This document shows, piece after piece, positions 1 through 51,305 of a DNA stretch of 51,305 nucleotides. The position numbers and the translations under genes were made by a program. Within the stretch, counting starts at the first letter, position 1, and the number at the start of each line of letters is the position of its first letter. This DNA comes from a virus (lineage: Duplodnaviria > Caudoviricetes): positions 1-51,305 of IMG/VR virus record IMGVR_UViG_3300030450_002582. The stretch is one strand, 5' to 3'. Below the pieces are notes generated by a model. The model had not been told where the DNA came from. It worked only from the letters and a program-made list of their open reading frames with translations, and made no database searches.

Positions 1-1
1 G

Positions 2-148
2 TCGTTTTGGGATTTATTTAATGTAGGAACTAACGTATTAAGTCATCATATGAATAGAAACGCCCAATCCACTCATGGAATTGAAGGAAGATTGTATCCT
101 ACAATTAAAAAGTGGGCTCAAAAAGAGGCAAAAGTTGCCATCGCTTGA
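2..148 (+). CDS. 3' end of a truncated CDS, possibly DUF932-like
   Basis: Open frame from the window start: SFWDLFNVGTNVLSHHMNRNAQSTHGIEGRLYPTIKKWAQKEAKVAIA*. The WDLFNxxTxxLSH pattern resembles the C-terminal helix of DUF932-family phage proteins. Not in the ORF track. Confidence 0.5.
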   Translation, partial: SFWDLFNVGTNVLSHHMNRNAQSTHGIEGRLYPTIKKWAQKEAKVAIA

Positions 149-974
149 TTGGTACGACTGTCCTATAATTATACCTTATTATGGTGGGAAATATACCTTG
201 AGCAAGAAATTTGTTCCTCTTATACCCCACCATGATAGGTATTTTGAAGTCTTTTCTGGAGGTTTATCAATGTTCTTTAGAAAAGGCAAGGCAGAATGGA
301 ACGTACTCAACGATAAAGATAACAACATTGTAAATCTATATATGTGTGTAATACATGATTTAGATAAATTAGTAGAAATATTAAATTGGCTTCCCAAGTC
401 TCGTGAATTGTTTTTAGATTTCAAGGTAGAAGTACAAGAAAAACAAGAGATTGAGATACCCGATCCATTAAGAGCTGCAAAATACTTTTATTGCATAAGG
501 CACAGCTTTAATAAATTGATACATACTCCAATGTCAATGGTTAAGGATTGGAATAAAAATTGGGAAGAAGAATTTAAATATTCAAGGGAGAAAATAGGTG
601 GAGCTACAATAGAAAATCTAGATTTTGCTGATCTAGTGGATAAATATGATCCAAGAGAAGGAGACTTTTGGTATCTTGATCCACCATATTTTGTAGCACA
701 CGAAAAAGGCAATAAATACTATCAACATAATTTCAATGCTGATGATCATTTAAGGCTAAAAGAAAAAGTAGATAAGATACATAAACAAGGTGGAAAATTC
801 ATGGTGAGTTATGATCATAGAGAAGAAGTTAAAGAACTCTATAAAGATTATGATGTTAGAACTATTGATTTAAAATACTCAGGAGCAACTGACGAAGCAA
901 AAAATAAAGAAAGAAAAGAATACTTAATACTAAATTATGAACCAATCAATCAAGTTGGTTTATTTGATAAATAG
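75..974 (+). CDS. dam: Dam/D12-class N6-adenine DNA methyltransferase
   Basis: YYGGK (motif X), EVFSGGLS (motif I), LNDKD and DPPY (motif IV). The true start is probably TTG at 135, after GAGG and overlapping the upstream CDS. Target sequence not determinable. Confidence 0.92.
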   Translation: MELKEDCILQLKSGLKKRQKLPSLDWYDCPIIIPYYGGKYTLSKKFVPLIPHHDRYFEVFSGGLSMFFRKGKAEWNVLNDKDNNIVNLYMCVIHDLDKLVEILNWLPKSRELFLDFKVEVQEKQEIEIPDPLRAAKYFYCIRHSFNKLIHTPMSMVKDWNKNWEEEFKYSREKIGGATIENLDFADLVDKYDPREGDFWYLDPPYFVAHEKGNKYYQHNFNADDHLRLKEKVDKIHKQGGKFMVSYDHREEVKELYKDYDVRTIDLKYSGATDEAKNKERKEYLILNYEPINQVGLFDK

Positions 975-982
975 GAGAACAA

Positions 983-2314
983 ATGGCTAAAGAAATATCA
1001 CAAAGTAGTAATATAAAAGTACCACCATCTGCATTAGAGGCTGAGCAAGCTTTATTAGGATGTATTATTCAAGGAGGAGAAAGAGAGCAAGAAATTGCTA
1101 TGGCTTGGATAAGAAATAATAGTGCTTTTCACACAACAGATAATAGGCAAATATGGGAAGCAATGTCAGATCTATATAAAGATGGTATAGATATAGATTT
1201 TGTGACATTAAGTAATAAAGTAAAAGATATGCATGGAGATAGTAAAGCATATTACATAACTGGATTAACTGAAAGCTTTACGACAACTGCTAATATTGAA
1301 AACTATGCAAAAATAATATGGGAAAAGTTCATACAAAGAGAAACTGCTAAATCAGCAGAATCTTTACTTAATGCTTCTTATGAAGACTATAAAGAAGTAG
1401 GAAGTATATTAGAGAAACATAGTAGGCTTATTGAAGAACTAAGACAAGTACAACCTTCTAAACAAAGGAACATTGAAGTATTAGTTGAAGAGATGAAAGC
1501 TACTGTTGAAGAAGACTCTAATCTTATTCCATTTAATCTAGGACATCTAGATACTTTTGCAGGTGGAATGACTCGTAAAGAAATAACTGTATTAGGTGGT
1601 AGGCCTGGACATGGTAAAACAACTCTTGTAATTAATATCATTAAAGGATTAATTGAACAAGGTTATAAAGTCATGTTATTTAACCGAGAAATGAGTAATA
1701 CAGAAATGTTAAAGAAAATGGTAGTAATGGAATCAAACGCTCTTAAATACGGAGATATAAGACGAAATGACCTATCAGAAACAAGTAAAGAAGAGTTTGA
1801 ATTAATTGCAGATAAAATGAAACACGATTATGAAAACTTTCTTATGTATGATACAGTTAGAACATTGGATGATTGTTTAAGGGAAATTGCTAAACATAAA
1901 CCAGATGTTGTAATAGATGATTATATTCAATTAATAGATGTTAATGGTATTAAGGAAGGCAGAAGATTCGAAATTGAAAAGATCATGCAAGAATACAAAT
2001 GGATGTGTAAACAAGAAGATTGTTCAGCAATATTAGTATCACAGTTAAATAGGGAAATAGAAAAAAGATTTGATCCTAGACCTCGCATGAGTGATTATGC
2101 AGAGTCAGGTGTAATCGAGCAGACTGCTGAATCAGCAATGTTTGTATTCTATGGACATAACTTTGATAGTGAAAAGTATAATCCATATAAAAGTGAGATT
2201 ATAGTTGCTAAAAGTAGATATGGAAAGATTGGTACACATTTAGTTGGGTTCAATGGAGGAAGATGCAAATTCTATATGAACTCATCTATGGCGGAGAAAG
2301 ATAATATTGCATAA
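983..2314 (+). CDS. dnaB: DnaB-family replicative helicase
   Basis: N-terminal PPSALEAEQALLG, Walker A GRPGHGKTT, NREM, Walker B VVIDDYIQL, SQLNRE, PRMSDYAESGVIEQ, IVAKSRYG; SD AGGAG. Confidence 0.96.
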   Translation: MAKEISQSSNIKVPPSALEAEQALLGCIIQGGEREQEIAMAWIRNNSAFHTTDNRQIWEAMSDLYKDGIDIDFVTLSNKVKDMHGDSKAYYITGLTESFTTTANIENYAKIIWEKFIQRETAKSAESLLNASYEDYKEVGSILEKHSRLIEELRQVQPSKQRNIEVLVEEMKATVEEDSNLIPFNLGHLDTFAGGMTRKEITVLGGRPGHGKTTLVINIIKGLIEQGYKVMLFNREMSNTEMLKKMVVMESNALKYGDIRRNDLSETSKEEFELIADKMKHDYENFLMYDTVRTLDDCLREIAKHKPDVVIDDYIQLIDVNGIKEGRRFEIEKIMQEYKWMCKQEDCSAILVSQLNREIEKRFDPRPRMSDYAESGVIEQTAESAMFVFYGHNFDSEKYNPYKSEIIVAKSRYGKIGTHLVGFNGGRCKFYMNSSMAEKDNIA

Positions 2315-2609
2315 AAGTTGTTTGGGATGTTATTACGAACATGAACGTAAGTGTCATTGGTTTGATATTGTTGGTGGTGACATCCCTAAACAAATACCAA
2401 ATAATGTTTTTAATAAAGGATGTGGTAAATATATGAATAATGTATCTATTGGGGAAAAAACTGGAAATGAATTAGCTGATAAAATAATAGAAGTATTTGA
2501 TGGGGAAATAATAAGCAATAAATACGAACCAAGCGTAAATTACAAACCATATAAAAAGAAATGGGTTAAAAGCTCACATAATTATTCACATAGAAAGGAT
2601 GCGCAATGA
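2307..2609 (+). CDS. Hypothetical Cys-rich protein
   Basis: TTG start after GGAG; CxxC...C...C pattern; coupled to dnaB and to the next gene. Confidence 0.7.
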   Translation: MHKSCLGCYYEHERKCHWFDIVGGDIPKQIPNNVFNKGCGKYMNNVSIGEKTGNELADKIIEVFDGEIISNKYEPSVNYKPYKKKWVKSSHNYSHRKDAQ

Positions 2610-3091
2610 TAATATTAGGAATAGATCCAGGTGCTGGCGGAGCAATAGCTTGCTGGGAAAAGGGTATTACTTCACATAAATGCCCTAAAAGTACAGAAGA
2701 AATGTCTTCTTTAGTGCAATCCTATGTAGGAAAAAATAAAGCATATGCTTACATAGAACAAGTCCACGCAATGCCTCACGATGGTAGAAGTTCCCTATTT
2801 AAATTTGGCACTAATTATGGAATGTGGTTAGGAATACTAGCTGCACATGGAATAGAAGTAGAAAAAGTAAGTCCACAAAAATGGATGAAGTATTGGAAAG
2901 TAAAATTAGATATTGAATTATCTAAAGATAAACCAAAAAGAAAGAGAGAGTTAAAAGAAATTGCACAGAATTATACAGATAAAACTGTTACTTTATATAA
3001 TGCTGATGCAATATTAATAGCAATGTATGGTTTATATACAAAACAAGAGGAGAACAAAAATGACAGCAAAGGAAGTAAAAGTAAAGTCTAA
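2606..3091 (+). CDS. ruvC: RuvC-like Holliday junction resolvase
   Basis: ILGIDPG, YIEQV, FKFGTNYGMW, VSPQKW and ADAILIA: the RNase H-fold acidic motifs of phage RuvC. Confidence 0.88.
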   Translation: MIILGIDPGAGGAIACWEKGITSHKCPKSTEEMSSLVQSYVGKNKAYAYIEQVHAMPHDGRSSLFKFGTNYGMWLGILAAHGIEVEKVSPQKWMKYWKVKLDIELSKDKPKRKRELKEIAQNYTDKTVTLYNADAILIAMYGLYTKQEENKNDSKGSKSKV

Positions 3092-3287
3092 ATGGGAAAA
3101 AAGTTTTTACCCGTTTTTCAAAATAGATTGTTTAAAAATAAGTGGATTCTTTATTCAGTATATTTTTACATTAAATCTATTTTTTAATTTATTATGGATA
3201 GAATTAAATATATCAAATGAATTAATTATATTTAAAGTAGGAATATTTAATATGTATATTATGTTAGGAGGGGGATCTTATGAATAA
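3060..3287 (+). CDS. Hypothetical hydrophobic protein
   Basis: Part of track ORF 3027..3287; the ATG at 3060 follows GAGGAG; Phe/Ile-rich. Confidence 0.55.
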   Translation: MTAKEVKVKSKWEKSFYPFFKIDCLKISGFFIQYIFTLNLFFNLLWIELNISNELIIFKVGIFNMYIMLGGGSYE

Positions 3288-3387
3288 AGAAAGCAATGAA
3301 TATTTAAAAAAGAAAATAAAAGAAATATCAAACTTATTAGAAAAATTAAATGATGAAATACATAAAATAAGTAAATTAATTAATTAA
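3280..3387 (+). CDS. Small coiled-coil protein (35 aa)
   Basis: MNKESNEYLKKKIKEISNLLEKLNDEIHKISKLIN*, strong SD AGGAGG. Not in the ORF track. Confidence 0.6.
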   Translation: MNKESNEYLKKKIKEISNLLEKLNDEIHKISKLIN

Positions 3388-3404
3388 CCTAGCCATGGTT
3401 ATCC

Positions 3405-3452
3405 AAAGGCGGGTGACAGTAATGGTTAACGCTGTCACTCGTCTTTTTTTTT
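3405..3452 (+). terminator. Intrinsic terminator at the convergence of the early and late blocks
   Basis: Stem GGCGGGTGACAGT / GCTGTCACTCGTC (3 G-U pairs), 10-nt loop, then T9. Confidence 0.8.
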
Positions 3453-6400
3453 AATCTATATAATTATCAATAGATTGAGCAACTTCTTTAATTGGACTTG
3501 GTAAATAAGGTCTTACCCCTTTAATTGCATTTCCACTAAAGTCATATAACCATAAAAATAAAGAAGTAAGTTCAACTGAAAATGGTAATTCTCTTAATAC
3601 ATCTTCAATAAAATCATCTGTATCATCACCGTCAATAGCTTTTATAATAGCAGATATTAAAGTTGCAATCATTAAAGTTTTAGTTACAAGTGGGCTTCCA
3701 AATCCCATTAAAGCTCTTTGATTAATTTTATTTTTTCCTACCATAGATCCAATTAATAATTGACCTTCTCTTAATATAGTATATGGAGCCCATTGTGTAT
3801 AAAGTATAAAAGAAGCTATTGAAGCCATCCCTCTTGTCATCATTAATAAAGTAGCTCTTTGAAGATTTTTATCATCTAATTCTGGATTTAATTTCATTGT
3901 TTTTTGCAATTGTGAAACTTGTTCTTTGCTCATACCCATCGCTCTCATTGTTTGCGTACCTGCTCTTATAATATTTTTACCAATTTGAAATGGCAATCTA
4001 GCTGCAATTAAAGCTCCCATAGAAGCACCTTCTCCATATTTCGCAGCCCATTCTGGAGACATAGCAGCTGATCTAAACATTTCATATTCTAATATAACTT
4101 GATTATAATCATACTGTCTCCAAAGAAATGCCTTTCCACCTACAGCTCCTCTAAACATTTTAGGATTCATTACTTGAGTAAATCCAAATAAATTAGTATA
4201 TACATAAAGCCTAGCCATTTCAACAGCTTCTGGACTATCTGTATATTTCCAATTCTTTTTTTCTGTATTTATTAAGCCCATCTCTTTAGCTTCTTTTAGT
4301 CCTTGAAAAGCTACTTCCAATCTCATTTGTTCTTCAGTTCCAGCCATTGTAAACATTTTATTTTTTAATCCAAGTGGAAACCATTGCAATTTCCAATTTA
4401 TTAATCTATTAATACCAGATTGTGTAAGCCCAAGTCTTAAATCTTTTAATCTTTTTTCTAATCTTTTTTTATCTTTAAGATTGTTTTTTGTAGGTTCATT
4501 AACAATATTATATAATTCTGTCTTTATTCTTTTTATTTCTTCAAGTTGAACTTTTTCTCCACTAACTTGACTAGATGCTCTTTTTATTAAATTATCTAAA
4601 GAATTACTTCTATTTAACCATGAATCTAAAGTAGTTGCTTTCCAAAGTGAAGCCACATCTCTTATAGGGGCTAAAGCTTCTTTCCATTCAGTACCAACTT
4701 GCATATTAATATTCATACTTAACATATCTATAAAAGCATTACCCGGGTGAAGAACTCCAGTCTCTTCAACTTGTTCTCTAATTTCAGAAGCGGTAAATCC
4801 GTCAATCCCATTTTTAACTGCATCCATAGCTTCCCAAGTTTTTTTCCATCCATAATTAATTATTTTATTTAATCTTTGAGTATTGTTTGTAACTGCAGTC
4901 CAAACACCAAGATTAGCAGCTGATAAATAACCTCTAATAATTAATCCAATTTGCTTTACTTTTTCTGGGGTAATATCTGATATATATTTACTAAGAATAT
5001 CACTAATTCTTTGATCACTATAATTTAAATTCATAAAACCAGCTTCAATATCAGCCCCACCGGAAGCAACTTTAACTTGATCAACTAAATAATTAACTAA
5101 TGGTTGATTATGTTGCAATGATAATACAGTTTTAAATAATTCAAGTTTTAATTTTGTTAATTCATTTGCTCTAAAAGCTTGATCTACATATTCGCTATGA
5201 ACAGATCTGTCTTTTCTTCTAAGTTTATTATCTGTAAATAAAGTTCTTGATTTAGTAGCTAATATCTTACTTGATAAAAACATTTGTTTTCTATCTTGAT
5301 CTGTTGAGTTTTCACCATATAGAAGATTTTCCATGTTTTCAACTATAGATTCATAATATTTTTTCTTAGACTCAAGAATAGTTATGCTATCTAAAGCTTC
5401 TGCTTTTTCAGCTAATGAAGATTCATTGCTTTTAATTATAAAATTATCAGTTGCTAATTGAGCTTCTATTTCTGGTAAATAAGATTTATTTATAGAATTT
5501 AAAGCTTCGTCCATCATACTCTGATAAATTGGGTTATCAAATTTTACATGTCCATAATTCCATCTTGATGCTTTTTTAACAAATGAATTAGATGTAGCAA
5601 AATTACCTTGAGAATCTTTAATTAAATTAAATTGCATACCTCCCATTAAATTAATAGTATCAATTAAATTTTCTATATCTTTTTTATTCCAACCACTATT
5701 TATAAGTTTTTTATTTATTCCTTTTAAAAATGTATTTAATTCTTCATTAATTTTTTGAGTTTCAACATTTAAAACTTTTTCATAAAATAATTCATTCCAT
5801 TCACGTTGCATATCAATTGCTTTCCACATACCCGGCATCCAAGCATCTGGTGGATCATATATTTTACCATTATAATCAACGCCCTTAGACCAATTTGCAT
5901 ATTTACGCTTGGGCATATCAGTGTTGGCAATAGTTTCATATTTATAAACTCTATGTTCTTGAGCTGTATAAAAACCTTCTTCTATTTCATTTTTTAATAA
6001 ATCTTTTTCTAATAATTCTTTAGTAATTGATTTATTATTTTTAATATTCTTTAAAAAATTATTCATATTGTCTGGTATTCTATATACAAGAAAGGCATTT
6101 TCTAATTCACTAGGATCTACTGAAATAGAACCTTCACTTAATTGAGACTTTCTATAATTTCTTAATATTTTTTGACCATTCGATTCTTTATGTAAAGGAA
6201 TCATAACATACTTTGAATCGGATTCTCCAATTTCATGTCTTTCTGATTCGGATTTTATATAACCAAAAAATTGTTTACCTTCCCAAGAGTTTCTCCATTT
6301 TATAAATTGTTTAGGATCCGTTGGAATATCTCTTGATATAATATTTCTAACTTCATCATGTAATAATTCTTCAGAAAATTGTTCAGCTAATTGTTTATTT

Positions 6401-7140
6401 TGTCTAGAATCAAATCCAGCAACATCAGCAGAAGTAGAAGCTTTAATAATTTCTATATTAATATTTTCAAGAGATAATGGATTTTTTTTCTGAGTAATTG
6501 GATCAACAATACTTATTTTCCAAGAATATCCTTTTTGTAAATAATTATCAAGAGCTGAAGTAGTCATTTTAACTAATTTTAAAGCTTGTCCAGTTGGGTC
6601 AAGTGAAGCACCTACTAATAATGGTTTTTTTATTGTATTTTCATAATCACTTAAATAAGGATCTTTTTCAGCTCTTTTTTCCCAAGATTGAACTTTATTT
6701 AAAATATATCTTATTTTACCAGCATCCCATTTTTCTGAATTATTTAAACCAGATAATTGCAAAGCTCCTTTTCTACTAAAAGTTGATTGACCATAAGCTT
6801 CTTGAAAAAGGCCTTGTATAAAATCAAGTCTATTGCTTACAAAATCATTAGGAACAATAAATACACTAGAATTATTTAAATGTTCAATACTTTTATTAAA
6901 AAAATGAGAAAATAATTTTTTATGTTCTAAAAATCTTTTACCTTCATTTATTATTTGCTGTTGAATAAATTTTTTATCACTTTTTTTAACAGCTTTTTTT
7001 AATTCTTTTTTTAAATTTGGTCTGTTATCAAAAGGATATTCAATTATGCGAGATATTCCGCTTTCTAAATTAACTTCTAATTCAGATCTTGCTTCTTTTG
7101 AAAGCTTAGCTGCTAATTTTTTATCATCACAAAAACTCAT
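3451..7140 (-). CDS. Large internal virion/ejection protein
   Basis: About 1229 aa, predicted helical, with hydrophobic C-terminal segments; last gene of the internal-protein cluster. The ATG at 7140 overlaps the upstream TGA (ATGA). Confidence 0.65.
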   Translation of the reverse strand: MSFCDDKKLAAKLSKEARSELEVNLESGISRIIEYPFDNRPNLKKELKKAVKKSDKKFIQQQIINEGKRFLEHKKLFSHFFNKSIEHLNNSSVFIVPNDFVSNRLDFIQGLFQEAYGQSTFSRKGALQLSGLNNSEKWDAGKIRYILNKVQSWEKRAEKDPYLSDYENTIKKPLLVGASLDPTGQALKLVKMTTSALDNYLQKGYSWKISIVDPITQKKNPLSLENINIEIIKASTSADVAGFDSRQNKQLAEQFSEELLHDEVRNIISRDIPTDPKQFIKWRNSWEGKQFFGYIKSESERHEIGESDSKYVMIPLHKESNGQKILRNYRKSQLSEGSISVDPSELENAFLVYRIPDNMNNFLKNIKNNKSITKELLEKDLLKNEIEEGFYTAQEHRVYKYETIANTDMPKRKYANWSKGVDYNGKIYDPPDAWMPGMWKAIDMQREWNELFYEKVLNVETQKINEELNTFLKGINKKLINSGWNKKDIENLIDTINLMGGMQFNLIKDSQGNFATSNSFVKKASRWNYGHVKFDNPIYQSMMDEALNSINKSYLPEIEAQLATDNFIIKSNESSLAEKAEALDSITILESKKKYYESIVENMENLLYGENSTDQDRKQMFLSSKILATKSRTLFTDNKLRRKDRSVHSEYVDQAFRANELTKLKLELFKTVLSLQHNQPLVNYLVDQVKVASGGADIEAGFMNLNYSDQRISDILSKYISDITPEKVKQIGLIIRGYLSAANLGVWTAVTNNTQRLNKIINYGWKKTWEAMDAVKNGIDGFTASEIREQVEETGVLHPGNAFIDMLSMNINMQVGTEWKEALAPIRDVASLWKATTLDSWLNRSNSLDNLIKRASSQVSGEKVQLEEIKRIKTELYNIVNEPTKNNLKDKKRLEKRLKDLRLGLTQSGINRLINWKLQWFPLGLKNKMFTMAGTEEQMRLEVAFQGLKEAKEMGLINTEKKNWKYTDSPEAVEMARLYVYTNLFGFTQVMNPKMFRGAVGGKAFLWRQYDYNQVILEYEMFRSAAMSPEWAAKYGEGASMGALIAARLPFQIGKNIIRAGTQTMRAMGMSKEQVSQLQKTMKLNPELDDKNLQRATLLMMTRGMASIASFILYTQWAPYTILREGQLLIGSMVGKNKINQRALMGFGSPLVTKTLMIATLISAIIKAIDGDDTDDFIEDVLRELPFSVELTSLFLWLYDFSGNAIKGVRPYLPSPIKEVAQSIDNYID

Positions 7141-10100
7141 GGGCAATCCTTTAATAGTTGTTCAATAGTTTTATCATTAATATCTTCATATCTTGATTGA
7201 GATTTTAAAGTTATTCTCTCGTTTGAAGCTTCCCTTAAATTAGGGCCAAATCTATTCATAAACTCAGTATAAACTCCTTGATGCATTAACGGCATTGGTA
7301 AAAGTTTTTCTACATCACGATTTCTTGAAACATTATTTTTACCATCTAATGTTAAAACACCTCTTAAAAATCTTAAAGTAGAATAAGCTTTCTGTTCTTC
7401 TGACATTTTATCCCAAGAAGGTAATCCTTTTTTCTTATCTCCTTTAAATTTCCATTTTTCTATATATTTAATTAATTCTTCTTGATATGGGTAACCAGAT
7501 GACGTAATAAGACTTTTTGTTTTGTCTTGATGGCTTACAGCATCCATCATTATATTATAAAATTCACGAGTAGATTCATTAATAAACCTTCTAGCAACTT
7601 CTTTATCTTTAGAAAATTCTTTTGTTTCTGGATACCATCTTTGAGTTTCTTTTTGTATCGTATATAAATCTTTTTGAGTTTGGACAATTCCTCTTGTAAT
7701 CCTATTTGGATGATAACCTAATGGATGATTATGTACTTTATCATTTGGATTTAAAGATTCATAATCTAATAATGATTGATGAGGTATAGACAATAATTGC
7801 TCTAATGGAGTATTTTTATTATTAAATATTATTTTATCAATTTCCATTGTATCTTTATATAAACGACTTCTTTCTCCATATCTTAATCTTCTACCATTTG
7901 CTTTATTTCTTATTATCTCACCTTGCTCCACTCCAGACATATTTGTCATTTCATGCATATCTTTACTTAATGCAAACATACTTTCTATGTCTTGAGAATT
8001 ATTATCTACATTACTAACTCCTCTTCTTGCTTGATTATGCATTAATTCTTTTCTAATTAACGAAGTCATTGTACTAACTTGTTTTAACCCTATTGGAGAT
8101 CCATTTTCTTGAGTAAACATTTTAGGAATAACAAACTTATATCCATTATATCCCCAATCTGCTAATAAAAATTCTTTTGCATTATCTACAGCTGATTGTA
8201 ATAATATATGTAATTGTTTAATTGGAGTTGTTTTTAAATATTTATCCCCAGATTCCCATTTAGATCCATCTTTATGCACTAATGTTCCCATTTTAGCTTT
8301 ATCAAGCATTTCTTGAGTAATGTCATCATTTAATTGAGCATAATTCATTATTTCAGTTTCTTTATCTGGATTTTTAGGAACAATTGTTTGCCCTCCAACT
8401 TCTGCCTTAAATCCTTTAAAATACATATCCTCTAAAAAACTTACTGAGTTCATAAGTATTCCTTGAGAATTTATACCTTTACCTAATTTGCCAGATATTG
8501 TATACATATCTGCTTTTTTAGTTAATTTATATTTTTTATCTTTTTTCTTAAAATATTCTAAACGAACAAAGCTGTCCATATTTTCAAATGCTTTTTTAAT
8601 GCTATCGGATTGCATTGCTTTAATAATGCTTTTGTCTTGATAGTTATCTCCAAAATAGGGTGCTAGTAAAAATCCATTATCACCATCGTGGTCAGCTTGC
8701 ATTTTACCTACAATAGATTCTGGATGCAGCCATGCTACTGCACCATGCCCCTTAGGCATCACTTTTTCTATTTTTGCTAGAAATACAGCGCTTGGAGCAT
8801 AAACTGGCCACCTACCTACCATTAAATATTCTTTCCTAGATCTTAATGCTTCATTAATATTATTAATTAATTCATTTCCAGTCCCATCTACATTTAATAA
8901 ATTTTGTAAAAATCTTAACATTGTTACATCATCTGCACTAATAACAACACCATCTTCTTTCTTAACTATATTTCTTGCTAAATCTGATTTTAATACTGGA
9001 TAACTTCCAAGACCCCTTCTTCTACCTCCATAAGAATTTTCTTTTAACATTCTGTTTTTAATAGATTCAGACATTCCAGTTATAATATGTGGATGCATAA
9101 ATCCATCTGAAATCATTTGACCAGGAGAAGGTTCTAATAATCTATCAACTTCACTCATTATAGAAAGACCATCAGATTTCATTTGACCCATTAAAGATCT
9201 CATAGTTTGAGAATTATTTCTTGTACTAAATAAAACATCCATATTCATTTTTGCAATAGCATTCATTTTAGTAGAAAATAAATTTCTAAGTTTATCAAAT
9301 TCTGGATTATGTAAATGAGATAACCAAGACCATGGGAATGCTGCACTATTGTGACCTTGTTGTTTAGGTATTTTAACTATACGCCTAGATTCTTCTGGTA
9401 AAGTAAGTATATCAGTTGATATTCTATTATTTAATTTAAATGACCCACTACCTCCATCTGGTTCTTTTGCTTCATCTAAAGTTCCAAACATTGTTATTCT
9501 ATTGTCTTCTGAATCAAATATTCTTATGTTGCCATTAACATTTGCAGTATATACAATTACATTATCGTTTTCATCTGTAATATAAATATCTTCTTCTGGT
9601 ACAAACTCATTATGTTTTAAAGCTAAATAATGAGTACCTTCTATTTCTTGAGTGCCTTCTTTATAATGTTTATTACCAAACTCATCATTTTTACTTATAA
9701 ATCTAATTCTTGTTTTTATTTCTCTTAATTTAGAAGAATTTGGAGAATTAGGAACTCTACCAATAGCTTCTGCAGTTTGGTCTAGGTATTCACTTTCAAC
9801 CCACAATGAACCATCTGAATGATTTTTATTTTCTAATCCACCAACATAAGAAGACAATGGTTGTTTTTTAGTAGCTGAAGTGCTATTTGGAATGCCTTTA
9901 GAAACAAATACTTTAGATTGGTCTACAATTTTAATTGTATAATCACCAGTTCCTATTGCTACTATACCATCACCATCATCTATAGCTAATCTTCTACTAT
10001 GATGAGATGCAAGAGGAGATCTCATTAAATAATCACGACCTCTCCATCTTTTTAATACTTCATGCGATAAAATATGTTGAGCTGCTGAATATTTATTACC

Positions 10101-13100
10101 TTTCGATATTTCATTTTTAATTGATTCTAAAATTTCCTTAGACATTTCATCTGTTAAGTTTCCAATGCTTATTTCATAATCTAAATAATCTCTAATACTT
10201 TGGTCATCAGATGCTACATCCATTATATCTTGACTAGCTTTAGCAATAACAAATGAAGGATTATTACTTCCAGATTTTACACCCACTACTGTTCTAGCAA
10301 ATCCATCTTGATCTGCATATTGAGAAAACTTTTTATCCCAATTTCTTACTAATGCTCCACTAAGTTCTGTGTAAGAAGGCTTTGAATAAAAAGATCCCTT
10401 CTCTTCACCTTTAAAAACATCAACAATATCTTTTAAATATATTCTACTATATTGAAAATATCCAAAATTCCAATCATAAGAATCATTATCGTAATCAAGG
10501 AAAGATACACCAGTAGTTCTTGGTAAATCTTTATTATTTCTTATGTCTTTACCATATTTAGGATGACCTCCTATTTTTGGTATAAGATTTTTAGAGTCTT
10601 TATTACTAATTTTTTTACCATCTTCAGTTAAATTAGCATACCAAAAAGAAGGTTTATTTACGGAATCTTGTCTATTAATTGGTTGATTTCTTACCCAAAA
10701 ATTCTTAACCATATTATTATCATTAATAGTTTCTGGTGTGTATTTATATTTTTTATTAAGAAAACCTAAGAAAGAATCATAATCATTTATGGAAACTTGA
10801 TCCATTAATTCAGCTGTTTGTTTTTGATCTAAAAATCCTTTTTCACTTGTAGATTCTAAAAATTTAAAAAACTTATCACCTACAAAGTCATAAGTATCAA
10901 ATGTCATATTGTTAGAAATTTCTTCAACATCGCTTATATCAGATATAGATAATCCTTCACGACTAATATCATGGCTGTCTTCAGACCCTTGATTGTCAAG
11001 AGCGTTAGATATATTTGAAACAACATTAAGGTCTGATATTTGAGCTTTTATTCTTCTACTTTTTATTCCACCAAGACCCATTAAGTCTATAATTTTTAAA
11101 GAATTATTATTACTTTTCATTTTACTAGCAATTGATGGATCTCTTTCAACAGCCCATTCATTTAATAATCTTTTAAGGGATTTTCTTTTTTCTAAATCTT
11201 CTATTACATTTAAGGAACGACTCATTGGGGGAACAAAATCTGCAATGTCAATTCCATATTGATCTTTAATAACTTTAAAAGCCCCATCTAAATATTGAAA
11301 TGCCTTAGACGGTTCCATATAATTGTCTATAACTTTTGGCAATCTAGATGTGTTTTCTATTATTTGTTCATTTATATCAGAAGAAACTTGATCTAATGGT
11401 GGTTCATTAATCCAAAATCTCATTTTATCTGGATAATAAATATTGCCATCTTTATCTGTTGCGGGTTGAGATGATACTCCATATTTAACAAATCCTTGTT
11501 TTACCCAAAAATCTTCTGAACCTGTTTTTGCTATAATTTCTATTTTGTCTCTATTTTTAGCTTTAAATAAATCTTTAAAAGCATTTACTATCTCAGTCCC
11601 AACCCCCTTATTCCTTAATTCTTCAGCAATTATAATAGTCCCAATTCTATGTGTAAATTCTGGGCCTGGGCCAGCTCTTTTTATTGTAACACCTTCCATT
11701 TTACTAAATTTTTCTATTTTCATTTCAGCTTCCATTTGAGGACTTACTTTAGGAGTCTTTGTAGGAGCTTTAGTTTTATCAGTAGTTTTTGGAGTGTCTT
11801 TTTCTTTTTTAATGCCTAATTCTTTTTCTAGTTTTAATATTGCTCTGTCAATAGATTCTAAGTTACCCTTATTTTTAGCAATAACTTTTCTTTGAGCCTT
11901 TAACCCTTTAAGTTTATTTCTTTTTTTAACTAAAGGATCTATGTCTTTTTTAACTGTTGATGGAGTTGGTTCTATAATTTTTTCTTCTTTAATTTTTTTT
12001 CTTTGTTCTTTCTCTTTTTTTCTTATCTTATTTGCTTTTTCAACAAAGTTTTCCTTAGTTATTCCTCTTTGAAGTAACATTGTTTTTACTTCTTCAATTG
12101 TTCCTTTAATTGTTCTAGATAAACCAGGCAACACATTACCAGTCTCTTCGTCTGTAATTCTATATTGATTATTATCATCTTTATAAATAAAATAATTACC
12201 TTCTGGATCCCAATCAAAATTAATATTTTTACCAGAAACACTTTTTAATTCATATTTACCTTTTGATAGTAAATTTACTTTCTTTTCCGAGTATCCTTTT
12301 TTATGTACAAGTTTTTTATCTGTTTTTTCTGCTTTAAGCTCTTTAATCGCATTTTCCATGTCTTCTATTATCAGACTTCTCACACTGTACCAAATTTTGC
12401 CTTTGCTTTCTATTTTTTCTCGCTTTTTTTGCCATTCCAATTCATTTTCCAAATGCTTTAAAGGGTTTTTTTCAAATTCTTTTAAATTCTTTTTATTTGC
12501 TTGTCTGCTTAACGACTGATGTGCAATTTGAGCTTCTTCTAATATATTATCTTCTGTTACTTCACCGCTTTTTAATTCATCTTTATACAAATCCCTAAAA
12601 TCTTCAATCAAATATTCTTTGGTTAGTTTAGCAGCATTAACAAGTTCATTTTTGTATTGTTTAACAATTGGAGATTCTGTTTCTATTGTAGATTCTGTAG
12701 TGGGTGATTCTTCTTTTCTAATAAATTTTTGAGTTTGTTGTTTTGCTTTAAACTCAGCAATGGCATCTTTTATTTCATTTATATTAAGAGTTGTTCCTCG
12801 GCTTTTACCCTCTTTCTTTTCTAAATCATACCAGCTCTGTAAATCTTTTTCCATGTATGCCAAAGGGTCTTTATCATATTCTTTTAATTGTTTTCCTAGG
12901 ACTCTTTTATAATTTTCTAACTGAGATTCTGTTTCTATCGTAGGATCAGTTTTTGATGGCATTACGCCTTTTTGCTTATCAATTGCTTGCTCAGTCTGTT
13001 TATCAATTTCTCTTTCAATTTGTTGGTCAACTTGTTTTTCAATAGACTTATCAACTTCACCAAAAACATGCCTATCTAATGAAGATTGAATTTGATTATT

Positions 13101-15329
13101 AATTGCATTATCTATATTAATATTGAATGTACTAGATAAATAATTTTTAGTAGACGTAGAAGTTGCTGATTCTCCAAGATTTTCAGATATTTCTGATTCA
13201 TATGCTTGAATTACACTATCTAATAAAGACTTATCTGTAATACTAATTTTTCTATTTTGTTTTTTAGTATTGCCTTTTGCTTTTTTACTTTCAATAGATA
13301 TTTTATTATCTAATATTGCTTGTATAATATTTGGATTATCTCCAAAAACTTTTAATAACTCTGGACTTAAAGATTCAACAGTTCCAATTAAATAATCATT
13401 TACGTCATTTAAAACATTATTATCTATTTTATTAATCTCATTTTGCCCAATACTTTTTATAGCTTCAGAAAATTTTTCAGCGGGCGTTGCCATGCCATAT
13501 GTATCTTGTTGTTTAATAAGAGAGGCTAATCGAGATTTAGTATCTTTAGTCCTATCAACATTAACTTTAACATCCATAAATGGATTTATTAATTCTCTAA
13601 AATAATTTTCAGCATTTAACAATGCATTAGTTTCTATTACTGGAGAATCCAATAACATAGACTCATTATCAAATCTCGCATTAGGAACTCCAGTTTCAAT
13701 ACCATAATTATCATTTAATATTCTATTCGCTTTATTGTCAAATTTATTCCATTTAAATGCTTGATGAACATAACCAGCAGTTGTTATTCCAGCTCCCATT
13801 AATGCTCCACCTACTACACTTTCATGCATTTCAGCTGGGTCAACTAAGGGATGAGAAGATGGATCTAATAATATAGAAGCTAAATTAGTTGTACCTTCAT
13901 CTTTATACCCAGCTTCACTCATGACTTGCCCACCATACTGAACATATTCTTGAAAACCTTCAGCAACTGGATCTCTTAATGGTCTGATAATATATCCACT
14001 TAATTTACCAATTTGTGTATTTTTTAAATTTCTTAAAGCTTGAACTCTCTCAGGTGTAGCAATATTTTTTGTATATAAATTTCTTAAAAATTTAGATTTA
14101 GCTGATGCATTTACAGCTGGGGCAAATTTTTTCATAATTCTACTCATTCCCCATCCTTCAGTAGCAACTGTAAATGCTATTTGAGTAGCACTAGAATAAG
14201 CAGCGTTAGATTTAGCAAGTTCTTCATCTCCAGTTTTATCTAAAGTCCATTGATATGCTTCATTATAAGCTCCAGTAGCAACTAATGGTACATGGCCAGC
14301 AGTTCCAATAAACGCAGCAGCTCCAGGCCCCAAAAATGATAAAGCAGCCAGAGATCCACCCATTATTGCAATTGATGGGACCATTGAAAAAACTGTATCA
14401 AGAAAATATTCGGGAGATTTAAATGACGTAAACCAATCAACTGGTTTTTGAGAAACATATTGACTATAGGCTTGAAATCTTAAATCTTTTTCTTGTCTTT
14501 TTTGTATTTTTTCAATATGATTTATTGAAGTTTCTTCAGCCCATTCATTTATTTCTATTAATGTATTTAAAAAACCTTGATTAACTTCTTTACGCAATCC
14601 TTTATTTTCTCTTTCTTGTTGCTCTTCTTTCCAATTATTTAATTCTATACCATATTTTTTAAGAGTTTCAAAATAATCTGGATTTTGTTCTCTTGCATAT
14701 GCATAATCTTCTTTTGTTGCTGGGCCAATAAAATCATCACCTGCAAATCCATAATCTTCAGAATCCTTATCCCAAACAAAATCTGGCCTTTTTGTTTTTT
14801 CAATTTTAATTTGATCTTCAGCCATTTTATTATAATTATCGCTAAAGAAATCTGATAATTGAGTTAATTTTTCATCATCTTTTTTTATAGCATCAATAAG
14901 CAATTCTGAAACAGTTGCTATTGCTTTAGGGACTCCACCACTATAATCTTCCATCATAGAACCAGAAAGATTCCATCTTTCAGAAATATTAAAATCTAAA
15001 TTATGGTAAGCTGATTTTTCTTTTAAAGGAGATAGGTCTGCAACATTATCTATAAGGTATTTTGCTCTCTCGGATCTATCTTGAAAATAATTAGCACCTT
15101 CATCTGTCCATTTGAAAGGAAATTGAGTTTCCATTTCATTAGTCTCTGGATTTGGTACTCTTTCATATTGAGTAATATCATATTCTCCAGCTTTCTCCCA
15201 GAGAATGGGCATATTTTTTTCTATATCATCCGCTAATTCATCTAATCCCTTCATTCCTTCTGGGATTATGGGTTCTTCGTCTAGGTTATCTGTTGAAGCT
15301 AGCCAAGCTGGTGCTAATAATTGAGGCAT
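7137..15329 (-). CDS. 2730-aa virion protein: membrane segments + GNAT acetyltransferase + single-chain two-barrel RNA polymerase
   Basis: ADHDGD (8679..8696) preceded by GRWP (8805..8816) and LHP; HSDG (SDG at 9810..9818); QGILMN (8448..8465); AVDNAK (8175..8192); GNAT motif RNKGVGT (11595..11615) followed by FWVKQGF. Confidence 0.85.
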   Translation of the reverse strand: MPQLLAPAWLASTDNLDEEPIIPEGMKGLDELADDIEKNMPILWEKAGEYDITQYERVPNPETNEMETQFPFKWTDEGANYFQDRSERAKYLIDNVADLSPLKEKSAYHNLDFNISERWNLSGSMMEDYSGGVPKAIATVSELLIDAIKKDDEKLTQLSDFFSDNYNKMAEDQIKIEKTKRPDFVWDKDSEDYGFAGDDFIGPATKEDYAYAREQNPDYFETLKKYGIELNNWKEEQQERENKGLRKEVNQGFLNTLIEINEWAEETSINHIEKIQKRQEKDLRFQAYSQYVSQKPVDWFTSFKSPEYFLDTVFSMVPSIAIMGGSLAALSFLGPGAAAFIGTAGHVPLVATGAYNEAYQWTLDKTGDEELAKSNAAYSSATQIAFTVATEGWGMSRIMKKFAPAVNASAKSKFLRNLYTKNIATPERVQALRNLKNTQIGKLSGYIIRPLRDPVAEGFQEYVQYGGQVMSEAGYKDEGTTNLASILLDPSSHPLVDPAEMHESVVGGALMGAGITTAGYVHQAFKWNKFDNKANRILNDNYGIETGVPNARFDNESMLLDSPVIETNALLNAENYFRELINPFMDVKVNVDRTKDTKSRLASLIKQQDTYGMATPAEKFSEAIKSIGQNEINKIDNNVLNDVNDYLIGTVESLSPELLKVFGDNPNIIQAILDNKISIESKKAKGNTKKQNRKISITDKSLLDSVIQAYESEISENLGESATSTSTKNYLSSTFNINIDNAINNQIQSSLDRHVFGEVDKSIEKQVDQQIEREIDKQTEQAIDKQKGVMPSKTDPTIETESQLENYKRVLGKQLKEYDKDPLAYMEKDLQSWYDLEKKEGKSRGTTLNINEIKDAIAEFKAKQQTQKFIRKEESPTTESTIETESPIVKQYKNELVNAAKLTKEYLIEDFRDLYKDELKSGEVTEDNILEEAQIAHQSLSRQANKKNLKEFEKNPLKHLENELEWQKKREKIESKGKIWYSVRSLIIEDMENAIKELKAEKTDKKLVHKKGYSEKKVNLLSKGKYELKSVSGKNINFDWDPEGNYFIYKDDNNQYRITDEETGNVLPGLSRTIKGTIEEVKTMLLQRGITKENFVEKANKIRKKEKEQRKKIKEEKIIEPTPSTVKKDIDPLVKKRNKLKGLKAQRKVIAKNKGNLESIDRAILKLEKELGIKKEKDTPKTTDKTKAPTKTPKVSPQMEAEMKIEKFSKMEGVTIKRAGPGPEFTHRIGTIIIAEELRNKGVGTEIVNAFKDLFKAKNRDKIEIIAKTGSEDFWVKQGFVKYGVSSQPATDKDGNIYYPDKMRFWINEPPLDQVSSDINEQIIENTSRLPKVIDNYMEPSKAFQYLDGAFKVIKDQYGIDIADFVPPMSRSLNVIEDLEKRKSLKRLLNEWAVERDPSIASKMKSNNNSLKIIDLMGLGGIKSRRIKAQISDLNVVSNISNALDNQGSEDSHDISREGLSISDISDVEEISNNMTFDTYDFVGDKFFKFLESTSEKGFLDQKQTAELMDQVSINDYDSFLGFLNKKYKYTPETINDNNMVKNFWVRNQPINRQDSVNKPSFWYANLTEDGKKISNKDSKNLIPKIGGHPKYGKDIRNNKDLPRTTGVSFLDYDNDSYDWNFGYFQYSRIYLKDIVDVFKGEEKGSFYSKPSYTELSGALVRNWDKKFSQYADQDGFARTVVGVKSGSNNPSFVIAKASQDIMDVASDDQSIRDYLDYEISIGNLTDEMSKEILESIKNEISKGNKYSAAQHILSHEVLKRWRGRDYLMRSPLASHHSRRLAIDDGDGIVAIGTGDYTIKIVDQSKVFVSKGIPNSTSATKKQPLSSYVGGLENKNHSDGSLWVESEYLDQTAEAIGRVPNSPNSSKLREIKTRIRFISKNDEFGNKHYKEGTQEIEGTHYLALKHNEFVPEEDIYITDENDNVIVYTANVNGNIRIFDSEDNRITMFGTLDEAKEPDGGSGSFKLNNRISTDILTLPEESRRIVKIPKQQGHNSAAFPWSWLSHLHNPEFDKLRNLFSTKMNAIAKMNMDVLFSTRNNSQTMRSLMGQMKSDGLSIMSEVDRLLEPSPGQMISDGFMHPHIITGMSESIKNRMLKENSYGGRRRGLGSYPVLKSDLARNIVKKEDGVVISADDVTMLRFLQNLLNVDGTGNELINNINEALRSRKEYLMVGRWPVYAPSAVFLAKIEKVMPKGHGAVAWLHPESIVGKMQADHDGDNGFLLAPYFGDNYQDKSIIKAMQSDSIKKAFENMDSFVRLEYFKKKDKKYKLTKKADMYTISGKLGKGINSQGILMNSVSFLEDMYFKGFKAEVGGQTIVPKNPDKETEIMNYAQLNDDITQEMLDKAKMGTLVHKDGSKWESGDKYLKTTPIKQLHILLQSAVDNAKEFLLADWGYNGYKFVIPKMFTQENGSPIGLKQVSTMTSLIRKELMHNQARRGVSNVDNNSQDIESMFALSKDMHEMTNMSGVEQGEIIRNKANGRRLRYGERSRLYKDTMEIDKIIFNNKNTPLEQLLSIPHQSLLDYESLNPNDKVHNHPLGYHPNRITRGIVQTQKDLYTIQKETQRWYPETKEFSKDKEVARRFINESTREFYNIMMDAVSHQDKTKSLITSSGYPYQEELIKYIEKWKFKGDKKKGLPSWDKMSEEQKAYSTLRFLRGVLTLDGKNNVSRNRDVEKLLPMPLMHQGVYTEFMNRFGPNLREASNERITLKSQSRYEDINDKTIEQLLKDCP

Positions 15330-15374
15330 AATCGCAATCCTTAATTAATTTAATATTTCGGTTACGATTTTTTA

Positions 15375-17135
15375 TTATTCTAGCCATTGTGTACTCTCTC
15401 CAGTTATACCACTTTTATCATCTATGCCATATTCTTTTCCAGCTTTTAAAATTCGGTCGTAACCATAATCCGGCCCAAATTTTTGCATAGCTTCTATATC
15501 AGCATCATATAATCTACCATATAATTTTAAAAATTGTTGGTATGCGTCTTGTGCATTTTTATCTTTGTCACTTCCCCAACTATAACCTTCAAAATCTAAT
15601 TCTACACTTGCGTTTGATAACATTTTATATAATTCATCAGCTTTTGAAACTTTATCCGCAGTAGATAAATTCTTATTCTTTATATTTTCTATATCTCGAA
15701 GTAACTTTTTTATTTTATTTTTTTCTCTATCATCAAAAGGATCTAAATTACTTGTTGAAACAAACTTATTTAATTCATTAAATACTGCATTTTTATACTC
15801 AATCATATTTGATTTGCTATCTAAACTAAACTTAGAAAATTTATTAGCTACATCAAAATCTACATTATCATAATCACTAGCTAATGGAAAAGTTATATTC
15901 TTCCCTTTTGAATCTCTACCATAATCCCTTAAAGTTTCAGCTATTGTTTCTATTTTTCCTTCAAGAGAATTTTCTAAATCACTTTTTGATTTTCTAAAAG
16001 CTACTTCTTTTGATTTAGCTTCAGCTTTTAAACCTCTTTCATACTCACTAACGTCTCTTAAATTAGCAGATGTAAATTTATTATATTGTTTTATACCTTC
16101 TTTAATAAGTTTAAGATTATCATCTCTTATTCCTTGATCTATGTATGATTTAGATTCTTCTAGGAGAACTGAAGATTCCCTTGAAAACGGAACTATTCTT
16201 TCTACATCTGATTCTATGGCATCAATTGAATTTAAAATAGTAAAAGCTGTTTGAAAATTATTTGCTTCTTCTTCCATTTTATCTAAATCTTTTTGAATAA
16301 CATTATTATCTATAAATTGACTTTTTTCCCATAAATCTTCTCTTGTATCACTAAGAACTTGAATAGACAATTCACCAAATTGATCTGGATTTTTTTTAAT
16401 ATCATCTAATTCTTGAGCAAAATCAAAAAGACTCTTGTCATATTCATTTTGTGCATTAGCATAGCTTATTCTTGTTTCAACCATTCCTATATAAGAATCA
16501 AGTTTGTCTAAAGCATCTGAATTTACAAAATCATTTTTTTCTTTTCTTAAATATTGTGATAATGTTCCAAATTTATTTATAAAATCTTGATTATTAACAT
16601 CAATTAAAAAGTTTCCTTCTTTATCTTTTGGGGTATAAAAACTCGCTAAATCATTTTTTGCATTTCCTAAATCACCAAGAACACCTTCTAAATATGGAAC
16701 ATAACTAGCAAATTGTTCATCTTTTTGAAGGACTTCTTGCATTGTGCCTGTAAATCCCCCAACTCTCGTTTCCCCATATTTTTCTGTCTGAGCATCTATT
16801 ACTTTCCCATGATGATTTTCTAAAGAATTAATGTAAGATTCATAAACAAGAAGCTCTGATGGATCAATTTTATTAAGATTGCCTTTAAGTGATGTAATTT
16901 CTTCTTGAATTTTACTAGGGTCATCTAATGTTAAAGTAGATTGAACATTGATTTCAGCAGCCTTTAATAAAGATCTTTTATTATCTATATCTTCTTGTCT
17001 TGCTTGAGTAAAAAAATCATTTACTGCATTTCTAGTAACTCCACTTACAAGTTGTTGCAAAGCTACATCTATGTAACTTTCGCCCATATTTAATTCACCA
17101 AATTCTCTAGAAGATATTCCTTTATAATTTGCCAT
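15375..17135 (-). CDS. Putative internal virion protein (586 aa)
   Basis: Acidic, helical ORF in the cluster between the tail nozzle and the giant virion protein. Confidence 0.55.
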   Translation of the reverse strand: MANYKGISSREFGELNMGESYIDVALQQLVSGVTRNAVNDFFTQARQEDIDNKRSLLKAAEINVQSTLTLDDPSKIQEEITSLKGNLNKIDPSELLVYESYINSLENHHGKVIDAQTEKYGETRVGGFTGTMQEVLQKDEQFASYVPYLEGVLGDLGNAKNDLASFYTPKDKEGNFLIDVNNQDFINKFGTLSQYLRKEKNDFVNSDALDKLDSYIGMVETRISYANAQNEYDKSLFDFAQELDDIKKNPDQFGELSIQVLSDTREDLWEKSQFIDNNVIQKDLDKMEEEANNFQTAFTILNSIDAIESDVERIVPFSRESSVLLEESKSYIDQGIRDDNLKLIKEGIKQYNKFTSANLRDVSEYERGLKAEAKSKEVAFRKSKSDLENSLEGKIETIAETLRDYGRDSKGKNITFPLASDYDNVDFDVANKFSKFSLDSKSNMIEYKNAVFNELNKFVSTSNLDPFDDREKNKIKKLLRDIENIKNKNLSTADKVSKADELYKMLSNASVELDFEGYSWGSDKDKNAQDAYQQFLKLYGRLYDADIEAMQKFGPDYGYDRILKAGKEYGIDDKSGITGESTQWLE

Positions 17136-17137
17136 AT

Positions 17138-17812
17138 TTATTCATTATTTTGTTCCAAAAACATCATAAATTCCCAAAAATCTTCTTCATATTTCTTTTG
17201 TTCTTTATTTATTTTTTGTTCTTGGTCTAGTTGAGATAATTCACTTTTTAAATCTAAATCAGAAACAGTTTGTTCAAATTTAGAAAAAGCTTCATTTTGT
17301 TTTGCTTCAAGGGTATCAATTTGCCCTTCATATTGCCCGATAACAGCTGATTTTGTTCTATCTGATATATTAGACCTTTTCCCTAGACCAGCAGAAGCTA
17401 TGGTTTGCCCTTGTTGAAAAGATTGGTACATATTAGCTTGAGAAGATAAAGCAGCTTCTTCAGATTGTTTTTGCAAAGCTTCTACTCCCATTTCATACAT
17501 TGATGAAGCAGTTCTTTGTTGACCAGTAATTGCCTTTCTCTCTAGAATGCCTTCTTTTTTAATTTGTGTTTCCGCTGATCCGTCGTAAGATGGAGCATAC
17601 ATTTCATACTTACCAGCATCTACTCCCATTCTATTTAATATAGTGCTCATATTTTCATTTAATAAATCATCTAATGAAGGAAGATATTCGCCTTGATTTA
17701 TTTTATATACAGGTAGTGGAGCTCTATGGCTTACCGGCCTACCTAAATCATCACCCCTAAATTGTTCATCTTCATGACTTCCAGCGTATTGTATTATTGG
17801 GTCTCTAGCCAT
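17138..17812 (-). CDS. Putative internal virion protein (224 aa)
   Basis: Gln/Glu-rich coiled coil with a GLG motif; position in the ejection-protein cluster. Confidence 0.55.
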   Translation of the reverse strand: MARDPIIQYAGSHEDEQFRGDDLGRPVSHRAPLPVYKINQGEYLPSLDDLLNENMSTILNRMGVDAGKYEMYAPSYDGSAETQIKKEGILERKAITGQQRTASSMYEMGVEALQKQSEEAALSSQANMYQSFQQGQTIASAGLGKRSNISDRTKSAVIGQYEGQIDTLEAKQNEAFSKFEQTVSDLDLKSELSQLDQEQKINKEQKKYEEDFWEFMMFLEQNNE

Positions 17813-17821
17813 CTAAATATC

Positions 17822-18652
17822 CTAAATAAAACTTTGCTGATTTTTATCTTCTTCAGGACTAAATAAATAATCCATTCCTTTTTGAACTCCGTAATCAATT
17901 ACAGATTTTTTAAGATAATCTTGAGTTCCTTGAAGTAAATTTTCATTAGAAAGAGATCCGAAAAGACTTGTAGTGGACTTAGGTTCTGAAAAACCAATTC
18001 CAGTTATATTTCCTTGAGAATAAGTTGATGATAAAGAACTATCAACTCCCGAAAAAGATGGAGTTACATCAACTGATATTCCTGCTTTATCAGGCCCCCA
18101 TCCGCCAGAAGGTTCTATTAATTTTTCAGTAAAAGAAGTATCAGTCATACCTCCACCTCCAACCATATCTGGAGAAGATGTAGGAGTTGTAGAAGTCACT
18201 TTACTTGCATCACCAAAAAGTGAAGATCCTTTCATGTAAGCTGATCCACCTGCAAGCAATCCAGAAACGGCAGCTCCTTTAAAAATATCGATAGTAATAT
18301 CCCTGTCGTATTCTTTCATGGATTCAGTATAATCTTCAGCAGTGCCTTTGTAAAATTTATCAGTTTTAATAGATTTTGTTTCGCCTTGAGCTGCTTCAGT
18401 AATTTCTTTAGCTAAAATTCCCCCAGCTAATGCAGAAGCAGCCGTTGTCGCTCCAACAGCTAAAGAACCTCCAGCAGTCATAGGAGCAAGAACCAATCCT
18501 CCAACTATAGATCCAACAGCAACACCAAGGGTAGACCACATGCTTTTATTTTTTAACTTTGAACCTTCTTTTGCAGTTTGTTTTTCTATATCCTTTTGGG
18601 CTTTACTAACATCCCTTTGAAGCATATATCTTTTTTGGGCTTCACTTGCCAT
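17822..18652 (-). CDS. Putative DNA-pilot/ejection protein
   Basis: Gly/Ala-zipper hydrophobic segment LGVAVGSIVGGLVLAPMTAGGSLAVGATTAASALAGG and a Ser/Thr/Gly-rich tail. Confidence 0.6.
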   Translation of the reverse strand: MASEAQKRYMLQRDVSKAQKDIEKQTAKEGSKLKNKSMWSTLGVAVGSIVGGLVLAPMTAGGSLAVGATTAASALAGGILAKEITEAAQGETKSIKTDKFYKGTAEDYTESMKEYDRDITIDIFKGAAVSGLLAGGSAYMKGSSLFGDASKVTSTTPTSSPDMVGGGGMTDTSFTEKLIEPSGGWGPDKAGISVDVTPSFSGVDSSLSSTYSQGNITGIGFSEPKSTTSLFGSLSNENLLQGTQDYLKKSVIDYGVQKGMDYLFSPEEDKNQQSFI

Positions 18653-18676
18653 AACAAAAACTCCAGATTTTACTTG

Positions 18677-18705
18677 AATTTAACAACATTAAATTAATTT
18701 ATCAA
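18677..18705 (-). promoter_or_regulatory. Sigma70-type promoter for the ejection-protein operon
   Basis: TTGATA-17 bp-TAAATT on the - strand, upstream of GGAG and the ATG at 18652. Confidence 0.6.
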
Positions 18706-19350
18706 TTAATAAAGATCATACGATACATAAAAAACAGCACAAGTATATTGATTTCCAGTTATATCATCAGCGTCTGCATCTATTTTTAAATAAATATAAG
18801 TATCATCGTAATAAGTTTCAAATTCTCTATCTATATCAGCTTCATCTTGGATATTTGCAGCTCCTGCTATAAAAGAATTATTTGGAATACTTCCACTTGC
18901 TACATTAGATGTAAGATCGCTTGCCATATTCATACTTACACAAACTATTCTTTTTTTACCATTTATAACACCATGTTCAATATCTATTTTATTATCTTTA
19001 GCTGGTGTAGTCCCAGTAAAAAAACGCCATTGTAAATCATTAATTGACCCTCTTGTTTTAAGATTTTTAAAATCAGCAGAACCTTTTTTATCTATTTTAA
19101 ATCCATTAAAATTTCTTTTATAATTACTTGTTTTTAATTCATTACCATCTTTTCTAATAATTCTTTTTTTAATATCGGGTTTAACTCTTTCAGATTCTTT
19201 AACCCATTTTAATGTATAAATTTCATTATTATGCTTTAAATAACTTAAAAGATTTTTACCAGATGCATGAGTAATCATATCTCCATTATTCATTGTTTTA
19301 ATATTTGCTGGTTGATTACTTAATATATTATCTATTTTACCTTGAGACAT
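18706..19350 (-). CDS. Hypothetical tail-associated protein (214 aa)
   Basis: Directly follows the nozzle gene; beta-rich C-terminal half. Confidence 0.55.
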   Translation of the reverse strand: MSQGKIDNILSNQPANIKTMNNGDMITHASGKNLLSYLKHNNEIYTLKWVKESERVKPDIKKRIIRKDGNELKTSNYKRNFNGFKIDKKGSADFKNLKTRGSINDLQWRFFTGTTPAKDNKIDIEHGVINGKKRIVCVSMNMASDLTSNVASGSIPNNSFIAGAANIQDEADIDREFETYYDDTYIYLKIDADADDITGNQYTCAVFYVSYDLY

Positions 19351-19352
19351 TA

Positions 19353-22295
19353 TTAGCTACTACTTGTTTCAGTTACCACAGCTGCTGTTGTAATAGGTCT
19401 ATACCTAATTGCAATACTAATTATTTCTAAATAAGTTTCAGTAGTTCCAGCACTTGCAATTCTTAAGGAAATACTTCTGCATTTAATTGGAATAGAATCA
19501 GATGGTGTTATTTTTAATATATTAACATTGTCTTTATTGCTACTTCCACTTAAAGCTTGGTCTTCTACTAATACATTAGATCCACTATTAGGATAATCAT
19601 TGCCATCTTTTTCATACATTACATCAATAGTGTCACTTGTACTATCTGTAATATATTCTATATCAATTTCATATATTTTTTTAAATATATTAGGCATTCC
19701 AAAATCATCATCTTTTGTTATTAATATAAATGCTGAATTATTAGTTGAAGTAAAACTTAATTTTCTTAAATCTTTATTATTAGATGACCCAGTAGCGGGA
19801 TCTGTATATATTAATAAACCTCCATAGGGAAGAATAGAAGCGTCTCCAGCATCTTGAATCTCATTGCCAATAAAATTTAACATATTACTTTGACTTGTGC
19901 TTGATCCACCTGGAATTAACCAATAAGGATTAACAGTAAGTGGATAACCATTGCTCCATGATTGAGTGTCTATATCGAACATTTTCATTTTAGTAGGTGC
20001 TTTAACATTATCAGAAAGTATAATTTTATTAGAACTACTATCCCATCCAATACCAGGCCCTCTATCATCGCTAGATCCAGCTGAATAAAAATCTGTCCAA
20101 TCTTCATAGCTAATTTTTTGATTAGATATATTTTTAGGTTGATTATTAACCATCATATATAAGCCACTTTTTGTTACCCAAAAAATACCTAAAGATGATT
20201 TTGTTATTCCCCAAGGCCCACTAACTCCTAATCCATCATATTTAGCAATTAATTTCCAAGAAGCTTCATTTGGATTAGATACGTCAATTAAATATAAAGC
20301 ATTCTTTTTAAAAGCAAATAAAACTCCATTAACATATTCTAAAGCAACAAATTCATCTCCATCATTACCAGCTATATTTAATCTATAAGAAGGTGGAAAA
20401 GTATCATATTTTCCAACCGGTGTATAAAATATTGCATCACCCATAGTCCTTGCTAATCCACTATCTGGATCAACATAACTAGCATTTGCAACAAATATTC
20501 TTTGACCAGCTACAACAGAAGCTTTATATCCATAACCTGCAGATTCACCAAAAGTTAAAGCATATTCATTTGCAGAATATCCATTAAGGTTTTCATAAGT
20601 TTCTACACCTAAAGATTTTATTTCATATTGCTTACTTTTAAGGGCTGTAAAATTTGTATCAGTCCATCCCATATTCTCACCACCAGTATCCGCATCTCTA
20701 GCAGTTTCCCAATCATCATAATCATCAATAGTAGTTAATCTAGTTCCCCCACCAACTGCTCCAGAATTATAATTAGTCCTATAATCTATATCCATTAATA
20801 ATGACCATGGAGCATCGTCATTTACTCTTCTCATATAAATACGACCACCAATAATTCTTTTATCAATATATGTATTATTTTCACTAAGATTACTAAGTCC
20901 AGACATATGTACTTTAGCATAAATAAGTCTTTCATCTCTGACTTCAAGATTCTTTCCTTCAAATTTAGTTATTAAAGATTCTTGATTTCCTTCATATATA
21001 AAACTTTGACCAAATTCATAATCATCTTCAACAAATAATCCACCATCAGCTTCCCCAGATGTAAAAACTTCTAAAAGGGCTCCATCACCTGGAAATGGAT
21101 ATATTTCATAAGATCTTCCATCCCAACTTACACTATTTGCTGATGTAGTAAGAACAGATTGTTCTTCATCAGCTACAGCTGTTATTTTCCAAACATCATT
21201 ATTTGACACATCATAAGCAACAAGCCATCTACTACCACTATTAGCAGCTGATACACCAGATGTCCATTCTTGGAATTGTTGTCCATCATCTGTGACAATC
21301 CATGTTCCCGACGCTGGGTCGTGATCTTGTACATATGGACATTCTACCCAAAAATTATTTGCATCAATTCTAATTAATAATTTATAAATACCATTATATC
21401 CACTAAAATCATCGTCACTAGATCCTGCGTTTATAATTCTTATCCATTTATGATCTGGATGATAAGTAGATCCATCACTACTAAATTTAAAATCTTCATC
21501 TATTAAACCATGAGATGTGTCTGTAATATTAATATTATGCAATCCTAAATTATAATCGAGGTAGCCATCACCAGAGGTAGTATCTGAAGCTTTTCCAATA
21601 TTATTTGCAACTCCACTTGTAAGAACTGGTTGCTTTCCAATTAAAGCAGTTGTACTTGATGAAGTAGCTCCGCTAGTTTGAGAAGAAGCTGATGGGCAAG
21701 TAGCAGATAGATTTAAAGTATGAAATCCAACAGTTGGTTTATTAAGAGTATTTGATGTAGAAATCCATTCCCTATCAAGCTCAACTCCTAATAATTTTTT
21801 CTTTGTATCTGTTCCTATTCTACCAAACCATTTAACAGTATTATTTGTATCAAAAGATGCATCAGCAACTCTAAGAGCTCCATCTGCATAATAAAACTCA
21901 GCTTGCATAGCAGTTCCACTTCCAAGATCAAGAATATTTTCTTGCATCATATGATCATCTTGGTCAGCTGCATCATTATATCCAAATAAATCTATTTGAC
22001 TATTTGATTTATCAGCAACACAAATATATTCACTCTCTCTTAAACTTAAAGTATTAACAGTATCAGAGTATGAATAATCTGATTTAAAAGAAAAAAGACC
22101 TCGACCTGGATATATTGTAGCTGAATGATCATCAACTCCTCTAAGGGAAGAAGGTTTAATTGTTCTTAAAGCTCCTCTTTCATCACACATTACTCCTTGA
22201 GCTTCAACAACTTCATTTTCTTTTATAAACTTAGAATTTACTTTTGTATTTACACCACCAGAAAAATCTCTATATATTTGATACCTTTTAGGCAT
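19353..22295 (-). CDS. Tail nozzle / tubular protein B-like (P22 gp10 / T7 gp12 class)
   Basis: Starts MPKRYQIYRDFSGGVNT; beta-propeller-like segments (RIFVAN, LFAFKKNALY, GIFWVTKSGLY); 980 aa; podovirus tail position. Confidence 0.7.
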   Translation of the reverse strand: MPKRYQIYRDFSGGVNTKVNSKFIKENEVVEAQGVMCDERGALRTIKPSSLRGVDDHSATIYPGRGLFSFKSDYSYSDTVNTLSLRESEYICVADKSNSQIDLFGYNDAADQDDHMMQENILDLGSGTAMQAEFYYADGALRVADASFDTNNTVKWFGRIGTDTKKKLLGVELDREWISTSNTLNKPTVGFHTLNLSATCPSASSQTSGATSSSTTALIGKQPVLTSGVANNIGKASDTTSGDGYLDYNLGLHNINITDTSHGLIDEDFKFSSDGSTYHPDHKWIRIINAGSSDDDFSGYNGIYKLLIRIDANNFWVECPYVQDHDPASGTWIVTDDGQQFQEWTSGVSAANSGSRWLVAYDVSNNDVWKITAVADEEQSVLTTSANSVSWDGRSYEIYPFPGDGALLEVFTSGEADGGLFVEDDYEFGQSFIYEGNQESLITKFEGKNLEVRDERLIYAKVHMSGLSNLSENNTYIDKRIIGGRIYMRRVNDDAPWSLLMDIDYRTNYNSGAVGGGTRLTTIDDYDDWETARDADTGGENMGWTDTNFTALKSKQYEIKSLGVETYENLNGYSANEYALTFGESAGYGYKASVVAGQRIFVANASYVDPDSGLARTMGDAIFYTPVGKYDTFPPSYRLNIAGNDGDEFVALEYVNGVLFAFKKNALYLIDVSNPNEASWKLIAKYDGLGVSGPWGITKSSLGIFWVTKSGLYMMVNNQPKNISNQKISYEDWTDFYSAGSSDDRGPGIGWDSSSNKIILSDNVKAPTKMKMFDIDTQSWSNGYPLTVNPYWLIPGGSSTSQSNMLNFIGNEIQDAGDASILPYGGLLIYTDPATGSSNNKDLRKLSFTSTNNSAFILITKDDDFGMPNIFKKIYEIDIEYITDSTSDTIDVMYEKDGNDYPNSGSNVLVEDQALSGSSNKDNVNILKITPSDSIPIKCRSISLRIASAGTTETYLEIISIAIRYRPITTAAVVTETSSS

Positions 22296-22301
22296 ATTTA
22301 A

Positions 22302-22397
22302 TTACTTCTTTTTTTTCATTTTTCTAGGTTTAGATGCTTTTTTCTTTTTCTTTGGTCGACCTACTTTAGATCCGTATGTTCCTTTACCATATGGCAT
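22302..22397 (-). CDS. Very small basic protein (31 aa)
   Basis: MPYGKGTYGSKVGRPKKKKKASKPRKMKKKK*, SD AAGGAG. Not in the ORF track. Confidence 0.75.
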   Translation of the reverse strand: MPYGKGTYGSKVGRPKKKKKASKPRKMKKKK

Positions 22398-22408
22398 AAT
22401 AAACTCCT

Positions 22409-22600
22409 TTATAGTCCTAATCTGTTTGATATTTTATCTACTTTAACTCTCATAAATTTAAATTCTTCTAATAAAGTAATGACAGCTAATTGACATTCTT
22501 TCAATTCTTTAGATAATTGATCAATGTTAGTAGATTTTTTTGAAACATCTTTTTTAATAGTTTCTTTTTTATCTTTGTTTTCTGTTTTTTTATTTGACAT
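22409..22600 (-). CDS. Hypothetical coiled-coil protein
   Basis: 63 aa, coupled to the upstream gene by a TAATG overlap. Confidence 0.65.
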   Translation of the reverse strand: MSNKKTENKDKKETIKKDVSKKSTNIDQLSKELKECQLAVITLLEEFKFMRVKVDKISNRLGL

Positions 22601-22788
22601 TATTTAGCGCCAAATACTTTTGAGAAAAAGCCTTTTTTCTTCTTTTTACCTTTTTCGGAAACTTTCTTTCCTTTTTTCTTCTTCTTCTTTACTTCAGCAT
22701 TAGCTACAATATATTCATCTACTTTTATGTTGTCTAATGGTTCTGAGTATAAAGAACTACTTAATAATATAACTGCAATTAAATTCAT
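22600..22788 (-). CDS. Small protein with N-terminal hydrophobic segment and Lys-rich tail
   Basis: MNLIAVILLSSSLYS...KKKKKKGKKVSEKGKKKKKGFFSKVFGAK; translationally coupled. Confidence 0.65.
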   Translation of the reverse strand: MNLIAVILLSSSLYSEPLDNIKVDEYIVANAEVKKKKKKGKKVSEKGKKKKKGFFSKVFGAK

Positions 22789-23018
22789 TAATCAGCCTCC
22801 AGATCCATTGACACTGCTAAGAAATCAGTCATAGCATCTACGCAAACAACTAAAATTTCTTTTTGTTTTGCATCGTCATACTCTTTCCAATCTGGCAATT
22901 TCTTTGCTATTGCTTCAGCTATCTTTTCTTCCGTTTTCGGGTCTTGAAGATTCTTTACTTGCTCTTTCATTAAATCTTTTGCAAGATTTTTAGCGAACTT
23001 AATAATTAACTTCTTCAT
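22788..23018 (-). CDS. Hypothetical protein
   Basis: Part of track ORF 22788..23075; the likely start is MKKLIIK at 23018, after AAGGA, with an ATGA overlap. Confidence 0.65.
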   Translation of the reverse strand: MKKLIIKFAKNLAKDLMKEQVKNLQDPKTEEKIAEAIAKKLPDWKEYDDAKQKEILVVCVDAMTDFLAVSMDLEAD

Positions 23019-23152
23019 AGTTTGTCCTTTATTTTTATTGTTAGATATACGATTGACATCAATGCGACTACACATTGAAGTATCAAATTAAATTCAGCTA
23101 AATATGCTCCATAATTCGCAAAGCTGATTGATGCTACTTTTAAACTATCCAT
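23015..23152 (-). CDS. Small membrane protein, holin candidate (45 aa)
   Basis: MDSLKVASISFANYGAYLAEFNLILQCVVALMSIVYLTIKIKDKL*; fills the gap exactly with TAATG and ATGA overlaps; hydrophobic helix and basic tail. Not in the ORF track. Confidence 0.65.
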   Translation of the reverse strand: MDSLKVASISFANYGAYLAEFNLILQCVVALMSIVYLTIKIKDKL

Positions 23153-23469
23153 TAAACTTTCCCATTAACCCTACTTAAAGATCCTTTTATTTCTGAAACT
23201 TGCTTATCAAGATCGTTAATTTCTTTTGTAAGAGCATCAAATTTTCTATCTAATTTATCATCTGATGCATTCCATCTACCAATAAGCTTTATAATCATTC
23301 CTTCTATATTTTCAATACTTTCAGACTGACCTCTATTTTCTATTTTTAAATCTTCTAAGGTAGATTGTTGTTGAGCTGATTTATTAGACAATGATATTAC
23401 TAAATATACAAACATAGCACCAACAACTCCTATCATGCCTGCTTCACCATAAATTGCCATAAAATCCAT
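23152..23469 (-). CDS. Membrane-anchored coiled-coil protein (holin/spanin-like)
   Basis: N-terminal TM helix GMIGVVGAMFVYLVISL followed by a long coiled coil. Confidence 0.6.
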   Translation of the reverse strand: MDFMAIYGEAGMIGVVGAMFVYLVISLSNKSAQQQSTLEDLKIENRGQSESIENIEGMIIKLIGRWNASDDKLDRKFDALTKEINDLDKQVSEIKGSLSRVNGKV

Positions 23470-23789
23470 TATTTAACTTTCCTTTTGCCCCAACTTAAGG
23501 GGTTTATGTTAAACTCTTTCTCATAAAAAGATACTTGCTCTTGCATTGTTTTATACCTTTGTTCCTCATCTTCGATATGTTTTGATACTAATTCTTCAAT
23601 TTGTGTATCTGCCTCAGCCAAGCTTTCTTCAAGGTTTATAATTCTTGTTTCAATTCGCCAATAACTATAAACTAAAGAACCAACAAGTATAGCTCCTTGA
23701 GCTAACCATTTTAAGTTTATAGAAATTATAGCATTATCATCTACTAAATTTCCCCTGTAACTTCGAGCTGTTTGAGGCTTTTCATTCAT
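23469..23789 (-). CDS. Membrane-anchored coiled-coil protein
   Basis: TM segment WLAQGAILVGSLVYSYW followed by heptad repeats. Confidence 0.6.
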   Translation of the reverse strand: MNEKPQTARSYRGNLVDDNAIISINLKWLAQGAILVGSLVYSYWRIETRIINLEESLAEADTQIEELVSKHIEDEEQRYKTMQEQVSFYEKEFNINPLSWGKRKVK

Positions 23790-24043
23790 TTTACTACTAA
23801 TTTTTCATATTGATCGTGAAAAAAACACCAATTATCACCATGTGTAATTCTATGATACCAATGTCTATCGCCATTTTGATCAAATACCACTTGAATAGCT
23901 GAAGATGTATCTGATGGTGTTAATTCTAAATTACCTACTGACCATCCATTAGAACAACCCATTACGCTTACTAAGTATAAAATAAAAATTAAAAAAGATA
24001 TATAACTAATTATCATTTTATGCTCTAATGGTATTTTTTTCAT
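23786..24043 (-). CDS. Putative lipoprotein
   Basis: Basic N-terminus, hydrophobic stretch and lipobox-like VMG-C; His/Cys-containing C-terminus. Confidence 0.6.
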   Translation of the reverse strand: MKKIPLEHKMIISYISFLIFILYLVSVMGCSNGWSVGNLELTPSDTSSAIQVVFDQNGDRHWYHRITHGDNWCFFHDQYEKLVVK

Positions 24044-24049
24044 ACGACT

Positions 24050-24535
24050 TTAAACTCCCCCATCGTCGCAAATTGCAAAAACCATTGTTTGAATATTTCC
24101 AGAAGATGAATCAGCATTAACGTCATTTATTTCAGTATTACCCAATCTTGCATAAAAACATTCACCTGCTTTTAAAACTATATCACCAACTGCACTTCCA
24201 GTAGCAGTACCTCCACTTAAATTAATATGTAATGTTGCTGTTGTAGATGTAGATCCATCTGTTGTTCCAGTATGTTTAATAAAAAGAAAAACAATATCAT
24301 CTGTACTATTTACACTAGCAGTTGCTCCTTCCTCAGATGTTCCTTGACCGAAATAGGGGACTGAAGCTAATAAAGCATCTTCAGAAGATGATCCTATTAT
24401 GCTTAGAGAATAAGCCCATTTATTATTATCGCCCAAGTCATTTAAATCGTAAATAGTCGTACCGCCTATTGATGTTTTAATTTCATCTGGTAATAATGAA
24501 GCTGATATATTAACTGTTGCTTTATCTGCGGCCAT
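24050..24535 (-). CDS. Putative virion structural protein
   Basis: Ser/Thr/Gly-rich, beta-rich; FIKHTG motif shared with 30806..31273. Confidence 0.6.
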   Translation of the reverse strand: MAADKATVNISASLLPDEIKTSIGGTTIYDLNDLGDNNKWAYSLSIIGSSSEDALLASVPYFGQGTSEEGATASVNSTDDIVFLFIKHTGTTDGSTSTTATLHINLSGGTATGSAVGDIVLKAGECFYARLGNTEINDVNADSSSGNIQTMVFAICDDGGV

Positions 24536-24599
24536 TATAAATCCTTATTGTGATTTTTTATAAATATAAATTACTTCTATATCATAACTTGTTGATCTA

Positions 24600-25112
24600 T
24601 TACTCATCATCCCAATTCTCTGCAATATATGTTTTTAATTCTTCGTTGGTATAAACAGTAAATCCAGTTCCTAAAGCCTTTAATTCAGCTAAAGTAAAAT
24701 CTGTCTTTACTGCAAATTCTTTACCATCTGGAGATTCTCTTTTAGCGAAGTAAGTAGGCTTGTTATTGATCATATCTTCAAGAGTAGCTTCATTTTTAGT
24801 TGTCGTATCTACTTCTTGTTCTGTGTACTTATAAGATTCATCTACTTGTGGATACCCATTTTCTAAGATGTGAGCATCAATAACTTCAAGTAATTCAGCC
24901 TTAGTTCCACTTCCACTAATGCTATGGTCTGACATAAATGTTTCTATTTCAGACTTTAAATTATCATCAGTAGGTAGCGTAGCATTTACCTTACGAGTCC
25001 CTGTTTTTTCAACATCCTTATAAGTGTATGTATTCCAATCATACCTTGTTGAAACACGAGTTTTAATCTTTGATGTATCTACTAATAAGTAGTGTGTGTA
25101 TTGTCCGTACAT
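24600..25112 (-). CDS. Hypothetical protein with a SAP-like motif
   Basis: LKSEIETFMSDHSISGSGTKAELLEVI resembles the SAP helix-extension-helix consensus. Confidence 0.55.
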   Translation of the reverse strand: MYGQYTHYLLVDTSKIKTRVSTRYDWNTYTYKDVEKTGTRKVNATLPTDDNLKSEIETFMSDHSISGSGTKAELLEVIDAHILENGYPQVDESYKYTEQEVDTTTKNEATLEDMINNKPTYFAKRESPDGKEFAVKTDFTLAELKALGTGFTVYTNEELKTYIAENWDDE

Positions 25113-25121
25113 AATTAATTC

Positions 25122-28100
25122 CTATGAATGTTTACCTTTTCCATGATTGTAATTTTTTAATAATTCATCAGCCGATAGAGCTTTATTGTAAAGCCTAACT
25201 TCATCTATTAATCCTTCATATTTTTGATATAGAGTTCCACTTAATAACTTTGCTCCCATGCTTGGATCATAAGAAGCGTCAGATGTGAAAGAAGATTCCA
25301 ATGCTGAAATATCTTTTGTACTACCTGACTGAACACCATTGACGTAATGTTTGGCTTCACCAGCAGTTCTATCTACGACTAAGGCTACGTGTTGCCATAC
25401 TCCAGTAATAGCATTTGTTACACCATTAAATTCAACAGTTTCATCCCCATCATCAAAGGTAGTCCTTAACCTATCAGCACTATCATCAAAATGAAAATCA
25501 ACGCCTGTATGTGGTGTTGCAACTCCCTTGATATATAAAATCTGCTTTAAGGAATCTCCTACACCAAGATTGGGTTTAATCCATGCATCTATCGTAAAAT
25601 CAGCACTTCCTAACTGTATAGCTGGTGAATCAGGTGTTGGTATATATCCATCTCCATAAAACCTTATTCCATTTGCTATGGCAGTTTCATCTGCTAATGG
25701 AAACCCAACAGAATCTTTACCTGAAGTAAGACCTTCTGTTAATAAATAAGTAGCAGGAGAACCATTGACAGTTCCATTATTAGAACCTTTTAAGTCTGCC
25801 CAAGTCGTTGCTCCACTATTTCTCCAGTACCCTGTAAGATTAGCAGAAGAAGCATAGTTACCACTATTGGTTAAGGCATCTATTGGTACACCACTATTAT
25901 AGAGAGCTGTTATTTCAGAAGCCGTAAGGGCTTCATCCCAAACTGCGATTTCATCCATAAAACCTTTTAGCTCTTCGTAATTAGGTGAGTCTCCAAATGT
26001 GGTTATATCTGCCAATACCCCTGCATCAGTAATAGACCAATCTTCTGCCCCGTTTACATAAAACTTATATGAAGTATTGTCCTTCCAATATACAAGATGG
26101 TATAATGTATTAGCGGATATAACAGTATTGGATGTGTTCCAAGCACCATCAACAAGCCACTTAAAATTGTTACCATAATATCCACAATAAGCAAATAAAT
26201 TTGGATGTGTACCACCGATAATCATTCGGTATGTTGAGTCAATTTCATCAATCATCACCCAGCATGAAACAGTCATAGCCCCTGAAGTAGATGAAGCAGA
26301 TATAGTAGACCCAAGAGATATATAGTCATCTGATCCATCAAACAACATCTTCTCATTACCTCTCATTAATGCAGTTTGTGCTATATCTGATTCACCAGTT
26401 ACAAAAGTTGCTCCATCTATTGTACCATTATTGCCATTACCAGAACCATCGTATGCAGTTGAACCAGCACCTTCATTAAGCATCCATGCACCTTTTAGAT
26501 TAGATGCAGATACTCCTGTTGGTAATTGCATTTCTGGATTAGTGTATAATTCCTGAACTTGTGCTAAAGTTAAGGATGTATTAAAAGTACATAGATTAGA
26601 TATTTTACCATCAAAAAAAGCATTAATTGTGCTTGAACTTTGTCTATAGCAACCTATAGCAAAATCTGTATATGAAGTATCGGCAGTATAGCTTGTAGTT
26701 TCTGTATGCTTTAATACACCATCTACATATAGTTTTCTTGAACTATTGCTTTCAATTACATAACAAAAGTGATGCCAACCAGTTGTTAAACCTACATCTG
26801 TTCCATAATCTGATCCATGCTCTGAAACAGTATATGCACCAGCAGAACCTTCATAAGCTACTCTTATATAAGGAACACTACTTACTACATACATACCAGC
26901 TTTAAATCTTTCGGTACTTCCACCAGTATTATAAGATGAAAACATTTCTCCACTTGCAGTAAGGTCATCTGGTTTTGCCCACCAACTAACTGCCCCAGCC
27001 GAGCCAGATATACAATTTGCCACAGTTGAATCATCTATATCAATTTTATCATTTGTACCATCAAAGTTAAATGCTCTGCCAGAGTAAACTTTACCATAAT
27101 TAACTGGATCAGCTACACCTTTTGGTGAAGCATTATATGAAGTAGTTGTGGTAGCTCCTGTGACTACTCCTGTATTTGAGGTTACTTTCTGTACATTAAA
27201 GTTTTTAAATTTATAAATATCAATTCCCGAGTGACCAGCCCCCATTCTTAAAAAATAAGGAATAGAATAGCTAAGACTTGTTATACTACAATAGATAGTA
27301 AATGTTTGATATTCACTTGTTAATGATATATCAGTTGTGGGAATAACCTTACTACCAGAATCAAAAATTCTTAAAGTCTGACCACTTCCACTTCCATTGG
27401 TTGCAATTTTTGCTTCAAATTGAAATTTTGCTAAATCATTTACTGCGTACCCCAATGCAGTAGAAAAACCTAAATTAGCTAAATTCCCTGACTCCATTCC
27501 TTTATCGCTTCCAGAAACAACTGGAATTGTTAATGTTACTTCATCTCCACTTACAGAAACGATTTCTCTATCTGCTATTTTTGGTGAAAAATTGTTTAGA
27601 CTTACAAATGTATTGCTTCCCAATGTTTCGCCTGTTGCTGGTTGAACTAAATTATTAGTTTGAGTTCCTAAATCATACCAAGAGACTAAATTTGTAGATT
27701 CTGCAGATGTAAGATCAGAATAGCTTTTAAACATAATGCTTTGAATTTCCGATTGAGACAAAGCTCTTGAATGTAAAGAAACATTAGCTAATTTTCCTTC
27801 CCAAAAATCTCCACCTGTTTTATTTGTACCAATTAAAGGATTTGATGCAGTCGTATTTAATGATGAAACTCCCGAAGCATCCGCACTACCATCACTTACA
27901 GTTTCTAAAGCACCATCTAAGTATATTTTTAATGTACTACCAGCATCAAATACACCAGATACATGATGCCAATTCCCATCTGCAATATCAGTCGTGCCTC
28001 TTACATGTTGATCAGCAGAACCACTATCAACTCTTAATTGAAGCCTATTTGATGATGCATTTTGTTGTAGGTAAAAAGACCTTGTTGGGTCACTACCAGT

Positions 28101-29453
28101 ATCTCGTGCAAAAATATAAGCACCTTGTGATGTCGATGTATTAAACCAACAAGATATTGTAAAATCACCAGACACTCTTAATGATGCATCAGAGCCACAA
28201 TCTATATAGTCACTACTACCATCAAAGGACGTAGAGCCTGTACTTAATTGTACTGCATCCTTTGGATCAGCTTGATCTACAATTCTCGGTAAAAATGGAG
28301 AATTACCACCATAAGCTGAAGTATTTGTTGTAGCTCCTACTATTGAGCCATTGTTTGAACCTTTAGAATCCTCTACGATTGCAACTTCTTTTAAAGAAAG
28401 ATTGCTAAATGTAACATTTGAAGCACTCCTTCGATAAAGTTGTAAATATTTTGAATTTGTGTTTGCTGGAGTTATAGTTACTGTATTAGAACCAGCAGAA
28501 GGAGTTGATATTACACCTCCTTCGGCAGATGCTCCACCTTGAGATGATCCCCAATACCATCTTGGAGTATCCCCAGCTCCCCCAGAATTAATAACTGCTG
28601 TATAGGAAAATTGATAACTAACAGCAGTATTAGGAGAAGCTATGACTAAGTTTGTTGCACATCCTTCTGTTCCAGAACCATCTGTTTCTACAGTAAATCC
28701 TCTATTTGTACTAAAAGTATCCGTAAATGAATCAAATGGATATTCTGTACCATTGACTGCTCCAGTAATCAACTCACTTCCTGTAGTTGTACTATCTAAT
28801 GCCCACCAAGAAACAAGACTTGATTTATCTATGGTACTAAGATCAGCATAGTTTTTCCACATAACACCTTGAATCTCTGCTACTGATAAGGCTCTTGACC
28901 ATACTCCCATATTGCTCAGTTTACATTCTTTGTAAGATGTACTGCCAGTTGTAGTACCACCTATTGTATCTATTTTTGAATTTATAGAACTAAAGTCCCC
29001 ACTACCAGTTTCAGTTTCTTTTAGAACACCATTTACATACATCTTTACACTTGTGCCTTCTCTAACGAAAGCAAAATGATCCCATTGGTTCTCTATGGAA
29101 GTGTGATTACTAAATGTTACATAATCATCATCAACTCTAAAGAATATAGCAGATTCTTCGAAATATATGCAGTAACTAATATTATTTGATCCATTTGTCC
29201 AATCACTTACCCCTACTACTGCACCATCATCATCTACATCTATATTATTAAACCAAAAAGAATAAGTAGCATTCAGACCTAAGTCTATTTCAGATGTACT
29301 TATATAGTCATCGCTCCCATCAAAGGATGTATTACCAGCTAAGAATAAAGAACGATCTGTGCTTTTAAAATTGAAAAAGAGTTTAAGATTGTCTTTGACG
29401 TAGGTAAGGGCTTTTACAACACCCTTAGTTAAGGATATTCCTAATCCTAACAT
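25122..29453 (-). CDS. Multi-LamG (concanavalin A-like) fibre / receptor-binding protein
   Basis: Five repeats, each opening with FDGxxDYI-like motifs and containing WxH...YV[ND]G and G.[IL]..v..w..AL[ST]..E[IL]. Confidence 0.85.
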   Translation of the reverse strand: MLGLGISLTKGVVKALTYVKDNLKLFFNFKSTDRSLFLAGNTSFDGSDDYISTSEIDLGLNATYSFWFNNIDVDDDGAVVGVSDWTNGSNNISYCIYFEESAIFFRVDDDYVTFSNHTSIENQWDHFAFVREGTSVKMYVNGVLKETETGSGDFSSINSKIDTIGGTTTGSTSYKECKLSNMGVWSRALSVAEIQGVMWKNYADLSTIDKSSLVSWWALDSTTTGSELITGAVNGTEYPFDSFTDTFSTNRGFTVETDGSGTEGCATNLVIASPNTAVSYQFSYTAVINSGGAGDTPRWYWGSSQGGASAEGGVISTPSAGSNTVTITPANTNSKYLQLYRRSASNVTFSNLSLKEVAIVEDSKGSNNGSIVGATTNTSAYGGNSPFLPRIVDQADPKDAVQLSTGSTSFDGSSDYIDCGSDASLRVSGDFTISCWFNTSTSQGAYIFARDTGSDPTRSFYLQQNASSNRLQLRVDSGSADQHVRGTTDIADGNWHHVSGVFDAGSTLKIYLDGALETVSDGSADASGVSSLNTTASNPLIGTNKTGGDFWEGKLANVSLHSRALSQSEIQSIMFKSYSDLTSAESTNLVSWYDLGTQTNNLVQPATGETLGSNTFVSLNNFSPKIADREIVSVSGDEVTLTIPVVSGSDKGMESGNLANLGFSTALGYAVNDLAKFQFEAKIATNGSGSGQTLRIFDSGSKVIPTTDISLTSEYQTFTIYCSITSLSYSIPYFLRMGAGHSGIDIYKFKNFNVQKVTSNTGVVTGATTTTSYNASPKGVADPVNYGKVYSGRAFNFDGTNDKIDIDDSTVANCISGSAGAVSWWAKPDDLTASGEMFSSYNTGGSTERFKAGMYVVSSVPYIRVAYEGSAGAYTVSEHGSDYGTDVGLTTGWHHFCYVIESNSSRKLYVDGVLKHTETTSYTADTSYTDFAIGCYRQSSSTINAFFDGKISNLCTFNTSLTLAQVQELYTNPEMQLPTGVSASNLKGAWMLNEGAGSTAYDGSGNGNNGTIDGATFVTGESDIAQTALMRGNEKMLFDGSDDYISLGSTISASSTSGAMTVSCWVMIDEIDSTYRMIIGGTHPNLFAYCGYYGNNFKWLVDGAWNTSNTVISANTLYHLVYWKDNTSYKFYVNGAEDWSITDAGVLADITTFGDSPNYEELKGFMDEIAVWDEALTASEITALYNSGVPIDALTNSGNYASSANLTGYWRNSGATTWADLKGSNNGTVNGSPATYLLTEGLTSGKDSVGFPLADETAIANGIRFYGDGYIPTPDSPAIQLGSADFTIDAWIKPNLGVGDSLKQILYIKGVATPHTGVDFHFDDSADRLRTTFDDGDETVEFNGVTNAITGVWQHVALVVDRTAGEAKHYVNGVQSGSTKDISALESSFTSDASYDPSMGAKLLSGTLYQKYEGLIDEVRLYNKALSADELLKNYNHGKGKHS

Positions 29454-29457
29454 AAAT

Positions 29458-29757
29458 CTATCCTAAATATGCTATAACTGAACCACTCGCTAAAGTAAAA
29501 GCAGTCCAATTTCCATAAATTACCACACCTTGTGGAAAAGTATTATTTGTATCGATTGCGTCACCATTACCACCTGCAGTTCCTATAAAATTTGAACTAC
29601 TTGGTGTTAATGTAGTAAAAGTTGAGTCTTCCAAGAATTGAATTGCTACAATTGTTTTACCAGATACAGCATCTGTACTATCTTCAAATAAACAGCCTGC
29701 TTGACCAAGCGCTGCATTTAATGATTCATGTGTTCTGTATTTTTGAAGGCTTGCCAT
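29458..29757 (-). CDS. Small structural protein
   Basis: 99 aa, beta-rich, ends FPQGVVIYGNWTAFTLASGSVIAYLG; directly upstream of the LamG gene. Confidence 0.6.
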   Translation of the reverse strand: MASLQKYRTHESLNAALGQAGCLFEDSTDAVSGKTIVAIQFLEDSTFTTLTPSSSNFIGTAGGNGDAIDTNNTFPQGVVIYGNWTAFTLASGSVIAYLG

Positions 29758-29823
29758 GATTTCTCCTTTATTTGTTTAGTTGCCTTGCGAGGCGAGAATG
29801 TCTCCTTATGCAACTTGTTATTT

Positions 29824-30519
29824 TTATCTTACTGCGAAAGGCCCAGACGGAAATGTCATTGATATGTTGCGTTTGTTACTTTCGTTGTCGCCTAATTTAC
29901 TATAAAATTCTTTGATGTAATATTCTTTTCTTTCTAAATCTCCACGTTGTTCATGGATCATTGCTTTAACATAATCTACTACAGCTAAAGAAAGCATTTT
30001 ATTTAAATTTACATGAGATGTTTCACTAGGTGAAGAATCTTCAACTGGTATTTGAGTAATAGTAATTCTTTCTCCTGCTGTTTCAGCTGTAAAACTTCCA
30101 GCAGCTACTTCAAGAACTGATGCTGAAGCTTTATTAACGATGGTATAATCTCCATCATTACTTGTAGATCCTTGTATTCTTACTTTATCATTAGTAGCAA
30201 AATCTCCAAATCCATTTGTTAAATTAATTGTATCTCTAGAACTACCACCATCTCCATCTCCAAAAGAAATACTAGCTGAATTAGCTATAGCAGTTGTATC
30301 TTCTAAAGCTTCAGATATAAATGATTCATTAAGTGCTGTATATTCTATTCTTAATCCATCTTCTATATTTTCATCTGGGTACATTAATTCATTTTGTTGA
30401 GTTTTAAATACACCAGATTGAGTAATTCTTTCACTTGTTGATCCACCAAGAAGTTTATATAATAATAATTCTCTTCCTCTTAAATAATAAAACCATTCTC
30501 TATCTACATATGAACTCAT
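29824..30519 (-). CDS. Head-tail adaptor-like protein (C-terminal part)
   Basis: LRIEY strand and terminal helices LSLAVVDYVKAMIHEQRGD...YYIKEF typical of adaptor/ring proteins, with a central beta insertion. Confidence 0.5.
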   Translation of the reverse strand: MSSYVDREWFYYLRGRELLLYKLLGGSTSERITQSGVFKTQQNELMYPDENIEDGLRIEYTALNESFISEALEDTTAIANSASISFGDGDGGSSRDTINLTNGFGDFATNDKVRIQGSTSNDGDYTIVNKASASVLEVAAGSFTAETAGERITITQIPVEDSSPSETSHVNLNKMLSLAVVDYVKAMIHEQRGDLERKEYYIKEFYSKLGDNESNKRNISMTFPSGPFAVR

Positions 30520-30806
30520 GGCGAAGTATCCTCAATTAAGTAATTTGGTTGTGTCGTTATTCTTCTAATTTTTTTATATTTACCATCGCTAGTATCTTTA
30601 ACACTTACAGTTTCTAAAGAAATCATATCACCAGGTAATTGATAAACATTATCATCTCCGTCAACTGCTTTTATTACATCTTGTTTTCTTGATTTAATTT
30701 TTTCTTTGCTATTTGATTGTATTAAATGTATAGCATCTTTAATATGAGCAATTGTAAGAGTAGTCTCTTCAGTATTTGCTCTTTCCATTATTTCTTGAAC
30801 TGTCAT
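30516..30806 (-). CDS. Head-tail adaptor-like protein (N-terminal part)
   Basis: MTVQEIMERA...IKDAI...YQLPGDMISLETV pattern typical of adaptor N-termini. Confidence 0.5.
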   Translation of the reverse strand: MTVQEIMERANTEETTLTIAHIKDAIHLIQSNSKEKIKSRKQDVIKAVDGDDNVYQLPGDMISLETVSVKDTSDGKYKKIRRITTQPNYLIEDTSP

Positions 30807-31273
30807 TAATCTAACCCCAATGCTTCAATAGCTATATTTGTAGAACTACCTCTTCTTACTGTAAATGAGCTAACTGTACTTGAAGTTCCGTCTAATGGAA
30901 TAAACCAAGATTCGTTAGGCCCTAAATTTGCAATATGCTCACTATCTGCATATATTTGTATATCATCTAAATTAACTGCACCTAATACAGTTGAACTTGA
31001 AAATGCATAACCAGTATGTTTTATGTATATAAACTCAGTATCTCCATTACCAACGGCAACTCCCAATCCATCAGCTTCTAAATAATTAGGAGACCCGTCA
31101 GTTACTCCACCATAATCAATTGCTCCATTATAAGCAACTTTCCCACTCCCACCAAGAGTTTTTCTAATATTTTCATGGACAGTTGAAGTATCTAAACTTG
31201 CTCCATCAACTGCATCTACATTAACAACTGGAGTTGCTGATACTCTAAACCTAACGACGTGTCTTGTAGCCAT
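30806..31273 (-). CDS. Putative virion structural protein
   Basis: YIKHTG motif; apparent paralog of 24050..24535. Confidence 0.6.
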   Translation of the reverse strand: MATRHVVRFRVSATPVVNVDAVDGASLDTSTVHENIRKTLGGSGKVAYNGAIDYGGVTDGSPNYLEADGLGVAVGNGDTEFIYIKHTGYAFSSSTVLGAVNLDDIQIYADSEHIANLGPNESWFIPLDGTSSTVSSFTVRRGSSTNIAIEALGLD

Positions 31274-31279
31274 TTATAA

Positions 31280-32476
31280 TTACCTTTGAGATACTTGTTG
31301 AGATACCATTGCTGACCTAATGCTTTTTTCATTATTTTGTATATAAGAATTTATTTCAAGAACAGACCAATCGTAATATTTTTTTGATTCTTGACCATAA
31401 AAAGCTGCGTTTGCTGTTTTTGAACTAATCTTAGCTTGTTCTTCATTTACTTCAGCTGCGTATTTTGAAACATCTGCGCTAAAATGTTGTAAGGTGGCTA
31501 AGTATTCTTGATTTTCTTTTTGTAATAAAAGAGAAGTTTCTTGTTGTTTTTCATTTGCAGCTAATTGAGCATCTTGTTGTGATTTTTGAACATTTAATTG
31601 TGCTTGTTGAATTGCTTCTTGTAATTTTGCTTGATATTCTGCATTTTCTTTATTAAAAGTATTTAATTTATTTTGCATAGCAGATTGATAAGTATTTACA
31701 TAAGTTGAAATTTTTTGCAATTGAGCATTTGCTAATTCAATATCTTCATTCACTTCAATCATTTCCCCCAATATATCAAACCAGTGGCTGAAATCTATCA
31801 GATCAGCAGCATCACCTATTGTTCCTCCATCAATTGCTGCAGTTAATTCTTCAGTTGCCCCAGCTACTGTTGGAGGTGTATAAGTTGGAGGAGTTCCTAA
31901 ATTATTTAAAACTGTTGTATCCATAGTCGTAGTATCAATACTAGGACTTGTAAAGCTTGGAGTATTTGGAAGTGGAGGAGCAAATAAATTATCACTCCAA
32001 GTAGTCACTTCTGAAGAAGCTAATTTAGCAAACTCCATTGAAGTTGCTCTATAAATAACTGCACTTCTTAAATCACAATCATCATCTATTTTAGAAGAAT
32101 CTATGTAAAATATATATCCAGCATTACTGCCATCAGTTACTGGAGCAAAATGAACAGATCCTTGTTTGTGATACCAAGCTGGATGTTTTGCTGTAGCATA
32201 TTTTAAACTTGACGAATCTAATACCCACTTAGAATCTGACATTGGAATTTCTTTACAATTATATCCATTTCTTTCAACTGCGATAATTAAATCATTTTTT
32301 GTAAAAGAAATTGCACTTCCATCAGTTGATGCCGATGAGGCTGTTTGAGCCCATTTTAATAAATTTTTTGGGATACTGGCTATTAAAGATTTTTGAGCTG
32401 AAATAATAAACTGATCATTTGCATCTGTAACACCAGTGATATTTTCTATATCTAATTCTATATTTGTTGTTGCCAT
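31280..32476 (-). CDS. Adaptor/tail ring-like protein with Gln-rich coiled-coil insertion
   Basis: Follows the capsid genes; HPAWY...FAP and LRSAVIYRA motifs, a Pro/Thr linker, and a long Q/E/N coiled coil. Confidence 0.5.
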   Translation of the reverse strand: MATTNIELDIENITGVTDANDQFIISAQKSLIASIPKNLLKWAQTASSASTDGSAISFTKNDLIIAVERNGYNCKEIPMSDSKWVLDSSSLKYATAKHPAWYHKQGSVHFAPVTDGSNAGYIFYIDSSKIDDDCDLRSAVIYRATSMEFAKLASSEVTTWSDNLFAPPLPNTPSFTSPSIDTTTMDTTVLNNLGTPPTYTPPTVAGATEELTAAIDGGTIGDAADLIDFSHWFDILGEMIEVNEDIELANAQLQKISTYVNTYQSAMQNKLNTFNKENAEYQAKLQEAIQQAQLNVQKSQQDAQLAANEKQQETSLLLQKENQEYLATLQHFSADVSKYAAEVNEEQAKISSKTANAAFYGQESKKYYDWSVLEINSYIQNNEKSIRSAMVSQQVSQR

Positions 32477-32493
32477 ATAATTTTTTTTTAGTT

Positions 32494-32523
32494 ATATATG
32501 AGGGGCCGAAGCCCCCCATATAT
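32494..32523 (-). other. C(UUCG)G tetraloop hairpin after the capsid genes
   Basis: ATATATGGGGGGC-TTCG-GCCCCTCATATAT: 13-bp stem with one G-U pair on the - strand, and no downstream U tract. Confidence 0.7.
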
Positions 32524-32545
32524 TGTTTATATTAACTGTGAGGAA

Positions 32546-33055
32546 TTAACCTGCGTTAATAGCTGCAATAGCGTCTGGATCATTTCCATCAGTCATTAAA
32601 GCACCATTAACCATCCAAGCAGTATCATCCACAGCAATCAATCTTACACTATCTCCAGCTTTGCCACCTAGCGTTTGAGAATCATGAACAAAGTCCAGAT
32701 TGTCATAACTAGTTACTGTGCCAATAGCTGTAGCGTGAGCAATAGATTGAGCACTAGATTTAGTTTTAGTAGCTGAATTAACAACCAATGTTCCAAAGAA
32801 ACAATCGCCAGAAGATGCTACAATAGTAGCTCCAGCTGTTGTGTCAATAAAGAAACAAAAGTCAAATACCATACCTGCCACGGCAGATGGTAAAGTAACT
32901 TCAATAGCTGCTGCATTTACACAGATTAATTTACCTGCGTCTTCAGCCCCTAAAGTGGTAGCCGCTGTTAAGGTTTTAATACCTAAGTTTTTCCCACTTT
33001 GCAGTAAGTCTAACTTATCATCAGCTTTGTTTTGTCCGTATAAAGGATTAGCCAT
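32546..33055 (-). CDS. Capsid decoration / minor capsid protein candidate
   Basis: Directly after the major capsid gene; SD GGAGG; Ala/Gly/Thr-rich beta protein (VTLPSAVAG...). Confidence 0.55.
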   Translation of the reverse strand: MANPLYGQNKADDKLDLLQSGKNLGIKTLTAATTLGAEDAGKLICVNAAAIEVTLPSAVAGMVFDFCFFIDTTAGATIVASSGDCFFGTLVVNSATKTKSSAQSIAHATAIGTVTSYDNLDFVHDSQTLGGKAGDSVRLIAVDDTAWMVNGALMTDGNDPDAIAAINAG

Positions 33056-33066
33056 AAGTAACCTCC

Positions 33067-34662
33067 TTAAACCCAGACAGCGTGGGCTTCAGGCATTGAC
33101 CATTCCATCCCAGCTTCTGTTTGAATTAAGTCAACCCTTCGGTCAACACCACTATTCTCTAGAGTTTGTACTCCAACGTAAACTGCAGTATCACGAGATA
33201 ATCCATTACCAACCAATGGTCGATAAGAACAATGTCTCATGTTACAAGCAAAGATCTTAACTGGAGAACCATCCAAGTGAACATTACGAGCTACATTCAT
33301 ATCACCATAAGGTGTAGAAATAACTGTAACATCAACTCCAAAGGCTTTCTTTTTACCAACAATGTCTACATTGGCTCTTCCATATGAATTACCAGATGTG
33401 TCAGGTGTTGTAGCTCCTGGCTTTACCATCCCGACATTATTAGCAAAATATCCACTTAACTTATGCAACCAATTAAATACTTCTGTTGAACAGAAGAACA
33501 TTGTAGCTGCTGAGTTATTGTAACGTGGATCTAAGAACTGAGATAGATCATCAAGAAAGTCGTCTTGGCTTTTACTTGCCAAAGCTAAACCAAATTGATT
33601 TCCATAACTCAATACATAGTCAACTCCACCTTGAGTATATTGAATACCAGCTGCGTCTGTATATTGATTTCCAAACAATAGAGATGTTTCAATATCCCAT
33701 TTGTGTTCAATCAATTTTTCACGCCAGATTCTTGCAAACTCATTTGGTTCATACTTTAGAACGGTAGCACGAGTTGTGTTATCCATTGCCATAGCTGTTT
33801 TCCAAATTTGAGTTAAACCACTTCCTGTTGAGAAAGGGTTATCTTTCCAAGTTTCTGGGTATCCAGTTCCTTGGCCCCAAGAATTACCAACTACATAACA
33901 ACGAGCTGTTTCAAGTTGCTGAACAGTAAAGTTTTTCCATTCAGCCGCTGAAACATCATTTGTATTAGCAGATAAATCTTTCTGGGCAGTTGTTCCAGCA
34001 CCCCAACCAGATAATTCACTATTAGCAGAACAAGTTCTTACAATAGTCAATTGTAGTTCAACTGAATTAGCCGTAGCTGAAGTTGCACCTTCTGATTGTT
34101 GATTTGCTGCTTCTATTCTACCTACGATGTAATCATCTACTAAAAATGCATTAGCAGCTGTAGCCGCATTTGTATTTGTTGTTTGTAGAGGAACTTTTAT
34201 CATCATGCCCGGTAGAAAGAAATTAGGTCGTGTTCCATTATCACCTACTCGTAAAGAAGCTGAAGCTCCATACACTTGACCGATGTTGCCATCGTTCTTG
34301 TAATCGCTCATCATTCTTACCCAATAAGTGTCACCTTCTTCTACGTTACTTTGAGTAACTGTAGCATCTGTTGAAGCCAACCCACCTTGAGTTGTTCCAT
34401 GAGCTACAACATAAGCATAACGCTTATGGTAAGAAGGTCTTCTTTCTGTGAATTTAAACTGAGGGTCATCAGTTGGTTTTTTAGCTAATTTTGATACAAA
34501 ACGAAAAAATGGGTCTTGCGCAATTGCTAACTCACTAACTCTATCACCAAAGTTATATTTTCTCCGAAGATCGCCAGTACTAAGAGAACCACTAGGATCA
34601 ACTATCCCAGCGGTACTTTCAGTTAAACTGGAGACATCAGAAACGCCAAAAGAATCAGCCAT
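33067..34662 (-). CDS. Major capsid protein (HK97 fold, DUF5309/SU10-like)
   Basis: Follows portal and scaffold; TQIWKTAM, HKWDIETSLLFG, TQGG, STPYG and IQTEAGME motifs. Confidence 0.85.
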   Translation of the reverse strand: MADSFGVSDVSSLTESTAGIVDPSGSLSTGDLRRKYNFGDRVSELAIAQDPFFRFVSKLAKKPTDDPQFKFTERRPSYHKRYAYVVAHGTTQGGLASTDATVTQSNVEEGDTYWVRMMSDYKNDGNIGQVYGASASLRVGDNGTRPNFFLPGMMIKVPLQTTNTNAATAANAFLVDDYIVGRIEAANQQSEGATSATANSVELQLTIVRTCSANSELSGWGAGTTAQKDLSANTNDVSAAEWKNFTVQQLETARCYVVGNSWGQGTGYPETWKDNPFSTGSGLTQIWKTAMAMDNTTRATVLKYEPNEFARIWREKLIEHKWDIETSLLFGNQYTDAAGIQYTQGGVDYVLSYGNQFGLALASKSQDDFLDDLSQFLDPRYNNSAATMFFCSTEVFNWLHKLSGYFANNVGMVKPGATTPDTSGNSYGRANVDIVGKKKAFGVDVTVISTPYGDMNVARNVHLDGSPVKIFACNMRHCSYRPLVGNGLSRDTAVYVGVQTLENSGVDRRVDLIQTEAGMEWSMPEAHAVWV

Positions 34663-34716
34663 TTTATTATAACCTTTATTTTATTTTCATCAATATTTGT
34701 CCAACTGTTATAGTTA

Positions 34717-35583
34717 TCATCCAAACATTGAATCCAGTTCTTTGTCAATTCCCAAAATTGATTCAAAGATATTGTCGTCACCGGACTTTTGAGGAGTCCC
34801 TTGACTACCAGCTTTGGCAGCTGATTGAGGTTTACTTCTAACCCTTTGCATTTGATCTTTCATCTCTTCACGAGTTGAATTTGCGACTTGCTTATCACGG
34901 CCTTCCCTATTCTTTAAATAGTAAATGTCATCAAGTGTAAGAGTTCTGGATTTACCATACTCTACAAAATCATTCCATTCTTCATTAGACATTTTATGGG
35001 TGTCTCTAAAAGACTTTTCTGCATTCTGAGTATCACTTAATTTCTGTTGATTCTGTTGAAATGCAGATAATTTTCTTTGAACAGTCCCATCAATGACAGA
35101 TTGAAGCACTTTTGCAGAATTTGAATCGCCATCAGATATAGCTTCGTCTGGATCAAAAATAAAATCATCATCTAAGCCAAGTTGTTCTTTGATATTTTTT
35201 GGGGTTTTACCACCATCCTCAAAATAATTTCTAACATGAGAAATTAAATTAGGATCTTTTTTCATTGCATTGAGAATTGGAACATATGGTTCAAGATTTC
35301 TTAACTCTGAATTTAATCTACGAGCTTCACTGCTTGAATCATTATATCTTTTTTCCCAATTATGTCCTTCTTCTGAACCTTCTTGAGTGCTTGTTTCCAA
35401 GGTTGACTCAGGTTGCATTTGTTGGACATTTTCTGCTGTGGCTTCTTCAGGCTCCAGTATACCTTGATTTACCTTTCGGTCAAGAGCTTCAAAAAAATCG
35501 TCAGCGTTTGGACTTGTACTTTCATCAGGGCTATCGGCGGGGAACATTTCCCCAGATAGGTTGTCTGCTTTAGTTTCAGCCAT
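34717..35583 (-). CDS. Capsid scaffolding protein
   Basis: Acidic N-terminus, WEKRYNDSSSEARRL coiled coil; lies between portal and capsid. Confidence 0.75.
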   Translation of the reverse strand: MAETKADNLSGEMFPADSPDESTSPNADDFFEALDRKVNQGILEPEEATAENVQQMQPESTLETSTQEGSEEGHNWEKRYNDSSSEARRLNSELRNLEPYVPILNAMKKDPNLISHVRNYFEDGGKTPKNIKEQLGLDDDFIFDPDEAISDGDSNSAKVLQSVIDGTVQRKLSAFQQNQQKLSDTQNAEKSFRDTHKMSNEEWNDFVEYGKSRTLTLDDIYYLKNREGRDKQVANSTREEMKDQMQRVRSKPQSAAKAGSQGTPQKSGDDNIFESILGIDKELDSMFG

Positions 35584-35624
35584 TTTTACTCCTTAATTTA
35601 TGATACAACACAACAATAAGTAAA

Positions 35625-37868
35625 CTAGTTTGTCATTTGCTTTTTCTTAGCATCAGCAACTGCCATTCCAAGTTCTTTTATTTTTGCAGTAGTATCATTT
35701 TTTAGTTTATCACGAAGCATGCTTTGTGCAGCTTCGGTATCAAGTAAGTCTTTTTGTATTTTCATATTAGCATCTTGTACTTTAGTATTTATTCCAGATT
35801 GTACAAGTTGCCTTTCTAAAGTTTCAATAGCACCTTCTCTATCTGTAAGAACTCCTTGCAATTGTTCAACTTGATTTCTTAATTGCATATATACACTTTT
35901 TCTTTTAATAATAGATTCTTTATTTCGTATATCAGTTTCAGCTATCATAGCTATATCATCTATTAATCCAGATTGATACCATTTAAAATATTCTTCTAAT
36001 AATGCCCATCTATTTAATGGCAATGTAGAACCTCCTATAATTCTTACATCAAAAGCGGCAGTGGCATAATCATTCCATTTTCTAATAGCTTTTCCATAAT
36101 CATTAAATATTGGAACATTAATTTCTATTGATCTTTCTTCATCTATATTATTTGGATTTACTATCCTAAATACTTTATGCGCTTGATATGTATGTTGAGA
36201 AAAATCTTTAAATATTTTTCCTAAATGTTCTAAGGAAGGCTCTATAATATTTTGCATCCAAGCTTTTATTCTTCTTGTTCCGTATTCATCCATAGCTAAT
36301 AAACCACGATAAGTTTCTGGAGAAGAACCAGTGTCTCCTTGCATTGATGAATAAATTCCAGATGTATACTCCATATCTCTTTTAGCATTTTCAGTAATAC
36401 CATAAAAAGCTGAATTTAGTGGAAGGGGTTGCACTGGAGATGGAGGGGCAAATCCTTGTCTATATTTTAACAAAGCACCTGGTGAAGATGAATATTTTTC
36501 CCATTCTTCTTCTGGAACAGATCCTTCTTCATACATCCATCTTAAATTAGATGCTAAATTTGCATTGTGAATCATAATTTGATGGGCTTTATTTAATTCT
36601 TTTTGTTTACCGACTAAAGGAGATACCGCTCCTAATGCAAATGGAGTTCCTGTGTGTTGATATACAAATGGAACTATTGGATATTCTTTAACTGGTAAAA
36701 TACTATTATGTAAAATTTTATCTCCAGCTACAATACAAAACTTAACCCTATTTTCGTAAAACTTTATTGCATCAACAACATTAGCTATTAAATTAGGATC
36801 TTCCTTCATTATATTGTATTCAAATTCTGTTACAACTCTATTCTCTACTTTAGATTTTGCATCCGCTAATTGACTTTTTATAACAGTTTTTCTTTGTTCT
36901 AATTCAGCTTCCATCGCTTTTTGAGACTTTTCTATTTCTAGTAAAGCTCTTTCTTCTATCATTTCTCCTTGTTCTACCATTTGAGATAATTTCAATTTTG
37001 ATTCTTCAAGCTCTACAAACATTTCTTTAGCTAATGCTTCTACTGAATCATTGGCATCTTTTTCAATTTGAGACATTTGCTCTGGAGAAGGAGGTCTATT
37101 AATAAATAAATTGATATAGGGTATTTTTTCTTTAAAATAAGCTTCATAATAATCCACTATTTCATCATTTTCGCCTTCTTTAGTATATGCAGAATTTTTT
37201 ACATCAGAATTAAATATAATTTCAGTATCAGTTATATCTCTTTCACTATAATTATCATTTGTTAACTGATTAGATTGTATATTTTTTATTTTTCTTTTAT
37301 CATCTGGAAACAATCTTATTAATTGTTCTTTAGGTATATCTTTTTTAACAATAATATAACTAGCATCTCTAAATAAAAAATCCCTAGAAGTTGGATCTAC
37401 ATAAACATCAAATGGGTTAACTGAGTTAAATATAACTTCACCCATTCCCCTATCTTGATCTGGATCTACATCTACTTGTAAATAACCAATGCCCTTTACT
37501 AGAGCATCTTGAATAACACTTGAATAAATACTATTTCCATTTGAATTAGCCCAGCAATAATCTGCAATATCAGCATGTACAGCAGCTACGTCTGAATCAC
37601 TTCCATCAGCTCCCACAGCTTGCCATTTAGGATTATTTGCAGTTGCAAAAAATTTCATCATTTCAATTACTGGAGTAATTCTATTAATAACAAAATCTGG
37701 CATACCGGCTGATTGCAAATTATCTTTTTCAGATGCTGTTAATTGCTCTCCAAGAAAAAATTCATAATTTTTTTGTGCATCATGTTGCCATTTAGCTCTT
37801 TCAGTAGAATTTGCTTTTGTAAATAAATTTACAATATTATCTACTTCTTTTTTAGATTGTCTTGCCAT
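35625..37868 (-). CDS. Portal protein (P22-like)
   Basis: EFFLGEQ, INRITPVI, DALVKGIG, YPIVPF, QKELNK motifs and a C-terminal coiled-coil barrel; 747 aa. Confidence 0.88.
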   Translation of the reverse strand: MARQSKKEVDNIVNLFTKANSTERAKWQHDAQKNYEFFLGEQLTASEKDNLQSAGMPDFVINRITPVIEMMKFFATANNPKWQAVGADGSDSDVAAVHADIADYCWANSNGNSIYSSVIQDALVKGIGYLQVDVDPDQDRGMGEVIFNSVNPFDVYVDPTSRDFLFRDASYIIVKKDIPKEQLIRLFPDDKRKIKNIQSNQLTNDNYSERDITDTEIIFNSDVKNSAYTKEGENDEIVDYYEAYFKEKIPYINLFINRPPSPEQMSQIEKDANDSVEALAKEMFVELEESKLKLSQMVEQGEMIEERALLEIEKSQKAMEAELEQRKTVIKSQLADAKSKVENRVVTEFEYNIMKEDPNLIANVVDAIKFYENRVKFCIVAGDKILHNSILPVKEYPIVPFVYQHTGTPFALGAVSPLVGKQKELNKAHQIMIHNANLASNLRWMYEEGSVPEEEWEKYSSSPGALLKYRQGFAPPSPVQPLPLNSAFYGITENAKRDMEYTSGIYSSMQGDTGSSPETYRGLLAMDEYGTRRIKAWMQNIIEPSLEHLGKIFKDFSQHTYQAHKVFRIVNPNNIDEERSIEINVPIFNDYGKAIRKWNDYATAAFDVRIIGGSTLPLNRWALLEEYFKWYQSGLIDDIAMIAETDIRNKESIIKRKSVYMQLRNQVEQLQGVLTDREGAIETLERQLVQSGINTKVQDANMKIQKDLLDTEAAQSMLRDKLKNDTTAKIKELGMAVADAKKKQMTN

Positions 37869-38248
37869 TATTCCCTTATTTCTACATGAACTAAATCGTC
37901 AAATGCGTTATCTTTAATTTCACCATCTGAATCCCAATCGCCACCCCAACGAATTTTTAGTCCTAATTGATGTCCTATACCTCTTAACATTCCACCCATA
38001 TAATGAAATCGCTCTCTATCTTCCCAGTCTATCGGGTAAGGAGCGAGATCAACAGCTTTTCCTTCTAGATGTTTGGAATACTTAGTTTTAGTTTTCCCTT
38101 GTGCTAATAATTGCTCCTGCCGCTCCTTACTCCGAAGTCCTTCTATAATCGTAACGTCCATTATTTTAATTAACTCGTTAAGAACATTTACTAATTTAGC
38201 ATCTACGCCTTTTAATCGGTCTTTACTTCTTTTACCAAATTTAGGCAT
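37868..38248 (-). CDS. M15-family endolysin (L-Ala-D-Glu peptidase type)
   Basis: EGLRSKERQ, SKHLEGKAVD, RWGGDW and DLVHVE: the Zn ligands of T5-like M15 lysins. Confidence 0.9.
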   Translation of the reverse strand: MPKFGKRSKDRLKGVDAKLVNVLNELIKIMDVTIIEGLRSKERQEQLLAQGKTKTKYSKHLEGKAVDLAPYPIDWEDRERFHYMGGMLRGIGHQLGLKIRWGGDWDSDGEIKDNAFDDLVHVEIRE

Positions 38249-38251
38249 ATT

Positions 38252-38452
38252 TTATTTATATTTTTTTTGAGACATTAAAGTGTCTAATTTTTTAGGAGCA
38301 AATGATTTACCTTTTGGCATAAAAGATTGCCAATATGAATGCTTTGGTCCTCCTACATCTATTTCAGTAGAACCCATTTTAGATCTTGTTTCCAAAGATG
38401 ATTTACCCATGCTTTTGGGATTTTCAATATTATGTGTACTCTTTCCAGCCAT
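38252..38452 (-). CDS. Small basic hypothetical protein
   Basis: Part of track ORF 38252..38467; the likely ATG at 38452 overlaps the terL stop (TAATG). Confidence 0.55.
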   Translation of the reverse strand: MAGKSTHNIENPKSMGKSSLETRSKMGSTEIDVGGPKHSYWQSFMPKGKSFAPKKLDTLMSQKKYK

Positions 38453-40026
38453 TATGCGACCATCCAATTTTTTGCTTTTCTTTTTGGCTTAAACCACTTT
38501 CTTTTGCCTTTATCTTTCTTCATGTTTGGTGGAAAAGCATGAATTTGTGCGTAATAAAGACTCTCTATTGTGTCATCGTGAGCCATTTTGGGGCCAAAAG
38601 TAAGGATTTCGTTTATTAAATCAAACATATTTTTCCTTAAATGTACTGTTCCAGTGCTAAATCGGGCAGAAAGTCCACTATAAATACGATTTCTTTTCTG
38701 TGTTCCTCCTGGTTTTTGTGGAATTACAGAAATATCATACTTATTTAGCCTCCTTCTTTCATCATTCATAGCTTGGAATATACTTCTATTCATAGCAACA
38801 TCTTCAACTGTAGATGACATACAATTATATTTTTCATGTAATTCTAAAATAATATCTACCACTCCCTTTTTTCCAATAATTTCATTTGTTTCTGGATTCT
38901 TAGATCCAATAGTGGGAATACTTCGATGCCTTTCATATTCTAATACATATAATTCATTATTACCATCAATGGCAATTACAGTTATTACTGAAAAATCACT
39001 ATGCTTAGTATCAATATCTGTCGCTGGATCGCATCCTATGAATGTATTAACTGGTAAATCATTTCCATCTTTTACAATATAATTTATTCCATCTTCATGC
39101 TTATAATAACCTTCCCAATATTTTATATGCTCTCTTCTCCATATTGAATCTTCTTCGCTCATTACTTCCATCATATATTCTTGATAAAATTTTTGAGGTT
39201 GACCTGAATCAGCGTAGAATTTTTTCTTTTCTTGTATTTTTGAATAAGGAAACCATCCTTCCCATAGGGGAGTTTTTTCATCTATAAGAGCTTTATAAGT
39301 AATAACTTTCCAAGCAAATTCTTTATCTTTTCCACCTTTCTTTGCTTTAGCAAAATTATTTAAAAGATTGTTTATAAAAGAATCATAATGGACAGGAGTA
39401 CCATTCACTCTAAGTCTTCCAGTATGAGGTTCAATAGCAGGATAAACAACTGCAGTTACAAGATTAGCATTTTTATCTCGAGCTTCTTTTGTAATTGTAT
39501 TTGCTTCGTGTTCAAAATCATCAAGTACAATAAGGTCATATCTTTTATGTAATTTCGCACCACCTCTAATACCAGCTACATTACTTTTACTAATAAGTTT
39601 ACATCCGTTGGATAATTCTATATCTTCTTCAGTCCATTTTTTTCCTTTCATTGGGCCAAAATAATATTTTATAGATTCGTTATTTTCTAAATGATATTTA
39701 ATATAATCCATATTCCCTACACTAAGTTTTTGTGTAGCGGATACCCATGCATAAAATAAAAAATTATCTTTAGTTGCAAATACAAAATCTTTTATAATTG
39801 AGGCTTTTGTTAAAACAGTTTTACCATGGCCTCTAGGTACAATAATTGCAGTTTGCTTTATTTCTTTATTGTCAATTGCATCTGCAATTTCATAATGAAA
39901 GAAAGGAGTTTCACTTCGCATAAAATCATCTGGGAGGAAAAGTTTTCCAAAGGATATAAGATCTTTATACGCTAATTGTAAAGTTTCTTCAGCTTTGCTT
40001 ATGTTCTTCTTGTTTATATTTGCCAT
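38452..40026 (-). CDS. terL: Terminase large subunit
   Basis: Walker A PRGHGKT, Walker B LIVLDDFE, coupling motif NGT, FYQEY, nuclease IGCDPA...DFS and HDDTIES. Confidence 0.95.
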   Translation of the reverse strand: MANINKKNISKAEETLQLAYKDLISFGKLFLPDDFMRSETPFFHYEIADAIDNKEIKQTAIIVPRGHGKTVLTKASIIKDFVFATKDNFLFYAWVSATQKLSVGNMDYIKYHLENNESIKYYFGPMKGKKWTEEDIELSNGCKLISKSNVAGIRGGAKLHKRYDLIVLDDFEHEANTITKEARDKNANLVTAVVYPAIEPHTGRLRVNGTPVHYDSFINNLLNNFAKAKKGGKDKEFAWKVITYKALIDEKTPLWEGWFPYSKIQEKKKFYADSGQPQKFYQEYMMEVMSEEDSIWRREHIKYWEGYYKHEDGINYIVKDGNDLPVNTFIGCDPATDIDTKHSDFSVITVIAIDGNNELYVLEYERHRSIPTIGSKNPETNEIIGKKGVVDIILELHEKYNCMSSTVEDVAMNRSIFQAMNDERRRLNKYDISVIPQKPGGTQKRNRIYSGLSARFSTGTVHLRKNMFDLINEILTFGPKMAHDDTIESLYYAQIHAFPPNMKKDKGKRKWFKPKRKAKNWMVA

Positions 40027-40189
40027 CTAAAAATTCTTGAAATTCATCTTCAAGTCCTTGCATTTCAACAAAATTACTAAACACTGTTTCAAATTTTGTT
40101 ATTCTTTCTATTGAATAATACATAGCTTTTTCAAGTTCTTGAATATTTCTTTTAATATCGTGCTTACTGTATGTTTTTCTTTTTTTCAT
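39989..40189 (-). CDS. Hypothetical protein (66 aa)
   Basis: SD GGAG; lies in the late operon. Confidence 0.6.
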   Translation of the reverse strand: MKKRKTYSKHDIKRNIQELEKAMYYSIERITKFETVFSNFVEMQGLEDEFQEFLDGKYKQEEHKQS

Positions 40190-40310
40190 ATTCTCCTTCC
40201 AATTTCCAATTCATTACTTGACAGTATTGAACTGCATCATCTAATCCCCTTGCCCAAAATTTATAACCATCAGTTGATACATATCTGGTATAATTCCCAG
40301 ATATATGCAA
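40164..40310 (-). CDS. Small hypothetical protein
   Basis: Part of track ORF 40164..40373; probable TTG start at 40310 just after the SNase stop (MHISGNYTRYVSTDGYKFWARG...). Confidence 0.5.
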   Translation of the reverse strand: MHISGNYTRYVSTDGYKFWARGLDDAVQYCQVMNWKLEGEYEKKKNIQ

Positions 40311-40320
40311 TCCTTTCTCT

Positions 40321-40704
40321 TTACTTTTTGAACTCTTTTTTCTTTTCCCCATGATATTCATAAGCATGCCCATTTATTTTTAGTAGATCATTTAAACTAG
40401 AATCTTCTCCTTCAATAAATATTTCTCCCAGTACTCTTCCATACTTACCAGTACCATGAGACTTTAAAGTGAATTTTCCCTCATCTGAGTCTTCTAGCAT
40501 TTTTTTTGTGTAAGCTTTTGCTTCTAAACCTTTTTTCTTTTCGTCCAAGTCCCTTGTTCTTGATTCCCAAGTATCTACACCCATAAATCTAATTCGTTTT
40601 TTTACCCATGTATCAAATCCTAAATCAATCATAGCATCACAGGTATCCCCATCTACTACTCTTACTAATTCAGCATTATATATAAATTTATCTATTTTTG
40701 ACAT
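40321..40704 (-). CDS. Staphylococcal nuclease (thermonuclease) homolog
   Basis: RVVDGDT, RIRFMGVDTWE, GKYGRVLG and LNDLLKINGHA motifs. Confidence 0.9.
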   Translation of the reverse strand: MSKIDKFIYNAELVRVVDGDTCDAMIDLGFDTWVKKRIRFMGVDTWESRTRDLDEKKKGLEAKAYTKKMLEDSDEGKFTLKSHGTGKYGRVLGEIFIEGEDSSLNDLLKINGHAYEYHGEKKKEFKK

Positions 40705-40717
40705 TTCTTAATTTAAC

Positions 40718-41767
40718 CTATTTATTGCGAAGATATGTTAAATATTCCGCTGCTACTTCTGGATTGAAAATTGTCGTGATTAATCTATTATCATCATCTT
40801 CTTTTGTAGGATCAATAATTGTTACAGGGCAATTAAATATATTTTTATCATCTAGTCCTAATTTATCTGCATAACTATCCATTATCTTAAATGACGCTAC
40901 TTGCAATGCATGGCTAATAATTCCAGAAGCTGGATCTTTTAATACTTGGTAACCTGATACATGAGTATGCCCACAAGTAAGAATATGGTCTTTCCATCCC
41001 ATTTGGACTGCTTTTGCAACTCCATGAGCTGTATTCCACATTGAATTTCCCTTAAATGTATGACGAGCATTAATTGTAATTTCTTTTCCATTAGGGAAAA
41101 CGAGTCTCATCCTTGCTCCCCATCTTTCATACAATCCTTTATGATCTCTCATAATAAATTCTAGAGGGTCACCATCACCTGACCAAACATCGTGATTTCC
41201 TGCGACTAAGTACAACCAATTTAATTTATTAACAAAGTATTCAGTAAGTCTCCATGATTCCTTTGCAGATGTAGATTGTTGTCCATATAAAGTAGCCAGC
41301 CTTCCTATCCAATTATTTTGTATATCTCCTAAATTCCCTGCGAACATTCCTTCTGTATTATTAATAATATTCATATAATGCAGTATTTGAGATATATCCG
41401 TACCATCATCATCGACGTGAGGATCTCCAAAATGAGCAATCCCTATTGGCCCTTTTGTTTTAATATCTATCCGTATAAGCTTTCTACTCTCTTTACTTGT
41501 TTTCTTTTGTTTGTATTGTTTTTGTCTAAATTCTATTAATTCTTCTATTGGTATTGTTTCGGGATCTCTATCTTCTACTTTAAATGGACTTTCTTCTAGT
41601 ATTGTTGGCCTCACTGTTTTTCTTACACAGGCCATACACTTCCATTGTTGTTTTTTACTATTTGCTCTATATAGAAATCCACTTTTATGAAGTGCTCTTG
41701 CACCACAATGAGGGCATCCTATAACATTGCCATCCGCATCTTTTCTTATATCGTCCATTTCTCCCAT
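40718..41767 (-). CDS. Calcineurin-like metallophosphoesterase with N-terminal Zn ribbon
   Basis: CPHC...CMAC, then GDPH, LGD, GNHD, H and GHTH. Confidence 0.88.
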   Translation of the reverse strand: MGEMDDIRKDADGNVIGCPHCGARALHKSGFLYRANSKKQQWKCMACVRKTVRPTILEESPFKVEDRDPETIPIEELIEFRQKQYKQKKTSKESRKLIRIDIKTKGPIGIAHFGDPHVDDDGTDISQILHYMNIINNTEGMFAGNLGDIQNNWIGRLATLYGQQSTSAKESWRLTEYFVNKLNWLYLVAGNHDVWSGDGDPLEFIMRDHKGLYERWGARMRLVFPNGKEITINARHTFKGNSMWNTAHGVAKAVQMGWKDHILTCGHTHVSGYQVLKDPASGIISHALQVASFKIMDSYADKLGLDDKNIFNCPVTIIDPTKEDDDNRLITTIFNPEVAAEYLTYLRNK

Positions 41768-41778
41768 TACTTTCTCCT

Positions 41779-42570
41779 TTATTCCTCGGTTTTTATTTGT
41801 TGATTATCTTCTAGTAATTGATTTTCCCTAGAAGCTCCTTCAATTTGTTCTGGCGAAAATCCTTGAAATACACCTAATAATCCCATTTCTTTTTGTTTTA
41901 CTATATTACCAGAAGTACCTACGATTTTCCCTAATTCTTTTGTGGATTGTAATATGATATTATCGTCTTCACTATAATCAGCAAGATTTTTTAATTTTCC
42001 TAATATATAATCATGGTCTATCCCTAGACTTTTTGCTACATCAAGAACAGATTTTTCTATTTCTTTCATTACTCTTTCCTGTTTTAATAAAATTGTTGCT
42101 TTTTTTCTTGCCTTCTGATTAGACATTTCAGAGTATGCTTTTTTATAAGCATCTACGGCTCCCATACCAGTTACTACATTTACTGCAAATTCTTTTTCTT
42201 TATTAGTTGTCTTTGTTCTTTTATGAACTCTATCAGAAGTGTTCTTTATGTTGGTAGAGAATGTATATCTGTTTGGATGATTATCAAAGTCTGTATCCAT
42301 TTTTACATTTGGTCGATTTATAAAGCTACCTACAACAGTTCTTACCCATCCTTTAGCAAATTGATAATTTTTGCTATCTTTATGATGTTTAACTGTTTTT
42401 GATACTTTTAATAATTGTACGATTCTATTATCATCAGAATATACCCATGAACCTTCTTCGGCATTTCTCCAATCTGAATGAACAACTGTATTAGGATGGT
42501 CTTTTTTAAATTCGTCTATATCATCATAGACATAATGGGGAACTTTTTTTATAATTCTTTTTTCGGCCAA
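41779..42570 (-). CDS. terS: Terminase small subunit with N-terminal extension
   Basis: TNKEKEFAVNVVTGMGAVDAYKKAY...ATILLKQERV HTH pattern and ELGKIVG; TTG start after GGGGAG. Confidence 0.75.
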   Translation of the reverse strand: MAEKRIIKKVPHYVYDDIDEFKKDHPNTVVHSDWRNAEEGSWVYSDDNRIVQLLKVSKTVKHHKDSKNYQFAKGWVRTVVGSFINRPNVKMDTDFDNHPNRYTFSTNIKNTSDRVHKRTKTTNKEKEFAVNVVTGMGAVDAYKKAYSEMSNQKARKKATILLKQERVMKEIEKSVLDVAKSLGIDHDYILGKLKNLADYSEDDNIILQSTKELGKIVGTSGNIVKQKEMGLLGVFQGFSPEQIEGASRENQLLEDNQQIKTEE

Positions 42571-42770
42571 TTGTCAGTCTCCCCACTTTCTTCTAATTGA
42601 AGTAAAAGATTATCTATTAGTCTTGATACTTCTTCATGTACCATATAAATGCTTCCATTTATTTCTAGCGGAACCATTTCTTGTGATAAATTTTCTAAAA
42701 TCACTTCTTGTACATTCACAGGTAGTCGAGCTAATTCTTCTATAAATTTAGCCATATTTTTATTATACAT
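42549..42770 (-). CDS. Hypothetical protein, first gene of the late block
   Basis: 73 aa or shorter (alternative start MAKFIEE); directly downstream of the leftward promoter. Confidence 0.6.
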   Translation of the reverse strand: MYNKNMAKFIEELARLPVNVQEVILENLSQEMVPLEINGSIYMVHEEVSRLIDNLLLQLEESGETDNWPKKEL

Positions 42771-42798
42771 TATTTTTTCCCTTCCCTACCACCCTATT

Positions 42799-42827
42799 AA
42801 TTTAAACCATAAGTCAACTATAATCAA
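42799..42827 (-). promoter_or_regulatory. Sigma70-type promoter of the late (packaging/structural) operon
   Basis: TTGATT-17 bp-TAAATT on the - strand at the strand switch. Confidence 0.6.
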
Positions 42828-42970
42828 AAGGTATTTTACCCAAGTTGTTTATCTAAAAAAATTGTAGGATTTTGAAATAGACATATATTTAGCTCGTATA
42901 CCCAATAACGGGTTTATGGAAATCCGATTTTTAGTTAGCCAATAAATAAAAATAACATAAGGAGTTAATC

Positions 42971-43198
42971 ATGGCAAATACAACCCAAATAGCTATCCCT
43001 ATTACTGATGAAAATACTGGTGAACAGAAAGTAGTGTTCACAACGGCATTAGTGAGTGAAGGTACAGTGCCCTACCAAGGCAAAGATATGTACCTAATCA
43101 AATTTGATTCTGGCAAGACTCAGCTTACTGAGAAACATCCAGATGAATCGAATATTGTGCAACTCATGGATGAGCTAGCATTGGAAGAAGGGATGTAA
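42971..43198 (+). CDS. Hypothetical acidic protein, first early gene
   Basis: SD TAAGGAG; followed by its own terminator. Confidence 0.75.
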   Translation: MANTTQIAIPITDENTGEQKVVFTTALVSEGTVPYQGKDMYLIKFDSGKTQLTEKHPDESNIVQLMDELALEEGM

Positions 43199-43208
43199 CT
43201 ATGAGAAT

Positions 43209-43233
43209 GGGGGGGGTCTTCCTCCCCCTTTTT
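43209..43233 (+). terminator. Intrinsic terminator
   Basis: GGGGGGGG-TCTT-CCTCCCCC-TTTTT. Confidence 0.8.
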
Positions 43234-43357
43234 CTATTGTTTTATTACTATTGTTGTTAAAAGGTGCAATAAAAGGTCGTATATACTTTATTTATATATT
43301 AGTATCGATATTGTATTAACTTGGGGGATAACCTCTAATCATTGGAAATTGTTAATA

Positions 43358-43459
43358 ATGGATAAATTTATTTTAGAAATCATAATATTTATAGTATGTG
43401 TATTTGTCTATGGTTCATTGTATTTAGAATTTAAAAATATGCACAAAGATCACAAATGA
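43358..43459 (+). CDS. Small membrane peptide (33 aa)
   Basis: MDKFILEIIIFIVCVFVYGSLYLEFKNMHKDHK*; ATGA overlap with the next gene. Not in the ORF track. Confidence 0.5.
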   Translation: MDKFILEIIIFIVCVFVYGSLYLEFKNMHKDHK

Positions 43460-43668
43460 AATACTTAATAGTCTTGTTAATGTTAAATGGGTGTAGTGTT
43501 CATACTACTTCGCACTCACTAATAGATAGGGATAATAAAAAACATAAGTATCATACTAATACATTCAATATCATTAAACATAAAAATTACTATTGTGCTA
43601 ATCATTATAGATGGGAGAAGGTATCAATGGTAAGAAGTGTCGATGGTATTAAATACATAGTAAGATGA
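43456..43668 (+). CDS. Putative lipoprotein
   Basis: MKYLIVLLMLNG-C lipobox-like signal; His/Cys motif shared with 23786..24043. Confidence 0.65.
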   Translation: MKYLIVLLMLNGCSVHTTSHSLIDRDNKKHKYHTNTFNIIKHKNYYCANHYRWEKVSMVRSVDGIKYIVR

Positions 43669-43679
43669 GAATTAAACTT

Positions 43680-43995
43680 GGAAGAGTTGATGCAGAGATT
43701 TGGGGCCCGAGGCTCTTCCGTTTTTATTAAACTGCAGTTAACCAAACGATAGCCTTCTTATGCATGAGATTGGCTTAAGGTTTTTTGCCCAAAGAGGTGT
43801 TTTTCCATAGCATAAAACTAAAACAAATTACAAAGGGCATTGTTTATACTTATACTCACAACTACAATAAAGTATATAAAGAGAACTCCGTATTATCCTC
43901 TTATAAGCAATGCCCGATAATTAATAACGAAGAAGATAAGGTTGAGCAATACTAGTTGTTTCCTCTTGCCTGCTACCTTCATAAGAAATGCAGGC
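43680..43995 (+). ncRNA. Structured intergenic RNA candidate (three stem-loops)
   Basis: Stems 43680..43719, 43835..43915 (14 bp, branched interior) and 43968..43995 in an approximately 360-nt gap without a convincing ORF. Confidence 0.35.
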
Positions 43996-44027
43996 TTTAA
44001 TTTAATAAATAATAATAAGGAGCTATA

Positions 44028-44237
44028 ATGAGTGATTTCGATAAACAAGAATATCTAACATCTTTATGTGATTATGGAGTTCCATACATTAACATAAAAG
44101 TAAGACAATTAATTATGAAAAATAAAGATAATATAATTAAAGAACTTTCTAATGATTTTAATATAAGTAAAGAAGATGCTTTAGAAATATTTAAAACTTG
44201 GGAATTAGTAGAAGAAAAACTTAATTATATTAAATAA
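44028..44237 (+). CDS. Hypothetical protein
   Basis: SD TAAGGAG; 69 aa. Confidence 0.7.
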   Translation: MSDFDKQEYLTSLCDYGVPYINIKVRQLIMKNKDNIIKELSNDFNISKEDALEIFKTWELVEEKLNYIK

Positions 44238-44254
44238 AACATAAAGGTGCGGAT

Positions 44255-44428
44255 ATGAGAATAATAACAAAAGAAATGTTTCTAGAATATGAAAAAATAA
44301 GGAAAAGTGGAAAATACAATATGTATAATCCAGAAGCTAGAAGATTAACATCAATGTCAATAAAAGAATGGCAAACAATAATGAAGGACTATGATAAACT
44401 TGCAAAATCATGGTTAAAGGATAAATAA
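44255..44428 (+). CDS. Small hypothetical protein, DUF5049-like (57 aa)
   Basis: MRIITKEMFLEYEKIRKSGKYNMYNPEARRLTSMSIKEWQTIMKDYDKLAKSWLKDK*; RxSGxxNM motif; SD AAGGTG. Not in the ORF track. Confidence 0.65.
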   Translation: MRIITKEMFLEYEKIRKSGKYNMYNPEARRLTSMSIKEWQTIMKDYDKLAKSWLKDK

Positions 44429-44429
44429 A

Positions 44430-45866
44430 ATGTTACATACACCAAGAATGACAGCTTATGAAAGATATATAAAACAAGCTGAGTTATCTAATATGAATTT
44501 TGTACCTAAAGCATTAGATATATTAAATAATACTTATGATTGGAGTTTGCATAGTTCTGAAGGTCAAAATATTGTATATAACAATCCGATACATTTGAAA
44601 AAGCTATGGAAAGATCTTGCTAAAAAATGCGTTGAAAAATTAAATGGCAAATTTAATGAAGATGAATTTGATGAACTATTTAATACAAATTTTGAAGCTG
44701 ATACAAAGTTTCTTCCAGCTGCATTTACTAATAATGAAACAATTATTAAAACAATCAATACAATGACTTCTATGTATTTTGAAACCATGATGTATAATTT
44801 CTATAAGAATGGATTTGATAATTTTGAAATTATATTAAAAGTTATAAAAGAAGATATAAATAACTTTTTAAATAAATGGGCAAGAATACTTTATCATTTT
44901 CATATGTTTAGACAAGAAAATAATAATACAGTCCTAATTAAAGAAGATCTATTATATGCATTAGGAGATACTGAATTTCCTACATCAACAGAATATTTAA
45001 AATCACCATTTAGATCTTTTTACTTAATGTTTGAACCAAATAGTATAATAACTAATGTAAAAGAAACAAATGGAATTACACAAGAATCAGAAAAAATTAA
45101 AGTTGATTATGAAGGAGCGTTTATAAACATAGAAAATGACACAATAAAAAAAGGATATACATCTATAAGAATTGATGTACATATTAGAATAACAAAGAAA
45201 AATTCAAATCACTTTAGCTCGTTAGATCCAGTTAATACTTATTGGGAATTACTTGTTCCAAAAGATGAAAGCATAACTAATGCAATTTATGAATCTTTTA
45301 AAAAAACAAAAGGAATTAGTGAAGTACAACAACAAGTAATGGAAAATTCTTGTTTTAATGAAGGCATGAAAGAAGGCTTGAAAAGTCAATTAATGCATTT
45401 TACAAATATAATTATTCAAGTTCTTTTATATATGACATCTATTAACAGAGAATCTGTATTAATAGAAGGTAAAAAAAAGAAATTAAAACCAAAAAGAATA
45501 AAAAAATACATTGAGAGAGAAGAAACTCAAATGAATTATAATATACTTGGAGGTACTAGAACTAATTATATTAATGGATCTGTTAATAAAAATAAAAATT
45601 ATTCAAATAAGAATAATGTAAATAAAAAGCTAGAATACAAAACTACTGTTCGTGGTCATTGGCATTCTTTTTGGTATAAAGATGAAGTAAAAATATCTGA
45701 AATACCATTATTTATGCATCGTGAAGAAAAATATGACGATATGGGTAAAAAAATGATAAGATGTATAAAATGGATTGAACCTTATATAAAAGGTGAAGGA
45801 CAAGAAATAACAAAAGAATACAAAATGACCTCTGGTGGTTTAACATACAATAATAAAGGAGAATAA
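44430..45866 (+). CDS. Hypothetical 478-aa early protein with RGHW...WIEPYIKG motif
   Basis: Long ORF; C-terminal VRGHWHSFWY...KWIEPYIKG motif preceded by a basic stretch. Confidence 0.8.
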   Translation: MLHTPRMTAYERYIKQAELSNMNFVPKALDILNNTYDWSLHSSEGQNIVYNNPIHLKKLWKDLAKKCVEKLNGKFNEDEFDELFNTNFEADTKFLPAAFTNNETIIKTINTMTSMYFETMMYNFYKNGFDNFEIILKVIKEDINNFLNKWARILYHFHMFRQENNNTVLIKEDLLYALGDTEFPTSTEYLKSPFRSFYLMFEPNSIITNVKETNGITQESEKIKVDYEGAFINIENDTIKKGYTSIRIDVHIRITKKNSNHFSSLDPVNTYWELLVPKDESITNAIYESFKKTKGISEVQQQVMENSCFNEGMKEGLKSQLMHFTNIIIQVLLYMTSINRESVLIEGKKKKLKPKRIKKYIEREETQMNYNILGGTRTNYINGSVNKNKNYSNKNNVNKKLEYKTTVRGHWHSFWYKDEVKISEIPLFMHREEKYDDMGKKMIRCIKWIEPYIKGEGQEITKEYKMTSGGLTYNNKGE

Positions 45867-45867
45867 C

Positions 45868-46149
45868 ATGAGTGTAACAACAACAAGTAAGATAGCATAC
45901 AAAGAGATAAATGAAGAAGGGAAAGCTACAGTACAAGGAGTAATCATATTCGATGCAGTCGAAAGATACGGACAATTAAAAGACGATGGTATGTCATTGC
46001 GTGAAATAGAAGAATTAACTGGCATAGATATTAATGCAGTTAGTGGGAGAGTGAATGATTTAAAAAAAGGTGGTCATTTAAGAACAATAGAAAAAAGAAA
46101 ATGTACAGTAACAAATAGATTAATTTCTCCAGTGGTGGTGAATGTATGA
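45868..46149 (+). CDS. Winged helix-turn-helix DNA-binding protein
   Basis: GMSLREIEELTGIDINAVSGRVNDLKKGG followed by a wing segment. Confidence 0.75.
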   Translation: MSVTTTSKIAYKEINEEGKATVQGVIIFDAVERYGQLKDDGMSLREIEELTGIDINAVSGRVNDLKKGGHLRTIEKRKCTVTNRLISPVVVNV

Positions 46150-46418
46150 GTAAAGAAAAAAAATCAAATCAACCTAAGACTGATGATGAACATAAAGTTG
46201 CAATGTTATTAAGAATATGTGGATATGAAGACTATAAATTTAAAAAATTAGGCACAGACAGAAGGTGTGTGAGTATTGGCTTTAGAGATAAAATTGCAAA
46301 TAGACATCTAGAAAGAATCAATTCAAATGAATTTAATGGGAATATTAAGTTAGAAGAAGTAGATTTTGAAGACGATGATTGTGGAACTGGATATTTTTAC
46401 ATCATAAATCAAAAATAA
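46146..46418 (+). CDS. Hypothetical protein
   Basis: ATGA-coupled to the HTH gene. Confidence 0.65.
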   Translation: MSKEKKSNQPKTDDEHKVAMLLRICGYEDYKFKKLGTDRRCVSIGFRDKIANRHLERINSNEFNGNIKLEEVDFEDDDCGTGYFYIINQK

Positions 46419-46423
46419 AATAA

Positions 46424-46501
46424 TTTGGGGTATATTTTACAAATGAAATTAGTTGGCTCTAATTTGATCTTTTTATTAAAAAAGTGCGAATATGCCCCAA
46501 A
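46424..46501 (+). other. Branched intergenic stem-loop
   Basis: TTTGGGGTATATTT / GAATATGCCCCAAA (14 bp, 2 G-U) enclosing AAATTAG/CTAATTT and CTTTTT/AAAAAG hairpins. Confidence 0.6.
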
Positions 46502-46520
46502 AAACTTAAAGGAGTAATAA

Positions 46521-46697
46521 ATGAGATATTATTGGGAATCTTTATTTAGTGTTGAATACTTTCCATATTGGGAATTTACAATGTTAATGATGTTGTTAAT
46601 GCAATTATCAATGATATGGAGATTACATAGAATAGAAAATAAAGTAGATATAAATAATGAAATAATAAATAAAACATTAGATGAACTAATAGATTAA
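46521..46697 (+). CDS. Small membrane protein (58 aa)
   Basis: MRYYWESLFSVEYFPYWEFTMLMMLLMQLSMIWRLHRIENKVD...*; SD AAGGAG. Not in the ORF track. Confidence 0.7.
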   Translation: MRYYWESLFSVEYFPYWEFTMLMMLLMQLSMIWRLHRIENKVDINNEIINKTLDELID

Positions 46698-46716
46698 AAT
46701 AAAAGGAGAGAGAGAT

Positions 46717-47061
46717 ATGGGAATGGATTTATATGCAGTAAACCCAGAAAGTCAAAAAGGAGAATATTTTCGAGCAAATGTATGGTATTGGAGACCATTG
46801 TGGAACTATACTTGTGATACTTGTGATGATATATTGTCTAAAGAAGATATGTTACAAGGTGAATATAATGATGGATATGAAATTAATGCAGAAAAAGCCT
46901 TTTTAATATCAGAAAGATTAGAAGAGCTTTTTAAAAGCAATCATGCACATGAAAATAAAGAATATTATAATGGATTAAGTGATGATCATACATTTGATCC
47001 AGATTTTGTAATGGAATTTGCAAAATTTTGTGGAGACTCTGGCGGATTTAATATTTATTAA
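46717..47061 (+). CDS. Hypothetical phage protein
   Basis: MGMDLY...YFRANVWYWRPLW...FCGDSGGFNIY; SD AAGGAG. Confidence 0.8.
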   Translation: MGMDLYAVNPESQKGEYFRANVWYWRPLWNYTCDTCDDILSKEDMLQGEYNDGYEINAEKAFLISERLEELFKSNHAHENKEYYNGLSDDHTFDPDFVMEFAKFCGDSGGFNIY

Positions 47062-47083
47062 AATTGTATGTGGAATAATATAA

Positions 47084-47169
47084 GCTGGCAGTGGTGTCTC
47101 GAGAATAATAATTTGTTCGTATTATAATTGCTTAATACTCATTTTATTGTTGTAACTATCCACGCCAGC
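47084..47169 (+). other. Large-loop intergenic stem-loop
   Basis: GCTGGC(A)GTGG / CCACGCCAGC closing a loop of about 65 nt. Confidence 0.6.
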
Positions 47170-47180
47170 ATATATTTCGA

Positions 47181-47209
47181 TTGACTGTAAACCTTGATAT
47201 TATTAAATT
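47181..47209 (+). promoter_or_regulatory. Sigma70-type promoter of the recombination/replication operon
   Basis: TTGACT-17 bp-TAAATT upstream of GGAGG and the ATG at 47234. Confidence 0.7.
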
Positions 47210-47233
47210 TAGACTACATTTATGGAGGGATAA

Positions 47234-48016
47234 ATGGACATTCAAAACATATATAATGACTACTTAAAACATCAAGATTCTTTAAGAGAAAGAGATGAAA
47301 ATGTTTTTCATGCATCATCCGCAGGTAGTTGTTATAGAAAACAAATGTATTCTTATTATGATTATCCATCTGATGATAAAGATCAAGCATCATTTAGATT
47401 ACTAAGGCTTGGAACTATTGTACATAAGGATTTAGAAGAAGCTATGTGTATGTATCAAGATAGTATAGCAGAAACAGAGCCTAATAAAAGAATATATATC
47501 GAAGAAAAAGTTAAAATAGAAGAATTAGATGTTGTTGGAACATTTGATGCTGGAGAATTTATACAAGATAATGATGAATCAGTATTTTATCTTTATGATT
47601 TTAAAACTGCAGCTGCATATAAATGGACAACAAAATTCGGTAGGATAAAAAATAGAGTAGCAAGTACAGACACTAATTACAAACTACAATTAGGTACTTA
47701 TGCTTTAGCAATGCAAAATAAATTGGGATTTGCTAACATCCCTTTACAACCAACTAAAATTCATATGTATTTAATATGGTATAATAAAAATACATCTCAA
47801 ATGAGAGAACAAATAGTTAGTAATGAATGGATAGATAAAGCATTGGAATATTGGACAGAAGTATATGAAATGAAAGAAGATATGGAAAAAGGATTTGAAG
47901 ATGAGTTAATACCAGAAATTACATATGGTGTACCTGTTCAAGATTGGGAATGTAGATATTGTCAATATTATAGTATCTGTCCATCTACGCTAGCAGATAA
48001 AAAAAAGAAATACTAA
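47234..48016 (+). CDS. Cas4-like PD-(D/E)XK exonuclease
   Basis: SCYRK, GTIVH, IEE, GTFD, DFKT and QLGTY motifs, plus C-terminal CRYCQYYSIC (1+3 Cys, Fe-S type). Confidence 0.85.
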   Translation: MDIQNIYNDYLKHQDSLRERDENVFHASSAGSCYRKQMYSYYDYPSDDKDQASFRLLRLGTIVHKDLEEAMCMYQDSIAETEPNKRIYIEEKVKIEELDVVGTFDAGEFIQDNDESVFYLYDFKTAAAYKWTTKFGRIKNRVASTDTNYKLQLGTYALAMQNKLGFANIPLQPTKIHMYLIWYNKNTSQMREQIVSNEWIDKALEYWTEVYEMKEDMEKGFEDELIPEITYGVPVQDWECRYCQYYSICPSTLADKKKKY

Positions 48017-48026
48017 AGGAGATAAA

Positions 48027-48665
48027 ATGAGCAATAATAATGAAGTAATTGTTGTAGATCAACAAATGTTGGATGCAACAGATTCAGTAAGACAAGCAAT
48101 AACAAAAAAACATAAGAAAGTATCTAGAATAAAAACACCTAAACCATTTGTTAAGAAAAAAATGGGATTAGATTATGTAGAATTTTCTTATATGAGAGAA
48201 GTAGCGGATAAAGAATATCCAGGTTGGTCTTGGACAATAGAAAAATCAGAAGTATTAGGTAGTGAAGCTTATGTAGTACATGGTAGAATTACTTGGTATG
48301 ATGAAGGTATTTGGAGAAAAGCTGATATGGTAGCTGCTCATAGAATACAAAAGAAGAGAGGAACTAACGAATTTGTAGATATAGGTAATGATGTTAAATC
48401 AGCTAATACAGATTGTATTAAAAAAGCATTTAATATGTATTTAAATATTGCTGATGATGTATATCGTAATCAAGTTGAAGATGTTTCACTATCAGATGAA
48501 CAAAAGAATGATATTTTATTAATCGCAAGTGAAATAAGTGAAGAAAGAATGGAACAAATACATGATTTGATTAAAGATCAAGCAATAAATACTGCAAATT
48601 ATAATTCATCTAAAATAAAATTAGATAGAGAGCTGGAGAAAAAAAATGAAAAGTCTAAACAATAA
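48027..48665 (+). CDS. Rad52/Sak-like single-strand annealing protein
   Basis: LDYV...YPGWSW...KSANTDCIKKAFNMYLNIADDVY; adjacent to the exonuclease. Confidence 0.75.
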   Translation: MSNNNEVIVVDQQMLDATDSVRQAITKKHKKVSRIKTPKPFVKKKMGLDYVEFSYMREVADKEYPGWSWTIEKSEVLGSEAYVVHGRITWYDEGIWRKADMVAAHRIQKKRGTNEFVDIGNDVKSANTDCIKKAFNMYLNIADDVYRNQVEDVSLSDEQKNDILLIASEISEERMEQIHDLIKDQAINTANYNSSKIKLDRELEKKNEKSKQ

Positions 48666-48906
48666 CTATGGAGAAATTCATTCACTTCTTACACAAGAAG
48701 AATGTTATACAATAGGCACTAACGATGGAAAAGAATTTAGAAGAGTAGTTTATAAAGGGACTAGACTTTTAAATGGAAAACCAATGATGGTATTTAAAAC
48801 AGAAGATAAAAAATCTTTAACTGTTAATCCATCTTTCCATACTTTCACAATAGAAGAACAACCTCTTCCACAACCGGAAGACTTTAATATAAACAAAGGA
48901 GAATAA
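48646..48906 (+). CDS. Hypothetical protein
   Basis: SD GGAG; coupled within the operon. Confidence 0.7.
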   Translation: MKSLNNNYGEIHSLLTQEECYTIGTNDGKEFRRVVYKGTRLLNGKPMMVFKTEDKKSLTVNPSFHTFTIEEQPLPQPEDFNINKGE

Positions 48907-48907
48907 A

Positions 48908-49180
48908 ATGGGAAAAATCTCAGTAAAAGACACAGAAGCTTTGAAAAAAGAAGGTGTCTTATCAAATAAAGCAATGGCTGAGTTAGGAAAAAGAAACTTA
49001 GTTGCTAAAAAAACTAGCACTAAAAGGTTTATTAAAACTGCCGATGGCAAGTTTGTAGAACCTAAGTTATATTTCCGAGGCTCTAATGGAACAGAACCAT
49101 CTAAAGAGATGATTGAGTTTCAAACAGCCTATAGTGAATTGCTTAATAAATACACAACAACAAAAACAACAAATAAATAG
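48908..49180 (+). CDS. Hypothetical basic protein
   Basis: SD AAGGAG; 90 aa. Confidence 0.7.
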   Translation: MGKISVKDTEALKKEGVLSNKAMAELGKRNLVAKKTSTKRFIKTADGKFVEPKLYFRGSNGTEPSKEMIEFQTAYSELLNKYTTTKTTNK

Positions 49181-49188
49181 GAGTAATA

Positions 49189-49815
49189 ATGGCGAAAGCA
49201 CTAGAAGCAGTATTTGACTCAACAGCAGTAAATACATGGCTACCAATCGAAGAAGGAGAGTACCCAGCACATATAACATCTTTATCTACTAAAGAAGTTA
49301 ATACAAGAGCTGGAGAAGCTATCGTTGTAAACATGACATATAAAATAGCAGCTGAAGTAGCAGATTGCAATCAGCTATTATGGGAAATGGATGGATACAA
49401 TTACAAGAAAGATGCAAGTGGAGATAAAATACCAGTACTGAATGGTGATGGTCAAGCAACTGCTGACTGTACTCATTTAAAAGACAGAAAAATGTATGAT
49501 AATGGATTCTGGGTATTTACTGATACATCATCAGCAGGTAAAAATAGCAGATATTTTCAACTACTAGAAGAACTTGGCATTAAATGTGAAGATAACAAAG
49601 GCATTAAGAAATTAATGTTAGTAGAAGAAGATGATGTTGTAGGAAAACCTGTTCTTGTTAATGTACAAAGACAAGAATATGTCACTAAAGAAACTCGTGA
49701 TTTACCAGTAGATCAACAAGAAAAAAGATCTACATTTAAAGTAAGCACATTAAAAGCATGGGAAGGTGGAGATACATTAAGTTTGGAAGAGCTTGATGAC
49801 GATGTACCATTCTAA
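49189..49815 (+). CDS. Single-stranded DNA-binding protein (DUF669-like)
   Basis: PIEEGEYPAHI start, VGKPVLVNV, and acidic C-terminal tip ELDDDVPF. Confidence 0.75.
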   Translation: MAKALEAVFDSTAVNTWLPIEEGEYPAHITSLSTKEVNTRAGEAIVVNMTYKIAAEVADCNQLLWEMDGYNYKKDASGDKIPVLNGDGQATADCTHLKDRKMYDNGFWVFTDTSSAGKNSRYFQLLEELGIKCEDNKGIKKLMLVEEDDVVGKPVLVNVQRQEYVTKETRDLPVDQQEKRSTFKVSTLKAWEGGDTLSLEELDDDVPF

Positions 49816-49868
49816 ATAAGGAAAAAAAGGGTTTCCATTCTTATGGTTAATGAAGGTAAATTAGAGGC

Positions 49869-49935
49869 GAGGGTAGTCGATTTTAAGCATATCTCTCTCT
49901 CGTCTCTCCCTTCGTTCTCCAAGGCGGCTACCCTC
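49869..49935 (+). other. Stem-loop with pyrimidine-rich (anti-RBS-like) loop
   Basis: GAGGGTAGTCG / CGGCTACCCTC (11 bp, 1 G-U); 45-nt loop containing CATATCTCTCTCTCGTCTCTCCC. Confidence 0.6.
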
Positions 49936-49957
49936 AATATTTAAAAAGGAAAGAGAG

Positions 49958-50215
49958 ATGAGTAAACCATCAAGCGCATTAATTAAATTAACAGATCCCG
50001 AAATAGGTTATGTTATAATAGCATTAGTAATGGCTAAGCAAGCATCTGCAAATCTTGGAGAAGAATATTATGAAAAAATGTTTGATAGTCTTTTAAAGGA
50101 TTTTAAAGGTATAAAAGAACAAATAAAACAAGGGGATAAGCAAATTGAAATCGATAACAAAAATGAAAAGAAAATTAGGGGAAGCGAGCAAACTTGCAAA
50201 AGCTGCTCTGATTAA
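49958..50215 (+). CDS. Hypothetical protein
   Basis: SD AAGGA; ends in CxxC. Confidence 0.65.
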   Translation: MSKPSSALIKLTDPEIGYVIIALVMAKQASANLGEEYYEKMFDSLLKDFKGIKEQIKQGDKQIEIDNKNEKKIRGSEQTCKSCSD

Positions 50216-50444
50216 TGGGCCTAAATGGAATCCTTCTAAGGGATTTAAATATATTAAAGATGTACGAGTTGGAGAATTAGTAGATACAGGATCTGGTCTA
50301 AGAGCTATTGTCGCAGATCATGGTGAATGTTCAACAACAGTATTAGTATTAAGAGCAGATTGTCATCCAGAAAAAGATAGACAATTTTATTTAGGTAAAC
50401 ATAGATGGGCTCAAACAACAGAAATAAAAATAATAGGAGATTAA
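50145..50444 (+). CDS. Hypothetical protein
   Basis: TTG start (or ATG at 50163); small beta-barrel-like C-terminal half. Confidence 0.65.
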   Translation: MKSITKMKRKLGEASKLAKAALINGPKWNPSKGFKYIKDVRVGELVDTGSGLRAIVADHGECSTTVLVLRADCHPEKDRQFYLGKHRWAQTTEIKIIGD

Positions 50445-50445
50445 T

Positions 50446-50757
50446 ATGCCAAAACCATTTAAAAAAGAAGGATTAACAGATTATATGTCTAGATATAAAG
50501 AAAAATCAGAACACTTAGAAGAGGGTTTAAGAATAATTAAAGATAAAATAATAAATGAAGGATGCAAATTAGTCAATGTAGAAGAATTGTTAGACTTAAC
50601 AATTGAATATCTTGATGAATTTAATGATGGATATAAGATAGCAAAAGAGTATTCAAATCATTCTACACAATATAGAGAAGTGCACTATATTAGCCCTAAC
50701 GATCCAGGCGATGAGAATGATAATTTAGGAGATGATTTAGAGTATAATTATGGGTAA
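50446..50757 (+). CDS. Hypothetical acidic protein
   Basis: SD AGGAG; 103 aa. Confidence 0.7.
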   Translation: MPKPFKKEGLTDYMSRYKEKSEHLEEGLRIIKDKIINEGCKLVNVEELLDLTIEYLDEFNDGYKIAKEYSNHSTQYREVHYISPNDPGDENDNLGDDLEYNYG

Positions 50758-50935
50758 AGATAGTCAACACGCAGATGAAAGAATAAAGTATTGTCATAAA
50801 TGTAAACGATGCTATGAATTAATTGGGAGAGCAATGACTAGCAGAATTAAAACAGAAATTGTTTATTATCTTAATTTTCCAACTTATGGGAAAGAAAAAC
50901 AAGTATGTAAAATATGTAAAAAGGGGGGAATTTGA
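50750..50935 (+). CDS. Small Zn-finger protein
   Basis: CHKC...CKIC. Confidence 0.65.
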   Translation: MGKDSQHADERIKYCHKCKRCYELIGRAMTSRIKTEIVYYLNFPTYGKEKQVCKICKKGGI

Positions 50936-51305
50936 GAGATTCTAAAGTATTTAAATGTCCAGCATGTGGGTATGATCCTTTTAATAATGAAAGAATCGGT
51001 CCTCAAATGAATAAAATATTAAAGTCAAAAAATAAAAAAACTATAAAATTATTAAATAAAATAGCTAGTTTAATAATGGCAAATATACCATCAGAATCAA
51101 GAAAAAGTTATTCTCAATTTCTTTATGGTATAAAAGATGTTGAAGATAAAGTAATTCAATATGCAATAGAAAGATTTTATCAATCAAGACATTATCTTAG
51201 TGGTAAAGGATTTGCATATTTAAGAACAATATGTTTAAACAGAGGAAAGAACATAGAAATAATAAAGAAAAACGAAAGAAATAGGATTGGATCTACTCCA
51301 CCTGT
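50932..51305 (+). CDS. Truncated CDS, CxxC + DnaD-like domain
   Basis: TTG start after GGGGGG; open to the window end: MRDSKVFKCPACG...VIQYAIERFYQSRHYLSGKGFAYLRTICLNRG. Not in the ORF track because it has no stop. Confidence 0.6.
   Translation, partial: MRDSKVFKCPACGYDPFNNERIGPQMNKILKSKNKKTIKLLNKIASLIMANIPSESRKSYSQFLYGIKDVEDKVIQYAIERFYQSRHYLSGKGFAYLRTICLNRGKNIEIIKKNERNRIGSTPP

What the first reader, a model, noticed from the sequence alone, without database searches (positions are those of the whole stretch)
7137..10900. Single-chain two-barrel virion RNA polymerase hidden in the giant internal protein, with a DHDGD catalytic motif
Seen: the C-terminal ~1200 aa of the 2730-aa ORF contain, in order, HSDGSLWV (aa ~1838), EIKTR and LALKH lysines, GGRRRGLGSYPVL, GRWP (R2173)...LHPESIVGKMQADHDGD (D2213-D2217), NSQGILMN and LLQSAVDNAKE (aa ~2380). 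Established: cellular beta' has NRxPTLH...LHPLVCAAYNADFDGD; eukaryotic RNAi polymerases (QDE-1 family) have an SDG-type motif, DxDGD, LGxIxN and AVDxxK; the crAss-like phi14:2 gp66 virion RNAP is a single-chain enzyme of this fold. Inference: this is a packaged, ejected DNA-dependent RNAP with a His at the variable position of the catalytic motif, which annotation would probably leave as hypothetical.
Basis: partly seen in the sequence, partly recalled or inferred. Interest (0 to 1): 0.93.

Follow-up and report, generated by a model that had tools for sequence, protein, structure and literature searches.

The report
Hidden RNA polymerase in a giant phage protein

Summary
The motifs cover 6% of the last 1,200 residues. 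They hold 11 of the 21 columns that are at least 95% conserved in 73 relatives, including D2213, D2215 and D2217. Pfam, PHROGs and PDB sequence searches find no polymerase.

The gene closes the structural operon of a 51-kb marine phage that shows no crAss-like capsid or portal similarity. A conserved 1,229-aa partner gene follows it.

Virion packaging, DNA templating and catalytic activity are inferred, not shown. The His in DHDGD is not conserved (18 of 73). I read this as a new, unannotated family of a known enzyme kind.

The parts
7137..15329 (-). Giant ORF, 2,730 aa (P0001): conserved N-terminal module, variable middle, C-terminal RNA polymerase
   Evidence: start ATG with AAGGA 8 nt upstream; 44 relatives of 1,558-3,944 aa
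13170..15329 (-). N-terminal module, aa 1-720, conserved in relatives, mostly helical, fold unknown
   Evidence: 23-44% identity to 19 relatives, with invariant columns; AF2 model of low confidence, pLDDT 60.1; no fold match, best E 0.33
14295..14405 (-). Only strongly hydrophobic segment, aa 309-345; possible membrane-inserting stretch (inference)
   Evidence: Kyte-Doolittle scan, 19-aa window, mean >1.4; S319 is invariant in relatives
11730..12932 (-). Lys/Glu-rich variable linker, about aa 800-1200
   Evidence: K+E fraction 0.26-0.38 per 100 aa; no consensus in the alignment of 15 relatives
11478..11663 (-). Probable GNAT acetyltransferase core, aa 1223-1284
   Evidence: Pfam PF13673 E 3.4e-4, 21 bits, below the 23.6-bit cut-off; PF13673 found in 6 of 15 relatives, best E 4.2e-12; phrog_1249 acetyltransferase E 0.0012; weak GCN5/NAT hits in PDB, E 0.15
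7140..10739 (-). Single-chain two-barrel RNA polymerase module as modelled, aa 1531-2730; conservation already starts near aa 1350
9372..9854 (-). First (beta-type) barrel region, about aa 1826-1986, with invariant D1839, G1840, K1872, K1905; boundaries inferred
   Evidence: beta-strand-rich stretch, model residues 296-456; it lies inside the alignments to single-chain RNAPs; conservation; hhalign pairs HSDG with gp66 QTDA at 961
8571..9029 (-). Second (beta'-type, catalytic) double-psi beta-barrel, aa 2101-2253, with R2103, R2173, P2175 and the metal-binding motif
8679..8693 (-). DHDGD, aa 2213-2217, predicted Mg-binding Asp triad
   Evidence: D 73/73, D 73/73, G 69/73, D 72/73; aligned with gp66 DFDID 1361-1365, whose Asp-to-Ala mutants lack activity (preprint 10.1101/2020.03.07.982082, passage)
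8418..8516 (-). Long helix pair, aa 2272-2304, holding GINSQGILMN; bridge-helix candidate (inference)
   Evidence: helices at model residues 742-756 and 758-774; Q2289 62/73, G2290 67/73, N2294 67/73; resembles gp66 GVGITAN at 1546, inside the published bridge helix 1529-1559; hhalign did not pair the two
8172..8204 (-). LLQSAVDNAKE, aa 2376-2386, trigger-loop-base candidate
   Evidence: D2382 73/73, K2385 65/73; hhalign pairs it with gp66 FVDNAKD at 1610, inside the published trigger loop 1598-1636
3451..7140 (-). Conserved partner gene, 1,229 aa from the ATG at 7140; its ATG overlaps the giant ORF's TGA (ATGA)
   Evidence: a 1,211-1,263-aa homologue (28-54% identity) follows the giant gene in 6 of 6 related loci examined; no Pfam or PHROG hit; no BLASTP similarity to phi14:2 gp65

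Best explanation
The C-terminal ~1,200 residues (aa ~1531-2730, window 7140-10739, minus strand) of the 2,730-aa protein are a single-chain two-barrel RNA polymerase. It belongs to the clade that holds crAss-like phage phi14:2 gp66 and the eukaryotic RNAi polymerases QDE-1 and RDR2.

Proposed anatomy:
- A beta-type barrel (about aa 1826-1986) carries the invariant D1839-G1840, K1872 and K1905.
- It faces a beta'-type barrel (aa 2101-2253) that carries R2103, R2173-x-P2175 and the Mg-binding triad D2213/D2215/D2217.
- Bridge-helix-like and trigger-loop-like elements follow (about aa 2272-2304 and 2369-2390).

The polymerase is the last module of a multi-domain protein. Before it come a conserved N-terminal module with one hydrophobic segment, a variable Lys/Glu-rich middle and a probable GNAT acetyltransferase. 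The gene is the second-to-last gene of the phage's structural operon and is translationally coupled (ATGA overlap) to a conserved 1,229-aa partner.

Most likely mechanism (inferred):
1. The protein is made late and packed into the capsid.
2. It is ejected with the DNA.
3. Once in the cell it transcribes the first phage genes, independently of host RNA polymerase, as gp66 does for phi14:2 and gp50 does for N4.

What is shown: the motifs, their conservation, the predicted fold, the homology to gp66 at profile and structure level, and the gene context. What is inferred: packaging, ejection, DNA templating, catalytic activity and which genes are transcribed.
For: Motifs and conservation:
- All motifs are present.
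- 11 of the 21 near-invariant columns of 1,200 fall in them, and the Asp triad is kept in 73/73/72 of 73.
- D.DGD occurs in 44 of 44 close homologues.

Fold:
- AF2 model pLDDT 87.6, pTM 0.84.
- Foldseek against PDB gives 18 matches at E<=1e-3. The 15 listed are gp66 (E 1.2e-10), QDE-1 (1e-7 to 4e-6) or RDR2.
- VIA without Foldseek, against 48,161 chains: rows 1-17 are all RNAPs, followed by generic and designed DPBB domains on model 576-695.
- BFVD gives 25 matches at E<=1e-3. Rows 1-3 are unnamed viral proteins with TM 0.72-0.81; lower rows include crAss-like phage proteins and phi14:2 S0A2C3.

Homology to gp66:
- Local hhalign of 73 family cores against 50 crAss-like RNAP cores: Prob 88.9%, E 2.4e-6. 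It pairs GRWP with YRIPNQ, DHDGD with DFDID and AVDNAKE with FVDNAKD.
- Reversed-template control: E 0.73.

Context:
- The gene lies downstream of terminase, portal, capsid-like, tail-fibre and internal-virion-protein genes on the same strand.
- The order giant gene then ~1,200-aa partner is kept in 6 of 6 related loci and mirrors phi14:2 gp66 then gp65.
- None of the 26 other ORFs (100 aa or longer) put through Pfam or PHROGs hit an RNA polymerase family, and the six-frame PF00940 search of the genome found nothing, although its control rang nowhere.
- GNATs are a frequent module of head-packaged polyvalent proteins (PMC5512222, passages).
Against: - No sequence method that annotation uses sees a polymerase. 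Pfam hits 0 of 33 members at E<=10, PHROGs finds none, and PDB phmmer and profile hmmsearch find none. phmmer with gp66 and hmmsearch with the crAss-like profile hit 0 of 128 family proteins at E<=10.
- hhalign with gp66 as a single sequence gave only Prob 2.8%, E 0.016.
- The fold evidence rests on a predicted model, not a solved structure. The rmsd of the long alignments is 4-7 A.
- Nothing here shows that the protein is in virions. The N-terminal module gave a poor model and no fold match.
- The capsid-like and portal proteins and the partner show no BLASTP similarity to phi14:2 gp91, gp93 and gp65, so the analogy cannot lean on shared ancestry of the whole module.
- No repeated promoter-like motif was found.
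- QDE-1-type enzymes also copy RNA, so the template type is open.
Confidence: 0.75

Rival explanations
1. It is an active two-barrel polymerase but not a virion enzyme for early transcription. It might act inside the infected cell after late synthesis, for example as a replication primase or RNA primer synthase, as an RNA-dependent polymerase like QDE-1, or as the enzyme for middle or late transcription.
For: The fold and active site are the same as in the best explanation. The closest folds include enzymes that copy RNA (QDE-1, RDR2). No primase or DNA polymerase was recognised among the ORFs scanned. Nothing here shows packaging.
Against: The gene sits at the end of the structural operon, after an internal-virion-protein gene, not in the plus-strand replication block that holds DnaB, resolvase and nucleases. 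It is fused to modules typical of ejected polyvalent proteins. The only characterised phage enzyme of this clade, gp66, is virion-borne.
Confidence: 0.13
2. It is a structural or ejection protein that keeps a polymerase-like fold but no longer polymerises.
For: One of 73 relatives has DFDGN in place of the third Asp. The published gp66 crystal structure shows a self-inhibited conformation. No activity data exist.
Against: The Asp triad is kept in 72 of 73. The other near-invariant residues cluster in the two barrels. That pattern is expected for purifying selection on catalysis, not on a scaffold.
Confidence: 0.06
3. The motifs are a chance resemblance in a large low-complexity protein.
For: A single D.DGD is not rare in 2,730 residues (my estimate is about 0.04 expected). 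No sequence family search hits an RNAP.
Against: There is a confident model, and independent fold searches are dominated by RNAPs. Profile-profile E is 2.4e-6 against 0.73 for the reversed control. The motifs are the best-conserved sites.
Confidence: 0.01

Closest known systems
Virion RNA polymerase gp66 of crAss-like Cellulophaga phage phi14:2 (PDB 6VR4)
   Different: No HMMER-level similarity. The motif is D-x-D-G-D, whereas all 50 crAss-like sequences sampled have DFDID, and the preprint states that all crAss-like RNAPs carry Ile or Val at position 4. The distance from the triad to the bridge-helix candidate is about 72 residues against 185. The polymerase sits at the C-terminus of a longer protein that also carries a GNAT. 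The host phage is 51 kb rather than 100 kb, and its capsid-like and portal proteins show no BLASTP similarity.
Eukaryotic RNAi polymerases QDE-1 (2J7N, 7Y7x) and RDR2 (7W82, 7W84, 7EU1)
   Different: No Pfam RdRP hit in 0 of 33 members. Phage context. Fused to other modules. Sequence identity in the structural alignments is only 9-11%.
Phage N4 gp50 and other Schitoviridae virion RNA polymerases
   Same: A functional analogue: a giant (~3,500 aa) multi-module protein packed in the capsid and ejected to transcribe early genes (abstracts of PMC13434306 and PMC11445570, search listing). The best tblastn hits of the terminase here are about 25% identical podovirus-sized phages, among them Enterobacter phage EcP1 and Acinetobacter phage nACB1, which I recall as N4-like; one search does not give their family.
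   Different: The N4 polymerase is of the T7-like single-subunit type (title of reference 36 of PMC5512222), which is an unrelated fold. No PF00940 match in this genome.
P23-45/P74-26 single-chain RNAPs (gp64/gp62) and the tape-measure-fused gp96
   Different: Foldseek E-values are weaker (2.5e-3 to 5e-3). Those enzymes are much smaller (about 590 aa) or are N-terminal fusions to a tape measure.
Polyvalent proteins of phages and conjugative elements (Iyer et al. 2017, PMC5512222)
   Same: A giant multi-domain protein in a structural gene context. It carries a GNAT, and relatives have swapped-in enzymatic domains: cpYpsA SLOG, HATPase_c_3, DUF7831. The language-model search gives leads to LPD22, LPD38 and LPD39 clusters.
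   Different: The passages I retrieved from that paper (terms 'RNA polymerase', 'RdRP') do not mention a two-barrel RNAP module. The LPD links are low-share leads, not tested homology.

Membership tests
Single-chain two-barrel RNA polymerases (gp66 / QDE-1 clade) | Two double-psi beta-barrels in one chain forming the active-site cleft | tested here: met
   This was tested on a predicted model (pLDDT 87.6). Alignments to gp66, QDE-1, RDR2 and P74 gp62 span model residues ~18-1009 or more. The second barrel is also matched by beta'-type chains and by isolated DPBB domains at 571-723. The first barrel is supported only through the whole-chain alignments.
Single-chain two-barrel RNA polymerases (gp66 / QDE-1 clade) | DxDxD metal-binding triad in the beta'-type barrel | tested here: met
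   DHDGD at aa 2213-2217. Kept in 73/73/72 of 73. Aligned with gp66 DFDID.
Single-chain two-barrel RNA polymerases (gp66 / QDE-1 clade) | Bridge helix and trigger loop after the catalytic barrel | tested here: inconclusive
   AVDNAKE pairs with gp66 FVDNAKD (residue 1610, within the published trigger loop 1598-1636). The bridge-helix candidate (aa 2272-2304) rests on motif resemblance to gp66 GVGITAN at 1546 and on predicted helices. hhalign did not pair them.
Single-chain two-barrel RNA polymerases (gp66 / QDE-1 clade) | Template-dependent, Mg-dependent NTP polymerisation | not testable with these tools
   This needs biochemistry.
Virion-packaged phage RNA polymerases | Protein present in purified virions and ejected into the host | not testable with these tools
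   There is only indirect support: the gene lies in the structural operon after an internal-virion-protein gene, and the protein has a polyvalent architecture.
crAss-like phage RNAP family (gp66 orthologues) | DFDxD motif with Ile or Val at position 4 (preprint passage) | tested here: not met
   This protein has Gly, and 69 of 73 relatives have Gly. All 50 crAss-like sequences sampled have DFDID. Four distant relatives of this family do carry D-x-D-I-D.
crAss-like phage RNAP family (gp66 orthologues) | Sequence-level homology to gp66 | tested here: not met
   phmmer with gp66 and hmmsearch with a 50-sequence crAss-like profile gave 0 hits at E<=10 among 128 family proteins. PDB phmmer and hmmsearch gave no 6VR4 hit. 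Homology appears only at the profile-profile (E 2.4e-6) and fold level.
Crassvirales (the phage, not the enzyme) | Capsid, portal and terminase related to those of crAss-like phages | tested here: inconclusive
   BLASTP of the capsid-like and portal proteins against phi14:2 gp91 and gp93 gave E 0.64 and 0.037. None of the 15 listed terminase hits, all at about 25% identity, is a crAss-like phage. BLASTP is too weak to exclude distant kinship, and no phylogeny was made.
Eukaryotic RdRP family (Pfam PF05183) | Match to the family profile | tested here: not met
   No hit for P0001 at E<=1, and none in 0 of 33 members at E<=10. The fold similarity is nevertheless the highest by VIA Z.
GNAT acetyltransferases (middle module, aa 1223-1284) | Match to a GNAT profile above the curated cut-off | tested here: inconclusive
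   PF13673 scores 21 bits against a cut-off of 23.6, and PF00583 19.8 against 20.7. 6 of 15 relatives match PF13673, best E 4.2e-12. PDB GCN5/NAT hits are at E 0.15.
Polyvalent proteins (Iyer et al. 2017) | Several unrelated enzymatic or effector domains in one giant protein of a phage structural module | tested here: met
   The RNAP module plus a probable GNAT occur in this protein. Other enzymatic domains sit at the same place in relatives. LPD domain membership was not established (searches give leads only).

The most novel reading that the evidence does not exclude
This family is an independent, ancient lineage of phage two-barrel RNA polymerases and not a divergent crAss-like enzyme. It keeps the ancestral D-x-D-G-D active site, and it, rather than gp66, is the closest surviving phage relative of the eukaryotic RNAi polymerases. 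Supporting points: RDR2 gives the top VIA Z in both searches, and Gly stands at position 4. If so, small (~51-58 kb) marine phages outside Crassvirales would mark the kind of donor from which eukaryotes took their RdRP. Delivery of a polymerase and an acetyltransferase on one ejected chain would then be a new type of takeover device.
Probability: 0.12. Interest if true: 0.8.

Novelty: new member of a known kind. Interest (0 to 1): 0.6.

Why it matters
Virion-borne two-barrel RNA polymerases have been shown experimentally in only a few phages, namely crAss-like phi14:2, the P23-45 tape-measure fusion and jumbo phages (abstracts; passages). This finding matters for four reasons.

- **A separate family.** It is invisible to Pfam and PHROGs. 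It has 88 clusters at 50% identity. It is carried by uncultured ~51-58 kb phages; 13 IMG/VR loci hold relatives, and near-identical DNA stands in runs labelled marine or aquatic metagenome.
- **Wider use of host-independent early transcription.** This strategy would be used outside Crassvirales, Schitoviridae and jumbo phages.
- **A second phage reference point for the origin of eukaryotic RNAi polymerases.** This family has the canonical Gly-containing active-site motif.
- **Annotation.** It gives annotators a handle on thousands of 'hypothetical' giant proteins in ocean viromes.

It does not change the concept. The enzyme kind and the proposed mechanism are already known.

Tried and rejected
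**Sequence searches that found no polymerase**
- Pfam on P0001 at E<=1 and on 33 members at E<=10.
- PHROGs.
- PDB phmmer and PDB profile search with A1.
- tblastn of aa 1477-2730 and megablast of the gene against 50,697 phage records: no match.
- tblastn of distant members: P0059 gave no match, and P0074 matched only with its N-terminal parts.

**Kinship with phi14:2**
- BLASTP of the capsid-like, portal and partner proteins against gp91, gp93 and gp65 gave nothing significant.

**N-terminal module**
- The AF2 model was poor (pLDDT 60.1).
- Foldseek's best E was 0.33, so no statement on its fold is possible.
- The language-model atlas returned only unnamed viral clusters, with low-share LPD22, LPD38 and LPD39 leads.

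**Promoters**
- No repeated motif family stood out.
- Sigma-70-like sites were not enriched: 63 found against 73.4 +/- 8.3 in shuffles.

**Other checks**
- T7-type RNAP: PF00940 was not found in the genome, but the control rang in no genome, so this is weak.
- No tRNA genes. No exact terminal repeat.
- Host: two MAG contigs, labelled Woesearchaeota and Bacteroidetes, hold relatives at 29-31% identity. They are short contigs and are likely binned viral DNA, so no host call is made.
- The search for related loci with P0074 and with P0045 found nothing.
- Sequencing runs: no RNA holder is listed. DNA holders are labelled marine or aquatic metagenome.
- Complex prediction was not used, because the chains exceed its size limit.

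**Literature**
- Seven searches turned up no description of this family.
- The 23 two-barrel families of Chaban et al. 2024 are named only in a figure and in Supplementary Data 3, and supplements are closed. The Nature version of Drobysheva et al. (PMC12127119) is not held. The family may therefore already be listed there.
- The pelagiphage preprint 10.1101/2019.12.14.876532 and the review PMC7619455 gave nothing relevant.

**Considered and rejected**
- A special role for the His in DHDGD (kept in only 18 of 73).
- Membership of the crAss-like RNAP family.

Full report
**What is in the sequence**

The window is a whole IMG/VR virus record: 51,305 bp, one contig, classed as linear, CheckV completeness 92%. 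G+C content is about 30%. It has no tRNA gene and no exact terminal repeat.

The ORF at 7137..15329 on the minus strand encodes 2,730 aa. Its start is an ATG with AAGGA 8 nt upstream.

DHDGD is at aa 2213-2217, window 8679-8693.

**Relatives and conservation**

A word-indexed search with aa 1700-2730 found 44 other proteins of 1,558-3,944 aa. They are 43-73% identical over that part, plus one at 23%. The five that carry a name have 'hypothetical protein' (3) or a Tara gene-call line (2), plus one RelE label; the rest have none.

An exhaustive HMMER search with aa 1531-2730 found 88 clusters at 50% identity with E<=1e-3. Of these, 65 reach 1e-10 and 25 reach 1e-30.

D-x-D-G-D is present in all 44 close homologues, with H, Y, N, Q, F, A, S or T at the variable place.

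I kept the 73 sequences whose match spans more than 750 residues of the query. In that alignment only 21 of 1,200 columns are at least 95% identical. The eleven are D1839, G1840, K1872, K1905, R2103, R2173, P2175, D2213, D2215, D2217 and D2382.

| Motif position | Conservation in 73 sequences |
|---|---|
| D2213 | 73/73 |
| variable position (H in this protein) | H 18/73 |
| D2215 | 73/73 |
| G2216 | 69/73 |
| D2217 | 72/73 |

Four distant members have D-x-D-I-D and one has DFDGN. The His is incidental.

**Why annotation misses it**

- Pfam finds only a sub-threshold GNAT at aa 1223-1284.
- PHROGs finds the same.
- No member of a 33-sequence alignment hits any RNA polymerase family in Pfam, even at E<=10.
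- phmmer of the protein and a profile of the family against all PDB sequences find no polymerase.
- tblastn against 50,697 phage records finds nothing.

**Fold**

AlphaFold2 was run on aa 1531-2730 with the 33-row alignment A1. It gave mean pLDDT 87.6 and pTM 0.84.

*Foldseek against the PDB.* There are 18 matches at E<=1e-3. The 15 listed are:
- phi14:2 gp66 (6vr4_A), E 1.2e-10, probability 1.0;
- QDE-1, E 1.2e-7 to 4.2e-6, TM normalised to target 0.37-0.50;
- RDR2.

Beta' subunits and the P23-45-type enzymes follow at about 1e-3.

*VIA-align on Foldseek's top 1,000 chains.* Only RNA polymerases appear among the 50 entries listed:

|---|---|---|---|---|
| maize RDR2 | 14.3 | 542 | 4.1 | |
| gp66 | 12.5 | 800 | 5.1 | model 1-1148 against chain 318-1966 |
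| QDE-1 | 11.9 | 699 | 7.3 | |
| P74 gp62 | 12.2 | 455 | | |

Beta'-type chains of AR9 and PhiKZ fall on model residues 571-723 (aa 2101-2253) at rmsd 2.5-2.8 A. The largest subunits of Pol I, Pol II, bacterial, ASFV and plastid RNAPs start at model residues 546-572 and often run further.

*BFVD, predicted viral structures.* Three unnamed viral proteins match at E 1e-41 to 1e-45 (TM 0.72-0.81, 16-18% identity). Further unnamed viral proteins and crAss-like phage proteins follow at about 1e-11. phi14:2 S0A2C3 is at 7.5e-5.

**Homology to the crAss-like enzyme**

With gp66 as a single sequence, hhalign aligned only the catalytic stretch, weakly (Prob 2.8%, E 0.016).

I then fetched 80 loci encoding gp66 relatives and aligned 50 non-identical cores. 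All 50 carry DFDID. I compared that profile with the 73-sequence profile of this family.

- The result was Prob 88.9%, E 2.4e-6.
- 428 columns aligned under default settings, covering query 217-701 against gp66 863-1379. This spans both barrels.
- 1,018 columns aligned in the greedy mode.
- The pairs are GRWP with YRIPNQ, DHDGD with DFDID, HSDG with QTDA, and AVDNAKE with FVDNAKD at gp66 1610.
- The preprint places the gp66 trigger loop at 1598-1636 and the bridge helix at 1529-1559 (passage).
- A reversed-template control gave E 0.73.
- HMMER sees nothing between the two families: 0 hits at E<=10.

The relationship is therefore real but very distant.

**Rest of the protein**

- The N-terminal ~700 residues are conserved in relatives.
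- They hold the only strongly hydrophobic segment, aa 309-345.
- Their model was poor (pLDDT 60.1) and had no fold match.
- Residues ~800-1200 are Lys/Glu-rich and variable.
- At the place of the probable GNAT, 6 of 15 relatives have a clear GNAT (best E 4.2e-12).
- Single relatives carry a cpYpsA SLOG domain, DUF7831, a GHKL ATPase or a KOW motif.

This is the architecture that Iyer et al. 2017 call polyvalent proteins. According to the passages I read, GNATs are common in them (PMC5512222).

**Context**

On the same strand, upstream of the giant gene, lie these genes:

| Gene | Window coordinates |
|---|---|
| small terminase | 41779-42570 |
| large terminase | 38452-40026 |
| portal | 35625-37868 |
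| weak major-head-protein match | 33067-34662 |
| tail-fibre-like protein, 1,443 aa | 25122-29453 |
| internal-virion-protein match | 19353-22295 |

The plus strand holds a Dam-type methyltransferase, DnaB, a resolvase and a Cas4-like nuclease.

The giant gene's TGA (7139-7137) overlaps the ATG (7140-7138) of a 1,229-aa gene. In 6 of 6 related loci examined, the giant gene is followed by a 1,211-1,263-aa homologue of this partner (28-54% identity). Convergent resolvase, DnaB and methyltransferase genes come next. The ORF at the window's right end lies next to the methyltransferase in three of these six relatives (L093, L094, L095), so the two ends of the window are contiguous in the genome.

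The order giant polymerase gene then large partner mirrors gp66 then gp65 of phi14:2. However, the partner, capsid-like and portal proteins show no BLASTP similarity to the phi14:2 proteins. None of the 15 listed terminase hits, all about 25% identical, is a crAss-like phage.

None of the 26 other ORFs (100 aa or longer) put through Pfam or PHROGs hit an RNA polymerase family. The PF00940 search was empty, but its control rang nowhere.

Related IMG/VR contigs reach 55.7-57.7 kb. Near-identical DNA occurs in runs labelled marine metagenome (one study, possibly the source) and, at 0.39 of the sampled words, in one run of another study labelled aquatic metagenome.

**Reading**

The evidence supports an intact single-chain two-barrel RNA polymerase of the gp66/QDE-1 clade at the C-terminus of a polyvalent protein.

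The following are inferences from gene position, architecture and the gp66 and N4 precedents:
- that the protein is packed in the capsid and ejected;
- that it transcribes early genes from DNA;
- that the bridge-helix assignment is correct.

The enzyme is not a member of the crAss-like RNAP family as that family is recognised. It has Gly rather than Ile or Val at position 4, and there is no HMMER-level similarity. It fails the Pfam RdRP profile as well. It works like these enzymes without belonging to either sequence family.

**Novelty and limits**

Seven literature searches found no description of this family. However, the list of 23 two-barrel RNAP families in Chaban et al. 2024 is given only in a figure and a supplement, which I could not see. 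The final Nature version of the gp66 paper is not held.

I therefore file the finding as a new member of a known kind, of moderate-to-high interest.

The boldest reading still open is that this lineage, and not the crAss-like one, is the nearest phage relative of eukaryotic RNAi polymerases. The RDR2-first ranking in VIA and the Gly in the motif support it. Foldseek's gp66-first ranking speaks against it. I put it at about 0.12.

Noticed in passing
window 7137-7155 (minus strand): The giant ORF ends ...AAG GAT TGC CCA TGA. The partner's ATG overlaps the TGA (ATGA), and an AAGGA lies 8 nt upstream of that ATG, inside the giant ORF's last codons. The C-terminal K-D-C-P is kept in relatives (C2729 is nearly invariant). 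The reason may be that the DNA doubles as the partner's ribosome-binding site. The same AAGGATTGC string precedes the giant ORF's own ATG at 15329.
   Followed up: partly
homologues P0002, P0004, P0008, P0041 and others (middle regions): The middle of the giant protein is a swap site. Different relatives carry a GNAT (6 of 15), a cpYpsA SLOG domain, DUF7831, a GHKL ATPase or a KOW motif. One is labelled RelE by its source.
   Followed up: partly
P0065, P0074, P0086, P0088, P0053: Four distant family members have Ile at position 4 of the Asp motif (DYDID, DFDID, DHDID), as crAss-like enzymes do. One has DFDGN and so lacks the third Asp.
   Followed up: no
window 50932-51303 and 75-974: The open-ended ORF at the right end of the window lies next to the methyltransferase gene in three of the six related loci examined (L093, L094, L095). 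The window's two ends are therefore contiguous in the genome, which is circularly permuted or nearly complete.
   Followed up: partly
window 43209-43232 (+): A run of eight G forms a strong G+C-rich hairpin followed by a T-run. It is terminator-like, sits in a 30% G+C genome, and lies in the gene-poor stretch 42570-44430 between the two divergent gene blocks. Terminator-like sites are enriched in 40000-51305: 18 found against 3.8 +/- 2.2 in shuffles, although many of the 18 are variants of this one site.
   Followed up: no
L096, L097: Relatives of the polymerase (29-31% identity) sit on short contigs of MAGs labelled Woesearchaeota and Bacteroidetes. These are probably viral contigs swept into the bins.
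   Followed up: no
P0074 aa 979-1216 and 1531-1701: The N-terminal parts of this distant relative match structural proteins of Flavobacterium psychrophilum phages (27% identity) and a hypothetical protein of a Vibrio phage (40% identity). Its polymerase part matches nothing in the phage collection.
   Followed up: no
window 44430-45866 (+): A 478-aa ORF in the replication block has no Pfam or PHROG match. No DNA polymerase or primase was recognised among the ORFs scanned.
   Followed up: no
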